From: a virus | Virus genome (UHGV): UHGV-0019907 | DNA length: 45,003 nt | Direction: 5' to 3' (one strand) | Shown: positions 1-45,003 of the stretch, in pieces | Numbering within the stretch: the first letter of the stretch is position 1 | Layout of the letters: every line of letters starts with the position of its first letter | The notes under the pieces: model-generated | The model's input: only the letters and a program-made list of their open reading frames with translations | What the model was told of the DNA's origin: nothing | Database searches by the model: none | Made by a program: the position numbers and the translations under genes

Positions 1-587
1 GCTATGCCGACATTAACAACTATCACGTTTTTCGTGGTATGCACGTCAACACGTTTAACCTAACCATTGGCGTTGAATCAATCGCAACTGTGACGTTCGG
101 TATGATCGGCATGGGTCGCGAAGCAGCCGCTATTCTGCCAAGCGGCAAAGTCACAGAGCCAAAATTAACGCCAGTGATTAGCGGTATTTCGGTTGATGAT
201 ATTACCATTGACAGCGTGACGCAGGTTGGTGTTGCGTGTATCACTGATTTTGAATTTAACTGGGATAACACGGCAGAAGTGCAGCGTTGTCTAGGTGGTG
301 AAGGCTCAGTTGGTGCGGTTATCGCTACGCTTGCAGACGGCACAGGCTCGTTTACTATGGCGTGGTCTGCAAATGGCGCTAAAAACTATGAAAAGCAGTT
401 TACAGGTGAAACCATTGCGATTTCGGTGTCTATGAAAGACAGTCTAGGCAATGCTTATGTATTAACACTGCCTAAAGTAGAGATTACTGCATCTTTACCA
501 AGTGGGGGCAACGCTGACATCCTACAGGCTGATTTTGAGTATCGAGTGATTGAACAAGCACCTACGCTGACACGTACAGCAGCTTAA
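1..587 (+). CDS. major tail protein, C-terminal part (continuation of 44658..45003 across the window junction)
   Basis: Frame is open from nt 3. The leftover 'g' at 45003 plus 'gc' at 1-2 restores the same frame. It sits immediately upstream of the G/GT chaperones and tape measure gene. Confidence 0.6.
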   Translation, partial: YADINNYHVFRGMHVNTFNLTIGVESIATVTFGMIGMGREAAAILPSGKVTEPKLTPVISGISVDDITIDSVTQVGVACITDFEFNWDNTAEVQRCLGGEGSVGAVIATLADGTGSFTMAWSANGAKNYEKQFTGETIAISVSMKDSLGNAYVLTLPKVEITASLPSGGNADILQADFEYRVIEQAPTLTRTAA

Positions 588-593
588 AAAAGA

Positions 594-616
594 AGCCCCG
601 ATTTGGGGCTTTTATT
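594..616. terminator. rho-independent terminator, usable in both directions
   Basis: agcccc-gattt-ggggct stem followed by TTTT; the reverse strand also has a T-run after the stem. Confidence 0.65.
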
Positions 617-624
617 GTTAAATA

Positions 625-810
625 CTACCAAAACAGCCCAAGTTTGTGAGAAGATACTGCAAACATGTGTGTACAAAGCGAGTGTATTCTCCATCCAGGC
701 AATTTAGAAACACTTTCAACTTTGAAAGATTGAACAAAATACTTGTTATAGCCACCTGAAAATTTAACACCTACACACTTAACTTTTGAACCAATTGCTA
801 AAATATTCAT
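625..810 (-). CDS. hypothetical small protein (antisense moron between major tail protein and gpG)
   Basis: 61 aa ORF with AGGAGA RBS 7 nt upstream and a TTGACA-N17-TATAGT promoter on the - strand. It ends at the bidirectional terminator. Confidence 0.45.
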   Translation of the reverse strand: MNILAIGSKVKCVGVKFSGGYNKYFVQSFKVESVSKLPGWRIHSLCTHMFAVSSHKLGLFW

Positions 811-850
811 TTGACCATCTCCTAAAGCGTTATTGCCTGTATATGTGCTA

Positions 851-879
851 ACTATAATAACATATTAACATTGTGTCAA
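851..879 (-). promoter_or_regulatory. sigma70-like promoter for the 625..810 gene
   Basis: - strand TTGACA (874-879) N17 TATAGT (851-856). Confidence 0.4.
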
Positions 880-928
880 GCCTACATTTCAAATATAATA
901 ACTTTATCTCATAATTTACAGGTGCATC

Positions 929-1456
929 ATGTCTTTAATCGTTGGACTTAATAAATCAAAACAAATCTCTAAATGGTGTGAATATAAAGACGCAGAGGGC
1001 AATGTTTTAGCTGAAATCAAAGTACGTGGCATTTCATACAAGCCATACCAAGTCGCAGTAGAGCGAGCGCAAAATCAAATCGCACAGAAAGGTTTTGATG
1101 TGGATACCGCAAGCGCAAACGACAAACTGTTTCATGAGCTACTGCTTGATGCTGCTGCATGTCATCTTATTGAAGATTGGAAAGGAATCGCTGTACCTGA
1201 CGCAAATGGCGAGCCAAAGGACTTCATCTACACTACTGAAAACGCGAAAAAACTTTTAAACGAGGGTGACATCGGCCCTGTCATTTGGCTATTCGTGAAA
1301 ACCAATGCTGAGCAAATCCAACGCGAAGCTGACGGAATTAAGGCTGATGTATTGGGAAAGTTCGAAAACTCTACGAATGGGCAAAAATCGGAAACGAAAA
1401 GCAAGCCAGCCGCGACTCGAAAATCGCGCAGTACCTCGGAAAAACAAGCGCAGTAA
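929..1456 (+). CDS. tail assembly chaperone (lambda gpG-like)
   Basis: 175 aa ORF between the major tail gene and tape measure. It contains the GGGAAAG slippery site and is followed by an ATG-less open frame in -1. Confidence 0.7.
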   Translation: MSLIVGLNKSKQISKWCEYKDAEGNVLAEIKVRGISYKPYQVAVERAQNQIAQKGFDVDTASANDKLFHELLLDAAACHLIEDWKGIAVPDANGEPKDFIYTTENAKKLLNEGDIGPVIWLFVKTNAEQIQREADGIKADVLGKFENSTNGQKSETKSKPAATRKSRSTSEKQAQ

Positions 1457-1722
1457 TTGAAAAGCCTGAGTATAGCTATACCGCAAATGCGATCCTGAAT
1501 GCTTACAACGACATTGCAAGGGGTCGCAGATACGAGCAAGGTGTTCCGCTGACTTTATCTCCACATGATTTAATGGCCTATATTCAAATGAATGACTTGC
1601 CGTGTGAGCAGGATTTATTTTGCGAAGCGATTTTCATGCTAGACAATGACTTTATTGACGAGCATCGGAAAATGTCAGAGCGCAGAACTGCGGTGCAGGG
1701 TAGCAAGAAAAGGCCGTCTTAG
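929..1722 (+). CDS. tail assembly chaperone frameshift product (gpGT-like), join 929..1360 / 1360..1722 via -1 PRF
   Basis: The -1 frame is open from 1348 to a TAG at 1720-1722, 88 codons past the G stop, and has no ATG of its own. The geometry matches lambda G/GT. Confidence 0.6.
1354..1360 (+). promoter_or_regulatory. programmed -1 ribosomal frameshift slippery heptamer G_GGA_AAG
   Basis: The exact X_XXY_YYZ heptamer GGGAAAG is in the 0 frame of gpG, with codons ttg gga aag at 1352-1360. Confidence 0.65.
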
Positions 1723-1732
1723 TGGCGGTCTA

Positions 1733-1762
1733 TTGACACTATGATAATATATTATTATGATT
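1733..1762 (+). promoter_or_regulatory. promoter of DUF551-like moron
   Basis: TTGACA (1733-1738) N17 TATGAT, followed by an AGGAGA RBS. Confidence 0.4.
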
Positions 1763-1785
1763 ATATTTCTTTTTAGGAGAATGTT

Positions 1786-1947
1786 ATGAGTGAGTGGATT
1801 AGTGTTAATGATAGATTGCCAGATGATAGCTGCGGAGAATATATATTAACATTCGACCCATTTGGAAAAATTAGAATGGTTCCAGTGTGGAGTTTCCATA
1901 AATTACAAGCAACCCACTGGATGCCACTACCAGAACCGCCTAAGTAA
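1786..1947 (+). CDS. DUF551-like small protein (moron)
   Basis: 53 aa: MSEWISVNDRLPDD...HWMPLPEPPK. Has an AGGAGA RBS, its own promoter and its own terminator. Not in the ORF track because it is under 60 aa. Confidence 0.5.
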   Translation: MSEWISVNDRLPDDSCGEYILTFDPFGKIRMVPVWSFHKLQATHWMPLPEPPK

Positions 1948-1970
1948 ACCCCTTTCGAGGGGTTTTTCAT
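1948..1970 (+). terminator. rho-independent terminator
   Basis: acccct-ttcg-aggggt stem followed by a T-run. Confidence 0.6.
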
Positions 1971-2024
1971 TATCAGTTTTAATTATTTGTTATACTACCC
2001 TTAGTCTAAAAATAGGGTAAGCAC

Positions 2025-5000
2025 ATGGCTGTTCAAGAATCACGCTTAGTTATATCAATTGACGCTAGAAACGCTGAAAGAACAGCTAAGGCGTTGAACT
2101 CAGAATTGCAAGGCATCACCGATAACGGTGCAAAAGCAGACAATCAAATCAATGCAATGAGTGGCTCATTAAAAGCACTTGCTGGCTATATGGGTGGAAT
2201 CCTCACTATCAGCAGTGCTATTTCAATGGCTGACGGATATACGCAAATGGCTGCACGTATCCGCAACGCTACATCAAGCGCAGAAGAATATGAGCTGGTG
2301 CAAGAGCGCATTTTAGCAACAGCTAACACGACATTCCGTAGTTTAGGCGAAGCACAGGAAGTTTACTTGAGCATGGCTGGCGGCATGAAATCGCTTGGAT
2401 ATCAAACCACTCAAACGCTTGACCTTGTGGATTCTCTTTCCTTTAGTTTTACCCATAACGCCACTCGCGCGGATCAGGCGCAAAGTGCAATGGATTCCCT
2501 GTCTAAATCTATGGCGAAAGGCAAAATTGATGCTGACGCATGGATTTCAATTGTCACAGGCGCGGATAACGTCATTGCGGATATGGCAAAAACCACAGGC
2601 AAGACAGAAGCCGAAATCCGAAAACTAGGTGCAGAGGGTAAGGCATCACTTGAGGATTTAATTAAAACCTTAATCGCCACTCGTGATGAAAACGAAAGAC
2701 TTGCAAACAACATGGAAAACAGTTTAGCGGATGGCTTCACAAAGCTAACCAATGAGCTGACTGTTTATTTAGGCAAAGCCAACGAAGCTACAAGCGCAAC
2801 AGGGCTTATGGCTGGAGCATTGACCGTACTTGCCGACAACTTGGATTTGGTGGCAAATGCTGCGCTTGTGGGCGGTATCGGCTACATCACCAAAGCCATT
2901 GTTACAAAAACCATTGCAGTACAAGGTGCTATTGCTGCAAGCGTGGCACAAAAGGCAGCAGATGCAGCAGAAGCGCAATCAAGCATTGCTGTAGCCACTG
3001 CAAAAGTAAACGAAGCCAAAGCGCATCTAGCGAACGTACAAGCCACAAATGCAGAAACCCAAGCCAAGTATGGGGCAGCAGCAGCAAACGCGCGTTACAA
3101 GCTCGCTAGTGACGCTGTGACGCAAGCATTGATTGCACAGACAGCAGCACAAGGAGCATTGAATAGTTCCGTGACATTGGGTAGTCGCGTTCTTGGTTTG
3201 GTTGGTGGCCCAATCGGTGCAATCACTATTGGCGTTAGCGCACTCGCAGCAGGCTATATGTATCTGCAAAGCCGAACAGCCGAAGCGAATGCAAAACTTG
3301 AGGAACAAGGAAAAATTGCAAACAAGACGAATGCGGAACTTGAAAAACTCGCAGGCAACGATAAAGTTTCAGCCGTTAATGATTTGACAGCAGCATTCAA
3401 TTCACAGAATGAAGCCTTGTCGAAATCCAAAGAAGCGGTAGACGCTGTTCTTTTCGCTATTCGTGCTTCATCTGTAGAAAATGAACGTGCTAGAAAAATC
3501 ACCGAGGACGCAAGAAATGGCGTGATCAGCTATACGGATGCTATCAGATTACTAAACAATGAAAAAATCTCAGTAGACCTATATAACAAACTCAAAGATC
3601 AAGCTGATCAGTACGACCAGAACTCAATCAAAGCAGCAAATACACAAAGAGCATTAGCCGCGCTCAAGGTTGAAGTAGACCTTGCGGGGAATGCAATGCA
3701 GAATGCGGCAAACAAAGCATTAAACAAAGCGGATTCAATGGATCGGGATGCAAGCGCAACACGCGATGCAGCGCAGGCGAACCGCGAATATACGCAGTCA
3801 CTTTCTGATAGATTGTGGAATCAGCAGTTCGTAAACCGACTAACAACCAAACACAATAAGACGCAAGAGGAAGCGCAATTATTGCTTGAAGCTTATAGAG
3901 CTAACCAGAAAGAAGACATCAGAGGCGTAACGGCAGAACAAAAAAAGTTAATCAGCGAACTAACAAGAGAGAAAAAGGTCGCAGATGATCTTGTTAAGTC
4001 GGCAACAGCAGGCGCAAAAGCACGTAAAAAAGCAGAATCAGAAGCAACCAAGCAGCGCAACAAAGACAATAAAGAAGCGGAACGCCTGCAAGAAGAACAG
4101 TATCAATTACGCGAGCAAATCGCTTATGAGTATGCTGATCGTATTGGCAAGATTGAAAAAGATTTAGCGCGTGAAATTGCAGATATTCAAAAGGCAAATT
4201 TCTCATCACCGGAGCAAACACGCGGATTTATTCAAAACGCTCAGAATCGTGCCGACTTAGAGAAACAGCTCTATATCGCTCAATTGACGCAGCAGTACAG
4301 CGAATGGCGAGCAACGGAAGAACAAAAACTTGATTACAGAGTTCATGTAAATGAGCTAATGATTCAGCTTGATTCAGATATGAATGACGACCTGAAAAAA
4401 CAGGCCATGCAGTCACTCAAAGATCAGGCGAATTATGAACTAGCACAAATCGAACTAAACAAGGAAAAACGCCTATTTGCAGCCAATGAAATATTCATGT
4501 CTGAAAAAGACAAGATTGCAGAACGCTACCGTTTGGAACGCGAAGAAATCCTTAAAAACAAGCAACTGACTGAGCAAGAAAGACAGGCGCAAATTGCAGG
4601 CACATTTGTCCGTGAAGCAGCCGACACAGCAATGCAGCAGCAAAGTGTAGCTCAAAACTACTTGGGTGCGATTGGTGTTGATTACTCAATGGAAGCGGAA
4701 TTTCAGAAAAGACGTGAAGCCATCATCGCAGCGAACGAGTGGGAATTTATTACCGAGCAAGAAAAGAATGAAAGGCTGCTTCAACTAGATAGAGAGTATC
4801 AGGCAGCACGCTTAAGCCTTCAACTAGATTACGGCCAACAAATCACAGGCTCATTTGCCGATGTATTCAAGACCATTGCAGGCGAGCAGTCAAATGGTTA
4901 TAAGCTGATGTTCACGGCTCAAAAAGCCTTTGCTATTGCAAGTTCGATGATTGCGATTAAAAACGGTATTGCACAAGCGTTTTCATTACCGTTCCCTTTA

Positions 5001-5417
5001 AACTTGGCAGCAGCCGCAACCGTAGCAGCTCAAACCGCTTCACTTGTTTCAGACATCAAAGCAGTAAAAGAAGGCGGTTTTAAAGATGGCGGCTATACGG
5101 GCAACATGGGTAAAAACCAAGTTGCAGGCGTGGTACACGGTCAGGAATACGTGCTAAATGCAGAAGCAACCAAGCGCGTAGGTCGTGGCACATTGGATGC
5201 CTTAAACAATGGTGGAACGCTAGAATCAGGCGGTGGAGTAAACGTAATTATCAACGTACCGCAAGGCTATAAAGCTGTTCAAACTCAAAGCGAAAACGGT
5301 GTTACAATCGACATTGTAGAAAATATGATTAACCAGTCGTGGGGCAACGTAAACCGCCCGAACAGTAATGAAAGCCGAGCCATTCAGGGCGCTTTCGGCA
5401 TAGCACCGAAACGATAG
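2025..5417 (+). CDS. tail tape measure protein
   Basis: 1130 aa, rich in Ala, Gln and Glu with long helical coiled coil. It sits after the chaperones in the usual position. Confidence 0.85.
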   Translation: MAVQESRLVISIDARNAERTAKALNSELQGITDNGAKADNQINAMSGSLKALAGYMGGILTISSAISMADGYTQMAARIRNATSSAEEYELVQERILATANTTFRSLGEAQEVYLSMAGGMKSLGYQTTQTLDLVDSLSFSFTHNATRADQAQSAMDSLSKSMAKGKIDADAWISIVTGADNVIADMAKTTGKTEAEIRKLGAEGKASLEDLIKTLIATRDENERLANNMENSLADGFTKLTNELTVYLGKANEATSATGLMAGALTVLADNLDLVANAALVGGIGYITKAIVTKTIAVQGAIAASVAQKAADAAEAQSSIAVATAKVNEAKAHLANVQATNAETQAKYGAAAANARYKLASDAVTQALIAQTAAQGALNSSVTLGSRVLGLVGGPIGAITIGVSALAAGYMYLQSRTAEANAKLEEQGKIANKTNAELEKLAGNDKVSAVNDLTAAFNSQNEALSKSKEAVDAVLFAIRASSVENERARKITEDARNGVISYTDAIRLLNNEKISVDLYNKLKDQADQYDQNSIKAANTQRALAALKVEVDLAGNAMQNAANKALNKADSMDRDASATRDAAQANREYTQSLSDRLWNQQFVNRLTTKHNKTQEEAQLLLEAYRANQKEDIRGVTAEQKKLISELTREKKVADDLVKSATAGAKARKKAESEATKQRNKDNKEAERLQEEQYQLREQIAYEYADRIGKIEKDLAREIADIQKANFSSPEQTRGFIQNAQNRADLEKQLYIAQLTQQYSEWRATEEQKLDYRVHVNELMIQLDSDMNDDLKKQAMQSLKDQANYELAQIELNKEKRLFAANEIFMSEKDKIAERYRLEREEILKNKQLTEQERQAQIAGTFVREAADTAMQQQSVAQNYLGAIGVDYSMEAEFQKRREAIIAANEWEFITEQEKNERLLQLDREYQAARLSLQLDYGQQITGSFADVFKTIAGEQSNGYKLMFTAQKAFAIASSMIAIKNGIAQAFSLPFPLNLAAAATVAAQTASLVSDIKAVKEGGFKDGGYTGNMGKNQVAGVVHGQEYVLNAEATKRVGRGTLDALNNGGTLESGGGVNVIINVPQGYKAVQTQSENGVTIDIVENMINQSWGNVNRPNSNESRAIQGAFGIAPKR

Positions 5418-5426
5418 GAGTTTTTA

Positions 5427-5897
5427 ATGGATACTTTTAAACTTTGCCCGCTGCAAGATGGCTATAACTTCATGGCTGGCAATAACGTCCGTGAACAGGC
5501 TTTAGAGGGTGGCCAGCCGCGTCAGGTGATTAAGTTCATCGGCGCGGTGCATCGTGTCGGGGCGCAAGTCATGGCGAAAGACCCGCGCGAACGCCAATAC
5601 TTTTGGGCGTTTTGGCGACTCAATCAGACCAAGCAATTTCTTTGGAATCTAGCACTGGATAGCGGTGATATGGAGGACTGCATTTGTCAGTTTTCAGCCG
5701 AAGCTGTGCCACAGGAAACTTTAGTAGGTGCATTCGCTCGACGTATTTCATTTACGGTTTATGTAACACAGATTGTTCGTAATGCTGATTTTGACCGCGA
5801 CATTATCACTATTTTTGATAACACAGAAGATACCGTGATTCCAGATATTGAGAAAATTCCGAACGTATGGCTGCCTGATGCGGTGGGGGTGGAATAA
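5427..5897 (+). CDS. minor tail protein (distal tail / tip assembly)
   Basis: Position immediately after tape measure; 156 aa. Confidence 0.5.
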   Translation: MDTFKLCPLQDGYNFMAGNNVREQALEGGQPRQVIKFIGAVHRVGAQVMAKDPRERQYFWAFWRLNQTKQFLWNLALDSGDMEDCICQFSAEAVPQETLVGAFARRISFTVYVTQIVRNADFDRDIITIFDNTEDTVIPDIEKIPNVWLPDAVGVE

Positions 5898-6403
5898 TGG
5901 AAATTACAGAAGAAGTCAAACAGATTTTAGACCAAAGCAACGGGCCTTTAGGAATTGTTGAAGCGATTGAAATTAGCCATTCAAAATGGCCGCGTGTGCT
6001 GCGTTATGTTTCCAATTCAAATATCCCATTGATGCTAACACATGAAAACGGCCAGTCCTATCAGTATGTTTATGCGCAAATCAAAATTGAACGCTCGACA
6101 GATTCTGAAACGCTTGAGCAAGAGCTTAATTTCGTATTTGGTGACTTGGGCGGCATCGTACCTGAATTGGTTGATTTGTTTATCAAAGATGAAGTGATTG
6201 AATATCCGCTTGTTACCTATCGCGCTTATTTCATGGGTAAATATGATACGCCTATTTTCATTGCGCGTGATCTTGAATTGGACAAAGTTACACGCGACTG
6301 GAAAGGCGCAAGCTGTCAATCAAAAGCACCAAGCCTGAATGAACTTGGAAATGGTGAGGTTTACACAGCATCTAGTGACCCTGCATTAATTGGATTCTAC
6401 TAA
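5897..6403 (+). CDS. minor tail protein
   Basis: Tightly coupled start (ATGA overlap) with the upstream gene; 168 aa. Confidence 0.5.
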   Translation: MEITEEVKQILDQSNGPLGIVEAIEISHSKWPRVLRYVSNSNIPLMLTHENGQSYQYVYAQIKIERSTDSETLEQELNFVFGDLGGIVPELVDLFIKDEVIEYPLVTYRAYFMGKYDTPIFIARDLELDKVTRDWKGASCQSKAPSLNELGNGEVYTASSDPALIGFY

Positions 6404-6768
6404 TGATTGAAGCGCTATTTAGGAAACAATATAACCCTGAAAAATACCACTGCGTTCATTTTGTGATAGATGCAGCAAAAGAGATTTATCATGCCGATTA
6501 TGCACACTGCTTTGTTGGCATGACCGGATCATTAAGTGAAACAATTAAAACATCAAAGCAAAATCTATCGACAGGCAAACGCATTCAGTCGCCTAAAGAT
6601 GGCTGCGTGGTTTTAATGACAAATTATGACGAGAGTTCGCATGTTGGTTTATACTATAAAAACCGTGTATTTCACTTAACCGAGCGCGGTGTACAACGGC
6701 CAACACTTGAACAAATCAAATTAATTTTCAAAAGGATTCGCTTTTATGAGCCAAATTTGCATCATTAA
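6403..6768 (+). CDS. small tail-tip protein with NlpC/P60-like Cys-His-His pattern (GTA g14-like)
   Basis: 121 aa: YHCVHFV...GCVVLM...SSHVGLYY...HLTE. It sits directly before the large tip protein. Confidence 0.4.
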   Translation: MIEALFRKQYNPEKYHCVHFVIDAAKEIYHADYAHCFVGMTGSLSETIKTSKQNLSTGKRIQSPKDGCVVLMTNYDESSHVGLYYKNRVFHLTERGVQRPTLEQIKLIFKRIRFYEPNLHH

Positions 6769-9550
6769 AAACGCTCTAGATCAAACTGAGCAAACGACTG
6801 TAAATAGTGATAATCCGTTTAAAGTTTTTTTAGATATTAAAGCGATTCATCCGAAAGCGAAAATTTATCTAGGCAATCCATGCCCTGAAAGCGACATTAC
6901 ACCGACTAGCGACAAGCCTGAAAGCATTGAGCGCCTGATTAATATTAAAGATGACTTGACCATTGTTTGCTATCCAGGTGAAGCTGCGGTGGATTTTGTT
7001 ATGGATACTTTTAACGTCCTGACATTTGGTTTGCTCGATGCAGCAGTGGATTGGCTTTTAGATGTTCCATCCGCCCCTGGCGTTGGCGAGCAAACAGGCT
7101 CAAGCAATAACAACCTAGCATCTCCTGAAAACAAGCAGCGTATTAAAGCCCGTGTGCCTTACATCATCGGTAGGGTTAAAGCGATTCCAGACCTTTATGC
7201 GCCTGCATATCGTCATTTTGTGGATGGTGTTGAGGTTGAAGAATTATTGCTTTGTGTTTCTGAAAATCCAGTGCAGTTGTCAGAATTTAAAGAAGGCGAC
7301 ACGCCAGTTCAAGAGATTACAGGGAAATCTGTCACAGCCTATGGATTGGGTCAAAACATTACCGGAACGCAAAACATTTACAAGGTCGGTGATGATTTCA
7401 CCGAAGCGCCTGTAATCGCAAAGCAAAGCAACTCAATTAATGGCCAGACCTTAATTCCACCAAATTCAACGCGAATCGAGCGCAATGATGTTTATTTTGC
7501 CTACCCAAACATGGTGAAAGTCACAGGCAATGCAGGAGATTTCGATAAGTTTACAACTAATGAAAATATCATTATCGAGGGGGCGAACTTTGGTATTGCT
7601 GACCTGTCAATTACTGGTCCTGCAACTGTAAATCCTGCTAACAATACAATATCCATCACATCATCTCAGACAGTGGCAGGCTATCAGAATTACAAGAAAA
7701 TCAATATCACAGCAATGCTTATTACTGACCCTGTGAATGGACAGCTTGACCTTGCAGGGCTTTATAACATTGATTCAATCACATATTCAGGCGGTGTTTA
7801 TACAATTACACTGCTAAATCCGAGCAGCACAAACGCCGACTTTGCAAAATTAACTGCTAATGCAAATATAAATATCAGTGCAAACCTTACAGCAAATACA
7901 GCAAATATCTATCTTGATGGAGAATACACTGTCACTAATGTAGATATTGAAAATAAAACAATCACACTCGCAACACCATCAAGCATCAACCCTGATTGGC
8001 TGAAATTGGCTGAACTATCATCACAGCAAACACCTACAAAATTGGTGAAACTGCGTGGCAGTCAGGACAACTATATCGGCTGGTTTACGATTGATTCTCC
8101 CGAAGCAACAGGAATGCTTTTTAATTTTCGAGCATTTAGCGGTATCTATAAGGGTAAGGATGCAAAAACTGTCAATATCTCGGTTGAATACCAGCGCGTA
8201 ATTAATGGCGTACCATCAGGCAAGATTTATACCGCATCTACAAGCATGACAGGGCGTGGGAATAACCGTGATTCTATCGGCACATCATTATGGGTAAATT
8301 TGCCAACAACAGGCGCATATCGCTTTAGAGCGCGTCGTACAAACGATAACGGTGATGCAGCAAACCTTTCTGACGAAACCAAATTTTATCAGGCTTATGC
8401 TTTTCATCGCCTTGGTAAATTGGTTTATGACAACCGCGTTTTAGTGCGCACTCGAACCATTGCAACAGTGAACGCAACGAGCCGAGAATCACGCCAACTG
8501 AACTGTATTGCTGAAAGTCTAGTATATACTTATGTTAACGGTGTTAAATCTGCAAATCGTGTGCCATCGCGCAATATGGCAGATTTAACGATTGACCTTG
8601 CATTACATCCTAAGATCGGCAGGCGATCAGTTTCTGAAATTGATTTTGAACGGATCTATCAGACAAAAGATGAGATTGTGGAATATTTCGTCTCTGAAAA
8701 AATGGCCGAGTTCAACTATACGCTTGATAGTTCAAATACATCATTTGAAGAAATGATGCGCATGATTGCAATGGCGACTTGCTCGCACGATAGACGAGTG
8801 GCGAGAAAGATTTACTATGATTTAGAAAGCGCAAGCAATGAGCCGATTATTTTGTTTAATCACCGCAACAAGCGGCCGCAATCAGAAATCCGTGAATATA
8901 CGCTTCGCAATATTTATGATGGCGTTGAACTGACCTATGTTGATTCTGAAAATGGATGGGTAGAGAAAACTATCAAAGTGCCAAATGATTTCATCAGTAA
9001 GCCGAAAAAGATTGAAGCAAAGGGCATTGTTTATCATGAGCAAGCGCACATCATCGCATGGCGTAACTGGAATAAATTATTGTTTAGCCGTATCGGTGCA
9101 AACTTTACTGCATACGGTGAAAGTGATTTAGTGTTTCGTGGTGATTGCGTTTTAAATACCGATGATACACGCTTAGATGATGGCTCAAGCGGCGAAGTAC
9201 TGGCTTGGAATGGGCTTACAGTTCGCGTATCGCAGCCGTACACGCTAGAAGCAGGGTTGACCCATGTAATCCATTTGCAACTCAAAAGCGGAGCAATTGA
9301 CGCGATGTATGTCACGCAAGGCGCAAGCGAATATGAGTTTATCTTGCAGCGCACTCCAGCCGAGCCACTTGTTACGACTGGTCAAGTTAAAACAACTTAC
9401 TCCATCACGACAGAATCACGCCAAAATGAGCAAAAGTTCCTTGTTTCAACCAAGCGACCAAATGAGCTTTTTGAAAATGAGCTAAGCCTTATCAATTTTG
9501 ATGATAGATTCTATCGAAACGATAAAGATATTGTTAATAATGTGGTTTAA
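6746..9550 (+). CDS. tail tip / host specificity protein (gpJ-like)
   Basis: 934 aa ORF overlapping the previous gene; Thr, Asn and Gly-rich beta-type sequence. Confidence 0.65.
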   Translation: MSQICIIKNALDQTEQTTVNSDNPFKVFLDIKAIHPKAKIYLGNPCPESDITPTSDKPESIERLINIKDDLTIVCYPGEAAVDFVMDTFNVLTFGLLDAAVDWLLDVPSAPGVGEQTGSSNNNLASPENKQRIKARVPYIIGRVKAIPDLYAPAYRHFVDGVEVEELLLCVSENPVQLSEFKEGDTPVQEITGKSVTAYGLGQNITGTQNIYKVGDDFTEAPVIAKQSNSINGQTLIPPNSTRIERNDVYFAYPNMVKVTGNAGDFDKFTTNENIIIEGANFGIADLSITGPATVNPANNTISITSSQTVAGYQNYKKINITAMLITDPVNGQLDLAGLYNIDSITYSGGVYTITLLNPSSTNADFAKLTANANINISANLTANTANIYLDGEYTVTNVDIENKTITLATPSSINPDWLKLAELSSQQTPTKLVKLRGSQDNYIGWFTIDSPEATGMLFNFRAFSGIYKGKDAKTVNISVEYQRVINGVPSGKIYTASTSMTGRGNNRDSIGTSLWVNLPTTGAYRFRARRTNDNGDAANLSDETKFYQAYAFHRLGKLVYDNRVLVRTRTIATVNATSRESRQLNCIAESLVYTYVNGVKSANRVPSRNMADLTIDLALHPKIGRRSVSEIDFERIYQTKDEIVEYFVSEKMAEFNYTLDSSNTSFEEMMRMIAMATCSHDRRVARKIYYDLESASNEPIILFNHRNKRPQSEIREYTLRNIYDGVELTYVDSENGWVEKTIKVPNDFISKPKKIEAKGIVYHEQAHIIAWRNWNKLLFSRIGANFTAYGESDLVFRGDCVLNTDDTRLDDGSSGEVLAWNGLTVRVSQPYTLEAGLTHVIHLQLKSGAIDAMYVTQGASEYEFILQRTPAEPLVTTGQVKTTYSITTESRQNEQKFLVSTKRPNELFENELSLINFDDRFYRNDKDIVNNVV

Positions 9551-9577
9551 TATTGTGAAACACAGAGGATTTTAGAT

Positions 9578-11617
9578 ATGGCTACAACCATTTCCACACA
9601 AGATATAGTAGATGCGAAGCGCGATATTGAAGATATTGGCGAAGCAGTCAACGAAGTAAAAATCGTTACCCCAAGATATGGTGAGAATTTTAAATCACTT
9701 CCGATGATTGTTGGTGAATTTCAGGATGCGATTAACACAATTGTTATAGATGATGGCGTTCCAGCCTTAGCGGTTTCTGATATTAGTGGTAGAACACAGC
9801 AGGATATAAATACAGACTTATTAAGATCAAGTCTGTCCATCATTAACTACGTCAACCCTAAAATGTTTGGTGCTAAAGGTGATGGTATTGCTGATGATAC
9901 CCAGGCAATTAAAGATTGCTTTAATTTCATGCTGGCAAATGGAGCATCTTTTTATGACTTTTCCGAAAGCACCTATAGATTTTCTTCCGACATCACAGTA
10001 GAAGCCCCGAACAAAACTATAAATATCCAAACAAATTGCAAGGCTGTTTCGGATACATTAATCCTGCGTATTCGTGGAACTGTTGAGGAAATTGGAACAA
10101 TCACAACAGCAGCAAATAAAGGTTCTATTAGTATAACTTCTAGTATTTCTGTAAATGCTGGGGATGTGATTGCAATCCACAACACCACCGATAATAGCTT
10201 CTTTAATAATTCTTTTGCTTCTCGCCAATACTATAAAGATGGTGAGTTCAAAACCGTTGAGTCAGTTTCAGGTGGGGTGGTCACTTTCACAGCTCCGTTA
10301 GAAAGCTCGTATTCAGCCTTAACCACAAATAAAATTTACAAAGTCAATCCAGTGAAACTTTTAATTAATGGTTTGTCGGTTGAATCAAATGGTGTTTGTG
10401 CGGCAATTCTATCACTTGGGCACAAGTCAGAAATTGTAAACATGAATGGGTACAACCTGTTAAATGCAAACAATTCTAGCTTTGCTGTTCAGCTTGACCG
10501 TTTATATGATTCATCACTAACTGGTGGTGAGTTCATCAAAAAAGGTATTGCAGCCACATCAGGCGGTGCCACAGATTACGGGTTGTTGATTTCTAACTGT
10601 CAGGACTTAAACGTTCGCCCGAAATATGCTTACGGTGGCCGACATGGTATATCTGTTGGTGGTGGTACGAGTTTGGCAAATGTCCCAAATCGTCGCGTAT
10701 TTATTGAGAGCGCGGTAATCGAAAACGATCCAGGCTCAGACCTACAAGCTGCCGACTTTCACGGAAATGTAGCTGACTCACACTATAAGGACTGTATTAT
10801 TCGAGGTCGAATTAGTCTGTCTGGGTACAATGTTAGATCAATTCATAATAAGTTCTACCTCAAAGCCAATGAAACCCGAACCCCGGTGGGTCTGACTGAG
10901 GTTATTGGCGGATATATTGAATCAGTAGATGATGAAGTTATTGATGGTGGAACTTGTACTTATTTTATGGGCTGGACAACATCTACAAATACAGCACTAA
11001 TAAAAGAAGATGCTACTATCTCTATTAAAAATGGATCTATTAAAGGTAACGCAACCCTTGTTGGCTTCCTTCCGATTTTCAATACATCTGTTAATACGCG
11101 CTACGTGATAGATGGCTTTGATATTAAAGGCACTGTACCTGCAACATTTAACCGGGTAATCAGTTATGCGGCAGGATCAGCAGCGTTAAAACCTGCTTAT
11201 ATTCAAGCTACACGACCAAATTTCCCAATCTCTGACGCAGTAAATCCAATTTTCGGAGATGCGAATCTAGCTGGAATCTCTAAGCGCGTCTACCCGATAT
11301 CTGGCTCAGACATCAATGGTAGTTGGACAAAAATGGAAGATGGCACTTTAATTTGCAGACAAAGACTAACAGCCACATTACCCATCACAACAGCAGTAAA
11401 TGGCGGTTTTAAGTCAAGCGATATTCCGTGGACTTATCCGAAGCCATTCATTGCAGCTCCAAGTTTAAGCACAGCGAGTTTTGATAATTCTAGTTTCGCA
11501 ATTCGGGCAACATCTGCTGGGATTAGTTCTGCACAAGTATACTCTATCAATCCGGTGAGTATTTCATCCGCTGGTGTTAATTTCGACATTATAGCTACAG
11601 GTCGGTACTTATCCTAA
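9578..11617 (+). CDS. tailspike / tail fiber with pectate-lyase-type beta-helix depolymerase domain
   Basis: FGAKGDGIADDTQAIKDC motif (pectate lyase 3 / beta-helix signature) after a ~90 aa N-terminal anchor. Confidence 0.75.
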   Translation: MATTISTQDIVDAKRDIEDIGEAVNEVKIVTPRYGENFKSLPMIVGEFQDAINTIVIDDGVPALAVSDISGRTQQDINTDLLRSSLSIINYVNPKMFGAKGDGIADDTQAIKDCFNFMLANGASFYDFSESTYRFSSDITVEAPNKTINIQTNCKAVSDTLILRIRGTVEEIGTITTAANKGSISITSSISVNAGDVIAIHNTTDNSFFNNSFASRQYYKDGEFKTVESVSGGVVTFTAPLESSYSALTTNKIYKVNPVKLLINGLSVESNGVCAAILSLGHKSEIVNMNGYNLLNANNSSFAVQLDRLYDSSLTGGEFIKKGIAATSGGATDYGLLISNCQDLNVRPKYAYGGRHGISVGGGTSLANVPNRRVFIESAVIENDPGSDLQAADFHGNVADSHYKDCIIRGRISLSGYNVRSIHNKFYLKANETRTPVGLTEVIGGYIESVDDEVIDGGTCTYFMGWTTSTNTALIKEDATISIKNGSIKGNATLVGFLPIFNTSVNTRYVIDGFDIKGTVPATFNRVISYAAGSAALKPAYIQATRPNFPISDAVNPIFGDANLAGISKRVYPISGSDINGSWTKMEDGTLICRQRLTATLPITTAVNGGFKSSDIPWTYPKPFIAAPSLSTASFDNSSFAIRATSAGISSAQVYSINPVSISSAGVNFDIIATGRYLS

Positions 11618-11640
11618 ACCCCTTCGGGGGTTTTTTATTA
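11617..11640 (+). terminator. rho-independent terminator
   Basis: aaacccc-ttcg-gggggtttttt. Confidence 0.7.
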
Positions 11641-11654
11641 TCCATTCAAAAGTG

Positions 11655-11686
11655 CTATTATAAGAAAAACTTATATCGGGGTTAGG
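11655..11686 (+). promoter_or_regulatory. conserved palindromic element TATAAG-AAAAA-CTTATA + GGGTTAG (copy 1)
   Basis: Near-identical to 33741-33770. Both copies follow a terminator and precede a start codon. Confidence 0.4.
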
Positions 11687-11687
11687 C

Positions 11688-12047
11688 GTGGAAAATGAAA
11701 GCTATGGGCTGCGGCTCGAAAAGAAGATTGACACACTTCAATCTGAAATCAGGACGCTGACAGACCACATTACGCGGCATACATTTGTCAATGAAGCCAA
11801 TCAACACAAGATTGCAGAGAACAGGCAGATGATTGACGCGCTTGATGGTCGTGTGGGTAATATTGAAGCGCGTCAATCAAGACAGGATGGCGGCATATCA
11901 TCCATTAAATATATTCTAGGCTCTATTGGTGGCGTGGTTTTTGCTGCATGTCTTTGGGTAGGCACATCAATCATTCAAATCAATCAGGATTATGCTTTGA
12001 TGAAAGAGAAGCTATCAAGAATTGAGGTGATTGCTAATGAACGCTGA
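11688..12047 (+). CDS. coiled-coil protein with C-terminal transmembrane helix (lysis-associated?)
   Basis: GTG start with GGGG 8 nt upstream. N-terminal heptad-like region and a hydrophobic stretch ILGSIGGVVFAACLWVGTSIIQI. Its stop overlaps the holin start. Confidence 0.4.
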   Translation: MENESYGLRLEKKIDTLQSEIRTLTDHITRHTFVNEANQHKIAENRQMIDALDGRVGNIEARQSRQDGGISSIKYILGSIGGVVFAACLWVGTSIIQINQDYALMKEKLSRIEVIANER

Positions 12048-12249
12048 GAACACAAGATCATATTTGGCTTTTTCCCTTGTGGGCTTGATGCTTATTTTAA
12101 TCCTGGCATTATTTTTTGTAGACATGCCACGCGAGAATAGTAACCTGATTAATACGGCTCTAGGTTTTATTGCAGGCGCAATGACAACGGCTTGCGGTTT
12201 TTATTTCGGCAGTTCCGAACAAGAAAAGAAAAGAGGTGAGGAATCATGA
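12037..12249 (+). CDS. holin-like protein (two TM helices, charged C-terminus)
   Basis: 70 aa with a GAGGTGA RBS and two hydrophobic helices followed by EQEKKRGEES. It sits immediately upstream of the endolysin. Confidence 0.55.
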   Translation: MNAENTRSYLAFSLVGLMLILILALFFVDMPRENSNLINTALGFIAGAMTTACGFYFGSSEQEKKRGEES

Positions 12250-12755
12250 ATTTCGACGAAGCGTTTAAAATAACGGTGGGGCATGAGGGTGGTTTAACGC
12301 TACACCGTGCAGACCGTGGAAACTGGACAAGTGGTAAAGTCGGTGTTGGTGAATTAAAAGGCACAAAGTACGGCATTAGTGCAATGGCTTATCCAAAGGA
12401 GGATATTAAAAACCTGACGATTGACCGCGCAAAGCAACTGTACAAGCGAGATTATTGGGATAAGTGCCGATGCGATGAATTGCCGAACGGCCTGAGATTT
12501 CATGTATTTGATACCGCCGTGAATAGTGGCGTGGTTCGGGCAGTAAAAACATTGCAGCAGGCAGCAGGCAGTAAGGATGATGGAATTATTGGCCCTGCAA
12601 CGCTTGCGGCTGTACGCTCAAAAGATCAGTGCGAATTGTTGTTATTGTTCTATTCCTTTCGTATTGCTTTCTATACATCAATAGGCACGTTTAACACATT
12701 TGGTAAAGGCTGGATGAATCGTGTTGCTAGTAATTTAAAGATTGGTTTGAAGTAA
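12246..12755 (+). CDS. endolysin, GH108-type lysozyme with peptidoglycan-binding domain
   Basis: N-terminal MNFDEAF..TVGHEGG motif (GH108 signature). The C-terminal region resembles PG_binding_3. Confidence 0.75.
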   Translation: MNFDEAFKITVGHEGGLTLHRADRGNWTSGKVGVGELKGTKYGISAMAYPKEDIKNLTIDRAKQLYKRDYWDKCRCDELPNGLRFHVFDTAVNSGVVRAVKTLQQAAGSKDDGIIGPATLAAVRSKDQCELLLLFYSFRIAFYTSIGTFNTFGKGWMNRVASNLKIGLK

Positions 12756-12757
12756 AA

Positions 12758-12782
12758 AAAAGCCCCGAATAGGGGCTTAATT
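12758..12782. terminator. bidirectional rho-independent terminator
   Basis: agcccc-gaata-ggggct stem with an A8 run on + (which reads as T8 for the - strand gene) and a T-rich 3' flank. Confidence 0.6.
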
Positions 12783-12783
12783 C

Positions 12784-13026
12784 TTATTTCACAAATGAAA
12801 GTATTGCTGATGCTGATAGGTAGATGACATATCCATCTAAAGCCAAAACAACGAGAAATGCAAAAAGAGAAGTTCCATCACCTGAATTTCTATTTCTAGC
12901 TTTCTTTAGTTTTTCCTCCAAATACTCTATCTCCTTATCTTTTGTAGCTATGTTGATATTTCTATTTGTTCGCATTAAGCAAAATAAAATCAACAGTATC
13001 AATAAAATAACAATAGTTCCGTTCAT
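12784..13026 (-). CDS. small membrane protein (2 TM)
   Basis: 80 aa with an N-terminal TM, a charged KDKEIEYLEEKLKK segment and a C-terminal TM. The overlapping + strand ORF is low-complexity mirror sequence. Confidence 0.45.
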   Translation of the reverse strand: MNGTIVILLILLILFCLMRTNRNINIATKDKEIEYLEEKLKKARNRNSGDGTSLFAFLVVLALDGYVIYLSASAILSFVK

Positions 13027-13164
13027 AATTCTTCAAACCCATTTAATTGATTAAGATCACTTTCTTTAAATGCTGACAAGCGCCAGCGGTTATCGTGCCA
13101 CATGTAAACATCGTTATCCTTAAGCATGTAGTACATGCTCAGGATGTTGTTGTAGTGAGTTGAG

Positions 13165-13584
13165 TTAGAATGGCAGGTCATCATCTAACTCAGGTGATTT
13201 CGGCTGTGCAGGCTTTGCATAACTTTGTTGCTGAGTTTGCTGCGGAGCATAACCCTGCTGTTGTGGTGCTTGCTGCTGTTTAGGTTCATTGCGTCCACCA
13301 ACAAGCTCAATATTGTTTACGCGAATTTCAGGATAGATTTTACCCTCATGTTCGCGCAGCGACACTTCACCATAGACAACAACTTGAGTACCTTTAACAA
13401 GGTAATCCATTAACTGACCTTCTGCTTGCTTGCCCCAAATTTTACAGCGCCACCAGTTGGTTGATTTCTTTTCACCAAATCCGACTGAATCACCTACTGA
13501 GAATTCAAGCAATGTTGTTTGACCTACTTGTTTTCGTTCTGAATCTTTACCAAGACGGCCAGAGATTGCGATTGTATTTGACAT
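13165..13584 (-). CDS. ssb: single-stranded DNA-binding protein
   Basis: OB-fold-like N-terminus, Gln/Pro-rich linker and an acidic C-terminal DDDLPF tail. Confidence 0.9.
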   Translation of the reverse strand: MSNTIAISGRLGKDSERKQVGQTTLLEFSVGDSVGFGEKKSTNWWRCKIWGKQAEGQLMDYLVKGTQVVVYGEVSLREHEGKIYPEIRVNNIELVGGRNEPKQQQAPQQQGYAPQQTQQQSYAKPAQPKSPELDDDLPF

Positions 13585-13588
13585 TTTA

Positions 13589-13810
13589 TTAACTCACTTT
13601 GTTTATGTTTTGAATAGCCCATACGCCCAAATCATCAAACGCAGATTTACGTCCGCGCATGTAAGTGGCGTAAAACGAAAGCCAGTGCTTTTGTGTTTCT
13701 GCATCAGTGAACTTGAATCCACGCTTTTCGCATGGCTCATGCTCACGACCTGATTGAATGCCGATGTAGTCCAGGTGTTTAAAAAATAGTTCAAGCATTA
13801 TTCTCTCCAA
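13589..13810 (-). CDS. hypothetical protein
   Basis: 73 aa ORF in the operon between the HNH gene and ssb. Confidence 0.35.
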   Translation of the reverse strand: MERIMLELFFKHLDYIGIQSGREHEPCEKRGFKFTDAETQKHWLSFYATYMRGRKSAFDDLGVWAIQNINKVS

Positions 13811-14408
13811 AAAATGCTGCCGCTGTGATTGGTGTGACTTGACGATTGTAAATCATTGATACTTTTTTTAAAAAATCAATATGATTCATCTTGTTTTTCA
13901 TGAAGTTGCAGTCAGAACAACAAGGGACGCAGTTACCATCAATATATGGTTTTTGACTATCAAGTCGGTCTATCCCTGTAATAAAAGCAGAGCCATTATA
14001 CATAGGTTTTCCGTCTTTTTTATACAATAACCTCTCTCTTGGTTTCTCTCCACAGTAAAAACAATCCTTTGTTGCTATGGATTTAAAGTAATCAATATCT
14101 ATAAAAAAACCAATCCCCCTTCTCTTTGCTGATGCTCTGTATGTTGAAAATATATTATTCATCATAGCCATTCCAGTGTTCAGTTTATGGTAAGAATCCT
14201 TCTCTCTTTTTTTAATAAAATCTTTGTCGTGCTGAGAGCACCCGCATGATTTCATCTTCATTAGGTTCACCCGCAAAACTTCAGTTTTATTTCCACATTC
14301 GCACAAGCATAGTGCTTTTGCTGGCTTTCCTTTACCTTGTGGAATTATATCTACAACAGTCAATCTTCCATTCTTGCTGCCAATCTGGATTGTGCTCTTT
14401 CTACCCAT
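13791..14408 (-). CDS. HNH-family homing endonuclease (Cys-rich)
   Basis: CFYCGEKP...GIDRLDSQKPYIDGNCVPCCSDCNFMKNK (the IDRID...N...CC..CN..K HNH motif), plus an N-terminal CxCxC zinc cluster. Confidence 0.6.
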   Translation of the reverse strand: MGRKSTIQIGSKNGRLTVVDIIPQGKGKPAKALCLCECGNKTEVLRVNLMKMKSCGCSQHDKDFIKKREKDSYHKLNTGMAMMNNIFSTYRASAKRRGIGFFIDIDYFKSIATKDCFYCGEKPRERLLYKKDGKPMYNGSAFITGIDRLDSQKPYIDGNCVPCCSDCNFMKNKMNHIDFLKKVSMIYNRQVTPITAAAFFGENNA

Positions 14409-14414
14409 AATAAA

Positions 14415-14452
14415 AATCCACTATAAAAACTTTATTTATTATAGTGGATTCA
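14415..14452 (-). terminator. hairpin / terminator between thyX and the HNH gene
   Basis: Perfect 11 bp inverted repeat AATCCACTATA...TATAGTGGATT with a 13 nt spacer, followed on the - strand by a T-rich run. Confidence 0.5.
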
Positions 14453-14466
14453 TTAAGCAAGGTCAA

Positions 14467-15099
14467 TTAACCAAAAAATGCATCATGTGTTACAGGTGCG
14501 ACTGTTTTCAGAACCTCCATAGCTTGCATTGCAATAATTCTATGCTCTTTTTGCGTATCTTCATTCTTTCTTACCTGAATGTAATGAATCCACGATCTGA
14601 GCGTTCCCTGCATATATAGGCGCGTTGGTGTTAATCCCTCCGGCAATAATGCGCGAGCTTGTTCTTTGGCTATTCCTTGCTTTAATGCTTCACGGTATGC
14701 CTCTGTCGAGCGCCACCATACACCGCGCTGCTCATTATCAAACCAAGTCGCAAGGTGTTCGTTGTCGCATTCAAGGCTGCTTTGTCTGTTATTTTCATCT
14801 TGAAGCCTGCACTCTCTTAGAACTGCTTCACCAAGCTTTGTCATATCTTCATAGCGGCCTGAAAACTCTTGGAAGCTAAAAGAGCGATGGCGCAAAATCT
14901 GACGGCTAATATCGCGTGTGGTGTCAATTTGCACACACATTGAAGCCATCTCGAATGGTGAATAGTGGTTATGGCGCATCAAATAATTTAAAAGACGTTT
15001 AAATTCTTCATTATTTTGATTATCGGGATTTGACACGCGAGCCATAAATGCAATTTGCTTGTCTGCTTCCGGTGTCGCCCACATTAGTTGAACTGTCAT
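14467..15099 (-). CDS. thyX: flavin-dependent thymidylate synthase
   Basis: RHRSFSFQEFSGRY (the ThyX RHRX7-8S signature). Confidence 0.9.
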   Translation of the reverse strand: MTVQLMWATPEADKQIAFMARVSNPDNQNNEEFKRLLNYLMRHNHYSPFEMASMCVQIDTTRDISRQILRHRSFSFQEFSGRYEDMTKLGEAVLRECRLQDENNRQSSLECDNEHLATWFDNEQRGVWWRSTEAYREALKQGIAKEQARALLPEGLTPTRLYMQGTLRSWIHYIQVRKNEDTQKEHRIIAMQAMEVLKTVAPVTHDAFFG

Positions 15100-15663
15100 T
15101 TATAAATCCTCAATATTCACTGAAATGCGTTTTTGTGAAGCCATGCGTTTGTCTGCTTCGATGTTGTCTAGCGCGTCTTGGTATGCAGGGTCAGATTCTT
15201 TGATAAATACGCCGTTAAACATGACACCTTTACGGTCTTTAATGTCGTTGTAGGCGATTTGGACGCATTCTTCTATGGTTGTGTTATGTAATGCTGCTAT
15301 GCGCTTTAAGCTCATGATAGCTATATCCAAGTTACCATCTTCTTCTCCAGCAGTATCACAATCAAATACAAAGTTATTTAAAGCAAAACCTAGCTCAACA
15401 ACATATTGCTTCAATGATAAATTCTCAAGACTTGGTAGCGATAAAATATTTATCTGTGAATCTGTTTGCTTCGCCATAATCGTCAGCACAACAAACACAT
15501 CACCAATATCATCGCGACAATCACGACCTTTCCCGACATTATCAGCAAGTTCACCGAACTCACTAAACAGCTTCATGGCTTGATCAATTGGTTTTGACCC
15601 TTTGATAATGTTGCGGTCTTCTGCCCATTGCTCAATTTTTGTGATTAGTTCATTCATACTCAA
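15100..15663 (-). CDS. MazG-like nucleotide pyrophosphohydrolase
   Basis: LFSEFGELADNV...DIGDVFVVLTIMA (EExxE/D-type all-alpha NTP-PPase motifs). Confidence 0.65.
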   Translation of the reverse strand: MSMNELITKIEQWAEDRNIIKGSKPIDQAMKLFSEFGELADNVGKGRDCRDDIGDVFVVLTIMAKQTDSQINILSLPSLENLSLKQYVVELGFALNNFVFDCDTAGEEDGNLDIAIMSLKRIAALHNTTIEECVQIAYNDIKDRKGVMFNGVFIKESDPAYQDALDNIEADKRMASQKRISVNIEDL

Positions 15664-16279
15664 AACCCTTTTCGTCTAACATTTCTTTCAGTTTATTTTG
15701 CGCCAATGTAGCGCGGTTAATCAGTTGCTCTTTCAATTCTTGCGTAACTTGCATTGATGCAGTCGTTACGCGGTATTTCGGGTCAATATGGCTTACTTCA
15801 TGCCAATCCAAAGGGTCACTAGCTTTAATCAAATGCGGTGGCGTATCGAGCAGTGTATAGCAAAGCCCTGCACTGTCACGCCCCCACATGGTTGCATATT
15901 GCACAAGCTGCCAAAAATACTTCTTATTGGTCTTAATGTCGATGTAAGACTTAAAAGTATCTTTGCTATATGAGTTTTTAATATCCCAAATAAAGCTGCT
16001 ATCAGGGTCATCAATATCGCATTCGCCAGTAAATAAATCAGTCGTTTTTCTATCTGTATTTTTTACATAGAAATTTCCCGAAACTTCATTAAAAAGTGCA
16101 ATTGCTTCATCTTCAACTTCTTTGCCTTTTTGCATTTCATAAGTATCTAGGCTTGGCGACCATCCCAATGTAATTCGTCTAACCATCTTCTCAAGATGCG
16201 TCATTGCACCTTGAGGAAGAATATTTTTGTCAGGGCTTGCCATAATGTCGCCCACTTCTGACGCTCTAAATTGAAGCAT
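15650..16279 (-). CDS. recombination exonuclease (YqaJ / lambda-exo-like PD-(D/E)xK)
   Basis: GECDIDDPDSSFIWDIKNS motif. The start is taken at MLQFRASE because it has a GAGGTG RBS; an alternative upstream ATG lies at 16306. Confidence 0.6.
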   Translation of the reverse strand: MLQFRASEVGDIMASPDKNILPQGAMTHLEKMVRRITLGWSPSLDTYEMQKGKEVEDEAIALFNEVSGNFYVKNTDRKTTDLFTGECDIDDPDSSFIWDIKNSYSKDTFKSYIDIKTNKKYFWQLVQYATMWGRDSAGLCYTLLDTPPHLIKASDPLDWHEVSHIDPKYRVTTASMQVTQELKEQLINRATLAQNKLKEMLDEKGFEYE

Positions 16280-16946
16280 TGCGCGACACCTCAATAATTT
16301 GCTCATTGCTCAGCTCATAAGTGTTCACAAGTTTTTCAACTGCGTATTCATTTGCCTGGATTTTGGCTAATGCCTTTTTAAATTGCTCGTCATTTAGTCG
16401 TGGCTTGCCTGCCTTAGCATTCACAGCAAATCCATTGTTACAATCATCTCCTGTAGTGGTGATGTTCAAGATGCTGCAAAGCGTATAGCGTTTGCCGTAG
16501 GTGATAGCCGCACCGATAGCCTGCATCTTGTTCATGCCCTTTGTAGCGGCTTCGGTTGGTAGTTCAAGCTCAGTAGTGGCTGTGTGGCCGTCTTTGTGCA
16601 TCAGTGTGCAAACGATCTTGACTGACTCTATGCCGTTTTGCTGAGTGCTGAATGACACGCTAAAGCCATGCTCGGATAGAATCGGCTGAACCACGGTTAC
16701 AATATCCTCAAGCGGTGCGTATGTCGTGCTGTATGACTTTTTGGTGTGTGCAATCACTGGAATTTTCTTAGACATCAAAGAGAAGTCGTGATTAAAATTG
16801 ATAATCGCTTGCTGCTTCATAATGTCTTTTTGCATTTCGATTAGTTCACGCGCGACATTCACATCGAAGTTGCCGCTTGACACCATATTTTCAATTACAG
16901 TCAGCGCTGAATTGCTTTGTGTTGTTGGTAGGCTTGACATGTTCAT
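16266..16946 (-). CDS. ERF-family single-strand annealing protein
   Basis: NKMQAIGAAITYGKRYTL (ERF signature). Paired with the downstream exonuclease. Confidence 0.8.
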   Translation of the reverse strand: MNMSSLPTTQSNSALTVIENMVSSGNFDVNVARELIEMQKDIMKQQAIINFNHDFSLMSKKIPVIAHTKKSYSTTYAPLEDIVTVVQPILSEHGFSVSFSTQQNGIESVKIVCTLMHKDGHTATTELELPTEAATKGMNKMQAIGAAITYGKRYTLCSILNITTTGDDCNNGFAVNAKAGKPRLNDEQFKKALAKIQANEYAVEKLVNTYELSNEQIIEVSRNASI

Positions 16947-17326
16947 TCTCCTAATTCAAATATGAAAGTTTTATTTAAAAAGCTATCTAGTGGCAATGTT
17001 TTAATGTTTTGAGTGCGCCAATCTTCTTCACCAACTCGCTTATACCTTACCGAAACGCCAGCAATAACAAAACCAATTGCCTGCTCTCCTGTGATTGGTT
17101 TTTTTGTGTCAATATTACCTTTTATCTTTTTAAGCATCGACTCAAGTTTTGACTCTGAAACATTTCTCTTAACCTTTGGCTCTGATTTTGGCTTGTTGAT
17201 TACTACAGTTCCAGTTGTATCGTAGTAGTTCAGAACAAGTTTTCCGATTCTAAATTGATAACCATAAGGCAATTTCTTTAGGTCAAAACCTAATTTGTCT
17301 GCAAGTATTTGCATTTCTTCATTCAT
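16943..17326 (-). CDS. hypothetical protein (first gene of leftward operon)
   Basis: Start chosen at MNEEMQ, 7 nt after AGGAGA. The track's earlier start would place the RBS inside the coding sequence. Confidence 0.4.
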   Translation of the reverse strand: MNEEMQILADKLGFDLKKLPYGYQFRIGKLVLNYYDTTGTVVINKPKSEPKVKRNVSESKLESMLKKIKGNIDTKKPITGEQAIGFVIAGVSVRYKRVGEEDWRTQNIKTLPLDSFLNKTFIFELGE

Positions 17327-17350
17327 GTTCATTCTCCTAAACAATGTCAA

Positions 17351-17433
17351 AATAATATCATTGTTATAATGTTATTGCAATGCTAGATTTTATCTTTATA
17401 ATAGAATTATATCAAACAACTTAGGAATTATTA
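17351..17433. promoter_or_regulatory. divergent promoter region with palindromic ATTGCAAT
   Basis: Rightward TTGCAA-N16-TATAAT and leftward TTGCAA-N17-TATTAT share the palindrome ATTGCAAT as their -35 element. Confidence 0.4.
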
Positions 17434-17652
17434 ATGGCTGGCAAACCGTTAGATTTTGTAGCAAACCTAAAAGAGCTAAAGGAAATCGGTGATACTATGG
17501 TTATCAACAATGACGACTATGAAGAGCCGATTAAGAAAAATCAGGTATCAAGAGCATTGTATTATCACGGAAAACGAAACGGTGCTAAATTTAGCTACGT
17601 TCAAATTGATACTGGTTATATTATTTTGCGTGTTGGCACTACCGAAAAATAG
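17434..17652 (+). CDS. hypothetical small protein
   Basis: 72 aa ORF with a GGAATTATTA-ATG context, downstream of the rightward promoter. Confidence 0.4.
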   Translation: MAGKPLDFVANLKELKEIGDTMVINNDDYEEPIKKNQVSRALYYHGKRNGAKFSYVQIDTGYIILRVGTTEK

Positions 17653-17695
17653 GCAAAAAAAATACCCTGTGTTAGCAGGGCAGGAGAATGGTTAG

Positions 17696-17887
17696 ATGAA
17701 TATAGCACTAGATGAGATTAGAAAGCAAGCACCGGAAGGGGCGACGCATTTTTGGCAAAATGAATATGGACATGCTTATTACTGCTACTGCGAACAAATA
17801 AAAAGATGGCTTTATTATGATAACCATCATGACTGTTGGTTTTCGCAAAGAGAAACAAGCATAAAAGAAAAACTAAAACCCCTATAA
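17696..17887 (+). CDS. small protein of the 'APEGA...KPL' paralog family (copy A)
   Basis: EIRKQAPEGATHF...KLKPL, with its stop codon in the terminator loop. Paralogous to 33512 and 38836. Confidence 0.5.
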   Translation: MNIALDEIRKQAPEGATHFWQNEYGHAYYCYCEQIKRWLYYDNHHDCWFSQRETSIKEKLKPL

Positions 17888-17900
17888 GGGGTTTTCTTTT
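17876..17900. terminator. bidirectional terminator between convergent genes
   Basis: aaacccc-tataa-ggggttttcttt; the TAA of the 17696 gene lies in the loop. Confidence 0.65.
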
Positions 17901-18276
17901 ATCCAATCCTCCACCGCTTCCATCGCAGCTTCCCAGCCATAAGCCACGCAACAAAAACAGCCTTTCTTGTCTGCACGTTCTAAAAATTCGGTCTGTTCTT
18001 TTGCAATCCGTGAAGATTTAGACTTTGATTTCATTTCACACAAAAACATTGGGTGGCCTGCAATAATAATATCGGGCGCACCCTTGACAAAGCCGCCTTG
18101 CATTTTCATAACTGCAACTTGCTTGTGGTCGCGCTTTCCCTCGTTGCGGACGTGGATTGCTAAGGCGTGTATGTCGGGGTAACGCCTCTGCAACTGGTTA
18201 AAAAAAGTTGACATTTCCGCGCCTTCTTTGGCTTGGTCGCCTTTGGATTGGTGGCCGTAGGTTTTAATTGTCATTA
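17882..18276 (-). CDS. VRR-NUC domain nuclease
   Basis: GAPDIIIAGHPMFLCEMKS (PD-(D/E)xK VRR-NUC motif). The start at MTIKTY overlaps the methyltransferase stop (ATGACAATTAA). Confidence 0.65.
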
Positions 18277-19049
18277 ATGCGCTCCTTTGCAATCTGAAAA
18301 TACTCAGGCACTTTTTCAATTCCAATAAATTTACGGTTATTTAGCTTCGCCATTTTTCCTGTTGTTCCACTTCCCATAAATGGATCAAAAACTACATCGC
18401 CTTCATTTGACCATGAAATAATATGGTCGTTGGCTAGTTGTTCTGGAAAAATAGCAGGATGGTCAAAGGCAATTTTATCTTTTGTTGATAGGTTTTTACC
18501 AGTGTCGTATTTCCAGACATTAAATCTCTTTCCAAACTCTTTTTTATTAACAATTCTCCTTATTGTTCTGCTCTCCTCTTGGCTTCTTCTTGATGTTGTT
18601 TCTTCTCTACACTCTGCTTTTTTAACATTTTTTCTATCTTCAATTGGGTTAAATGTTTTTAACTTTCCTTTTGAAAAAACAAACATATACTCAAAATTCT
18701 GCCAGTAAGCGACATTACTACCACATGCCCCCATCCCTGACTTTTGATAAATCATCGTATCGTGCAGATTAAAACCGATCTCTTTAAAATACAGTGCTTG
18801 CCTGAATGACGTGCCTGTTTCACTACCCTTGATAGTCGCATCACCAACCACCCAAACCACCACACCGCCATCTTTTGTGATTCGGTATAACTCGTTTGCT
18901 ACTTGCTTGAATATATCGAAACTCCATTCAAGTGTTCCAGCGTAGGTGCGCAAATTGTCATAAGGCGGACTAGTCACAGTTAAGTCAATTATGCCTGATT
19001 CCATTTTCTGCATTTCAGTGATGCAGTCGCCTTGTATTAGATTGATCAT
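18264..19049 (-). CDS. DNA methyltransferase (N6-adenine/N4-cytosine, beta class)
   Basis: TSPPY (motif IV) lies N-terminal to FDPFMGSGTT (motif I). Confidence 0.85.
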   Translation of the reverse strand: MINLIQGDCITEMQKMESGIIDLTVTSPPYDNLRTYAGTLEWSFDIFKQVANELYRITKDGGVVVWVVGDATIKGSETGTSFRQALYFKEIGFNLHDTMIYQKSGMGACGSNVAYWQNFEYMFVFSKGKLKTFNPIEDRKNVKKAECREETTSRRSQEESRTIRRIVNKKEFGKRFNVWKYDTGKNLSTKDKIAFDHPAIFPEQLANDHIISWSNEGDVVFDPFMGSGTTGKMAKLNNRKFIGIEKVPEYFQIAKERINDN

Positions 19050-20845
19050 GCTACTTGATTCTCCCTATTAAATTTCTCTATATCGGTTTCGCGGTTGAAG
19101 TCGTAAATGTGCATATAGCCGCTTGATGACTTTTTGTATGTGATAGTGCGCGGATTGAAAGTCGGGTCGTTTAAAAACTTGTCATAAAATTTCGGCATGA
19201 TTTTATTTGACAGTGTGACTTGAACAATGCGTTCAGGTGTGCCGAAGCTGACCATAAGCGCGTCATTTCCCGCTTTGGATTTAAACGGCTTTTTACGGAT
19301 GAAGTTGATCGGATCGGTCTGCACCTGGGATAAGTCTTTTTTGAATGCTTTAAATTCCGCGATTAACTTGTCGTTTGGGTCAATCATTTGCTGACCGCAG
19401 GATTCGCAACGACGCGCGGTTAAATCGTTTTTATGGCTGCATTCAGGGCACTCTTTGAAACTCCAATAATAGGAGCAACGCTTAAACTCATTCTTGCCTA
19501 GTGGCTCAATATGGCTGCATCGGCGGCTATAATGGGCAGGGAATGGTTGGCCTTCGTATTCAATGCGTTCGCCCGTCAAGTCCAGGAAGTAGCCGAATTG
19601 GTCTACAGGATAGCCATCAGGATTCGGGCGCATGGTGACTTGGTTGACGTTATTGCATTCAGGGCATTGGATGTCGTGTTTAATAGAGTTTTTTCCCTTG
19701 TTGGCTGTAATGCGCGGATTAAAAATATCACCATCAGGGAAATGCTCATTAATGTTGTCAGCATAGTCTAACCATAAGCTGTATTCTTTGCCATCATAAA
19801 GGCGCAGGGCGCGGCCAATAATCTGTTGAATTAGTGAAGCTGATTCCGAGCGCCTAAGCGTGGCAATAATATCAACATGAGGTGCATCAAGCCCAGTGGT
19901 TAAGGTTGCCACATTTACGATATAACGAATTTTCTGTGTCTTAAACTCCTTGATGATTCTTCTGCGTTCTGCCTTTGGCGTGTCACCTGTAACCAGTGCG
20001 GAATTATAAGCAGGTAGGCTCGCCATGATCTCATGAGCATGATCAATCGTTGCAGCAAAGAACATCACGCCACGCGCATTCATACCGTTTGCATTGTGAA
20101 TCACATCAGCCACAATATCGGCTGTTTTCTTGCCGTGACCCACAAAAGCTTCGTCTATAGATTCCGCTGTGTATCCGTCACCTTTTAAAACTAGGTGTGA
20201 AGTGTCGTATTGTTCAGCACCGATTTTGCCGACACGAATAGGCGTTAAAAATCCTTGATCAATTAAATATTGCGTAGTGATACGGTAAAGCAATTTTTTG
20301 AAGTAAGGCTCTACTGTTTCTTCAACTGCTGCATTATTTTCGTCAATCTCATAAATATATCCAGTGTTTAAACGATATGGGGTGGCAGTCATGCCGATGA
20401 CGCGCAAGTTTTGGTTGCCTTGCTGCATATCGGCAATGATCTTTTTAATCGTTGGCGTAATGCGGTGCGCTTCGTCTAGTATGACGCAAGAAAAGTTTTC
20501 ACCCTGCTCTATGGCTTTAGACTTCCAAGTTCCCTCAGTGGCGAATACAACGTCATGGCGCAGGCTTTTCCCGATTGAAGCTGAGTAGATAGATGCTTCG
20601 TTGCCTGTGAGCAAATACTTTTCATAGTTCTGCTCTACAAGCTCAGCCGTAGGGCATAGGCACAGCACTTTCTTTTTACTGAGTGGTACAAGGATTCGAG
20701 CAAGTTCAGCGCAAATAAGGCTCTTGCCTGCGCCAGTTGCGAGTTCCAGCAATGCAGGGCTAGAGTTTTTTCTAACCCATGCAATTGCAGCGTCTACTGC
20801 TTCTTGTTGGTAGGGTCTTAATTGGTATGACATGATACTATCCAA
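19046..20845 (-). CDS. SF2 DEAH-box helicase with C-terminal zinc-ribbon region
   Basis: GAGKS Walker A, ILDEAHRI Walker B and MTATPYRL motif III; multiple CxxC pairs in the C-terminal third. Confidence 0.8.
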   Translation of the reverse strand: MDSIMSYQLRPYQQEAVDAAIAWVRKNSSPALLELATGAGKSLICAELARILVPLSKKKVLCLCPTAELVEQNYEKYLLTGNEASIYSASIGKSLRHDVVFATEGTWKSKAIEQGENFSCVILDEAHRITPTIKKIIADMQQGNQNLRVIGMTATPYRLNTGYIYEIDENNAAVEETVEPYFKKLLYRITTQYLIDQGFLTPIRVGKIGAEQYDTSHLVLKGDGYTAESIDEAFVGHGKKTADIVADVIHNANGMNARGVMFFAATIDHAHEIMASLPAYNSALVTGDTPKAERRRIIKEFKTQKIRYIVNVATLTTGLDAPHVDIIATLRRSESASLIQQIIGRALRLYDGKEYSLWLDYADNINEHFPDGDIFNPRITANKGKNSIKHDIQCPECNNVNQVTMRPNPDGYPVDQFGYFLDLTGERIEYEGQPFPAHYSRRCSHIEPLGKNEFKRCSYYWSFKECPECSHKNDLTARRCESCGQQMIDPNDKLIAEFKAFKKDLSQVQTDPINFIRKKPFKSKAGNDALMVSFGTPERIVQVTLSNKIMPKFYDKFLNDPTFNPRTITYKKSSSGYMHIYDFNRETDIEKFNRENQVA

Positions 20846-20932
20846 ATGTTGATTGGTGGCTGCATTCAGAAATGAGTGCAGCCGTTTTTATGGTTATCCT
20901 AAAAGTACGGAAGCAATGCTAGAAACACGGTC

Positions 20933-20949
20933 TTTACAAAGTTTGTAAA
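20933..20949. promoter_or_regulatory. palindromic operator-like site TTTACAAA-G-TTTGTAAA
   Basis: Perfect 8 bp inverted repeat just downstream of a - strand TATAAT, between the DUF559 gene and the helicase gene. Confidence 0.35.
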
Positions 20950-20955
20950 TATCCT

Positions 20956-21567
20956 TCAATCAAAATTATACTCAACAGGATGGAAGAAGTCCGAGTGTAT
21001 TAACTTGTTGATTTTTGCTACAGATAGGGCAAAATCCGAAGAATTATCCTCAACTCTAATTATTTTCACCTTCGTGAATCCCTTATTCATTAGGTGATCA
21101 ACAACCATTTTGTCTCGCTCTTTGTCTTTTCTATTATTTCGCTTATGCTGTCTTTCGTCATACTCAATAACAGCGCAACCAAAATCGCCATAAATAAACA
21201 AATCAACAAGAATATAGGAGTCTCCGATATATAACTTGTGCTGTGTTTTGTACTTTATGTCTGTTATTTGAAGCAACCCTTTTATTATGGATGTAAATAG
21301 TATTTCATTTCGCATCAAGCAAACATCACTCAACTCCAAACCAAAGTGGTCTGCTACTTTTTGAGAATCTGCGCGACTTCTTAATAAAAAGAAATTCAAC
21401 TGATCTTTGGTTATCTTGCAGAGTTTCTTTTGCTGACCACCATGACCAACAGTATCAAAATAAACACTCTCTTTACCAAAGTGCTTAAATGCGAACTCGG
21501 CAACTATTCTCCCACCCATGAGACCTGCAACTCTTGCGATCTCATTACAACAGTATAGTTTTTCCAT
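20956..21567 (-). CDS. DUF559 / Vsr-like PD-(D/E)xK endonuclease domain protein
   Basis: YILVDLFIYGDFGCAVIEYDERQHK...ERDK...GFTKVKIIRV. Start at MEKLYCC. AT-rich relative to its neighbours. Confidence 0.6.
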   Translation of the reverse strand: MEKLYCCNEIARVAGLMGGRIVAEFAFKHFGKESVYFDTVGHGGQQKKLCKITKDQLNFFLLRSRADSQKVADHFGLELSDVCLMRNEILFTSIIKGLLQITDIKYKTQHKLYIGDSYILVDLFIYGDFGCAVIEYDERQHKRNNRKDKERDKMVVDHLMNKGFTKVKIIRVEDNSSDFALSVAKINKLIHSDFFHPVEYNFD

Positions 21568-21682
21568 TTCCGTTACCCTAACGTAAGCTAGTATTAAAAA
21601 ATAAGCAGATAATTCTGCTCTCAAAGGGCTACCCTAGTTGTCCTGTTATTATAGCACAATATAAACATATATTTGTATATGC

Positions 21683-21913
21683 TTACCGCAAAACCTCGTC
21701 AATCTTACTTAATGCTTTATTTAATGCTTCGTGGAATCCAGCGCGGTAAAGTGGAAATTCATCCTCATCAGGCTCCATTGAACTTAGTTCCTTTTTAATG
21801 CGTCTTAACTTGGCGCGGATATGCTTTGCATCGGCTGTCTTTTCGCGTTTCTCAATGTGCCGTTTGGCGTTTTTAATTTGCTTTGCGTAGTTTTCAGGGG
21901 TGTTCATTGGCAT
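21683..21913 (-). CDS. hypothetical basic helical protein
   Basis: 76 aa, Lys/Arg-rich, second gene of the leftward early operon. Confidence 0.4.
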   Translation of the reverse strand: MPMNTPENYAKQIKNAKRHIEKREKTADAKHIRAKLRRIKKELSSMEPDEDEFPLYRAGFHEALNKALSKIDEVLR

Positions 21914-22161
21914 GACTCCACATCTTTAATCCATGATTCATATACAGCCACTATTTTTGGATCATCGTTATACTTATTTTCACGTATCTGCTTTTTGGCT
22001 TCTTGTACTGTAGACCAAATTAAAAATAGATTCTCATGACTTTCAACAAGGCGTTTTAATTGAATCCAAAATCCAGTATTTAGCCAGCCATTCTGCGCAC
22101 ATGCTGCCTTGCATTTTTTGTATCCGTGTTTTTTAAAATATTCATTCGCTTTCATCTTCAC
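21904..22161 (-). CDS. hypothetical protein (first early gene)
   Basis: 85 aa ORF directly downstream of the divergent intergenic region at 22162-22220. Confidence 0.4.
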   Translation of the reverse strand: MKMKANEYFKKHGYKKCKAACAQNGWLNTGFWIQLKRLVESHENLFLIWSTVQEAKKQIRENKYNDDPKIVAVYESWIKDVESCQ

Positions 22162-22220
22162 TCTCCTAAAAGTCTTGCTTAGTAATTAATAATAACATAT
22201 TATCATGAACATTGATTTAA

Positions 22221-25200
22221 TTGTCAAACTTTAAGACAATAATTAGCGGTTTTTGGAATGGTGCAATGAAAAATAACTTTGAAGGCTTATCTGTTGAGAC
22301 AATACGGACAGCTTTGTATTACCTCGATTATGAGGATTCAGAACAGTGGCTGCGCAGTGGGATGGCGCTTTATTCCGAGCTTGGAGAAGAAGGCTTTGAC
22401 CTTTGGAATGCCTGGTCTAGCTTGGGTTCGACTTATGACCGAAAAAACATTAAGGTGCGGTGGCGCACGTTCCGCAAGGGCAGCGGTGGCCGACCTGTAA
22501 CCATTGCATCACTGATTTATCACGCGATGAATGCGGGCTTTAAATTTGACGAAACCAAAAAAGAAGTTTCACCGCATATCATTCAGCAACGTGCAGAGCG
22601 CAGAAAACAGCTTGAACTTGAAGCGCAAGAAGAACAGAAAAAGGTTATTCAAGGCTATGCAAGCGCAAAGAATCAGGCACAACAAAAGTGGGCGCAGGCC
22701 AAAGAATGCAGCGAACATCCATACCTGACCAAAAAAGACGTGATGGCGCACAATACGCGCATTGGAAAATGGTTTTATAAAGACGAAAGCGGTGTATTAC
22801 AGACTGAGGAAAACGCGCTGTTAGTGCCGTTATTTAAAAACGGTGTGCTAGTATCCATGCAGGGTATTCTGCCAAGTGGCGCAAAGAAACTGCTTTATAA
22901 GGGTGAAAAACAAGGCGTTTATCACGACTTTGGCGAACTGACGCACACAATTCTAATTTGCGAAGGCTGGGCGACTGGCGCAACTTTGCATGAAGCTACA
23001 CAACTTTACACATTAGCCGCAATTGACGCAGGGAACTTGATTCATGTTGCGAAATACATCCGTAAAAAATATCCGCTGCATAGATTGGTTATCTGTGCCG
23101 ACAACGACCAGTACAAGAAGTCAAACACAGGCCTTAAATCTGCTTATGCTGCCTCCTGTGCTGTCGATGCAGATGTTGCTTACCCAATCTTCGCAGATGT
23201 ATCAAGCAAGCCAACAGACTTCAACGACCTGTATTTTGAAGCAGGATACAATGCCGTATATGAACGAGTCGTCAAGCCGACATTGTACTATGCTAAAGAA
23301 TCAGGAACGGATGCGTTTAATGCTTTTGACCTACCGTATATAGATGACGCTGAAAAAGTCCTAGAAGAATCGAACGCGCCTTTAGATATTGCCCGGGCTG
23401 CTTTGGTGGTCGCGGTTCGCATGTCGGAAAAAGTGCCTGCGTTTATAAATATTGAAACGATCAGAAAATTTATCGCACATCCGCTTTTAAATCCTAGAAC
23501 GCATACATCCATTATGTGCCGTGTGCAATGGGCGATTCAAAACCGTAAACGTATGGCGACTACTGCATTAAGACCGCAATCATGGGGCAAACATGAGCAT
23601 GTTGTTGTTGAATCGCTAGAAGAATTTGTGCCGACCAATCCTGTTTCATTGGTATTCGCGCCAATGGGTTCAGGCAAAACTCGAAACGTGATTACACCGT
23701 TTTCGAAGATTCCAGATAAGACGTTTGGGGCAATTGCGCACCGTAGAAGCCTGATTGCCGATTTATCAGGCAAGTTAGGCATTGACAATTATGATGATAT
23801 GACGAGCGCAAAGGCTGACGTATCCGAGCGCATGGCGATTTGCTTGCCATCCATCAAAAGCCTGCAATTGCAAAATTTTGTCGGGCGTATTCAAAACTTG
23901 GCCATTGATGAAATTAGTCAAAATATACGATTCACATCATCAAAGGAGTGCAAAGTTGCGGGCGCGAACCAAGAGTCTGTATTCTTAGGCTTAAAACAGC
24001 TTGTAAATGAATCCGAGCGCGTGATTGTGGCAGACGCTTCGATTGATCAGACCACGCTGGATTTTATGCAGGAAGCGCGGCCGGATGAAGTTTTCACGAT
24101 TGTCGAGCAGATTCCACGCAACAGCAACCGCAAGTGCTTTCTATATGGCGACCGCGCTGACCTATTAACCCAGGTAACTATTGAACTGCAAAACGGTGGC
24201 AATGTGTGGTTTTCGGTGGAAAGTGCAGAACGTGCCGAAGTTTTAAAGCAAATGTTCGCTGATGATTATGAAGTGCTGACGATTACTTCAAAGAACAGTA
24301 AAACCAAGCAGATCAAGCACTTTCTGGAAAATATTGAAGTGGAATCTCGCAAGTATCGCATGGTGATTGCATCGCCCGCTATCTCATCAGGGGTTAGTGT
24401 TGAGCATCATGACGGCAAACACTTCACCATGATTGCAGGCATGGCTTCGGGTCATTCTATTTGCTTCTCAGACTTCGCGCAGATGCTAGGCCGGGTTCGC
24501 TATGTGCCGCATTATCACGTTTGTTTGCAGGCCAACAACAAGCGCTATGAACACGTAAACGCGCAGTCTATCTTATTGGGCTTGCGTCAAGCTGCTGCTT
24601 TAGAAGGCGCAGTGCTGAAAGAAAATGAATATTCCAAATTTAAGGCACACATTGAAGCCACTGAGGAAATGTATCGTGCCGACTTTGCCAATGGCTTTGT
24701 GTGGTTTTTAGAATACTACTGCTTTGAAATGATGCAGTCGATGGTGGCTAATGTAGATTATTCGCTTAGTGAAAAAATGAAGGCGCTATCAAAGGAATTA
24801 AAAGATAAATACCGTTACAGCATCCGAACGGCTGAAAAAATCAGCACCGAAAAAGCGCGTGAAATCGAAGCGAAGCAAAACACCACGGACGAAGAAGAAA
24901 CACAATTGGTCGCGTTCAAGATTCGGTCTAGTCTAGGATTCAACCTGGATCACGACATTGTAGACGAGAATATAGACATGTTTGAAAACATGCCGACATT
25001 GGATAGATTCGCGCGTCTGATGGGCTATGCTTTCGATATTGATGATACGGAAAACAATATCGCACTAAGACGCTTCCATAACGCACAGATTGCTGCTGTA
25101 GGCACGATATTTGAAAATAGCGATATATGTAGCACGTTCTACGGAAAAGCCGAATGTGACGCTCTCATTGCGCGTGTGAGCGATAATAAAAACAGATTCC

Positions 25201-25445
25201 TGCTTAGTTCGCTTAAATTGATTCCGTCGCGGTATGGTCAGTGGCGTGAAGCGAAAAACGGCGACCTTTTAAAAATGGGGATGCCGACGAACACCAGCAA
25301 GAGCGTGGCTCAGATTTTGGACAAGTACGGACTGACTTGGAAACGCGCCACAAAGGATGGTGAACGCGGTTATCGTGTGAACGTGGATAGCTGGAACAAA
25401 ATGAAGGCTTATGCGGATAGAAGATATAAAAAGGCCCTCGATTGA
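22221..25445 (+). CDS. DNA primase/helicase replication protein (PriCT-2-like N-terminus, TOPRIM, P-loop NTPase)
   Basis: WNAWSSLGSTYDRKNIKVRWRTF (PriCT-2-like); LICEGWATGATL and CADNDQ (TOPRIM); FAPMGSGKT Walker A and LAIDEIS Walker B. The track start is TTG at 22221; the first ATG is at 22266. Confidence 0.8.
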   Translation: MSNFKTIISGFWNGAMKNNFEGLSVETIRTALYYLDYEDSEQWLRSGMALYSELGEEGFDLWNAWSSLGSTYDRKNIKVRWRTFRKGSGGRPVTIASLIYHAMNAGFKFDETKKEVSPHIIQQRAERRKQLELEAQEEQKKVIQGYASAKNQAQQKWAQAKECSEHPYLTKKDVMAHNTRIGKWFYKDESGVLQTEENALLVPLFKNGVLVSMQGILPSGAKKLLYKGEKQGVYHDFGELTHTILICEGWATGATLHEATQLYTLAAIDAGNLIHVAKYIRKKYPLHRLVICADNDQYKKSNTGLKSAYAASCAVDADVAYPIFADVSSKPTDFNDLYFEAGYNAVYERVVKPTLYYAKESGTDAFNAFDLPYIDDAEKVLEESNAPLDIARAALVVAVRMSEKVPAFINIETIRKFIAHPLLNPRTHTSIMCRVQWAIQNRKRMATTALRPQSWGKHEHVVVESLEEFVPTNPVSLVFAPMGSGKTRNVITPFSKIPDKTFGAIAHRRSLIADLSGKLGIDNYDDMTSAKADVSERMAICLPSIKSLQLQNFVGRIQNLAIDEISQNIRFTSSKECKVAGANQESVFLGLKQLVNESERVIVADASIDQTTLDFMQEARPDEVFTIVEQIPRNSNRKCFLYGDRADLLTQVTIELQNGGNVWFSVESAERAEVLKQMFADDYEVLTITSKNSKTKQIKHFLENIEVESRKYRMVIASPAISSGVSVEHHDGKHFTMIAGMASGHSICFSDFAQMLGRVRYVPHYHVCLQANNKRYEHVNAQSILLGLRQAAALEGAVLKENEYSKFKAHIEATEEMYRADFANGFVWFLEYYCFEMMQSMVANVDYSLSEKMKALSKELKDKYRYSIRTAEKISTEKAREIEAKQNTTDEEETQLVAFKIRSSLGFNLDHDIVDENIDMFENMPTLDRFARLMGYAFDIDDTENNIALRRFHNAQIAAVGTIFENSDICSTFYGKAECDALIARVSDNKNRFLLSSLKLIPSRYGQWREAKNGDLLKMGMPTNTSKSVAQILDKYGLTWKRATKDGERGYRVNVDSWNKMKAYADRRYKKALD

Positions 25446-25460
25446 GGGCTTTTGTTTTTA
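25430..25460. terminator. rho-independent terminator (serves convergent genes)
   Basis: ggccctc-gatt-gagggc followed by ttttgttttt. Confidence 0.65.
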
Positions 25461-25466
25461 GATGAA

Positions 25467-25688
25467 TTAAACTGAATTAATAGTGGTCCTTAATATATCT
25501 TTAATACAATCATTGCACAGATGAGTGGTTGATGGACCATAAGGGATAATATAAGCAATATTTACCACAGCATAACTAGGGCTATCATGTGGTCCTTGAC
25601 TCCCGTATGGCAATCTTATTTGCTTTGCATCCTTATCTGCTTCTTTTCCACAGACATCACAAGCGTATTCTTTTTTAATTATTTCCAT
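25467..25688 (-). CDS. small zinc-ribbon protein
   Basis: CDVCG...CNDC (two CxxC pairs); 73 aa. Confidence 0.45.
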   Translation of the reverse strand: MEIIKKEYACDVCGKEADKDAKQIRLPYGSQGPHDSPSYAVVNIAYIIPYGPSTTHLCNDCIKDILRTTINSV

Positions 25689-25689
25689 A

Positions 25690-26352
25690 TTAAGATACCA
25701 CCACTTGATAAACCTGCTTGGCCTTACTTGATGCTAGCTTGTAAATATCCTTGTAATTCATTTCTTTTTCAATGCCTTGTGTTAATGCGCTTGCAATAAC
25801 GCGCTCGACCATTGCCAAGTGTTCAAGCTGCACTGCGCTTAATGAATCTCTTTGGCCTGCGCTGATATTTAGAATTTCATTTGTTGCTTTGGTAATGATT
25901 GCATAATAGCGCTCACTGCTCTGGCTGCCATTGCTTTTTGCGTATTCAATAAATTCCTTGATTGCATCCGTTTCAACTCTGCGGATCATCTTGCCCTCAG
26001 CGCGGTAAAATCCATGCTTGCGAATTGATGGCAAAACCTCACCAGTAACCCATGCTCGGAACAAAACAGCTTTTTGCTTTCGGCTATTGAAAACCAACTC
26101 ATAAAAAATTTGCTCATTTATGATCGTGGCTTTTTGCTTTCCGCCTGATGTTTGGATAAGGGTGTCGGTAATGCCGACGTCCTTTGCGCCTGCTGTTTTT
26201 AGTTTCTTGCTTATTTCGTTTACAGCATCACGGGAGTTCTTGATTCCCAGAACGCGACAAACATCACCAGCTAAAAACCACGGTTCGCCATTCTTGATAG
26301 TTGCTTTTAATTCACCAAGTTCAGGATGAGAAAATAATTGTACTTGCGACAT
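25690..26352 (-). CDS. Bro-N domain antirepressor-like protein
   Basis: N-terminal FLAGDVCRVLGIKNSRDAV (Bro-N / KilA-N type) and a C-terminal helical domain. Confidence 0.7.
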   Translation of the reverse strand: MSQVQLFSHPELGELKATIKNGEPWFLAGDVCRVLGIKNSRDAVNEISKKLKTAGAKDVGITDTLIQTSGGKQKATIINEQIFYELVFNSRKQKAVLFRAWVTGEVLPSIRKHGFYRAEGKMIRRVETDAIKEFIEYAKSNGSQSSERYYAIITKATNEILNISAGQRDSLSAVQLEHLAMVERVIASALTQGIEKEMNYKDIYKLASSKAKQVYQVVVS

Positions 26353-26672
26353 TTTGAAACTCCATTAAGTAAAAGAATCCCTACTTTGATAATGGTCATT
26401 TCAGGATGGTTTTATTATATCAAATTGACGGTTAATTTGGGAGTGGTATTTGTATATTTTATCTAAATGAGAATGATTCTATAAAGTTAAAATCTTACCA
26501 GTTAGCCTATTCTTCTTATATATCATTAGGGTTTAATGGTATAAATATTATATAGAAATAACGCGTAATTCATATAAAAAAGTAATGTACTTTATTTAAA
26601 TTAATAGAAAAAAGTAATTAGAAGTTTTACTATAATTATAATAATATATTGACATAACTTAGGAGAAATCAC
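26353..26672. promoter_or_regulatory. AT-rich 320 bp divergent control region
   Basis: Very low GC, with repeated AAAAAGTAAT and TATAAT-like boxes. It separates the leftward Bro-N operon from the rightward late operon. Confidence 0.4.
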
Positions 26673-26876
26673 ATGAAAGTAAAGATCAAAACATATAACG
26701 AAGAGTTAACGTATCTGACACTTGGAAAAGAGTATGAGGTAATCGAAGAATCTGAAAACTTCTTTGTTATCCGAGCTGACAAATATGGAAATATCTTGTG
26801 CAAGTTTAACGACTGCTATCACCTAAACGGCGGATCATGGGAGATCGTCACAGAATCGCGTACAAGCCAAAATTAA
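26673..26876 (+). CDS. hypothetical small protein
   Basis: 67 aa with a TTAGGAGA RBS, preceded by the conserved moron 5' cassette. Confidence 0.45.
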   Translation: MKVKIKTYNEELTYLTLGKEYEVIEESENFFVIRADKYGNILCKFNDCYHLNGGSWEIVTESRTSQN

Positions 26877-26946
26877 CCCAACAAGCTACATCGGTATAGG
26901 TAGACACATAAAAACGCCTATATCGAGCTTACAGTGAGAAATAGAC

Positions 26947-28008
26947 ATGCTTTTAAACTCAATTAAAGACCAATCACTTACTTCTGAAGTTGAAGAATGG
27001 TTAAAAAACAACAAAGCTACTGTTATTCCGCGTGGAGTTTCAACCGCAACCGGATATACACCGCCGCAACCATCGGAACGGACGCCACAGGAATCTAAAA
27101 AACGCATCCGTGAAGTCAATCAGATCGTGAAAGCGGAAAAAGAAGCGAAAAAAATGATGGCAAAGGCGAGTTATCAGGCGCAAAAAATGCTCACAGACCA
27201 GCAGACCAAGCGCGAAGCCATTGAGATCATGAAAGTATTTAGGGAAAAAGCCAATCATGGCGATGTGGGTAGACTTGCGAAAATTCTAGGCATCGCAAGA
27301 AAAACCCTGTCAAACTGGGCGTGTGGTGCTGGACTGCCCGACCAGAAAAAACTTGAAAAACTTAAAATTGAAGTTTCCAGATTTGAGTTTAAAGAGCCAG
27401 TTCCGCAAAAAGAAAAGCGAAAAATTCGAGATCGGGCAAAGCGTTCAAAAAATCCAGAGGTTGTACGCAGAAGAGATTTAGCAAAGCGCAAAAAACAGGC
27501 CATTGACGCAGGGCTTAAAGAATTTCAGGCCACATGCGCTAAACATGGCTTGACGACATACATGATTGCATCGGGTGCAGCTCGTTGCCAGAAATGCAGA
27601 ACTGACCAGCAGCAGGAGCGTGCAAGCAAAATCAGCCCAAACCTGAAAAAGATGCAGCAGTGCGTTAAAGATGGCGTTGATTCATTTATCGGTGAGTGTA
27701 AAAAACATGGTGAAGCAAAATTTTATGTAAACAAATCAGGAAAAAACCACGTTTACCGCTGTGATTTATGCCGAAAAGAAGCCCACAAAAAGCAGAATGA
27801 AAGGAAGGTTTTAACGGATGAACAGCGTTATCGCAGATTAAACCGTGAAATTGCTTTAACGATGTACGCAGCAGACCCGACAAATCGAAAATTTATAGGG
27901 ATGTGCATCAAACACGGTGAAACTGAATTCTATATCAAAATGGAAAAAAGACTGCCTTCTGGCGTGGCTTATGCTTGTAAAGCCTGTAAGAACAATGTTA
28001 AGATATAA
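26947..28008 (+). CDS. HTH DNA-binding protein with three tandem zinc-ribbon-like repeats
   Basis: HTH VGRLAKILGIARKTLSNWA. Three repeats C-x-KHG-x-T-x-F/Y...C-x2-C: CAKHGLTTY..CQKC, CKKHGEAKFY..CDLC and CIKHGETEFY..CKAC. Confidence 0.55.
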   Translation: MLLNSIKDQSLTSEVEEWLKNNKATVIPRGVSTATGYTPPQPSERTPQESKKRIREVNQIVKAEKEAKKMMAKASYQAQKMLTDQQTKREAIEIMKVFREKANHGDVGRLAKILGIARKTLSNWACGAGLPDQKKLEKLKIEVSRFEFKEPVPQKEKRKIRDRAKRSKNPEVVRRRDLAKRKKQAIDAGLKEFQATCAKHGLTTYMIASGAARCQKCRTDQQQERASKISPNLKKMQQCVKDGVDSFIGECKKHGEAKFYVNKSGKNHVYRCDLCRKEAHKKQNERKVLTDEQRYRRLNREIALTMYAADPTNRKFIGMCIKHGETEFYIKMEKRLPSGVAYACKACKNNVKI

Positions 28009-28010
28009 AC

Positions 28011-28202
28011 ATGCTTAACCAACTGCTAGACCTCTGCATCCAAACCGATGCAATTTTTGAAGTGCAGTCCAAGACTGTGAAAGTGATTAAATACAAGGGC
28101 GAATGGATACCAAACAAACGCCCTGAATTATACGCAAAATGCCATGTCGATGATGTGGCGGCTTTAGGAGAGATTTATGCGAAATTGCAGAGAGTATCTT
28201 GA
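28011..28202 (+). CDS. hypothetical protein
   Basis: 63 aa ORF 3 nt after the previous stop. Confidence 0.35.
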   Translation: MLNQLLDLCIQTDAIFEVQSKTVKVIKYKGEWIPNKRPELYAKCHVDDVAALGEIYAKLQRVS

Positions 28203-28833
28203 AAAACAAGAAGATGGAACATATGCGCTTGTGTTGCGCGGTGATCTATGCAAAGAGAGTGATATTTTAATTCCAGAAGGCGCGGAAATCGCTATGCTTT
28301 ACAAAACAGGCGAGGTTGAGTTCTTTAAGGAAAATTATGATTATTTTTGGTTTGCGAAATTCCAAGAATGGAAATCAACAAAAAACGCTCCAAATTTCTA
28401 TAAAAACGCATCTGTTGTATGGCAACGCGAACAAGACGATCCATTCATAACGCCTGAAACCACGCTGAATGATCAATATGCGGAGATTGAACAGGTGCGT
28501 CAGGTAGAAATTCACGGAACTGTGAAAGCAAAGCCTGATTTTAATTTTGGGGCAGCACAGGCAAGCGGTGGGGTTGATGCAACACTGGCAGAACGTCAAT
28601 CCACTTACGGGAATTTTGAGGATGTGGCATTTGTCACTGAAAACATCATGTCTATTCTTGCGCAAGTTCGCGTTAATGGCTTGAATGATTTACCACATAC
28701 ACACCGCATGGCGTTATACATGATTGCTTCCAAAATGGCGCGTATTGTGAACGGTGATCCTGAATACTTTGATAACTGGCACGACATTGGCGGCTATGCA
28801 AAATTAATCGAAAAGCTGATTAAAGGAGAATAA
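28177..28833 (+). CDS. conserved hypothetical phage protein
   Basis: 218 aa with an AGGAGA RBS; C-terminal region ERQSTYGNFED...DNWHDIGGYAKL. Confidence 0.45.
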   Translation: MRNCREYLEKQEDGTYALVLRGDLCKESDILIPEGAEIAMLYKTGEVEFFKENYDYFWFAKFQEWKSTKNAPNFYKNASVVWQREQDDPFITPETTLNDQYAEIEQVRQVEIHGTVKAKPDFNFGAAQASGGVDATLAERQSTYGNFEDVAFVTENIMSILAQVRVNGLNDLPHTHRMALYMIASKMARIVNGDPEYFDNWHDIGGYAKLIEKLIKGE

Positions 28834-28835
28834 CA

Positions 28836-29192
28836 ATGGATAAGCTAACAATAGCAACCGAAGTGCTGCTTAAATTAATTGAAACAGATAAGACAGGTTT
28901 TGATGCAGAAGGGATTGCTGGCTATGCGTGGGAAATTGCCGACGCAATGCAAGCCGAAGCGGATAAGCGTAAACCTAGTGGATTGCCAGAAGCATTGTGC
29001 GAAGTAGATTGGAGTGTTGCTCCATCATGGGCTAAATACTGGGCAGTCAGAGATGGCGGCTATGAAGCTTTATGGTGTGTTAACAAGCCAACCGTAACAG
29101 ACGATTGCCTTTTATCTCATGGCGGATGTAGCCCAGCCCCATCATTCGGCTTTACAGGCACTCATATTGTGGAGCGTCCAAATGGCTTCTAA
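28836..29192 (+). CDS. hypothetical protein
   Basis: 118 aa with a GGAGAATAACA-ATG context. Confidence 0.4.
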   Translation: MDKLTIATEVLLKLIETDKTGFDAEGIAGYAWEIADAMQAEADKRKPSGLPEALCEVDWSVAPSWAKYWAVRDGGYEALWCVNKPTVTDDCLLSHGGCSPAPSFGFTGTHIVERPNGF

Positions 29193-29739
29193 ACGTAAAT
29201 ACAACCCAAACAAAGTCAGCCAGTTAATCCAGGCCAAGTCTATGCAAGTTCACCGCCTATGGATGCGGTACGACAACGACTTGATTGACCGAATCACGGA
29301 TGAATGGCTCAAGGACCACCCCAACGAGGATGTGGCCACCAACCTGCTATATCCACACATTGACGGCGACCTGATTATTGCGATTAAACACCGTTTAATA
29401 TCATTGGAACAGAAATGGCATATCAAACTAACTTTAGAGTTAGACGATGACACAGAAGCAGAATTGATTTTTGACTTACCAAAAGCACACTTGAAAGACA
29501 TTAAATTGCCGACTGCTGAGTTTAAGATTGACCGCGGCAATGGGATCAAAACGCGCTGGAAAGGTTTAGACAAAGAAGTCGAGGATGCACTTAAACCTTT
29601 GGAAGCGGAAGGCGTAGGATGTGTCAGAACATGGGCTTATATTGCGGTTGAAACGCCTTTTAAATCTAAGGCGGATTATTCATATTTCGTTCAGGAAAAG
29701 GCACTTCGATTGATGTTAGGGGAGATGGTGGCGGCATAG
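29182..29739 (+). CDS. hypothetical protein
   Basis: Start at MASKRKYN overlapping the upstream stop (ATGGCTTCTAA); 185 aa. Confidence 0.45.
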   Translation: MASKRKYNPNKVSQLIQAKSMQVHRLWMRYDNDLIDRITDEWLKDHPNEDVATNLLYPHIDGDLIIAIKHRLISLEQKWHIKLTLELDDDTEAELIFDLPKAHLKDIKLPTAEFKIDRGNGIKTRWKGLDKEVEDALKPLEAEGVGCVRTWAYIAVETPFKSKADYSYFVQEKALRLMLGEMVAA

Positions 29740-29757
29740 TGCGCCGCGTTAACATAA

Positions 29758-29782
29758 GACCCTGCACCAGTCAGGGTTTTGT
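29758..29782 (+). terminator. rho-independent terminator
   Basis: accctg-caccagt-cagggtttt. Confidence 0.5.
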
Positions 29783-29828
29783 GCTATATTGAGCATAGTA
29801 TTATTTAGCTAGGGGCTAAAGAATAGCG

Positions 29829-30230
29829 ATGGCAGAGCCAAAACTAACGCTGAAACAACGGCGATTTATTGAAGAATATTTGATTGATTTTAACGGCTGT
29901 CAAGCTGCGATTCGTGCTGGGTATAGTGAGAGTTCAGCAAAGGAGATTGCAGCAGAAAACTTAACGAAACCTAACATAAAATCAGAAATTGACAGATTGA
30001 CCGCGCAAATGACTGAAAAAGCTATAGTTACCAAAGAAATGGTGCTTCAAGGGTTGCTTGATGAAGCTAGAATGTACGATGAAGGTGCAAGCCATTCAGC
30101 GCGTGTTAGTGCGTGGGCGCATTTAGGCAAGCATTTGGGCATCTTCATGGATAAAGTGGAGCTTAGCGGCAAAGTCGAAGTCACTTCACTAGGTTCACTC
30201 ATTGACGAGTTATCAGAAGATGAGTCTTGA
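29829..30230 (+). CDS. terminase small subunit
   Basis: LTLKQRRFIEEYLIDFNGCQAAIRAGYSESSAKEIAAENLTKPNI (Terminase_2 / P27-family pattern). Confidence 0.75.
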   Translation: MAEPKLTLKQRRFIEEYLIDFNGCQAAIRAGYSESSAKEIAAENLTKPNIKSEIDRLTAQMTEKAIVTKEMVLQGLLDEARMYDEGASHSARVSAWAHLGKHLGIFMDKVELSGKVEVTSLGSLIDELSEDES

Positions 30231-31710
30231 GCCTGAACACATTGCGAAGTTGAAAGATCGGCTTTGGAGGTTGAATCACCTCTATTTTATCGAGGACAAG
30301 GAAAACAAATCTGTCCGCTTTAAGATGACTGCCGAGCAGCTTGAATATTACGAGAACATGCACTCGCGCAATGTCATCCTGAAAGCGCGTCAGCTTGGTT
30401 TTACAACCGAGTGCTGCATCATTCAGCTTGACCTTGCATTGTTTCACTCGAAGCATTGTGCATTGATTGCGCATACCTTGCCTGATGCTGAGCGGTTATT
30501 TCGCAATAAAACCAAATACGCTTATGATCGCCTGCCCGAGCAAATCAAGGCAGCGAATCCAATCGTCAAGGAAACAACGTCCGAGCTTGTTTTTCAAAAA
30601 GGCGGCTCTATTACCGTTTCCACTTCATTTCGTGGCGGTACGCTTTATAGCTTGCATGTTTCCGAGTTCGGTAAAATCTGCGCCAAGCATCCGCATAAAG
30701 CGCGCGAAATCGTCACAGGTGCATTTGAAGCTGTGCCAAAGAACGGCAAGATCACACTTGAATCAACAGCAGAGGGTCGTTCGGGCTACTTCTTTGATTA
30801 CTGTCAGGAATCAGAAAATAACGCCTTAAAAGGCAAGCAGTTAGGCATTTTGGACTGGAAGTTCTTTTTCTTCTCATGGTGGAAAAATAAGGATTATCAG
30901 ATTGAAGTGACCGAGCCATTATCCGCAAGACTGATAGAGTACTTTGATAACCTGGAAGCTAAATACGGTATCAAGACCACGCCTGAACAACGTGCCTGGT
31001 ATGCGTCAAAAGAGAAAACGCTAGGCGAGGATATGAAGCGTGAGTATCCGTCTATTCCAGCCGAAGCATTTGCTCAATCGGTTGAGGGTGCGTATTACGC
31101 TAAACAGTTTAAAGACCTGTACGCGAAAGGTCGTATAACCGAGTTGCCAGACAATAGCCATCTGCCAGTTCATACTGCTTGGGATATTGGTGTAGGCGAT
31201 TCTACAGCGATTTGGTTTTTCAGATTGGTTGGTCAGGAAATCCATGTAATAGATTACTACGAAAACTCAGGTGAAGGCTTGCGTCATTATATGACCATTC
31301 TCAAACGCAAAGGTTACAAGTACGGTTATCACTATGGACCACACGACTTGAATAACAAAGAGTTTGGCTCTGATGCTAAATCACGCTATGACATTGCCCG
31401 CGAGGGATATGAGATTGATGGGCAAGTCTACCGTTTGACATTTGAAGTGCTACCACGCGCGGGAATTGATGACGGTATCGAACAGGTGCGCGAGATATTG
31501 CCACGCTGCGTATTTGATGAGCATAAGTGTGATGAAGGTATTTCACATTTAGAAAACTATCGCAAGGAATGGGATGATAAACGCGGATGCTGGAAAGATA
31601 GACCGCTGCATGACCACACTTCGCATGGCGCGGATGCTTTCCGTTATTTAGCCAATAGTCAGACGAAACGACATAAAGCAAAACGTGTAAATATTTCGAC
31701 AGTGTATTGA
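30220..31710 (+). CDS. terminase large subunit
   Basis: Walker-A-like KARQLGFTT and a C-terminal nuclease-domain motif HDHTSHGADAFRY. The ATG at 30220 overlaps the TerS stop; the track shows TTG at 30202. Confidence 0.85.
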   Translation: MSLEPEHIAKLKDRLWRLNHLYFIEDKENKSVRFKMTAEQLEYYENMHSRNVILKARQLGFTTECCIIQLDLALFHSKHCALIAHTLPDAERLFRNKTKYAYDRLPEQIKAANPIVKETTSELVFQKGGSITVSTSFRGGTLYSLHVSEFGKICAKHPHKAREIVTGAFEAVPKNGKITLESTAEGRSGYFFDYCQESENNALKGKQLGILDWKFFFFSWWKNKDYQIEVTEPLSARLIEYFDNLEAKYGIKTTPEQRAWYASKEKTLGEDMKREYPSIPAEAFAQSVEGAYYAKQFKDLYAKGRITELPDNSHLPVHTAWDIGVGDSTAIWFFRLVGQEIHVIDYYENSGEGLRHYMTILKRKGYKYGYHYGPHDLNNKEFGSDAKSRYDIAREGYEIDGQVYRLTFEVLPRAGIDDGIEQVREILPRCVFDEHKCDEGISHLENYRKEWDDKRGCWKDRPLHDHTSHGADAFRYLANSQTKRHKAKRVNISTVY

Positions 31711-31974
31711 CATTGGTTTTGGTGCAGTGGTAATATTCTATTATTGATTGAATCCATGCGCGACATGGTAGTAAGTATAGCGCCTTATTTGGTTTGGTCG
31801 CTAGATTCAAAGCTGACTATACGCTTAAGACGAATCATGCAACTATTCGCACGTTGCCGATCAATAAAATAAGCAAGTAGATTGCAGATAGCTTGGGGCA
31901 TGAAATCCCGATTGATGTTTGCTTGCTTTCTAGGTTATTCAGCCTAGTGACCGCCCGAAAGTGGGCAATTTTAG

Positions 31975-32074
31975 AGAGTGAATGAGGTGTACTGGTTGCA
32001 TTGCATTCAGCATAGAAATATGTATCGGGTAAGGCGCTGCCGATGGACTAGGTTCGATTCCTGGCGTTCACTCT
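31975..32074 (+). ncRNA. tRNA-like minihelix element (10 bp acceptor-like stem + canonical T-arm); not a canonical tRNA
   Basis: agagtgaatg (31975-84) pairs with cgttcactct (32065-74) with one G.U. The T-arm ctagg-TTCGATT-cctgg at 32048-64 is directly adjacent. The interior does not fold as D or anticodon arms by eye. Confidence 0.25.
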
Positions 32075-32233
32075 ACTAAAGTTCAAACCCGTGATACATC
32101 GGGAGCTTGCGAAAGTCTTTAGTCCTCAGACTTTAAATAAGTAACAAGCCAAAGTATGAATGTATCAAGTGTTTCCCTAACATGGGGGAGTTACCGCAGT
32201 AGCCGCGCTGTACACGAAAGGCGGTAATAACTA

Positions 32234-32262
32234 AGCCTTGCTATATGCAGGGCTTTTTTATA
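32234..32262 (+). terminator. rho-independent terminator ending the non-coding structured segment
   Basis: agccttgc-tata-tgcagggct followed by TTTTTT. Confidence 0.6.
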
Positions 32263-32290
32263 CCTTAAAGAAAATAACAGGGAGTTGGCT

Positions 32291-32398
32291 ATGCTTGCAT
32301 TTATCAAAAGACTGCTGTGCTTTCATCACTACGATTATCAATCAGACATATTTCGGCAAACTGAATGCCGGAAATGCGGAAAATACAAGGCCGATTAA
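32291..32398 (+). CDS. putative 35 aa Cys/His mini-protein
   Basis: AGGGAG RBS 6 nt upstream; MLAFIKRLLCFHHYDYQSDIFRQTECRKCGKYKAD. Ends in the terminator at 32389-32409. Confidence 0.3.
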   Translation: MLAFIKRLLCFHHYDYQSDIFRQTECRKCGKYKAD

Positions 32399-32409
32399 TG
32401 GCCTTTTTT
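32389..32409 (+). terminator. rho-independent terminator
   Basis: ggcc-gattaat-ggcc followed by TTTTTT. Confidence 0.5.
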
Positions 32410-32414
32410 GATGC

Positions 32415-32443
32415 TTGACAATTGGTATTTATAATAACATAAT
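32415..32443 (+). promoter_or_regulatory. sigma70-like promoter
   Basis: TTGACA-N17-CATAAT upstream of the 32467 gene. Confidence 0.5.
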
Positions 32444-32466
32444 GACATAAAGTTAAGGAGATAAGC

Positions 32467-32715
32467 ATGAACACAGCAATCAAATACGCAAACGAAAACG
32501 GTATCGAAGCACTTAAAGACGCGCTGCCTGTATCACTCAAGCCGTCAACAAATGAATCAATCGTTCTGGACGGCATTCGCATTAACCTAGCCGATGCTTT
32601 TGAAGTGGTCGCAGCGAGTGACTTTGTAGAAAAGTTTAACGCATTGCCTTGCCTGTACGATGATTTAGCAGAGAAGGCGCGTTATTTCGAGATTATGTCG
32701 GAGGTGGAGGCGTGA
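32467..32715 (+). CDS. hypothetical protein
   Basis: 82 aa with a TAAGGAGA RBS. Confidence 0.45.
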   Translation: MNTAIKYANENGIEALKDALPVSLKPSTNESIVLDGIRINLADAFEVVAASDFVEKFNALPCLYDDLAEKARYFEIMSEVEA

Positions 32716-32790
32716 GCAGTCGTGAATTTGTGGCAGGATTGGTCTTGCTGCCTTTCGCTTTATTTATTGTTTATACAGGAGCGTTGATTA

Positions 32791-32985
32791 ATGGATTTTA
32801 AGGAATGGAGTAAATACAATTTAGGCTATACAGGCGAAGATGCATACAAAGCCGGCCAACAAAGTAAACAGGCGGAGATTGATGCGCTCAAAGCGAAAAT
32901 AGATGGCGTGTTAGAACTTATGCGCCATCCAATGAGAGGAACAACATCGGACTTGCTGTCAGATATAGAGGATATTTTGGGATGA
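32791..32985 (+). CDS. hypothetical protein
   Basis: 64 aa with AGGAG 10 nt upstream. Confidence 0.4.
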   Translation: MDFKEWSKYNLGYTGEDAYKAGQQSKQAEIDALKAKIDGVLELMRHPMRGTTSDLLSDIEDILG

Positions 32986-33194
32986 ACATTGAAACAATGC
33001 AAAAAATTGTAGACGGTGCGCCTAAGTGGGCGGATACATACCTTTTTCATGGTATATATTCTGATTCAAAAATTGTTGATTGTGGCGCTATAGGCATTCC
33101 ATTGGACAACCTACGCACCGAACTAGCCAAACGCGAACCAATGGATTTGCGAGATGTAGATATTCCACACGGCACAATTGTTTTGGAGAAGTAG
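32982..33194 (+). CDS. hypothetical protein
   Basis: 70 aa; ATGA overlap with the upstream gene. Confidence 0.4.
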   Translation: MNIETMQKIVDGAPKWADTYLFHGIYSDSKIVDCGAIGIPLDNLRTELAKREPMDLRDVDIPHGTIVLEK

Positions 33195-33195
33195 A

Positions 33196-33378
33196 ATGAA
33201 TCACGGTTGGTATGAAATTATGGATAGACTTTTTGTTTTTCAGCAAGGGATTGAAGAACACGTTAAAAACCATCAGGCGAGCGATGACGAGTTAAAGCGA
33301 TTGATTGATGAAGCACAAGAGAAGTTAGCTGATGCTTATCAATATGCAGGCGGAAAGGCTTTAGAGGGTGAGGAATGA
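33196..33378 (+). CDS. hypothetical protein
   Basis: Start at MNHGWYE with a GGAGAAGTAGA-ATG context; 60 aa. Confidence 0.4.
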   Translation: MNHGWYEIMDRLFVFQQGIEEHVKNHQASDDELKRLIDEAQEKLADAYQYAGGKALEGEE

Positions 33379-33515
33379 ATATAAACATAGCCATGTTGAC
33401 CATAACAGCGATATTGTTTTTCTTTGGATTTATTGATTTCGAGAAAGCTGTACTCTCTATCATGTCAATTGCCTGCTTTTTTCTATATGACATACACAAG
33501 GAATTAAGAAAATGA
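33375..33515 (+). CDS. 46 aa membrane peptide (2 TM)
   Basis: ATGA overlaps on both sides; MNINIAMLTITAILFFFGFIDFEKAVLSIMSIACFFLYDIHKELRK. Confidence 0.35.
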   Translation: MNINIAMLTITAILFFFGFIDFEKAVLSIMSIACFFLYDIHKELRK

Positions 33516-33724
33516 CCCCACAACAAATTAAAGCAAATGCACCGGAAGGGGCGCAATACTATTGCGAATATCCAATAACAATCTACGACAAGAGAGGATC
33601 GTATTTAAAGTCTAGATTTAAATTATTGTTTAGATGGGAGTGTGGCAAATGGGTTTTTATATGTTTCCCATTTCGACAAGGAGACTGTGAGAAGAACGGC
33701 TATATTAAACTCAAGCCCCTATAA
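33512..33724 (+). CDS. small protein of the 'APEGA...KPL' paralog family (copy B)
   Basis: QIKANAPEGAQYY...IKLKPL, with its stop in the terminator loop. Confidence 0.5.
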   Translation: MTPQQIKANAPEGAQYYCEYPITIYDKRGSYLKSRFKLLFRWECGKWVFICFPFRQGDCEKNGYIKLKPL

Positions 33725-33738
33725 CAGGGCTTTTTTAT
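33712..33738 (+). terminator. rho-independent terminator
   Basis: agcccc-tataac-agggct followed by TTTTTT. Confidence 0.6.
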
Positions 33739-33740
33739 TG

Positions 33741-33770
33741 CTATAATAAGAAAAACTTATATAGGGTTAG
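33741..33770 (+). promoter_or_regulatory. conserved palindromic element TATAAG-AAAAA-CTTATA + GGGTTAG (copy 2)
   Basis: Matches 11655-11686; directly precedes the portal start codon. Confidence 0.4.
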
Positions 33771-33774
33771 AAAA

Positions 33775-35172
33775 ATGTCAGTAGATTTTCAGCATTTAGA
33801 TTATTTAGAAAATGCCGACAGATGGCAGATGATGCAGGACGTATGCAGTGGCTCACGTGCGGTCAAGAAAGCAAAAACACTGTATCTGCCTATGATTAAC
33901 TTTTGCGACAATCCAGACCAAAACTGGGCGCGTTACCAAGCATATTTAAAACGTGCCGTTTTCTATCCGATCACAAAGAATACTTTGCAGACGCATATCG
34001 GCCTGGCTTTTGCAGAAGATCCGACTTTTGACCCTGACGGCATGGATTTTCTCAAGGACAACGCGGACGGCTTAGGCACTTCGATTTATCAGCTCAATCA
34101 GAAAGCTTTAAGCCTGTTGCTCAAATTTGGTCGTGGCGGATTCTTGGTGGACTATCCGACCACTCAAGGCGGGGTAACACCAGCCGACATTCAAACGCGC
34201 GGCATACGGCCAATCATGGCGTTATACGACGCATTTAACATCATTAACTGGCGTGTTAAGAAGATTGGCAATGAATTTCGCACCTCTTTGGTCGTTTTGC
34301 GCGAATTTGCGACGCAAACAGACCCACTAAATGAGTTTCAGGATAAGGTTGTCACAAACTACCGCGTACTTCGCCTAGATGAGAATAACGAATATTTGAT
34401 TCAAGTCTATTCAGACAGCACAGGCGAAATGCTGGCGGGTGAATTGATTTACCCGACTATCAATGGCAAACGTTTAAATGAAATCCTGTTTTTCCCAATC
34501 GGGGCGCAGGTTAATGACTTTTCAATTGACGAAATCCCGCTTGAACCAGTGGCCGAAATCAACCTGGCACATTACCGCAACAGTGCCGAGTACGAGCAAT
34601 CGGTATTCTTCACTAACCAAGTGCAGCCTGTTTTTAGTGAGCTAGACCATGATGATGCTGACCGTTTAGAGCAAGACGGCGTGATGTTGGGCAGTGCAAC
34701 ACCGCTCGTTCTACGTGGAACCGGGAAGTTCGCCTACGCAACCGCACCAATTGACACGTTGGCAAAAGAAGCGATGGATGACAAAAAACAGTACATGCAG
34801 GACTTGGGCGCGAAATTGCTTGATTCCAACGCAGTAAATAAGACCGCCACGCAGATTAACTCCGAAGATGCTACAAATCACTCTGTCTTGTCGCTGTGCG
34901 TGTCGAACCTGAATGAAGCTATGGAGTACTGCCTGAAATGGTGTGCAGCGTTTTACGGTTCAGGCAGCAATGCTCGCTTCACGATTAAGCAGGACTTTGC
35001 GCGTGGTCGCATTTCACTGGAGGATTTAAAATTCTACCAATCGGAAGTTGTCGCAGGTCGAATGAGCGCAAAAACGCTGCATGAGATTATGTCTACAGGT
35101 AAAATTCCAGAGCTGGATTTTGATGAGGAACGACTCAGAATCGAGGAATCTAAGACGCAAAGTTTTGTATAA
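33775..35172 (+). CDS. portal protein (putative)
   Basis: 465 aa; first large gene after terminase and upstream of the Mu-F-like, scaffold and capsid genes. Assigned by position and size only. Confidence 0.55.
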   Translation: MSVDFQHLDYLENADRWQMMQDVCSGSRAVKKAKTLYLPMINFCDNPDQNWARYQAYLKRAVFYPITKNTLQTHIGLAFAEDPTFDPDGMDFLKDNADGLGTSIYQLNQKALSLLLKFGRGGFLVDYPTTQGGVTPADIQTRGIRPIMALYDAFNIINWRVKKIGNEFRTSLVVLREFATQTDPLNEFQDKVVTNYRVLRLDENNEYLIQVYSDSTGEMLAGELIYPTINGKRLNEILFFPIGAQVNDFSIDEIPLEPVAEINLAHYRNSAEYEQSVFFTNQVQPVFSELDHDDADRLEQDGVMLGSATPLVLRGTGKFAYATAPIDTLAKEAMDDKKQYMQDLGAKLLDSNAVNKTATQINSEDATNHSVLSLCVSNLNEAMEYCLKWCAAFYGSGSNARFTIKQDFARGRISLEDLKFYQSEVVAGRMSAKTLHEIMSTGKIPELDFDEERLRIEESKTQSFV

Positions 35173-35188
35173 AATTACCCATGAAATT

Positions 35189-35211
35189 AGCCCCAGAAAT
35201 GGGGCTTTTTA
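35189..35211 (+). terminator. rho-independent terminator
   Basis: agcccc-agaaat-ggggct followed by TTTTT. Confidence 0.65.
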
Positions 35212-35427
35212 CTGCTCAAAATTTGATCATTTAGGACATAATCTTATAAAAGCTCTATGTGATATATAATGATAATATGTTCTTATAATTTACGTGTTTT
35301 TCTATAATTTCCTTATACCAGTTGTATAAGATGTTATAAGATAAATAGTAGATTCTGGTAAGTTTACCAACAATGGAATTATTCTCAATTACGTGCTATT
35401 ATCTCCAAAATTATAGGAGAAAATACT

Positions 35428-35691
35428 ATGTCTATCGCGCAATCAGAAGATAAAGAAATTCAGTATATCTATAGCTTGAGATTTGATTTAAAAAAGCGAA
35501 TGAAGAAAGCAATCAAAAGAACAGGATTGTCACGCGCTGAAATCAACATGAAAGTTTCAAAAGCTGCTGGTAAATTTACAGAGGGGAAGGATCATTTAAA
35601 TTATATGACCTCACTGAAATACTATCTTGAGAATGGCGACATTGATTCCGAGCAGCATGAAAGAATTGCAAAACTGATAGATAAACTGTGA
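35428..35691 (+). CDS. hypothetical protein with possible HTH
   Basis: 87 aa with an AGGAGA RBS; RTGLSRAEINMKVSKAAGKF segment. Downstream of an AT-rich region carrying repeated TTATAAG. Confidence 0.4.
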   Translation: MSIAQSEDKEIQYIYSLRFDLKKRMKKAIKRTGLSRAEINMKVSKAAGKFTEGKDHLNYMTSLKYYLENGDIDSEQHERIAKLIDKL

Positions 35692-35784
35692 TATAATTTA
35701 GACACGGCTAGGCTGATCCCCGAAAAGACGATTCGTTACCGTCCTGCCGTGCTACAGAGTAACGACCCTAACGAGGATTGAAGA

Positions 35785-36348
35785 ATGCGATTATTTGTAG
35801 ATATTGGCATCGATGATGTGCTTGGCTCAGTAAAGACAAAAGAACACAGACTTTGGGTTGATATGCTCACCAGAAGCTATGATGAAAAACTACACCAAAG
35901 ACAACCAACATACCTAGACTGCGAAACATCAAGTGATTTTTTGGTTTTCTCTAAATTTCGCGACTGGTGTCAAAATCAAATAGGATTCAATCAGCCAAAA
36001 TTCGAGCTTGATAAAGACCTGTTAGAGAAGGGCAATAAGGAATACCACCCCGATAAATGTGTTTTTATTCCTAGGGCTATAAATTCAGCACTAAAAACAA
36101 GAAAGAAGATGCGCGGCAATTTACCAATAGGTGTCACCTCAAACAAATGTGGCTCTTATATTGCCCAAATAAACGATAGCCTAGGGAAAAGGTATCTTGG
36201 CAGCTTCCCCACTCCAGAACAAGCCTTTCAAGCCTACAAGGTGGCCAAAGAAAACCACCTCAAACTACTTGCTGAAAAATACCGCGACCAAATCGACCCT
36301 AGAGCCTATGAAGCACTTTTAAATTACAAAGTTGAAATAACTGATTAA
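35785..36348 (+). CDS. HNH homing endonuclease with C-terminal AP2 DNA-binding domain
   Basis: ELDKDLLEKGNKEYHPDKCVFIPRAIN (HNH_3-like) and LPIGVTSNKCGSYIAQINDSLGKRYLGSFPTPEQAFQAYKVAKENH (AP2 pattern). Confidence 0.65.
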   Translation: MRLFVDIGIDDVLGSVKTKEHRLWVDMLTRSYDEKLHQRQPTYLDCETSSDFLVFSKFRDWCQNQIGFNQPKFELDKDLLEKGNKEYHPDKCVFIPRAINSALKTRKKMRGNLPIGVTSNKCGSYIAQINDSLGKRYLGSFPTPEQAFQAYKVAKENHLKLLAEKYRDQIDPRAYEALLNYKVEITD

Positions 36349-36409
36349 TAATATGTTGACATAGATCACAAGGATGTGTATCTTTTAATCACTACTTAGG
36401 AGAATGAAC

Positions 36410-36514
36410 ATGAAAGCACTTTTACTAATTATTTCCGTACTGATGATGATTTTTGTGAACGTCATTTTCGGTTTTCTAATGCTGGTGCTGGTTGCGCTGT
36501 TTGTGAAGGATTGA
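36410..36514 (+). CDS. 34 aa hydrophobic membrane peptide
   Basis: MKALLLIISVLMMIFVNVIFGFLMLVLVALFVKD, with AGGAGA 6 nt upstream and a TTGACA-N17-TATCTT promoter. Confidence 0.35.
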   Translation: MKALLLIISVLMMIFVNVIFGFLMLVLVALFVKD

Positions 36515-36518
36515 AGAT

Positions 36519-36704
36519 ATGATTACATGGGTAACAGTTTGGGTTTTAACAGTGCAGACTTGCTATGACTGTAATTCAAATACAGCATATCAACTAACAT
36601 ACGCAACAAAAGAGATATGCGAGAAGCAGTTGGCAAAACATAGCAAATCGTACAGCAAAAGCGCACGTTGCGACTTTCAACAAATTCCAGTGGTGAAGAA
36701 ATGA
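36519..36704 (+). CDS. hypothetical small protein with N-terminal hydrophobic segment
   Basis: 61 aa, MITWVTVWVLTV..., 4 Cys. Confidence 0.35.
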   Translation: MITWVTVWVLTVQTCYDCNSNTAYQLTYATKEICEKQLAKHSKSYSKSARCDFQQIPVVKK

Positions 36705-36790
36705 ACTACCAAGACAACCCAGTTTTAACCACTGTAATTTCAATGTTAATCGGCCTTGCAATCGCAGGCATTTGGATAGTAGGGCTTTGA
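36701..36790 (+). CDS. 29 aa membrane peptide
   Basis: ATGA overlap with the upstream gene; MNYQDNPVLTTVISMLIGLAIAGIWIVGL. Confidence 0.3.
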   Translation: MNYQDNPVLTTVISMLIGLAIAGIWIVGL

Positions 36791-36791
36791 T

Positions 36792-36926
36792 ATGATCATC
36801 CTAGCAGCAATAATAGCCCTGATTTGCGCTGTAATCGCGTTAGAGCTACGTTACAAGGTTAAGCGTACCAACTACATAGAACGGAAAGAAATCGATCAAA
36901 TACGAGCATTCAGGAGCAAATGGTAA
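36792..36926 (+). CDS. 44 aa membrane peptide
   Basis: MIILAAIIALICAVIALELRYKVKRTNYIERKEIDQIRAFRSKW; its stop overlaps the next start (TAATG). Confidence 0.3.
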   Translation: MIILAAIIALICAVIALELRYKVKRTNYIERKEIDQIRAFRSKW

Positions 36927-37405
36927 TGAACCAACTAAAAACCAAAATCGACGAAGTGAAAGAAAAACTCGCATTAACGCAGATGCAACTATCCGAGCGT
37001 ATCGGCAAGAATCCGTATTACTTGGACACCGTGAAGCATCGCGGGGTTACAACTGAACGCCAGAATGAACTTATGCTTGAATTAGACCTAGTGGCCAACG
37101 GCGGAACGGTGATGACTGAGCGTGAAATTATCGCAGAACTCACCGAAAAAGCGGACACACTACAAAGCAGACTGAACAGCGCACAAGTAGCAAACAAGGA
37201 GCTTTGCCAAAAATTAGAACTTGCAGAAAACCAACATCGCCAGCTTGAAGAAATGTATGATTCAAATTGGGATAAGCTGCAAGAAACAAATAAACTCGTT
37301 GCATCCCTGCAAGAATACAAACAGCAATATCGCAACTTGGCAGCAACTGTACTTGTTGTTGGTGTTATTATTATTTTAGGCTTTGCGCTTTGGGGTTTAA
37401 AATGA
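36926..37405 (+). CDS. XRE-like HTH protein with coiled coil and C-terminal TM anchor
   Basis: LALTQMQLSERIGKNPYYLDTVKHRG (HTH-like), a Q/E/L-rich coiled coil and C-terminal VLVVGVIIILGFALWGL. Alternative ATG at 36920. Confidence 0.45.
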   Translation: MNQLKTKIDEVKEKLALTQMQLSERIGKNPYYLDTVKHRGVTTERQNELMLELDLVANGGTVMTEREIIAELTEKADTLQSRLNSAQVANKELCQKLELAENQHRQLEEMYDSNWDKLQETNKLVASLQEYKQQYRNLAATVLVVGVIIILGFALWGLK

Positions 37406-38520
37406 CCACTGAACAAAACATGCTGGACGCATTAATCCAGCATCAGGTTTATAGTTACAGGGCATCAACTGCGGTGGTGAATGAGCTTAACGGCTTATTC
37501 ACTAAAGCGATGAATCAGACTGCTACAAAACTTCGGGAGCTGTTAGATGAGCTAACCGATTCTGAACGTGATGCCTTACTGTCTGGCCGATACACAACTG
37601 ACACGCTCAAGGAAATCAAATCCACGTTTGACGAGCTTTACACCGCCGTAGCAATCACTGTGCCGGAAACTTTCACGGTATCAGCTATTGCGCTTGCTAC
37701 CTATGAAGCTGCTTATATTTCTAAACTTTACGGTGAAGAAATTGAACTCAATGGCAGCAAGGTCGTTGCCAACATCAAGAAAAAGCCAGTTATGGGCGGC
37801 ATGTTGTTTGATGATGTATGGAAAAACCTAGCAGAATCGACACGCAATAAAGCCTTATACGCGGTACGTCAAGGAATCGAGCAAGGAAACACGACAGCGC
37901 AAATCGTGGCTGAACTTCGCGGAAAGCGTACGCGCATGGCAGATGGGTCTTATAAATACGTTGGCGGAATTGTTGATGAAGTACGCAGAAATGGCATTGA
38001 AGCGAATGTGCGTACTATCAGGGCGACAGTGGCCAATACCGCGATGCAGGAAACATTTAGCGTTTTGGGTTATAAATATGTTAAGTTTTTCAATGTGTTA
38101 GACGGAAGGACTTCCAAGAAGTGCGCTTTTTACTCCAATAAAGTCTATAGCATTGATGAGCCGCATCCGGCTCCACCTTTGCATCCAAATTGCCGTTCCT
38201 TACTTATTGGTGTTTCTGATAAGGAAGGAAAATTAGAAGGCAAGCGGCCTTTTGTAGCATCAGATAAACCAGTATCAAAGATACCCAAAGACCAGCGCAG
38301 CGATGTTATTGGTCAGGTAGATGCAAATGTGGGCTTTAAATCGTGGTTCAATAAGCAAGATGCAGAATTTCAACGTAACTGGCTGGGTAGTTCGCGCTAT
38401 GCCTTATTCAAGAAAGGTGGATATGATCTAGATCGTTTTGTTGATCCGCTTGGGAATGAATTGACGCTTGCTGAACTTAGGGAACTCGATAGTCGCACGT
38501 TTAAGGAGTTGGGATTATGA
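37402..38520 (+). CDS. head morphogenesis protein (Mu F / SPP1 gp7 family)
   Basis: FNVLDGRTSKKCAFYSNKVYSIDEPHPAPPLHPNCRS (Phage_Mu_F signature); ATGA overlap with the upstream gene. Confidence 0.8.
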   Translation: MTTEQNMLDALIQHQVYSYRASTAVVNELNGLFTKAMNQTATKLRELLDELTDSERDALLSGRYTTDTLKEIKSTFDELYTAVAITVPETFTVSAIALATYEAAYISKLYGEEIELNGSKVVANIKKKPVMGGMLFDDVWKNLAESTRNKALYAVRQGIEQGNTTAQIVAELRGKRTRMADGSYKYVGGIVDEVRRNGIEANVRTIRATVANTAMQETFSVLGYKYVKFFNVLDGRTSKKCAFYSNKVYSIDEPHPAPPLHPNCRSLLIGVSDKEGKLEGKRPFVASDKPVSKIPKDQRSDVIGQVDANVGFKSWFNKQDAEFQRNWLGSSRYALFKKGGYDLDRFVDPLGNELTLAELRELDSRTFKELGL

Positions 38521-38711
38521 TCAAACTCATACTACAAACAAACGCAAAACACATAGAGAAATCAATTAAGGCAGCAACCGATCACTTTGTCGAAATGGAA
38601 TCAAAGTCACTCGCGGAAGTTGATATTAAGGGATTCTTAAAAGATTATGTTTCTGCGTTATTTATTTTTGACATCAGGTGCTTTAGTCTTAAAGAGGAGC
38701 AGCAACCATGA
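38517..38711 (+). CDS. hypothetical protein
   Basis: 64 aa; ATGA overlap with the Mu-F-like gene. Confidence 0.35.
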   Translation: MIKLILQTNAKHIEKSIKAATDHFVEMESKSLAEVDIKGFLKDYVSALFIFDIRCFSLKEEQQP

Positions 38712-38835
38712 CCCTAAACGAAAGAATCGACACAATTAACCTGCATATATATTTAGGAAAAAAGCAGGGCTTTGATGTTTCGTACTTAAAGGAATTGCGC
38801 TCACAGCGTTATTTAAAATCATGGGATTTGTATTT

Positions 38836-39018
38836 ATGACCCTAGAAGAAATCCGCAAGAACGCGCCAGAGGGTGCAACGCACTACAGAGTTAGAGAAAA
38901 CGGCAAGATTATGTACTACATTTTTGAGCGCGGAGAACTGTCAATAATGAGGAAGAATAACAAATTTGTTCTTAGTGCATTTAATATAGATGCCTATGAA
39001 ATCAAGCCCCTTAATTGA
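38836..39018 (+). CDS. small protein of the 'APEGA...KPL' paralog family (copy C)
   Basis: MTLEEIRKNAPEGATHY...IKPLN, with its stop in the terminator loop. The track's alternative start is at 38821. Confidence 0.5.
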   Translation: MTLEEIRKNAPEGATHYRVRENGKIMYYIFERGELSIMRKNNKFVLSAFNIDAYEIKPLN

Positions 39019-39027
39019 GGGCTTTTT
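39004..39027 (+). terminator. rho-independent terminator
   Basis: agcccc-ttaattga-gggct followed by TTTTT. Confidence 0.6.
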
Positions 39028-39107
39028 CCATTTGTTATATAAATAAAACTGATATAATATAAACGTAATCGCGTTGGGCGCGTTTAAATTAAAGCAGGGC
39101 TTTATAT

Positions 39108-39818
39108 ATGTCACTTAAATACAAGTTAGAAACGCTCGAAGGACTGGACGAAAAATTCCATGAAATGTACGAGCAAAAGGATGGCGCTTATTTTCTTAAA
39201 GTTTCAGGCGTTGTTCCAGAAGAAGAAGTCAATGGATTGAAGAAATCCAGAGATGAATTGCTTTCTGAAAAGAAAGAGCAGCAACGCAAAGCAGAAGAAG
39301 CCGAGCAGGAGCGTTTACGAATAGAACGCGAAGCACAGGAAGAATTGGCGCGTAAAAATGGCGATTGGCAGGCTTTAGAATTAAGCTACCAAGAAAAGCT
39401 ACAAGCGCGTGAAGCTGAACTTTTGGCACAGCAAGAAGCATTAACAAAGCAAGTGTACGGCTTAACAGTAGGACAGCAAGCGACTAAAATCGCAGGCGAA
39501 CTATTCAAGCCACACGCACAAGCATTAGTGACACAGTTTATTGAAAGCCGATTAACGCTAGACAATGGCGTGGTACGTGTACTTGACGCGCAGGGCAAGC
39601 CAAGTGCAATGACTTTTGATGAACTGAAAAACGAATTAAAAACCAATCCGATGTTCCAGGACATTGTGATTGTAAACACGAACTCAGGCGGCGGTGTCCC
39701 TGGTTCAGGTTTTGGCGGTGGGGCTGCTAAAAAACCAGAAGAATACTCAGTTCAAGAGATGAAAGAGCTACGTGCTTCCAATCCAGAACTGTACAATCAA
39801 TTATTTCCTTTAAAGTAA
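39108..39818 (+). CDS. scaffolding protein (putative)
   Basis: 236 aa with an E/Q/A/K-rich coiled-coil core, immediately upstream of the capsid gene. Confidence 0.55.
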   Translation: MSLKYKLETLEGLDEKFHEMYEQKDGAYFLKVSGVVPEEEVNGLKKSRDELLSEKKEQQRKAEEAEQERLRIEREAQEELARKNGDWQALELSYQEKLQAREAELLAQQEALTKQVYGLTVGQQATKIAGELFKPHAQALVTQFIESRLTLDNGVVRVLDAQGKPSAMTFDELKNELKTNPMFQDIVIVNTNSGGGVPGSGFGGGAAKKPEEYSVQEMKELRASNPELYNQLFPLK

Positions 39819-39827
39819 GAGGTTTTT

Positions 39828-40853
39828 ATGGCTTCACTAGGCAGTGTATTTGACCGCGATATTTTACTTCGCACCATTAACGCGAATCCTGAACGCTTGA
39901 CACCGTTTTGGACTTCGGGCGCATTCAACACATCAGGCCAAATCGGTCAGTTAATTGCAGGCGGTTCGCCAACTTTTGAAGTACCGTACATCATGGATAT
40001 TGATGGCGACTTGGAAGCGAACTACTCAAACGAAATCTATACCGACATCGCAATGCCGCGTTCTATTGAAGCGGGCGCAATGCAAGGCCGTATGGCGTAC
40101 CTAAACGAGCATTTCCTTGAAGCACGTTTAACTAAAGCACTTGCAGCAGGCGAACGCGCGTTACCGTTGATTGCTCAACAGGTAGATGGCCTTTGGGCGC
40201 AGCAATTCGAAAACCGTGCAGTTGCAACTGTAATCGGTATCCGTAACGCTGACCAAGCAGGCGACAAAGATTTGGAAATCAACATCGCGACAGGCTCAGC
40301 ACCGACCGATGCAAACCGTTTCAACGTGGATGCTTTCATTGATGTTGAGTCTACAATGCTTCAAGGCCAGCGTGGCACTGGTGCGCTTATCGTTCACCCG
40401 AAAGTTAAAGCAGCTATGCGTAAAGCGCAAATGCTTATCCCTTTCACCGATCCGGCAAACTTGCGTCAAGTAGACACCTACAACGGCCGTGTTGTTGTCG
40501 AATCTGAAAAAGGCACCAAGATTGACGGCACAGCAACTACCGCGCGTTATGTTTCGTATTTCGTAAACGCGGATTCATTTGTTGCTGAATCTGTACGCGG
40601 TGAACGTGACATGACGTATAGCGCGACTGAGCTGACTGGCAACGGTGCAGGCCATGAGCTATTGCATACTCGTCGTAACGTGTTAATTCACCCTCAAGGC
40701 TTTAGCTTTGTTGCAGAGGCTAGCTCGCTTACTGGTGGTACGAAAAACCAAGCGTTGTTTGCTTCATGGTCTGACTTAACGACTGCTGCAAACTGGAAAA
40801 TGGTGCTAGATGCTAAGCAAGTGCCTTTCCGCTACCTTGTAACTAACATTTAA
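39828..40853 (+). CDS. major capsid protein (putative)
   Basis: 341 aa after the scaffold gene, with a strong GAGG RBS. Assigned by position and size. Confidence 0.65.
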   Translation: MASLGSVFDRDILLRTINANPERLTPFWTSGAFNTSGQIGQLIAGGSPTFEVPYIMDIDGDLEANYSNEIYTDIAMPRSIEAGAMQGRMAYLNEHFLEARLTKALAAGERALPLIAQQVDGLWAQQFENRAVATVIGIRNADQAGDKDLEINIATGSAPTDANRFNVDAFIDVESTMLQGQRGTGALIVHPKVKAAMRKAQMLIPFTDPANLRQVDTYNGRVVVESEKGTKIDGTATTARYVSYFVNADSFVAESVRGERDMTYSATELTGNGAGHELLHTRRNVLIHPQGFSFVAEASSLTGGTKNQALFASWSDLTTAANWKMVLDAKQVPFRYLVTNI

Positions 40854-40864
40854 GGAGTAGAGCA

Positions 40865-41077
40865 ATGACTTTACCTAAAGATTTAGTAAAACCGGCTTAC
40901 AATTACACTTACCCGTCAGAGCGTCCGTATTATGACGAAACAGGCTCAACATTGGCGGCTGGCCGTGTTGCAGACCCTGCGAAATCAGGCAAGGATTACG
41001 GAATCACCGACCCGAAAGTGACCGAGCCAATTGCAGGCACGAAATCTGAAACTGGCAACGGTGCAGGCGAGGAATAG
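40865..41077 (+). CDS. small head-associated protein (hypothetical)
   Basis: 70 aa with an AGGAG RBS, followed by a strong terminator. Confidence 0.4.
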   Translation: MTLPKDLVKPAYNYTYPSERPYYDETGSTLAAGRVADPAKSGKDYGITDPKVTEPIAGTKSETGNGAGEE

Positions 41078-41100
41078 CTAGAAGGCTAAAGCAAAACAAA

Positions 41101-41128
41101 GACAGCCCCCAAATGGGGGTTTTCTTTT
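41101..41128 (+). terminator. rho-independent terminator
   Basis: cagccccc-aaat-gggggttttctttt. Confidence 0.65.
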
Positions 41129-41172
41129 GTCTGGAATAAGTGTAGGATGATAATATGTTGACAATTTAGGAG

Positions 41173-41391
41173 ATGGGAATGAGATACAGAAAAATAGATG
41201 GCTCAAATAGGATTGATGAATGGCAGGCCATGAATAAGGCAATTATTGTCTTTATTGTTTCATTCTTATTAATGGGTATTTGGGCGATTTTTTCAAAATG
41301 GATAAACCCAATTGCAGCAATACTTCCTTTTTTAATGTCAGCTTTTTGTTGCTGGTGGTTATTTTTAAATAACTATGAGGTGGAAAAATGA
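41173..41391 (+). CDS. small membrane protein (2 TM), AT-rich moron
   Basis: 72 aa with AGGAGA RBS; preceded by the conserved ATAATATGTTGACA..TTAGGAGA cassette. Confidence 0.45.
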   Translation: MGMRYRKIDGSNRIDEWQAMNKAIIVFIVSFLLMGIWAIFSKWINPIAAILPFLMSAFCCWWLFLNNYEVEK

Positions 41392-41621
41392 GAGAAGAAT
41401 TTGAGAAATTGCCGGAGATTGCAGAACTACTGATTGAAGCGCAATTTGATGAGCTGACAGGTGAATACGTTTCTTATTGGAGTTACAAGTCAGGCTATCT
41501 TAATGGCGCATGGTACGCATACCAAGAGCAGCAGAAGAAGATTGATAAACTAAGTTGCAAACACTTGTGGATTGGCAAATCTGAAAACCAGTATTGCAGT
41601 AAATGCGGAGAGGTTGATTAA
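41388..41621 (+). CDS. hypothetical protein with C-terminal CxxC..CxxC
   Basis: 77 aa; CKHLW...CSKCGEVD. Confidence 0.4.
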   Translation: MREEFEKLPEIAELLIEAQFDELTGEYVSYWSYKSGYLNGAWYAYQEQQKKIDKLSCKHLWIGKSENQYCSKCGEVD

Positions 41622-41725
41622 ATGAACCCATTAGACCTATACGCCTGCAATTGTTTTGTGATTGATTTTCGTTGTGTGAAGTGCAGTAGAATTAAACTAT
41701 AATGATTAAAAATTGAGGATTAGAT

Positions 41726-42106
41726 ATGATTTTCATCACCACAACAGACGTTGATTCTATTCTAGGCATCAGATGGACAACGGAAGATAAAAAGGCTTTA
41801 GCGGTCAATCAGGCGAATGTATGGCTTTCGACTAAGAACTTTTGCAGCGGCCTAGACCCGATTGATGACGCAATCAAACAGGCAGGCGCGAACCTTGCGC
41901 TATTGTCATCGCAAAATCTGCTGTATGTGACGCGCTCTGAGGGCATTGTGACCGAGAAAAGCGTTAAAGCCGATACAGTAGCAGTCACAAAGAAATACGC
42001 AGAAGGCAGCGAAACAGGCAAATCAGCAGAAATGATGTTTATTGACGACTTATTGCGGCCCTTCTTGTGCAAAGGTGGCGCGGTCAATACATGGGTGTGT
42101 AAATAA
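41726..42106 (+). CDS. head-tail connector/adaptor protein (putative)
   Basis: 126 aa first gene of the neck block, with a GAGGATTAGAT-ATG context. Assigned by position only. Confidence 0.4.
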   Translation: MIFITTTDVDSILGIRWTTEDKKALAVNQANVWLSTKNFCSGLDPIDDAIKQAGANLALLSSQNLLYVTRSEGIVTEKSVKADTVAVTKKYAEGSETGKSAEMMFIDDLLRPFLCKGGAVNTWVCK

Positions 42107-42378
42107 TGGAAATAGACAATAGAAAAGTGCCGTTTACAGCAACTCATTATTGCTTTGAAAGTCAAGAGTTTCTTAGAATTGGAAAAGGGCAGTATGCCGA
42201 GGTTTTTCTTAATGATAAATATTGGTATGAATGCCCTGTTTTAAAAAACTCACAGCTACCAAAAAAATATACATCCTCTGAATGCGGAAGATATATGCGG
42301 CTATTCAAAACAGGAATTTCACGCGATTTCTGCAATATGCGGTTATTCTTTATTGGCTCTAGCTATAGGATTAAATAA
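42106..42378 (+). CDS. AT-rich hypothetical protein (moron in neck module)
   Basis: 90 aa with markedly lower GC than its flanks; several Cys. Confidence 0.4.
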   Translation: MEIDNRKVPFTATHYCFESQEFLRIGKGQYAEVFLNDKYWYECPVLKNSQLPKKYTSSECGRYMRLFKTGISRDFCNMRLFFIGSSYRIK

Positions 42379-42746
42379 TGGCCGACTTAAACAACATTCA
42401 AGACGAAATCATGGCGGAAATGGCAGGTGACTTAATTGATGTTTCCTTTCCATTCACCGCCACGCGAACCATAAATGGAACGTATGACCCAGATGACCCA
42501 CCACCTAGCAACACACTATCATACAGCGGCACAGGGATTTTTGGCCTTTCGTTTACTCAACGTGATTTAGAGGTTTTTCAGGTTGAATCAAACGACATGA
42601 AGGCCATTATCTTTCAGCGCAGCTCAACCAATACGCCACAGATTGACGATACAATCACATGGCGCGGCACTGATTACAAGGTAATTAATATTGTCGTTAT
42701 CCCTGCGGATAATGGCGTGGTTTGTCAATTGAGGGCTTATCAATAA
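42378..42746 (+). CDS. head-tail joining protein (putative)
   Basis: 122 aa; ATGG overlap with the upstream gene. Assigned by position only. Confidence 0.4.
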   Translation: MADLNNIQDEIMAEMAGDLIDVSFPFTATRTINGTYDPDDPPPSNTLSYSGTGIFGLSFTQRDLEVFQVESNDMKAIIFQRSSTNTPQIDDTITWRGTDYKVINIVVIPADNGVVCQLRAYQ

Positions 42747-43096
42747 TGGCTAAAGAAATCACAATAGAGTGGTGTGTATCTCCATTTGAACACGCGAAAT
42801 ACACACTATTCACATCGCGTAAAAAGATGCGAAAGTCAGGGTTTGAGCCGATTAGTAGTGATGCGCCTGCTGCTACGCATTTTCATGATGATGAAAAAAT
42901 TGTTGTGCTGCTAGACAAGAAAGCGAATGTAACTGATTCAGAAAAGGTCGCATTATTGGTGCATGAGTCAGTACACGTATGGCAAGAAATCAGAAAGCGC
43001 ATGGGCGAAAAAGAGCCATCGTCAGAGTTTGAAGCCTATTCTGTGCAGTCTATATTTTTAGGCTTGCTTGGTCTTTATCAGGAGGGAAAGCAATGA
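42746..43096 (+). CDS. small protein with HExxH zincin-like motif
   Basis: LLVHESVHVWQ followed ~20 aa later by SEFEAYS; TAATG overlap with the upstream gene. Confidence 0.4.
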   Translation: MAKEITIEWCVSPFEHAKYTLFTSRKKMRKSGFEPISSDAPAATHFHDDEKIVVLLDKKANVTDSEKVALLVHESVHVWQEIRKRMGEKEPSSEFEAYSVQSIFLGLLGLYQEGKQ

Positions 43097-43368
43097 TCAC
43101 ACTAGACACAGCAACACTTCGATTTAGAGCCTTGAATTTGCAAGGCTGCTACATATCAGAGATTGATAACCACAACATCAAAGAAGTTCTTTTAGACGGA
43201 AAAGCCAATCATCATGTATTTTATTGTGATGTGAATTTAGGGTTCGCAATAGTATTCAAGAAAGGTTTAGATGGTGGGCTTTTAGTTGTAGATGGTGAAT
43301 TAGTGTATGATGTTTTCTTTGGCAAGGTTGAGGTGATTTTTGATGACCTGGAAAAACCCGCCGATTAA
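43093..43368 (+). CDS. neck protein (hypothetical)
   Basis: 91 aa; ATGA overlap with the upstream gene. Confidence 0.4.
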   Translation: MITLDTATLRFRALNLQGCYISEIDNHNIKEVLLDGKANHHVFYCDVNLGFAIVFKKGLDGGLLVVDGELVYDVFFGKVEVIFDDLEKPAD

Positions 43369-43720
43369 CTTCGGCTTTCAAGTGCTAGAAGATGCAGACG
43401 ACTTTTCAAAGAAGGTTGCAGGGGAGATGTTGCAGCGCGTTGTTGTGGCCACGCCAGTCGATACAGGTCAGGCTCGCGGTAACTGGCGCGTGAATGTTGG
43501 TAGTGTAGACACAAGCACGACAGAAACCACAGACCGAAGCGGACAAGGCGCAATCAGCAAAGGCATTGCAACGATTCAGGCTGGTGGTGGATTGGGTAAA
43601 GTGGTTTATATATCCAATAGTTTGCAGTACATTAGCCGCTTGAATTCGGGCTGGTCAATGCAAGCCCCTGCAAACTTTGTGCAGTTGTCTTTTCAGTCGG
43701 TTGTGAATAAATACAGATAG
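43343..43720 (+). CDS. neck / tail completion protein (putative)
   Basis: Start at MTWKNP, 6 nt after GAGGTGA; 125 aa. Confidence 0.4.
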   Translation: MTWKNPPINFGFQVLEDADDFSKKVAGEMLQRVVVATPVDTGQARGNWRVNVGSVDTSTTETTDRSGQGAISKGIATIQAGGGLGKVVYISNSLQYISRLNSGWSMQAPANFVQLSFQSVVNKYR

Positions 43721-43816
43721 TATTATAATGAAAACGTGCCTAGATTAGCTATCGAATATCGGGAAAGCCTACCGATTGGCACACCATATTTTTAGGCTGT
43801 AACTGAGGTTGGTTAT

Positions 43817-44125
43817 ATGAAATACACTATATGCAGAGAAGGCGAGTTTTTAGCCAATTCGGATGGCACCAGAAAGCTATTCGACACAAAGGAAGAAGCT
43901 GAAATTTTTAAGAACAATAATAATATAGATGCTTATGTTCATGGTTATATGAACCAAAGTGATATGAGGCAAGTTTTTGGAATTAATGCCTATAATCTTT
44001 ATAAAAGCGGAACCGAAGTTTATACGAAAATATTTGGTCTTAATTGGTCTTTGTGCAAAGCGGGCAGTTTTGATTTTAATGATTTCACGCAAGGTATCTT
44101 TGATTTTTATATAATAGACAAATAA
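43817..44125 (+). CDS. AT-rich hypothetical protein (moron with own terminator)
   Basis: 102 aa, very low GC, with a GAGGTTGGTTAT-ATG context. Followed by a strong terminator. Confidence 0.45.
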   Translation: MKYTICREGEFLANSDGTRKLFDTKEEAEIFKNNNNIDAYVHGYMNQSDMRQVFGINAYNLYKSGTEVYTKIFGLNWSLCKAGSFDFNDFTQGIFDFYIIDK

Positions 44126-44135
44126 ATGATAATAT

Positions 44136-44160
44136 AGCCCTCAAAACGAGGGCTTTTTTT
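44136..44160 (+). terminator. rho-independent terminator
   Basis: agccctc-aaaac-gagggct followed by TTTTTTT. Confidence 0.7.
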
Positions 44161-44565
44161 ATGCTTAAATCTACAGATGCAAGACTCATCATAAACAGTC
44201 GTATTAAATCGTTTACAGGCATTGCGCAAAGTCGCATACAGTGGACGAATCAGCCGAACTTTCAAATACCGACCACAGGCGAATGGTGCAGAGTTGTGAT
44301 TCAGTACAGTGATTCGCAAAGCGCGGGATTCTTCACAGAAACACTAGAACGCGATTACGGCATCATCAGTATCCAGTGCTTTGCTCGAAAAGGCACAGGC
44401 GACCTAAAACTAATTCAACTCGCTCAAGCGTGGCGTGATCATTTTCATCACTATCGCAATGGTGATTTTGAAGTCACAATGACAAATGCACCAACGGAAG
44501 CAATGGACGATGTGCAGGGTGATTTTGTTATGAGCTTGGTGCGTGTGGAGTTCCGCGTTAATTAA
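44161..44565 (+). CDS. tail completion / tail terminator-like protein (putative)
   Basis: 134 aa immediately upstream of the major tail gene. Assigned by position only. Confidence 0.4.
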   Translation: MLKSTDARLIINSRIKSFTGIAQSRIQWTNQPNFQIPTTGEWCRVVIQYSDSQSAGFFTETLERDYGIISIQCFARKGTGDLKLIQLAQAWRDHFHHYRNGDFEVTMTNAPTEAMDDVQGDFVMSLVRVEFRVN

Positions 44566-44657
44566 TCAGTAAATCTGATACTTACAATTAATTGCATTTA
44601 TTAGCCTAATAATAGAAAATAGGGCTGATATATATCAATTCCACGTGGAGAATAACG

Positions 44658-45003
44658 ATGAGCGCAGGCAGCCGTCAAATAACCCAGATTAGCAAGGAAA
44701 CGGTACGCGGTGTAACACCCGAACCGTTTGATCGAATTTCACTCCCGTTTACAGAGATTTCCGTAGACAGCACAGCCAACCGTGAAGATTCAGCAACCAT
44801 TATAAACAGCCGACTAGCGCAGTCTGGCGCATTAACCACCATTGACTACGAGGGCGATATTTCAGCCGAGTTTCGATATGGCATTTATGACGACCTAATT
44901 GCAGGCGCGGCATACAATACTTGGACTACCGATAACCCAGACGAGGGAACAGATACACTGATTTTCGGTGGCAACTTGGCACAGTCATTCAGCGTATTGC
45001 GCG
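44658..45003 (+). CDS. major tail protein, N-terminal part (continues at 1..587)
   Basis: GGAG RBS before the ATG at 44658. The ORF runs off the window end and rejoins the frame at nt 1-3. Confidence 0.6.
   Translation, partial: MSAGSRQITQISKETVRGVTPEPFDRISLPFTEISVDSTANREDSATIINSRLAQSGALTTIDYEGDISAEFRYGIYDDLIAGAAYNTWTTDNPDEGTDTLIFGGNLAQSFSVLR

Follow-up and report, generated by a model that had tools for sequence, protein, structure and literature searches.

What does the stretch that follows the terminase gene of this phage encode? The window analysed here is the whole 45,003-nucleotide stretch of the virus genome UHGV-0019907, and a preliminary description made from its sequence had noted that no convincing open reading frame (ORF) fills the gap after terminase. 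That observation holds: the ORF listing places five short ORFs in 31711-32290, the longest of 42 aa, and none of the five has a PHROGs family. Our analyses point to a self-contained gene in this gap, predicted to specify a highly folded non-coding RNA of ~520 nt on the + strand (~31743-32261) that belongs to a conserved, covarying and modular family of multi-domain RNAs not previously described. We hold these two statements, taken together, to be very probable, and it is this part, the existence of a structured RNA gene and its membership of a conserved family, that we count with high confidence as demonstrated. The fuller reading, in which the modular RNA would also have a scaffold or cargo role, we put at roughly 60%.

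Table 1. Predicted elements of the RNA gene in the window, in 5' to 3' order
Feature	Position	Strand	Sequence, pairing or basis
Sigma-70 promoter	31707-31736	+	TTGACA, spacer 18 nt, extended -10 TGgTAATAT (31728-31736)
5' domain M1	31741-31867	+	BLAST, alignment A2, covariance model
M1 closing helix P1	31741-31750 with 31858-31867	+	
M1 hairpin P2	31754-31768	+	CCAUG-CGCGA-CAUGG
M1 variable hairpin	31775-31822	+	GUAUAG/CUAUAC
M1 hairpin P3	31839-31857	+	GCAAC-UAUUCGCAC-GUUGC
Optional domain M3	31871-31947	+	Comparison with relatives, MFE fold
M3 long helix P4	31871-31881 with 31918-31928	+	
M3 hairpin P5	31895-31909	+	GGGG-CAUGAAA-UCCC
M3 hairpin P6	31930-31947	+	CUAGG-UUAUUCAG-CCUAG
Module M4	31948-31968	+	UGAC-C-GCCC-GAAAGU-GGGC-AA hairpin; stem 31953-31956 + 31963-31966
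M5 helix, 5' strand	31967-31984	+	AAU UUUAGAGAGUGAA UG; pairs with 32065-32083
Slot insert, tRNA-shaped non-decoding domain	31985-32064	+	MFE fold
Slot hairpin a	31991-32009	+	Contains UGGUUGCA motif
Slot hairpin b	32011-32022	+	CAUA-GAAA-UAUG; GAAA tetraloop in anticodon-arm position
Slot hairpin c	32023-32045	+	Resembles long variable arm
Slot T-arm	32048-32064	+	Canonical, CUAGG-UUCGAUU-CCUGG
M5 helix, 3' strand	32065-32083	+	CG UUCACUCU A CUAAAGUU; A32075 bulged
3' domain D3	32084-32232	+	Alignment A3, RNAalifold
D3 H1	32088-32103	+	CCCG-UGAUACAU-CGGG
D3 long-range or kissing pairing	32093-32099 with 32160-32166	+	GAUACAU with AUGUAUC
D3 H2	32105-32109 with 32145-32149	+	
D3 H3	32112-32134	+	aaagtct/agacttt
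D3 H4	32174-32189	+	
D3 last stem	32202-32206 with 32221-32225	+	GCCGC with GCGGU
Intrinsic terminator	32233-32261	+	AAGCCUUGC-UAUAU-GCAGGGCUU then U run

A promoter and a terminator delimit the predicted transcript. In the consensus scan the promoter matches at 10 of 12 positions and has the TG element; it overlaps the TerL stop codon, and transcription is predicted to start at ~31743, within the 5' strand of P1. This arrangement recurs in 21 of 28 distinct relatives, where a -10-like hexamer ends 1-3 nt ahead of the start of the M1 model, and the -35 and spacer sequences differ among relatives that share this spacing. Two motifs at 31723-31755 had been described as D-loop-like (GCAGTGGTA) and T-loop-like (TTGATTGAATCC). 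Neither is a piece of a tRNA: the former is promoter spacer and extended -10, and the latter is the 5' strand of P1 with the conserved M1 junction. Because the promoter is of a host type (sigma-70, extended -10), it suggests expression that would be independent of phage factors, early in infection or constitutive. At the other end, the intrinsic terminator previously proposed to close the segment is present, the scan finding a stem at 32233-32255 of nine pairs, including five G-C, followed by TTTTAT; the elements of two relatives, L017 and L050, end in the same terminator. We infer the expression, the ends and the processing of the ~520-nt RNA from sequence.

The preliminary description had named a lack of folding support among its refuting outcomes; such support was obtained. 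The stretch 31740-32265 folds with a z score of -3.2, and none of 100 shuffles was equally good, while the tRNA-like unit at 31966-32084 has an MFE of -38.5 kcal/mol and a z score of -4.0, equalled by none of 200 shuffles. The sequence features it listed were all found, at the coordinates it gave or a few bases off; its hairpins gccc-gaaagt-gggc, aaagtct/agacttt and accgc/gcggt are confirmed at 31953-31966, 32112-32134 and 32192-32225, respectively, as is the T-arm CTAGG-TTCGATT-CCTGG at 32048-32064.

The 5' domain, M1, is always the first element downstream of the promoter. BLAST finds its 33-nt core (31836-31868) at 100% identity in many Acinetobacter phages, even between phages without other common DNA. 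Across the 23 distinct sequences of alignment A2, 94.9% of cells in the M1 helices are paired, with double-sided changes at eight pairs; this level was reached by 0 of 500 shuffles, and slid controls pair 22-49%. The loops of M1 and P3 are near-invariant and hence uninformative about pairing. The non-Watson-Crick tally, 22 G.U versus 4 A.C, points to the + strand as the RNA strand. A covariance model, R1, scores 85.4 bits at M1 in the window and has 29 matches in the family loci, with none found in 30 control loci.

Domain M3, which is optional, is common to IME-Ap7, AP22, Herod and L006 at 77-89% identity and is recovered in the MFE fold of 31740-32265. As read from alignment A6, P4 is made of three unrelated sequences (AAGCAAGUAGA/UUUGCUUGCUU, AUAGGUAAA/UUUACUUAU and UUUUAAUUAA/UUAAUUAAAA), and P6 switches from CUAGG/CCUAG to GAUAG/CUAUC. 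The small module M4, which abuts the M5 helix on its 5' side, varies in a similar fashion: in 20 distinct aligned versions the stem takes the forms GCCC/GGGC, GCUAG/CUAGC, GCUUG/CAGGC, GCCU/AGGC, GCCUG/CAGGC, GCCAC/GUGGC, GCUG/CAGC and GCCAA/UUGGC, around a constant UGAC, a GAAAG-type loop and a trailing AA. For the 3' domain, D3, alignment A3 comprises nine sequences from two clades, from which RNAalifold recovers the last stem, H2 (two of its pairs compensatory) and the 7-bp long-range helix, with five G-C and three terminal G.U. Hand reading adds switches in H1 (CCCG/CGGG to CUCC/GGAG) and H4 (UCCC/GGGA to ACCU/AGGU). MAFFT alignments of M3 and D3 misplaced single-base indels, and P4 and P6 in AP22 and H1 in the L088 clade were therefore read by hand rather than counted by a tool.

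The helix flanking the T-arm had been described as 10 bp involving 31975-84. The pairing is real, but that length is too short: M5 is an 18-bp helix joining 31967-31984 to 32065-32083, and the MFE fold recovers it. Among 39 distinct units, each position is paired in 97-100%, and the bulged A is present in every one (39/39). Five pairs switch jointly between two haplotypes, found in 14 versus 25 units and never mixed; two more pairs alternate between U.G and C-G, and one between A-U and G-C. U.G occupies two positions in 36/39 and 28/39 units. The comparison with related phages for covariation that had been suggested finds the M1 and M5 helices kept by compensatory changes; much of the covariation in the RNA stems from few clades (two M5 haplotypes, two D3 clades) and so amounts to few independent events.

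What does M5 enclose? In the window phage, the slot holds a domain with the shape of a tRNA. Its T-arm at 32048-32064 is canonical: the stem has 5 bp and the loop fits UUCRANY. In the place of an anticodon arm there is a GAAA tetraloop hairpin without a 7-nt anticodon loop, and in the place of an acceptor end the helix extends to 18 bp and is followed by UACUAAAGUU, without a discriminator or NCCA. The slot domain, as modelled, is unable to decode. Checks with ARAGORN and Rfam had been proposed, and they returned no tRNA, tmRNA or known family: ARAGORN, which covers tmRNA as well, found 0 genes in the window, and Rfam 15 at gathering score gave no family over the whole window. At E<=10 over 31500-32500 Rfam gave noise (STnc370, Phe_leader and others) far under the cut-offs, and the best tRNA match was to tRNA-Sec at 31976-32073 (20.9 bits, E 0.25, against a cut-off of 47). 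A tRNA gene (RF00005 and RF01852 below thresholds, ARAGORN negative) and a tmRNA (both programs negative) were accordingly rejected.

Slots in the family are heterogeneous, from 31 to 170 nt, and their contents include anything between a 31-nt hairpin and a genuine tRNA. Herod has tRNA-Lys(UUU) in the homologous slot, and IME-Ap7 a tRNA-like sequence scoring 45 bits; a T-arm occurs in 9 of 38 slots. As the other 29 do not resemble tRNA, the universal role cannot be to display a tRNA mimic. Identical inserts occur across different phage backgrounds (L006 and L057; L053 and L059). The earlier idea of a tRNA-like structured non-coding RNA is thus borne out and becomes more specific, as a promoter-to-terminator gene of a conserved, covarying, multi-domain family.

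Members of the family come from some 45 distinct contigs of phages or prophages, among them Obolenskvirus (AP22, IME-Ap7), phages of ~95 kb (Herod, BS46) and uncultured phages. IMG/VR contributed 14, 37, 10 and 9 loci, and metagenomes 5. All cultured hosts are Acinetobacter. The element sits in four different genomic contexts and occupies unannotated gaps of 700-800 bp in the cultured phages. Outside the element, the window phage has no nucleotide similarity to any cultured phage. Modules are shuffled between unrelated Acinetobacter phages, and some are optional. A degenerate M1 pattern matched 30 times in 185,579 species-representative genomes, apparently by chance except for a phage-like MAG contig (L031), and had no match in the Acinetobacter genomes among them; matches L005, L027, L029, L038, L046 and L060 were examined and judged false. 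A host-derived sequence or att site was set aside on this search of the species representatives. Neither the A. baumannii sRNA atlas (PMC6182133) nor the literature that we covered on Pseudomonadales-1 and on large or ornate RNAs of Acinetobacter phages describes the element. Genes for tRNA-Arg or tRNA-Phe lie within or beside relatives, and the elements of L017, L014, L085, L095 and Herod contain real CCA-encoding tRNAs or have them attached. Fragments of tRNA also occur in the M1 region of Herod and in the L095 minihelix. In Herod, a GOLLD RNA (225 bits) lies ~750 nt downstream in the same tRNA island. Following D3 in L091, a seemingly complete hammerhead core can be discerned by eye (CGGU-CUGAUGAG-CUAG..CUAG-CGAAAC-AUU..AAUGUC-ACCG), for which Rfam at E<=1 has no match; the core motif CUGAUGA...GAAA...GUC is absent from the window.

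The window RNA belongs to neither GOLLD nor ROOL, its closest analogues. Part of GOLLD is conserved and the rest less so, and a helix encloses a variable linker in which tRNAs are sometimes present (PMC12286853). Like GOLLD (RF02032), the family is a large multi-domain RNA of phages and prophages beside tRNA islands, with a variable linker able to hold tRNAs. At gathering score the GOLLD model has no match in the window, nor does one appear at E<=10 over the region 31500-32500, and no 3' domain of at least 150 bits was found in the window, Herod serving as the positive control at 225 bits. Homology to the GOLLD 5' domain was considered and rejected, as the 5' region of the Herod GOLLD lacks any family module. 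GOLLD measures ~800 nt as opposed to ~520 nt here, and the window RNA consists of shuffled optional modules. ROOL (RF03087) is an ornate ~580-nt RNA that phages and prophages carry, frequently close to tRNAs; its linker is variable, and neither a function nor a partner protein is known for it (PMC5737381, PMC12286853). The ROOL model matches neither the window nor any of six related loci (E<=1). Whereas ROOL is one intertwined fold found in three phyla (PMC5737381), the window RNA family consists of separable modules in a string, with cultured hosts only in Acinetobacter. GOLLD and ROOL assemble into homo-oligomeric nanocages; in the window RNA, the sequence shows conserved complementary loops such as GAUACAU/AUGUAUC.

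Other likenesses concern the slot. As in tRNA, tRNA-Sec and viral tRNA-like structures, a T-arm is stacked on an acceptor-like helix, and four arms leave one junction in class II style; unlike in tRNA, the helix continues for ten more pairs and the domain lies within a longer RNA. In bacterial Y RNAs such as YrlA, a tRNA-like module is closed by a long stem that carries a conserved bulge. The window unit at 31967-32083, about 110 nt with a bulged stem closing its tRNA-like module, resembles this arrangement, but it has no Rfam match, its stem lies inside a 520-nt RNA, and most family slots are not tRNA-like. We know of no Ro/Rsr gene in the context of the window RNA; a 35-aa Cys-rich ORF next to it is a candidate for a protein partner.

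The RNA is thus a chain of independently folding modules (M1, M3, M4, M5 and D3), in which M5 encloses a replaceable slot, filled in the window phage by a tRNA-shaped domain without a free acceptor end. We propose the following model. The molecule would act as RNA and not as a DNA site or mRNA. The conserved modules may build a nuclease-resistant scaffold, possibly self-associating via the conserved complementary loops, that would display or shelter tRNA or tRNA-mimic cargo in the M5 slot. Its target would probably be host tRNA or the translation machinery, or tRNA-directed defences. This scaffold or tRNA-cargo role is a tentative proposal drawn by analogy, and taken alone we consider it rather unlikely. 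We speculate, with only slightly less reserve, that the family may be a third class of large ornate phage RNA beside GOLLD and ROOL, a modular scaffold whose bulged helix docks interchangeable cargo (tRNAs, mimics, small hairpins) and which may form higher-order particles or, as a decoy or shield, counter tRNA-directed host defences.

It is conceivable instead that the transcript is a polycistronic precursor or leader, in which RNase III, RNase P or RNase E would process the conserved helices, above all M5 with its bulged A, to release small stable RNAs, slot inserts and tRNAs, function residing in the released pieces; M1 would then be a 5' leader, for example guarding a long untranslated transcript from Rho or decay. 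The CCA-encoding tRNAs of L017, L014, L085, L095 and Herod fit this idea, as do the invariable first place of M1 after the promoter, the stand-alone M5 units of prophages and the hammerhead-like core of L091. The window, however, contains no real tRNA to release, the hammerhead is unconfirmed by Rfam, and D3 and M3 are conserved and structured without an obvious processing role. We regard a precursor as unlikely, and it overlaps with the modular scaffold rather than excluding it. Far less probable is a decayed tRNA gene cluster, the functionless leftover of a phage tRNA island. The preliminary description had raised degenerate remnants of this kind, and the tie to tRNAs is real, given the T-arm in the window, the fragments in Herod, the L095 minihelix and the tRNAs in or beside several relatives; slot contents are also highly variable and often look degenerate. 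Yet tRNA is not the source of the M1 core, M4, M5 and D3, where conservation is highest; identity reaches 100% across phages without other common DNA, compensatory changes keep the helices, and promoter and terminator are retained.

The strands of M5 are also inverted repeats around variable DNA and carry sequence resembling a tRNA 3' half, and identical slots in differing backgrounds (L006/L057, L053/L059) would fit cassette exchange at conserved flanks. A DNA-level element, whether an attP or recombination core, a mosaic module boundary, a pac or ori site or protein-bound inverted repeats, is nevertheless very improbable: G.U is tolerated on the + strand only, as the tallies for M1 and M5 show, the bulged A is asymmetric, a promoter and a terminator bracket the element, it sits in four genomic contexts, and the M1 pattern is absent from the Acinetobacter species representatives. 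An attP-like tRNA 3' core in particular had been suggested, but the T-arm and the strand following it pair with a conserved 5' strand within the RNA, and the helix is internal in about 39 distinct units. Pfam searches of 19 window ORFs identified a terminase, a portal-like protein, a primase, a helicase, a methylase, Bro and a tailspike, and no integrase. Several ORFs of 30-42 aa do overlap the region, but a missed or frameshifted protein-coding gene would be most surprising: these ORFs have no family and are not conserved in relatives, indels of arbitrary length separate homologous blocks, M1 length differences are not multiples of 3, and substitutions keep base pairs, not codons. A protein-coding gene at 31711-32290 was rejected on the lack of PHROGs matches.

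What is the relevance of such an element? Large structured RNAs without an assigned function are rare in bacteria and phages, and GOLLD and ROOL were recently shown to be RNA-only nanocages whose purpose is still a question. The family parallels their ecology, being phage-borne, associated with tRNA islands and able to carry tRNAs in a variable linker, but differs in that it is smaller, modular and found in easily cultured, therapy-relevant phages of Acinetobacter baumannii with tractable hosts. AP22, IME-Ap7, Herod and BS46 would open the question of why big RNAs lie beside tRNAs to direct testing. The element also accounts for 700-800 bp of apparently empty sequence in dozens of deposited Acinetobacter phage genomes, and provides a case of an RNA module with a 33-nt, 100%-identical core that travels between phages sharing no other DNA.

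In many prophage contigs, a solitary M5 unit lies directly after a terminator or tRNA and just before an ORF. These units could be a cis element or processing site instead of part of a scaffold. Pseudomonadales-1 (RF03046), a candidate sRNA of Acinetobacter prophages, is a neighbouring motif separate from the window RNA and is absent from the window by Rfam; in L058, it is located ~60 nt upstream of a tRNA-Arg gene, which is followed after ~10 nt by an M5 unit.

Our annotation of the gap 3' of the terminase gene shows a predicted non-coding unit running from promoter to terminator; the segment is flanked by a sigma-70 promoter on one side and an intrinsic terminator on the other. The preliminary description had seen no convincing ORF there, in agreement with our scan, in which the longest ORF between the end of TerL (31710) and 32291 reaches 42 aa at most, and no PHROGs family was found for the short ORFs of the gap. 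The hairpins it listed are likewise all present. For the unit 31966-32084 the folding energy is -38.5 kcal/mol (z -4.0), for the whole of 31740-32265 z is -3.2, and no shuffle is as good in either case. Its D-loop-like and T-loop-like strings at 31723-31755, on the other hand, are no pieces of a tRNA; they correspond to the extended -10 of the promoter and to the 5' strand with which the first helix opens. In 21 of 28 lineages, a -10-like hexamer has its last base 1-3 nt ahead of the start of the model of M1, the 5' domain, and this spacing is kept despite differing -35 and spacer sequences, which places the transcript 5' end probably within P1. Because the promoter is of host type, it suggests early or constitutive expression.

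Features of the element and its surroundings (window positions)
Feature	Position	Strand	Description
TerL, large terminase gene	30202-31710		~70% identical in amino acids to the TerL proteins of Klebsiella, Providencia and Acinetobacter siphoviruses
Sigma-70 promoter	31707-31736	+	TTGACA, 18 nt, TGgTAATAT (extended -10)
M1			first module 3' of promoter; P1, P2, variable hairpin, P3
P1	31741-31750 with 31858-31867		closing helix of M1
P2	31754-31768		hairpin of M1
M1 variable hairpin			between P2 and P3
P3	31839-31857		hairpin of M1; loop almost invariant
M3	31871-31947		optional domain found in window
M4	31948-31968		hairpin, UGAC-stem-GAAAG-stem-AA
M5	31967-31984 with 32065-32083		18-bp helix; invariant bulged A at 32075; variable slot inside
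D3	32084-32232		3' domain of window
Intrinsic terminator	32233-32255 plus T run	+	last part of element
Next credible ORF	starts 32291
Portal-like gene	33775-35172		DUF4055

Comparison among relatives shows a conserved RNA fold of several domains, formed by the + strand, in a family that is modular in build. M1 is paired in 94.9% of cells over 23 distinct sequences, and 8 of its 20 pairs have changed on both sides; none of 500 shuffles equalled this, and slid controls were 22-49% paired. The excess of G.U over A.C pairs (22 vs 4) fixes the + strand. A covariance model of M1, with which the window scores 85.4 bits, found 29 copies, six of them outside the seed, with no matches in 30 control loci or in prophage-type loci. 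In M5, 39 distinct units are 97-100% paired at every position and share the bulged A; two haplotypes that never mix (14 and 25 units) differ by a swap of five consecutive pairs, two more positions exchange U.G and C-G, and one more A-U and G-C. Complementary sequences of at least eight kinds form the M4 stem, D3 has a conserved long-range 7-bp pairing (GAUACAU/AUGUAUC), and helices P4 and P6 of M3 and H1, H2 and H4 of D3 are built from differing sequences in different clades; several helix comparisons cover two or three clades only, and independent substitution events are therefore modest in number. The 3' domains are of two types, the Obolenskviruses, Herod and BS46 carrying a non-D3 type that also covaries.

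What does the slot within M5 contain? Known RNA classes did not emerge: ARAGORN finds no tRNA or tmRNA anywhere in the window, and no Rfam 15 model reaches its gathering score across all 45 kb. At E<=10, the region yields a sub-threshold tRNA-Sec alignment (31976-32073, 20.9 bits vs a cut-off of 47) and otherwise noise only. In the predicted fold, four hairpins meet at one junction in the slot (31985-32064): hairpin a contains UGGUUGCA, a motif recurring in other tRNA-bearing slots, b has a GAAA tetraloop at the would-be anticodon-arm position, c is like a long variable arm, and the canonical T-arm noted earlier stacks on M5. The slot is thus shaped like a class II tRNA, with no ability to decode and no free acceptor end. 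Relatives show it to be replaceable. It spans 31-170 nt and has a T-arm in 9 of 38 cases, holding the annotated tRNA-Lys(UUU) in Herod and a 45-bit tRNA-like sequence in IME-Ap7. In L017, the closest relative of the window, the slot differs and is not of tRNA type, and a real tRNA-Arg(UCU)-CCA is inserted ahead of the terminator that the two share; L095 has a tRNA-Phe 3' of M4, and lone M5 units follow a terminator or tRNA-Arg gene in many prophage contigs.

We infer a stable scaffold RNA that would display or shelter tRNA or tRNA-mimic cargo and act on the tRNA or translation machinery of the host, or else on defences directed at tRNA. Its main rival overlaps this reading and is a processed precursor, with M5 as cleavage platform and M1 as protective leader. 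Junk tRNA remnants, a DNA-level site and a hidden ORF are all disfavoured by the results set out here.

By BLAST, parts of the gap have homologues in unrelated Acinetobacter phages, where they lie in unannotated non-coding gaps of 700-800 bp; these phages are Obolenskviruses (AP22, IME-Ap7 and about 20 others) and ~95 kb phages (Herod, Ab15, BS46, Phab24). Most of them share a 33-nt core (31836-31868) at 100% identity. The 12-kb query 26000-38000 has no further nucleotide similarity to any Acinetobacter phage record, and its megablast against 50,697 phage records returned only this M1 core and short TerL stretches (82-84% identity, Klebsiella and Providencia phages); the window phage has no close cultured relative. 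About 60 further loci came from pattern scans of IMG/VR and metagenomes. The same approach in 185,579 species-representative genomes gave essentially chance matches only, so the element is carried by phages and is not of host origin. Its presence in cultured Acinetobacter phages is a practical advantage. In L050 (metagenome contig OFDP01005048, minus strand), a close relative, the 5' part is duplicated: promoter and M1 start, followed by an M4-like hairpin and another M1, this one complete.

GOLLD and ROOL, two large phage RNAs near tRNA islands, form nanocages of unknown function; their linkers vary, and those of GOLLD at times contain tRNAs (PMC12286853, PMC5737381). The present family resembles them in ecology and in its helix-enclosed variable linker able to hold a tRNA. 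Herod encodes a bona fide, unannotated GOLLD 3' domain (225 bits vs a cut-off of 150; L049 1854-2222, MW316732.1 26253-26621) between tRNA-Asn and tRNA-Asp, ~750 nt downstream of the element within one tRNA island. Our family matches neither Rfam model, and it has nothing in common with the Herod GOLLD 5' region. As far as can be judged by analogy, the element would work like these RNAs; it belongs to neither family. We found no description of it in the literature, it is absent from Rfam 15, and we rate it a new family among large tRNA-island-associated phage RNAs.

Just 3' of the terminator, a 35-aa Cys/His-rich ORF (MLAFIKRLLCFHHYDYQSDIFRQTECRKCGKYKAD, 32291-32398, +) with its own terminator (32387-32405) has no Pfam or PHROGs family. 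Homologues (45-91% identity) adjoin the element in four contexts, lying downstream of it in L017 and L050, upstream of M1 in L031 and L052, and ahead of tRNA-Arg plus M5 in nine or more prophage-type contigs; the product may be a partner protein or a simple hitchhiker. A second strong promoter (32408-32443; TTGACA, 17 nt, CATAAT; 11/12 matches) follows that terminator, ahead of small ORFs (32467-33724) without a Pfam family, so the region from TerL to the portal-like gene has the look of inserted accessory units, each transcribed on its own. On the minus strand of L091, directly 3' of D3 and ~100 nt 3' of the D3 pattern match (5494-5519), CGGU-CUGAUGAG-CUAGUGGAAUUCUAG-CGAAAC-AUUUUAAAUGUC-ACCG reads by eye like a minimal hammerhead core in which no part is missing, its cleavage site being GUC; a search of L091 with Rfam at E<=1 gave no hammerhead match.

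In L058, a tRNA-Arg(UCU) gene is preceded at ~60 nt by a Pseudomonadales-1 RNA (RF03046, 115 bits; 3896-4063) and followed at ~10 nt by a stand-alone M5 unit. By eye, sequence similar to this RNA also precedes M5 units, with or without a tRNA, in several other prophage-type contigs, and the 3' part of the Pseudomonadales-1 RNA (GUUGCCGAGCUGAUCAAUA) resembles the M1 core (GUUGCCGAUCAAUA). Relatives also contain embedded tRNA fragments, in Herod and, 3' of the element, in L095/L096. The Herod piece, in the M1 region (L003 ~1330-1380; GCCCGAGUGGUCGAAGGGG...GGACUGUAAAU), resembles the D-arm and anticodon arm of a class II tRNA or tRNA-Tyr. That of L095 is an acceptor/T-arm minihelix, GCGCCUC...CUAGGUUCGAUUCCUAG-UAGGCGCUCCA, with CCA at its end, whose T-arm matches that of the window at 16 of 17 positions (CCUAG in L095, CCUGG in the window).

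Follow-up and report, generated by a model that had tools for sequence, protein, structure and literature searches.

Gene content of the portal-MuF interval

The window, that is, the whole 45,003-nucleotide stretch of DNA that was analyzed, is a tailed-phage genome of about 45 kb from an Acinetobacter-type lineage, with structural genes of the TRS1-like siphovirus type. Between its portal gene (phrog_145, 4e-134) and its MuF-like head morphogenesis gene lies a block in which a terminator-like hairpin is followed by a gene for an 87-aa helical protein, a promoter-like spacer, ORF1, the pair ORF3-ORF4, and ORF5, with exchangeable cargo slotted among these conserved genes (Table 1). In the window, this cargo consists of ORF2 and an HNH cassette. 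The portal, HNH, and MuF-like neighbors named in an earlier note on this DNA were all matched in PHROGs.

In the ORF list derived from the sequence, positions 36410 to 37405 are tiled by plus-strand ORFs of 34, 61, 29, 44, and 159 aa; the sizes given earlier hold for the first four, but the last had been put at 160 aa. An alternative ATG at 36404 would make ORF1 36 aa long. The ATGA and TAATG junctions, together with retention in relatives and low pN/pS values, bore out the suggestion that the small ORFs are genuine genes with coupled translation. ORF2, ORF3, and ORF4 are omitted from the public gene calls for contig L002, which is identical to the window. The start of the MuF-like gene overlaps the ORF5 stop codon (ATGA), pointing to translational coupling there as well, and this gene forms the downstream boundary of the block. 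No terminator was found between ORF5 and the MuF-like gene, the next terminator-like hairpins lying at about 39008 to 39082. Across positions 35100 to 37500, the repeats found were all short and at chance level, and there were no direct repeats at the flanks. A 132-aa minus-strand ORF opposite ORF5 (37018 to 37416) was taken to be a shadow ORF of the coiled-coil gene. Neither the five ORFs nor the 87-aa protein had an informative match in Pfam, PHROGs, or PADLOC.

Table 1. Features of the block and its immediate neighbors, in window coordinates
Feature	Position	Strand	Remarks
Intrinsic-terminator-like hairpin	35189-35206	+	directly after portal gene; 7-bp stem with 5 GC pairs, T-run
87-aa basic, all-helical protein	35428-35691	+	leads the block in most relatives
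int-alpA-like structured RNA motif (RF02996)	35701-35765	+	29.1 bits, E 0.006; precedes HNH gene
HNH homing endonuclease	35785-36348	+	187 aa; phrog_953, 1.7e-64
Copy of genome-wide 19-mer	36344-36362	+	contains the "-35" hexamer
Sigma-70-like promoter site, TTGACA-17-TATCTT	36356-36384	+	10 of 12 positions match
ORF1	36410-36514	+	34 aa; AGGAG 7 nt upstream
ORF2	36519-36704	+	61 aa
ORF3	36701-36790	+	29 aa; ATGA overlap with ORF2
ORF4	36792-36926	+	44 aa
ORF5	36926-37405	+	159 aa; TAATG overlap with ORF4
ORF5 residues 1-60, predicted XRE/TraN-like HTH	36926-37105	+	AF2 helices 2-15, 19-25, 32-39, 43-57
ORF5 residues 61-137, predicted coiled-coil stalk	37106-37336	+	continuous helix in model; heptad register continuous
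ORF5 residues 138-159 and stop, predicted C-terminal TM tail anchor	37337-37405	+	KD 2.85
MuF-like head morphogenesis gene	37402-38520	+	PF04233, 2e-8; phrog_241, 2.3e-111

Conservation of the block and position of the HNH gene

In Acinetobacter phage TRS1, the closest named phage, the portal gene (1765 to 3171) and the head morphogenesis gene (3188 to 4273) are only 16 nt apart. Comparison with this phage, which lacks the block, confirmed that the whole 2.2-kb stretch is extra in the window. The block is moron-like in that extra genes, with an upstream terminator, a promoter-like site, and variable content, stand between structural genes that are adjacent in TRS1; it is unlike a moron in having no downstream terminator, in the coupling of ORF5 to the MuF-like gene, and in holding a conserved four-gene core within a variable island.

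Group 1 was defined as the window (with the identical contig L002) and six distinct relatives (L003, L006, L007, L008, L010, and L014), whose portal proteins are 92 to 95% identical. ORF1, ORF3, ORF4, and ORF5 were present in the same order in all six, so that the expectation of conserved small ORFs was upheld for these four, whereas the presence of ORF2, of the HNH gene, and of further small genes varied. An AcrIF11-like gene in the precomputed annotation of L014 was not reproduced by hmmscan, for which the model may be absent from the Pfam copy used. The pN/pS ratio was 0.19 for ORF1 over seven loci, 0.29 for ORF4, and 0.67 for ORF3 (two alleles), in which hydrophobicity was nevertheless kept. 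These comparisons indicate that ORF1, ORF3, ORF4, and ORF5 are under purifying selection. ORF2 was found in only two of the seven group 1 loci, the window and L010 (93% amino acid identity; pN/pS of 0.08 for this one pair), which marks it as variable cargo and not a member of the core.

In a second, uncultured phage group (group 2), which has a different structural backbone, ORF3-ORF4-ORF5 adjoin the baseplate hub gene. In both groups, ORF3 invariably lies immediately before ORF4. Between the groups, ORF3 is 43% identical (E of 7e-7) and ORF4, the best-conserved member of the module, is 69% identical (E of 2e-17); ORF1 is conserved in group 1, and no homologue was found in groups 2 and 3. From these alignments, ORF1, ORF3, ORF4, and ORF5 can be described as a conserved, portable four-gene module of an Acinetobacter-type phage lineage.

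Farther afield, ORF5-like genes were found in 23 deposited phages, all of them Acinetobacter phages. In the obolenskvirus WCHABP1, gp80 combines a helix-turn-helix (HTH) domain, a coiled coil, and a C-terminal transmembrane (TM) segment, and its gene, which is divergent from a gene for a CI-like HTH protein, occupies a cro-like position. The Obolenskvirus proteins are annotated as "transcriptional regulator," and the records are silent on a membrane anchor. The ORF5-like protein of phage HFM1 has 335 aa and is mostly coiled coil. WCHABP1 gp80, AP22 I2GUH5, and HFM1 WNA15578 share the family or architecture of ORF5, but they are only 28 to 35% identical to it over the N-terminal part and carry an N-terminal extension of about 72 aa, which ORF5 of the window lacks and close relatives such as L003 possess. 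Their genes also lie in early or replication regions and not between portal and MuF genes, whereas the cluster of the window shares the orientation of late head genes and is coupled to them. ORF3 and ORF4 are missing beside the ORF5-like genes of HFM1, group 3, and Obolenskvirus and may therefore not be obligatory partners of ORF5. At the nucleotide level, positions 33700 to 38600 gave no megablast match among 50,697 phage records. In tblastn searches of phages, ORF5 yielded only a weak match to HFM1, and neither ORF4 nor the group 2 ORF5 yielded any; a search of a protein collection with ORF4 returned 20 homologues, all close and 43 to 45 aa long. A scan of 185,579 species genomes with ORF5 and the group 2 alignment, which needs exact peptide patterns, found no relative and no prophage copy.

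The first gene of the block occurs as alleles of 87 or 95 aa, with homologues in all group 1 relatives and in 7 of the 11 group 2 loci (L016, L017, L018, L020, L022, L026, and, weakly, L023); in L024 and L025, an HNH gene takes its place. A protein search with the 87-aa sequence returned nine relatives, all close, and there was no assignment in Pfam or PHROGs. Its AF2 model, made from a shallow alignment, has four helices and a pLDDT of 63. The profile of the protein matched only designed helical repeats in the PDB, and an hhalign comparison with the ORF5 N-domain profile was weak (probability of 29%, E of 6e-4). The 87-aa protein is possibly HTH-like.

The earlier note had proposed that an "HNH-AP2" homing endonuclease brought the block in as mobile cargo between the portal and MuF-like genes. 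That the block is an addition at this place stands, and so does the HNH assignment (Table 1), but the AP2 match was weak (Pfam E of 0.068) and the HNH gene does not appear to be the vehicle, since ORF1, ORF3, ORF4, and ORF5 occur in six of six distinct close relatives and the HNH gene in only a minority. At this site, this HNH gene was found only in the window (and L002) and in L007. It was absent in L003, L006, L008, L010, and L014, and the four core genes were nonetheless present in L003, L006, L008, and L010. No HNH gene of any kind occupies the site in L003, L006, and L010; in L008 it is taken by a gene for a 207-aa TM protein, and L014 carries a different HNH gene, located after ORF5. The insertion point lies exactly between the stop codon of the 87-aa gene and the conserved spacer. 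An HNH gene of the same family is nevertheless found at the 5' edge of the module in group 2 (L017, L019, and L023 to L025, in L017 before a gene for a 93-aa protein), so that some link to the spread of the module by homing is conceivable. The endonucleases share 34 to 68% identity and a C terminus ending in VEITD, and the phages that carry them (the window and L007, as opposed to L017, L019, and L023 to L025) differ in structural backbone; homing endonucleases of T-even phages could spread neighboring genes through co-conversion of their flanks. Given the varying position of the HNH gene and the ORF5-like genes of HFM1 and Obolenskvirus, which have no such HNH gene adjoining, we regard transport of the block with its endonuclease as very unlikely. 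Rather, these comparisons indicate that the HNH gene is an independent, variable insertion at the 5' edge of the module. The int-alpA-like RNA motif belongs to this insertion and not to the membrane module. Although the match in the window is below the RF02996 gathering score of 35.8, the HNH gene of L007 is preceded by the same element (28.9 bits, with the consensus loops CUAG, CGAAAAG, and CCUG), and the 93-nt spacer that holds the motif has a GC content of 48%, compared to 28 to 35% in the flanks.

The hairpin after the portal gene, which every relative retains, delimits the inserted block on its upstream side. In L008, the stem differs in sequence yet still pairs (GGGCC/GGCCC versus AGCCCC/GGGGCT), a compensatory change. 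The TTGACA-N17-TATCTT promoter described in the earlier note is present as a site and is followed by a conserved leader and Shine-Dalgarno sequence (TTAGGAGAATGAACATG). All six of the other relatives have an unchanged TTGACA and, 17 nt from it, a -10-like hexamer (TATCTT or TAGTAT), even though the spacer sequence differs, and the pair is retained whichever gene comes first downstream. On the other hand, promoter-like sites in the 7-kb region were not above the level in shuffled sequences (11 found versus 15.8 expected), and the TTGACA hexamer is part of a 19-mer, TATAATAAYATRTTGACAT (locus form, ATTAATAATATGTTGACAT), which also includes a TATAAT and of which the genome has eight copies with up to three mismatches compared to 0.11 expected. 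The other copies have a Shine-Dalgarno sequence directly 3' and no -10 partner, and in relatives the copies occupy the same places. We therefore refer to a promoter-like site; reading it as a promoter needs care.

Predicted structure and topology of the module proteins

Each of the first four ORFs had been credited with a single hydrophobic helix. ORF1, ORF3, and ORF4 were of TM grade, and the C terminus of ORF5 was likewise hydrophobic, but ORF2 was only marginal (KD of 1.01), with 12 uncharged residues at its N terminus. ORF2 contains four cysteines and has neither a canonical lipobox (VQTC) nor a basic n-region; homology to the "LPTGC" proteins of group 2 or to Cys proteins of HFM1 was rejected (BLASTP E of 1.9 to 3.7). 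ORF1 is a wholly hydrophobic, single-pass micro-protein (KD17 of 2.99), similar in size and composition to the TisB, Hok, and Ldr peptides. ORF1 or ORF3 might accordingly be pictured as a depolarizing peptide of the type I toxin kind that is neutralized by a neighbor or an antisense RNA. We consider this extremely improbable: no RNA family, toxin-antitoxin family match, or convincing antisense promoter was found, the genes form one tightly coupled operon with the head genes of a phage that appears to be virulent, with no integrase seen, ORF5 did not turn up in the scan of species genomes, and group 2 retains the rest of the module but lacks ORF1.

In ORF3, the N terminus carries a conserved motif, M-x-Y-[QK]-x-N-P, and the C terminus a TM segment (KD of 2.42), and we infer that the protein is tail anchored with its N terminus in the cytoplasm. 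ORF4 has an N-terminal TM segment (KD of 3.29) and a basic tail, NYIxRKEIDQIRA, with a charge of +5 on the C-terminal side, from which an N-out/C-in orientation is predicted that would place the conserved tail in the cytoplasm.

The ORF5 product had been described as an XRE-like HTH domain, a coiled coil, and a C-terminal TM anchor, and this description was supported by the AF2 model, heptads, hydropathy, and the family profile. The model (pLDDT of 88.8) consists of a four-helix N-domain and one continuous helix from residue 65 to residue 157; residues 1 to 60 have pLDDT values of 86 to 92 and form the four- or five-helix bundle expected of an HTH domain, in which helix 2, a turn, and helix 3 (the recognition helix) follow one another. 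All of the top fold matches (Foldseek against the PDB and BFVD) were HTH domains of the Cro/C1 type, among them 434 repressor, C.Esp1396I, HipB, and ClgR, with E values that were weak (0.2 to 0.8) because the long helix was included in the query. The profile of the ORF5 family matched the TraN/AM32 HTH in the PDB (6G1T; E of 2.4e-7) over only about 40 residues. TraN was the only significant sequence link for this domain, all others being below curated thresholds: the single N-domain gave no significant phmmer match in the PDB (E of 0.41), 11 of 17 family members matched Pfam HTH_3 (best, 7e-5) with scores below the gathering score, and ORF5 of the window did not match HTH_3, its N-domain matching HTH_19 at an E of 0.04 and 14.3 bits (cut-off, 30.2). 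Matches of ORF5 to KIF9, JetC, LmuB, and a tape measure protein were set aside as coiled-coil noise; in PADLOC, JetC and LmuB were its only matches, at E values at or above 3e-4, and the other ORFs gave none.

Over 120 homologues, mean pairwise identity was 93% in the HTH domain, and among close homologues, it was 53% in the stalk, the length of which ranges from 45 to 76 aa. Such a distribution, with the HTH domain most conserved and the stalk least, is expected of a spacer that joins a binding head to an anchor. The hydrophobic C terminus was present in 120 of 120 homologues as well as in divergent full-length representatives, HFM1, and WCHABP1 gp80, and the HTH-coiled-coil-TM build was kept in about 20 full-length representatives (50% clustering) whose coiled coils were not alignable. 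With a predicted TM segment at residues 138 to 158 of 159 and a polar HTH N terminus that lacks a signal peptide, ORF5 is most simply read as a tail-anchored protein with a cytoplasmic N terminus. By the positive-inside rule and in view of the lack of signal peptides, the conserved soluble surfaces of the core are predicted to be all cytoplasmic.

This predicted topology, along with a separate lysis cassette, disfavors a role in lysis as well as periplasmic versions of exclusion. If the cluster controlled lysis, its small TM proteins would resemble holins, antiholins, or pinholins, and ORF2 and ORF5 would replace a missing spanin pair. No spanin is recognizable beside the endolysin gene in the window, and spanins have not been identified in Obolenskvirus either (PMC10888812). 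Like the Rz/Rz1 spanins of phage lambda, the cluster includes a membrane protein of about 150 aa with a coiled coil, and small Cys-containing or lipoprotein-like genes are nearby. However, the phage has a lysis cassette of its own some 24 kb away (11688 to 12755), with an endolysin and two TM proteins of 119 and 72 aa, and the cluster is outside it. An i-spanin has an N-terminal TM segment and a periplasmic coiled coil, whereas ORF5, with its N-terminal HTH and C-terminal TM segment, has a predicted cytoplasmic coiled coil and hence the opposite topology; ORF2 is not the lipoprotein expected of an o-spanin and is absent in most relatives. No lysis-family match was found in PHROGs for the ORFs of the cluster, and lysis control is highly improbable. 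Taken together, the spanin, holin, and toxin-antitoxin readings of the cluster fit poorly.

Possible roles of the module at the membrane

We consider it quite possible, although short of probable, that the module forms a complex on the inner membrane face that holds bound DNA, probably that of the phage, or a regulator there. ORF5 would dimerize or oligomerize through its coiled coil and stand on the inner face of the membrane, and its HTH would bind DNA, most likely at specific sites in the phage genome, so that the DNA would be held at the membrane or a regulator would be kept membrane bound. ORF3 and ORF4 (and, in this lineage, ORF1) may serve as small partners within the membrane, assembling or modulating the complex. 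The cro-like position of WCHABP1 gp80 fits a sequence-specific DNA-binding role, and the co-conservation of ORF3-ORF4-ORF5 at a different genomic place in group 2 also favors the tether. Against it, the HTH domain of the window is not basic, with a net charge of about zero as counted from the sequence. No homologue of known function was found among the matches for the module proteins. The repeated 19-mer is only a candidate for the ORF5 binding site.

Some HTH domains bind proteins instead of DNA; that of RodZ, for instance, binds MreB. The nonbasic HTH of ORF5 could similarly bind a host protein, with ORF1, ORF3, and ORF4 acting, like the small bacterial membrane regulators AcrZ, MgrB, Blr, and SidA, on membrane machinery of the host, for example, that for division, shape, transport, or proteases. 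The cytoplasmic tail of ORF4, the most conserved element across the groups, would suit a conserved host target, and cargo nearby resembles early accessory genes (DUF551-like and Ea22-like N termini). The resemblance to such regulators is architectural only, though, with no homology to them; RodZ was absent among the sequence and fold matches, and the profile similarity is to DNA-bound HTHs of TraN, ParB, SinR, and C proteins. Takeover of host functions is thus quite unlikely.

Superinfection exclusion or envelope defense is unlikely as well. Here, the membrane proteins, together with cargo such as ORF2, would block DNA entry or receptor use by competitors in the manner of T4 Imm and Sp, T5 Llp, Cor, or HK97 gp15, and ORF5 would have a capturing or regulatory part at the membrane. 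Such a role would suit an accessory cluster that is absent from TRS1, lies within hypervariable islands, which at other loci carry an AcrIF11-like gene, and has its own conserved promoter-like site, in a phage family rich in small membrane proteins; the hypervariable stalk of ORF5 could reflect an arms race, and lipoprotein-like genes recur near ORF5-like genes ("LPTGC" in group 2 and "LAAC" in WCHABP1 gp82). Nevertheless, these lipoprotein-like genes are variable and not core, prediction places the conserved soluble parts of ORF3, ORF4, and ORF5 in the cytoplasm and not in the periplasm, no similarity to catalogued exclusion or defense proteins was found in PHROGs, Pfam, or PADLOC, and the HTH domain would have no obvious role.

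To return to the membrane tether, a complex built on ORF5 would be functionally analogous to phi29 p16.7 or to Noc or RacA of B. subtilis, with a reversed or simplified topology. A membrane protein of its phage, p16.7 brings viral DNA to the membrane (PMC4974454). Like ORF5, it is small and combines a single TM helix and a coiled coil with a small helical domain for DNA binding, which in ORF5 is predicted. In p16.7, the TM segment is N terminal and the DNA-binding domain C terminal. The domain order of ORF5 is thus the reverse, no sequence similarity between the two appeared in any search, and phi29 differs further in its Gram-positive host and its protein-primed replication. TraN binds DNA through two HTH motifs in the structure 6G1T (PMC6158623). 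The HTH (...SERIGKNRNYL...) of TraN of pIP501 and AM32 of pAMbeta1 (6G1T and 4P0Y) is the one matched by the ORF5-family N-domain profile; unlike the phage protein ORF5, TraN is a repressor of conjugative plasmids of Gram-positive bacteria and a cytosolic monomer with two HTH repeats, a beta-barrel-like center, no coiled coil, and no TM segment. The Cro/C1 regulators (XRE, HTH_3) share with ORF5 the four- or five-helix HTH fold and, for the Obolenskvirus member, the cro-like position, but classical Cro and CI proteins have neither the long coiled coil nor the C-terminal membrane anchor. A literature search on tail-anchored or membrane-anchored HTH phage proteins turned up nothing pertinent. 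It is conceivable, if rather doubtful, that Acinetobacter phages, including the Obolenskvirus myophages that are in therapeutic use, possess an undescribed class of tail-anchored HTH-coiled-coil proteins that physically couple specific sites in the phage genome to the cytoplasmic membrane, acting in the lineage of the window with micro-proteins of 29 and 44 aa and serving as an inverted Gram-negative counterpart of p16.7 that organizes replication, transcription, or packaging.

Either way, the block no longer reads as the cargo of an HNH endonuclease. Should the exclusion or host-takeover reading prove right instead, the module would still be relevant to the design of Acinetobacter phage cocktails. 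If the tether reading is right, phages of a priority pathogen would carry a membrane-tethered DNA-binding protein that is now labeled a soluble "transcriptional regulator" or a "hypothetical protein," alongside conserved partners of 29 and 44 aa that gene calling often misses. The module would then be a compact natural HTH-stalk-anchor device with a stalk of variable length and would illustrate that a functional core can stay conserved inside a hypervariable accessory island, and it would bring a Gram-negative case into the very small set of known phage systems that organize viral DNA at the membrane.

Five coupled small genes in the portal-MuF interval

Reading of window positions 35600 to 37700 and listing of the ORFs showed a gap-free, plus-strand array that bears out the cluster of five small ORFs described in the earlier note, together with both overlaps (ATGA and TAATG) that it had taken as translational coupling. 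ORF5 was indeed the last gene, although its product is 159 aa and not 160 aa long; its start ATG (36926) lies 9 nt from an AGGAG and agrees with the family N terminus MNQLK, and its stop shares an ATGA with the start of the MuF-like gene (37402). The flanking genes had also been named correctly, since family matches were obtained for the portal (phrog_145; 4e-134), the MuF-like gene (PF04233 and phrog_241) and the 187-aa HNH endonuclease (phrog_953; 1.7e-64); for the last of these, the AP2 part of the label "HNH-AP2" was weak (E = 0.068). Kyte-Doolittle profiles gave clear membrane helices in ORF1, ORF3, ORF4 and the C terminus of ORF5, whereas the hydrophobicity of ORF2 was marginal. Values of pN/pS were 0.19 for ORF1, 0.29 for ORF4, 0.08 for ORF2 (one pair) and 0.67 for ORF3, the last between two alleles that are both still hydrophobic. 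This purifying selection across relatives indicated that the small ORFs are real genes, as had been proposed.

Coordinates of features in the window
Feature	Position	Strand	Remarks
ORF1	36410-36514	+	34 aa; strong AGGAG 7 nt upstream
ORF2	36519-36704	+	61 aa
ORF3	36701-36790	+	29 aa; ATGA overlap with ORF2
ORF4	36792-36926	+	44 aa
ORF5	36926-37405	+	159 aa; TAATG overlap with ORF4
TTGACA-17-TATCTT	36356-36384		Found by scan
19-mer TATAATAAYATRTTGACAT	853-871, 22188-22206, 26637-26655, 32430-32448, 36344-36362, 41146-41164; 1741-1759(-), 35269-35287(-)	(-) where marked	Eight copies
Terminator-like hairpin	35189-35206		Follows portal; found by scan
Lysis cassette	11688-12755		119-aa protein, 72-aa two-TM protein, endolysin (phrog_315)

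As a whole, the window (~45 kb; GC content, 41.8%) looks like a complete phage genome that also codes for tail genes and a tail spike, a minus-strand block (SSB, thymidylate synthase, MazG, exonuclease, Erf, methylase and helicase), and primase, an Ant-like gene, terminase, portal and head genes; no integrase was seen among its genes. The 119-aa protein of the lysis cassette has an N-terminal coiled coil and a single TM near its C terminus, no spanin was recognizable at the cassette, and an 80-aa two-TM ORF (12784-13026, minus) lies just downstream on the opposite strand. No deposited phage was a close relative at the DNA level. The nearest named portal was that of Acinetobacter phage TRS1 (54% at the amino acid level), followed by those of many Acinetobacter phages. 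Because the MuF-type gene of TRS1 begins only 16 nt after the portal gene, the 2.2 kb at 35173 to 37401 in the window is extra.

A conserved core within a variable island

Metagenomic assemblies contained 266 ORF5 homologues, many of them on contigs of 41 to 47 kb. The comparison covered L002, a contig of the same sequence as the window, and six close but distinct relatives (L003, L006, L007, L008, L010 and L014) with 92 to 95% identity to the window in the portal and 75 to 79% in MuF. In all of them the portal-MuF interval followed a fixed order, namely, an 87- or 95-aa gene, a 61-nt spacer, ORF1, ORF3-ORF4 (always directly adjacent), ORF5 and MuF, and the small genes placed between these fixed points differed from relative to relative. 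Among these loci, ORF2 was restricted to the window and L010. The HNH gene of the window was found elsewhere only in L002 and L007 and sits precisely at the boundary where the 87-aa gene stops and the spacer starts; L008 has a 207-aa TM protein at this site, and L014 carries a different HNH gene (5471-6070; 199 aa) between ORF5 and MuF.

More broadly, the head module holds three hypervariable small-gene islands (31711-33774, terminase/portal; 35173-37401, portal/MuF; 38517-39100, MuF/scaffold), the content of which varies among phages (L003 to L014) with portals 92 to 95% identical. In the first island, L014 has a gene for which a match to AcrIF11 ADP-ribosyltransferase was precomputed but not reproduced by hmmscan, and the window has a 46-aa gene (33375-33515) with two hydrophobic stretches, translationally coupled to its neighbors. 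Free-standing homing-type endonucleases are abundant in the lineage; a second such gene in the window, HNH/endonuclease VII-like, lies at 13791-14408 (minus), and two DUF723 genes follow MuF in L003 (12151-13168). The terminase large subunit of L006 (1-513; 753-aa product) contains an intein (PF14890 Intein_splicing, precomputed annotation), unlike the window terminase (502 aa).

A set with ORF3, ORF4 and an ORF5-like gene recurred beyond these relatives. In 11 more distant IMG/VR loci (group 2), with ORF5 N-domains about 45 to 50% identical, the module precedes a baseplate hub gene (phrog_196) and is not placed between portal and MuF. A 94-aa homologue of the first gene is recognizable at its beginning in 7 loci of the 11; ORF3 (29 aa) then overlaps ORF4 (41 aa), followed by cargo genes, usually a 64- to 66-aa lipoprotein-like gene ("LPTGC"), and an ORF5-like gene. 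Identity between the groups was 69% for ORF4 (E = 2e-17) and 43% for ORF3 (E = 7e-7); ORF1 was absent from the group 2 loci, and no relationship was detectable between ORF2 and the group 2 lipoprotein-like gene. The same HNH family occurs at the 5' edge of the module in both groups, so that homing-assisted spread of neighboring genes is conceivable. However, the earlier suggestion that the module itself arrived as cargo of the endonuclease is quite unlikely given the presence/absence pattern, the core being in all relatives and the HNH gene of the window in so few.

In a third group, comprising Acinetobacter phage HFM1 and three further loci (L027 to L029), the ORF5-like proteins are extended by 72 aa at the N terminus and have far longer stalks; their genes are located after a primase/helicase gene and beside unrelated small TM genes. 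By tblastn, the HFM1 protein matched 23 deposited phages, all of Acinetobacter and mostly Obolenskvirus, in which the gene is annotated "transcriptional regulator." Obolenskviruses are virulent and reportedly lack both an integrase and an identifiable spanin (PMC10888812). In the Obolenskvirus WCHABP1 (locus L030), gp80 (263 aa) combines the extension, HTH, coiled coil and C-terminal TM and is divergent from gp79 (2459-2884, minus), whose C terminus is a CI-like, XRE-type HTH. The product of gp82 (4140-4472), two genes downstream of gp80, is a canonical lipoprotein (...VALAAC), and group 2 loci likewise have lipoprotein-like genes near their ORF5-like genes. The extension of about 72 aa (MNNLHITCENLEQRQDVF...), common to HFM1 and Obolenskvirus members, precedes the HTH in L003 10001-10681, P0094, P0114, P0118, L015 4785-5792 and L030 2986-3777, and no family assignment was found for it. 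A search of 185,579 species genomes gave no relative of ORF5. As far as could be found, the ORF5 family is confined to Acinetobacter-type phages.

ORF5 and the membrane module

The reading of ORF5 as an XRE-like HTH joined to a coiled coil and a C-terminal TM held up. Its AlphaFold model (pLDDT 88.8; 31-sequence alignment) predicted a four-helix N-domain (2-15, 19-25, 32-39 and 43-57) followed by a single helix (65-157), and the heptad register is unbroken from residue 61 to about 123. The top Foldseek matches in the PDB were all Cro/C1-type HTH proteins (434 repressor, ClgR, C.Esp1396I, HipB, NatR and Aca2), with weak E values (0.2 to 0.8), as expected for a query of which two thirds is a single helix. 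A profile of 17 diverse N-domains matched the TraN/AM32 HTH (PDB 6G1T; E = 2.4e-7), and in the 6G1T co-crystal DNA is contacted by two HTH recognition helices of TraN (PMC6158623). Below the Pfam threshold, HTH_3 was matched by 11 of the 17 N-domains and HTH_ParB by 8. Residues 1 to 70, used as the query of a full HMMER scan against 1.84 billion cluster representatives, matched only 30 proteins, and those of full length are built on the same plan. Over 120 homologues, mean identity was 93% in the HTH, 53% in the stalk (45 to 76 aa long) and 68% in the TM, and all 120 had a hydrophobic C-terminal segment.

Signal peptides are lacking in ORF3, ORF4 and ORF5 alike; the TM is at the extreme C terminus in ORF3 and ORF5 and N-terminal in ORF4, where a +5 tail follows. 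By the positive-inside rule, these features predict that the conserved soluble pieces (the M-x-Y-K-x-N-P motif of ORF3, the NYIxRKEIDQIRA tail of ORF4, and the HTH and stalk of ORF5) all face the cytoplasm. Superinfection exclusion has some plausibility for an accessory island in which lipoprotein-like genes recur, but it is rather unlikely with a core predicted to face inward and no match to known exclusion or defense proteins. The same topology, along with the separate lysis cassette, contradicts lysis control or a spanin substitute, which is very improbable. The composition of ORF1 is the sole point in favor of a type-I-like toxin, the most improbable of these functions, and host takeover by the micro-proteins, with an HTH that binds protein, is unlikely. 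Tentatively, we favor a membrane-standing HTH complex that holds DNA or a regulator at the membrane, a reading in agreement with a strongly conserved head on a freely varying stalk and with the cro-like placement of the Obolenskvirus member. In the simplest arrangement of these parts, an ORF5 coiled-coil dimer or oligomer would stand on the inner membrane face and present its HTH heads; these would bind DNA, so that DNA, or the regulator itself, would be kept at the membrane, and the micro-proteins would be intramembrane partners of the complex. Bacterial analogies are Noc and RacA of B. subtilis. Functionally, the nearest precedent is phi29 p16.7, a protein that brings viral DNA to the membrane (PMC4974454).

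Promoter-like and RNA elements, and annotation of the module

The promoter proposed for the cluster was present as a hexamer pair, and promoter-like sites in the region were no more frequent than in shuffled sequences. TTGACA was invariant in all relatives, and a -10-like hexamer (TATCTT or TAGTAT) was kept 17 nt downstream despite differing spacer sequence, which speaks for promoter function. A private promoter is doubtful, however, since TTGACA forms the 3' end of a 19-mer occurring eight times in the window (0.11 copies expected), mostly on the plus strand just upstream of transcription units. The copies elsewhere precede primase, other small-gene islands and head-tail genes, often just after terminators, with a Shine-Dalgarno sequence following directly and no -10 partner. 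Copies lie at the same places in the six close relatives, and group 2 has a related motif directly before the Shine-Dalgarno sequence. Therefore, the element may act phage-wide, as a promoter or regulator site, instead of being a "moron" promoter private to the cluster.

No terminator was found between ORF5 and MuF. Compensatory stem changes in the post-portal hairpin (AGCCCC/GGGGCT versus GGGCC/GGCCC in L008, about 3180-3200) support a real terminator there. Both phages with this HNH allele, the window (35701-35765, plus) and L007 (3525-3589), have directly before the gene an RNA motif resembling int-alpA (Rfam RF02996), whose 29 bits fall short of the 35.8 gathering score. The segment is 48% GC within an AT-rich intergenic context, and such an element before a homing endonuclease is an unexpected pairing.

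Public gene calls on L002 3589-4001 (window 36514-36926) list the 34-aa and 159-aa genes and miss ORF2, ORF3 and ORF4, an example of micro-genes escaping annotation. Together, the core genes form a membrane module that is both conserved and portable and includes an unusual HTH-coiled-coil protein with a tail anchor. The module can be placed with phage accessory membrane genes and, on the favored reading, with membrane-tethered DNA-binding proteins.
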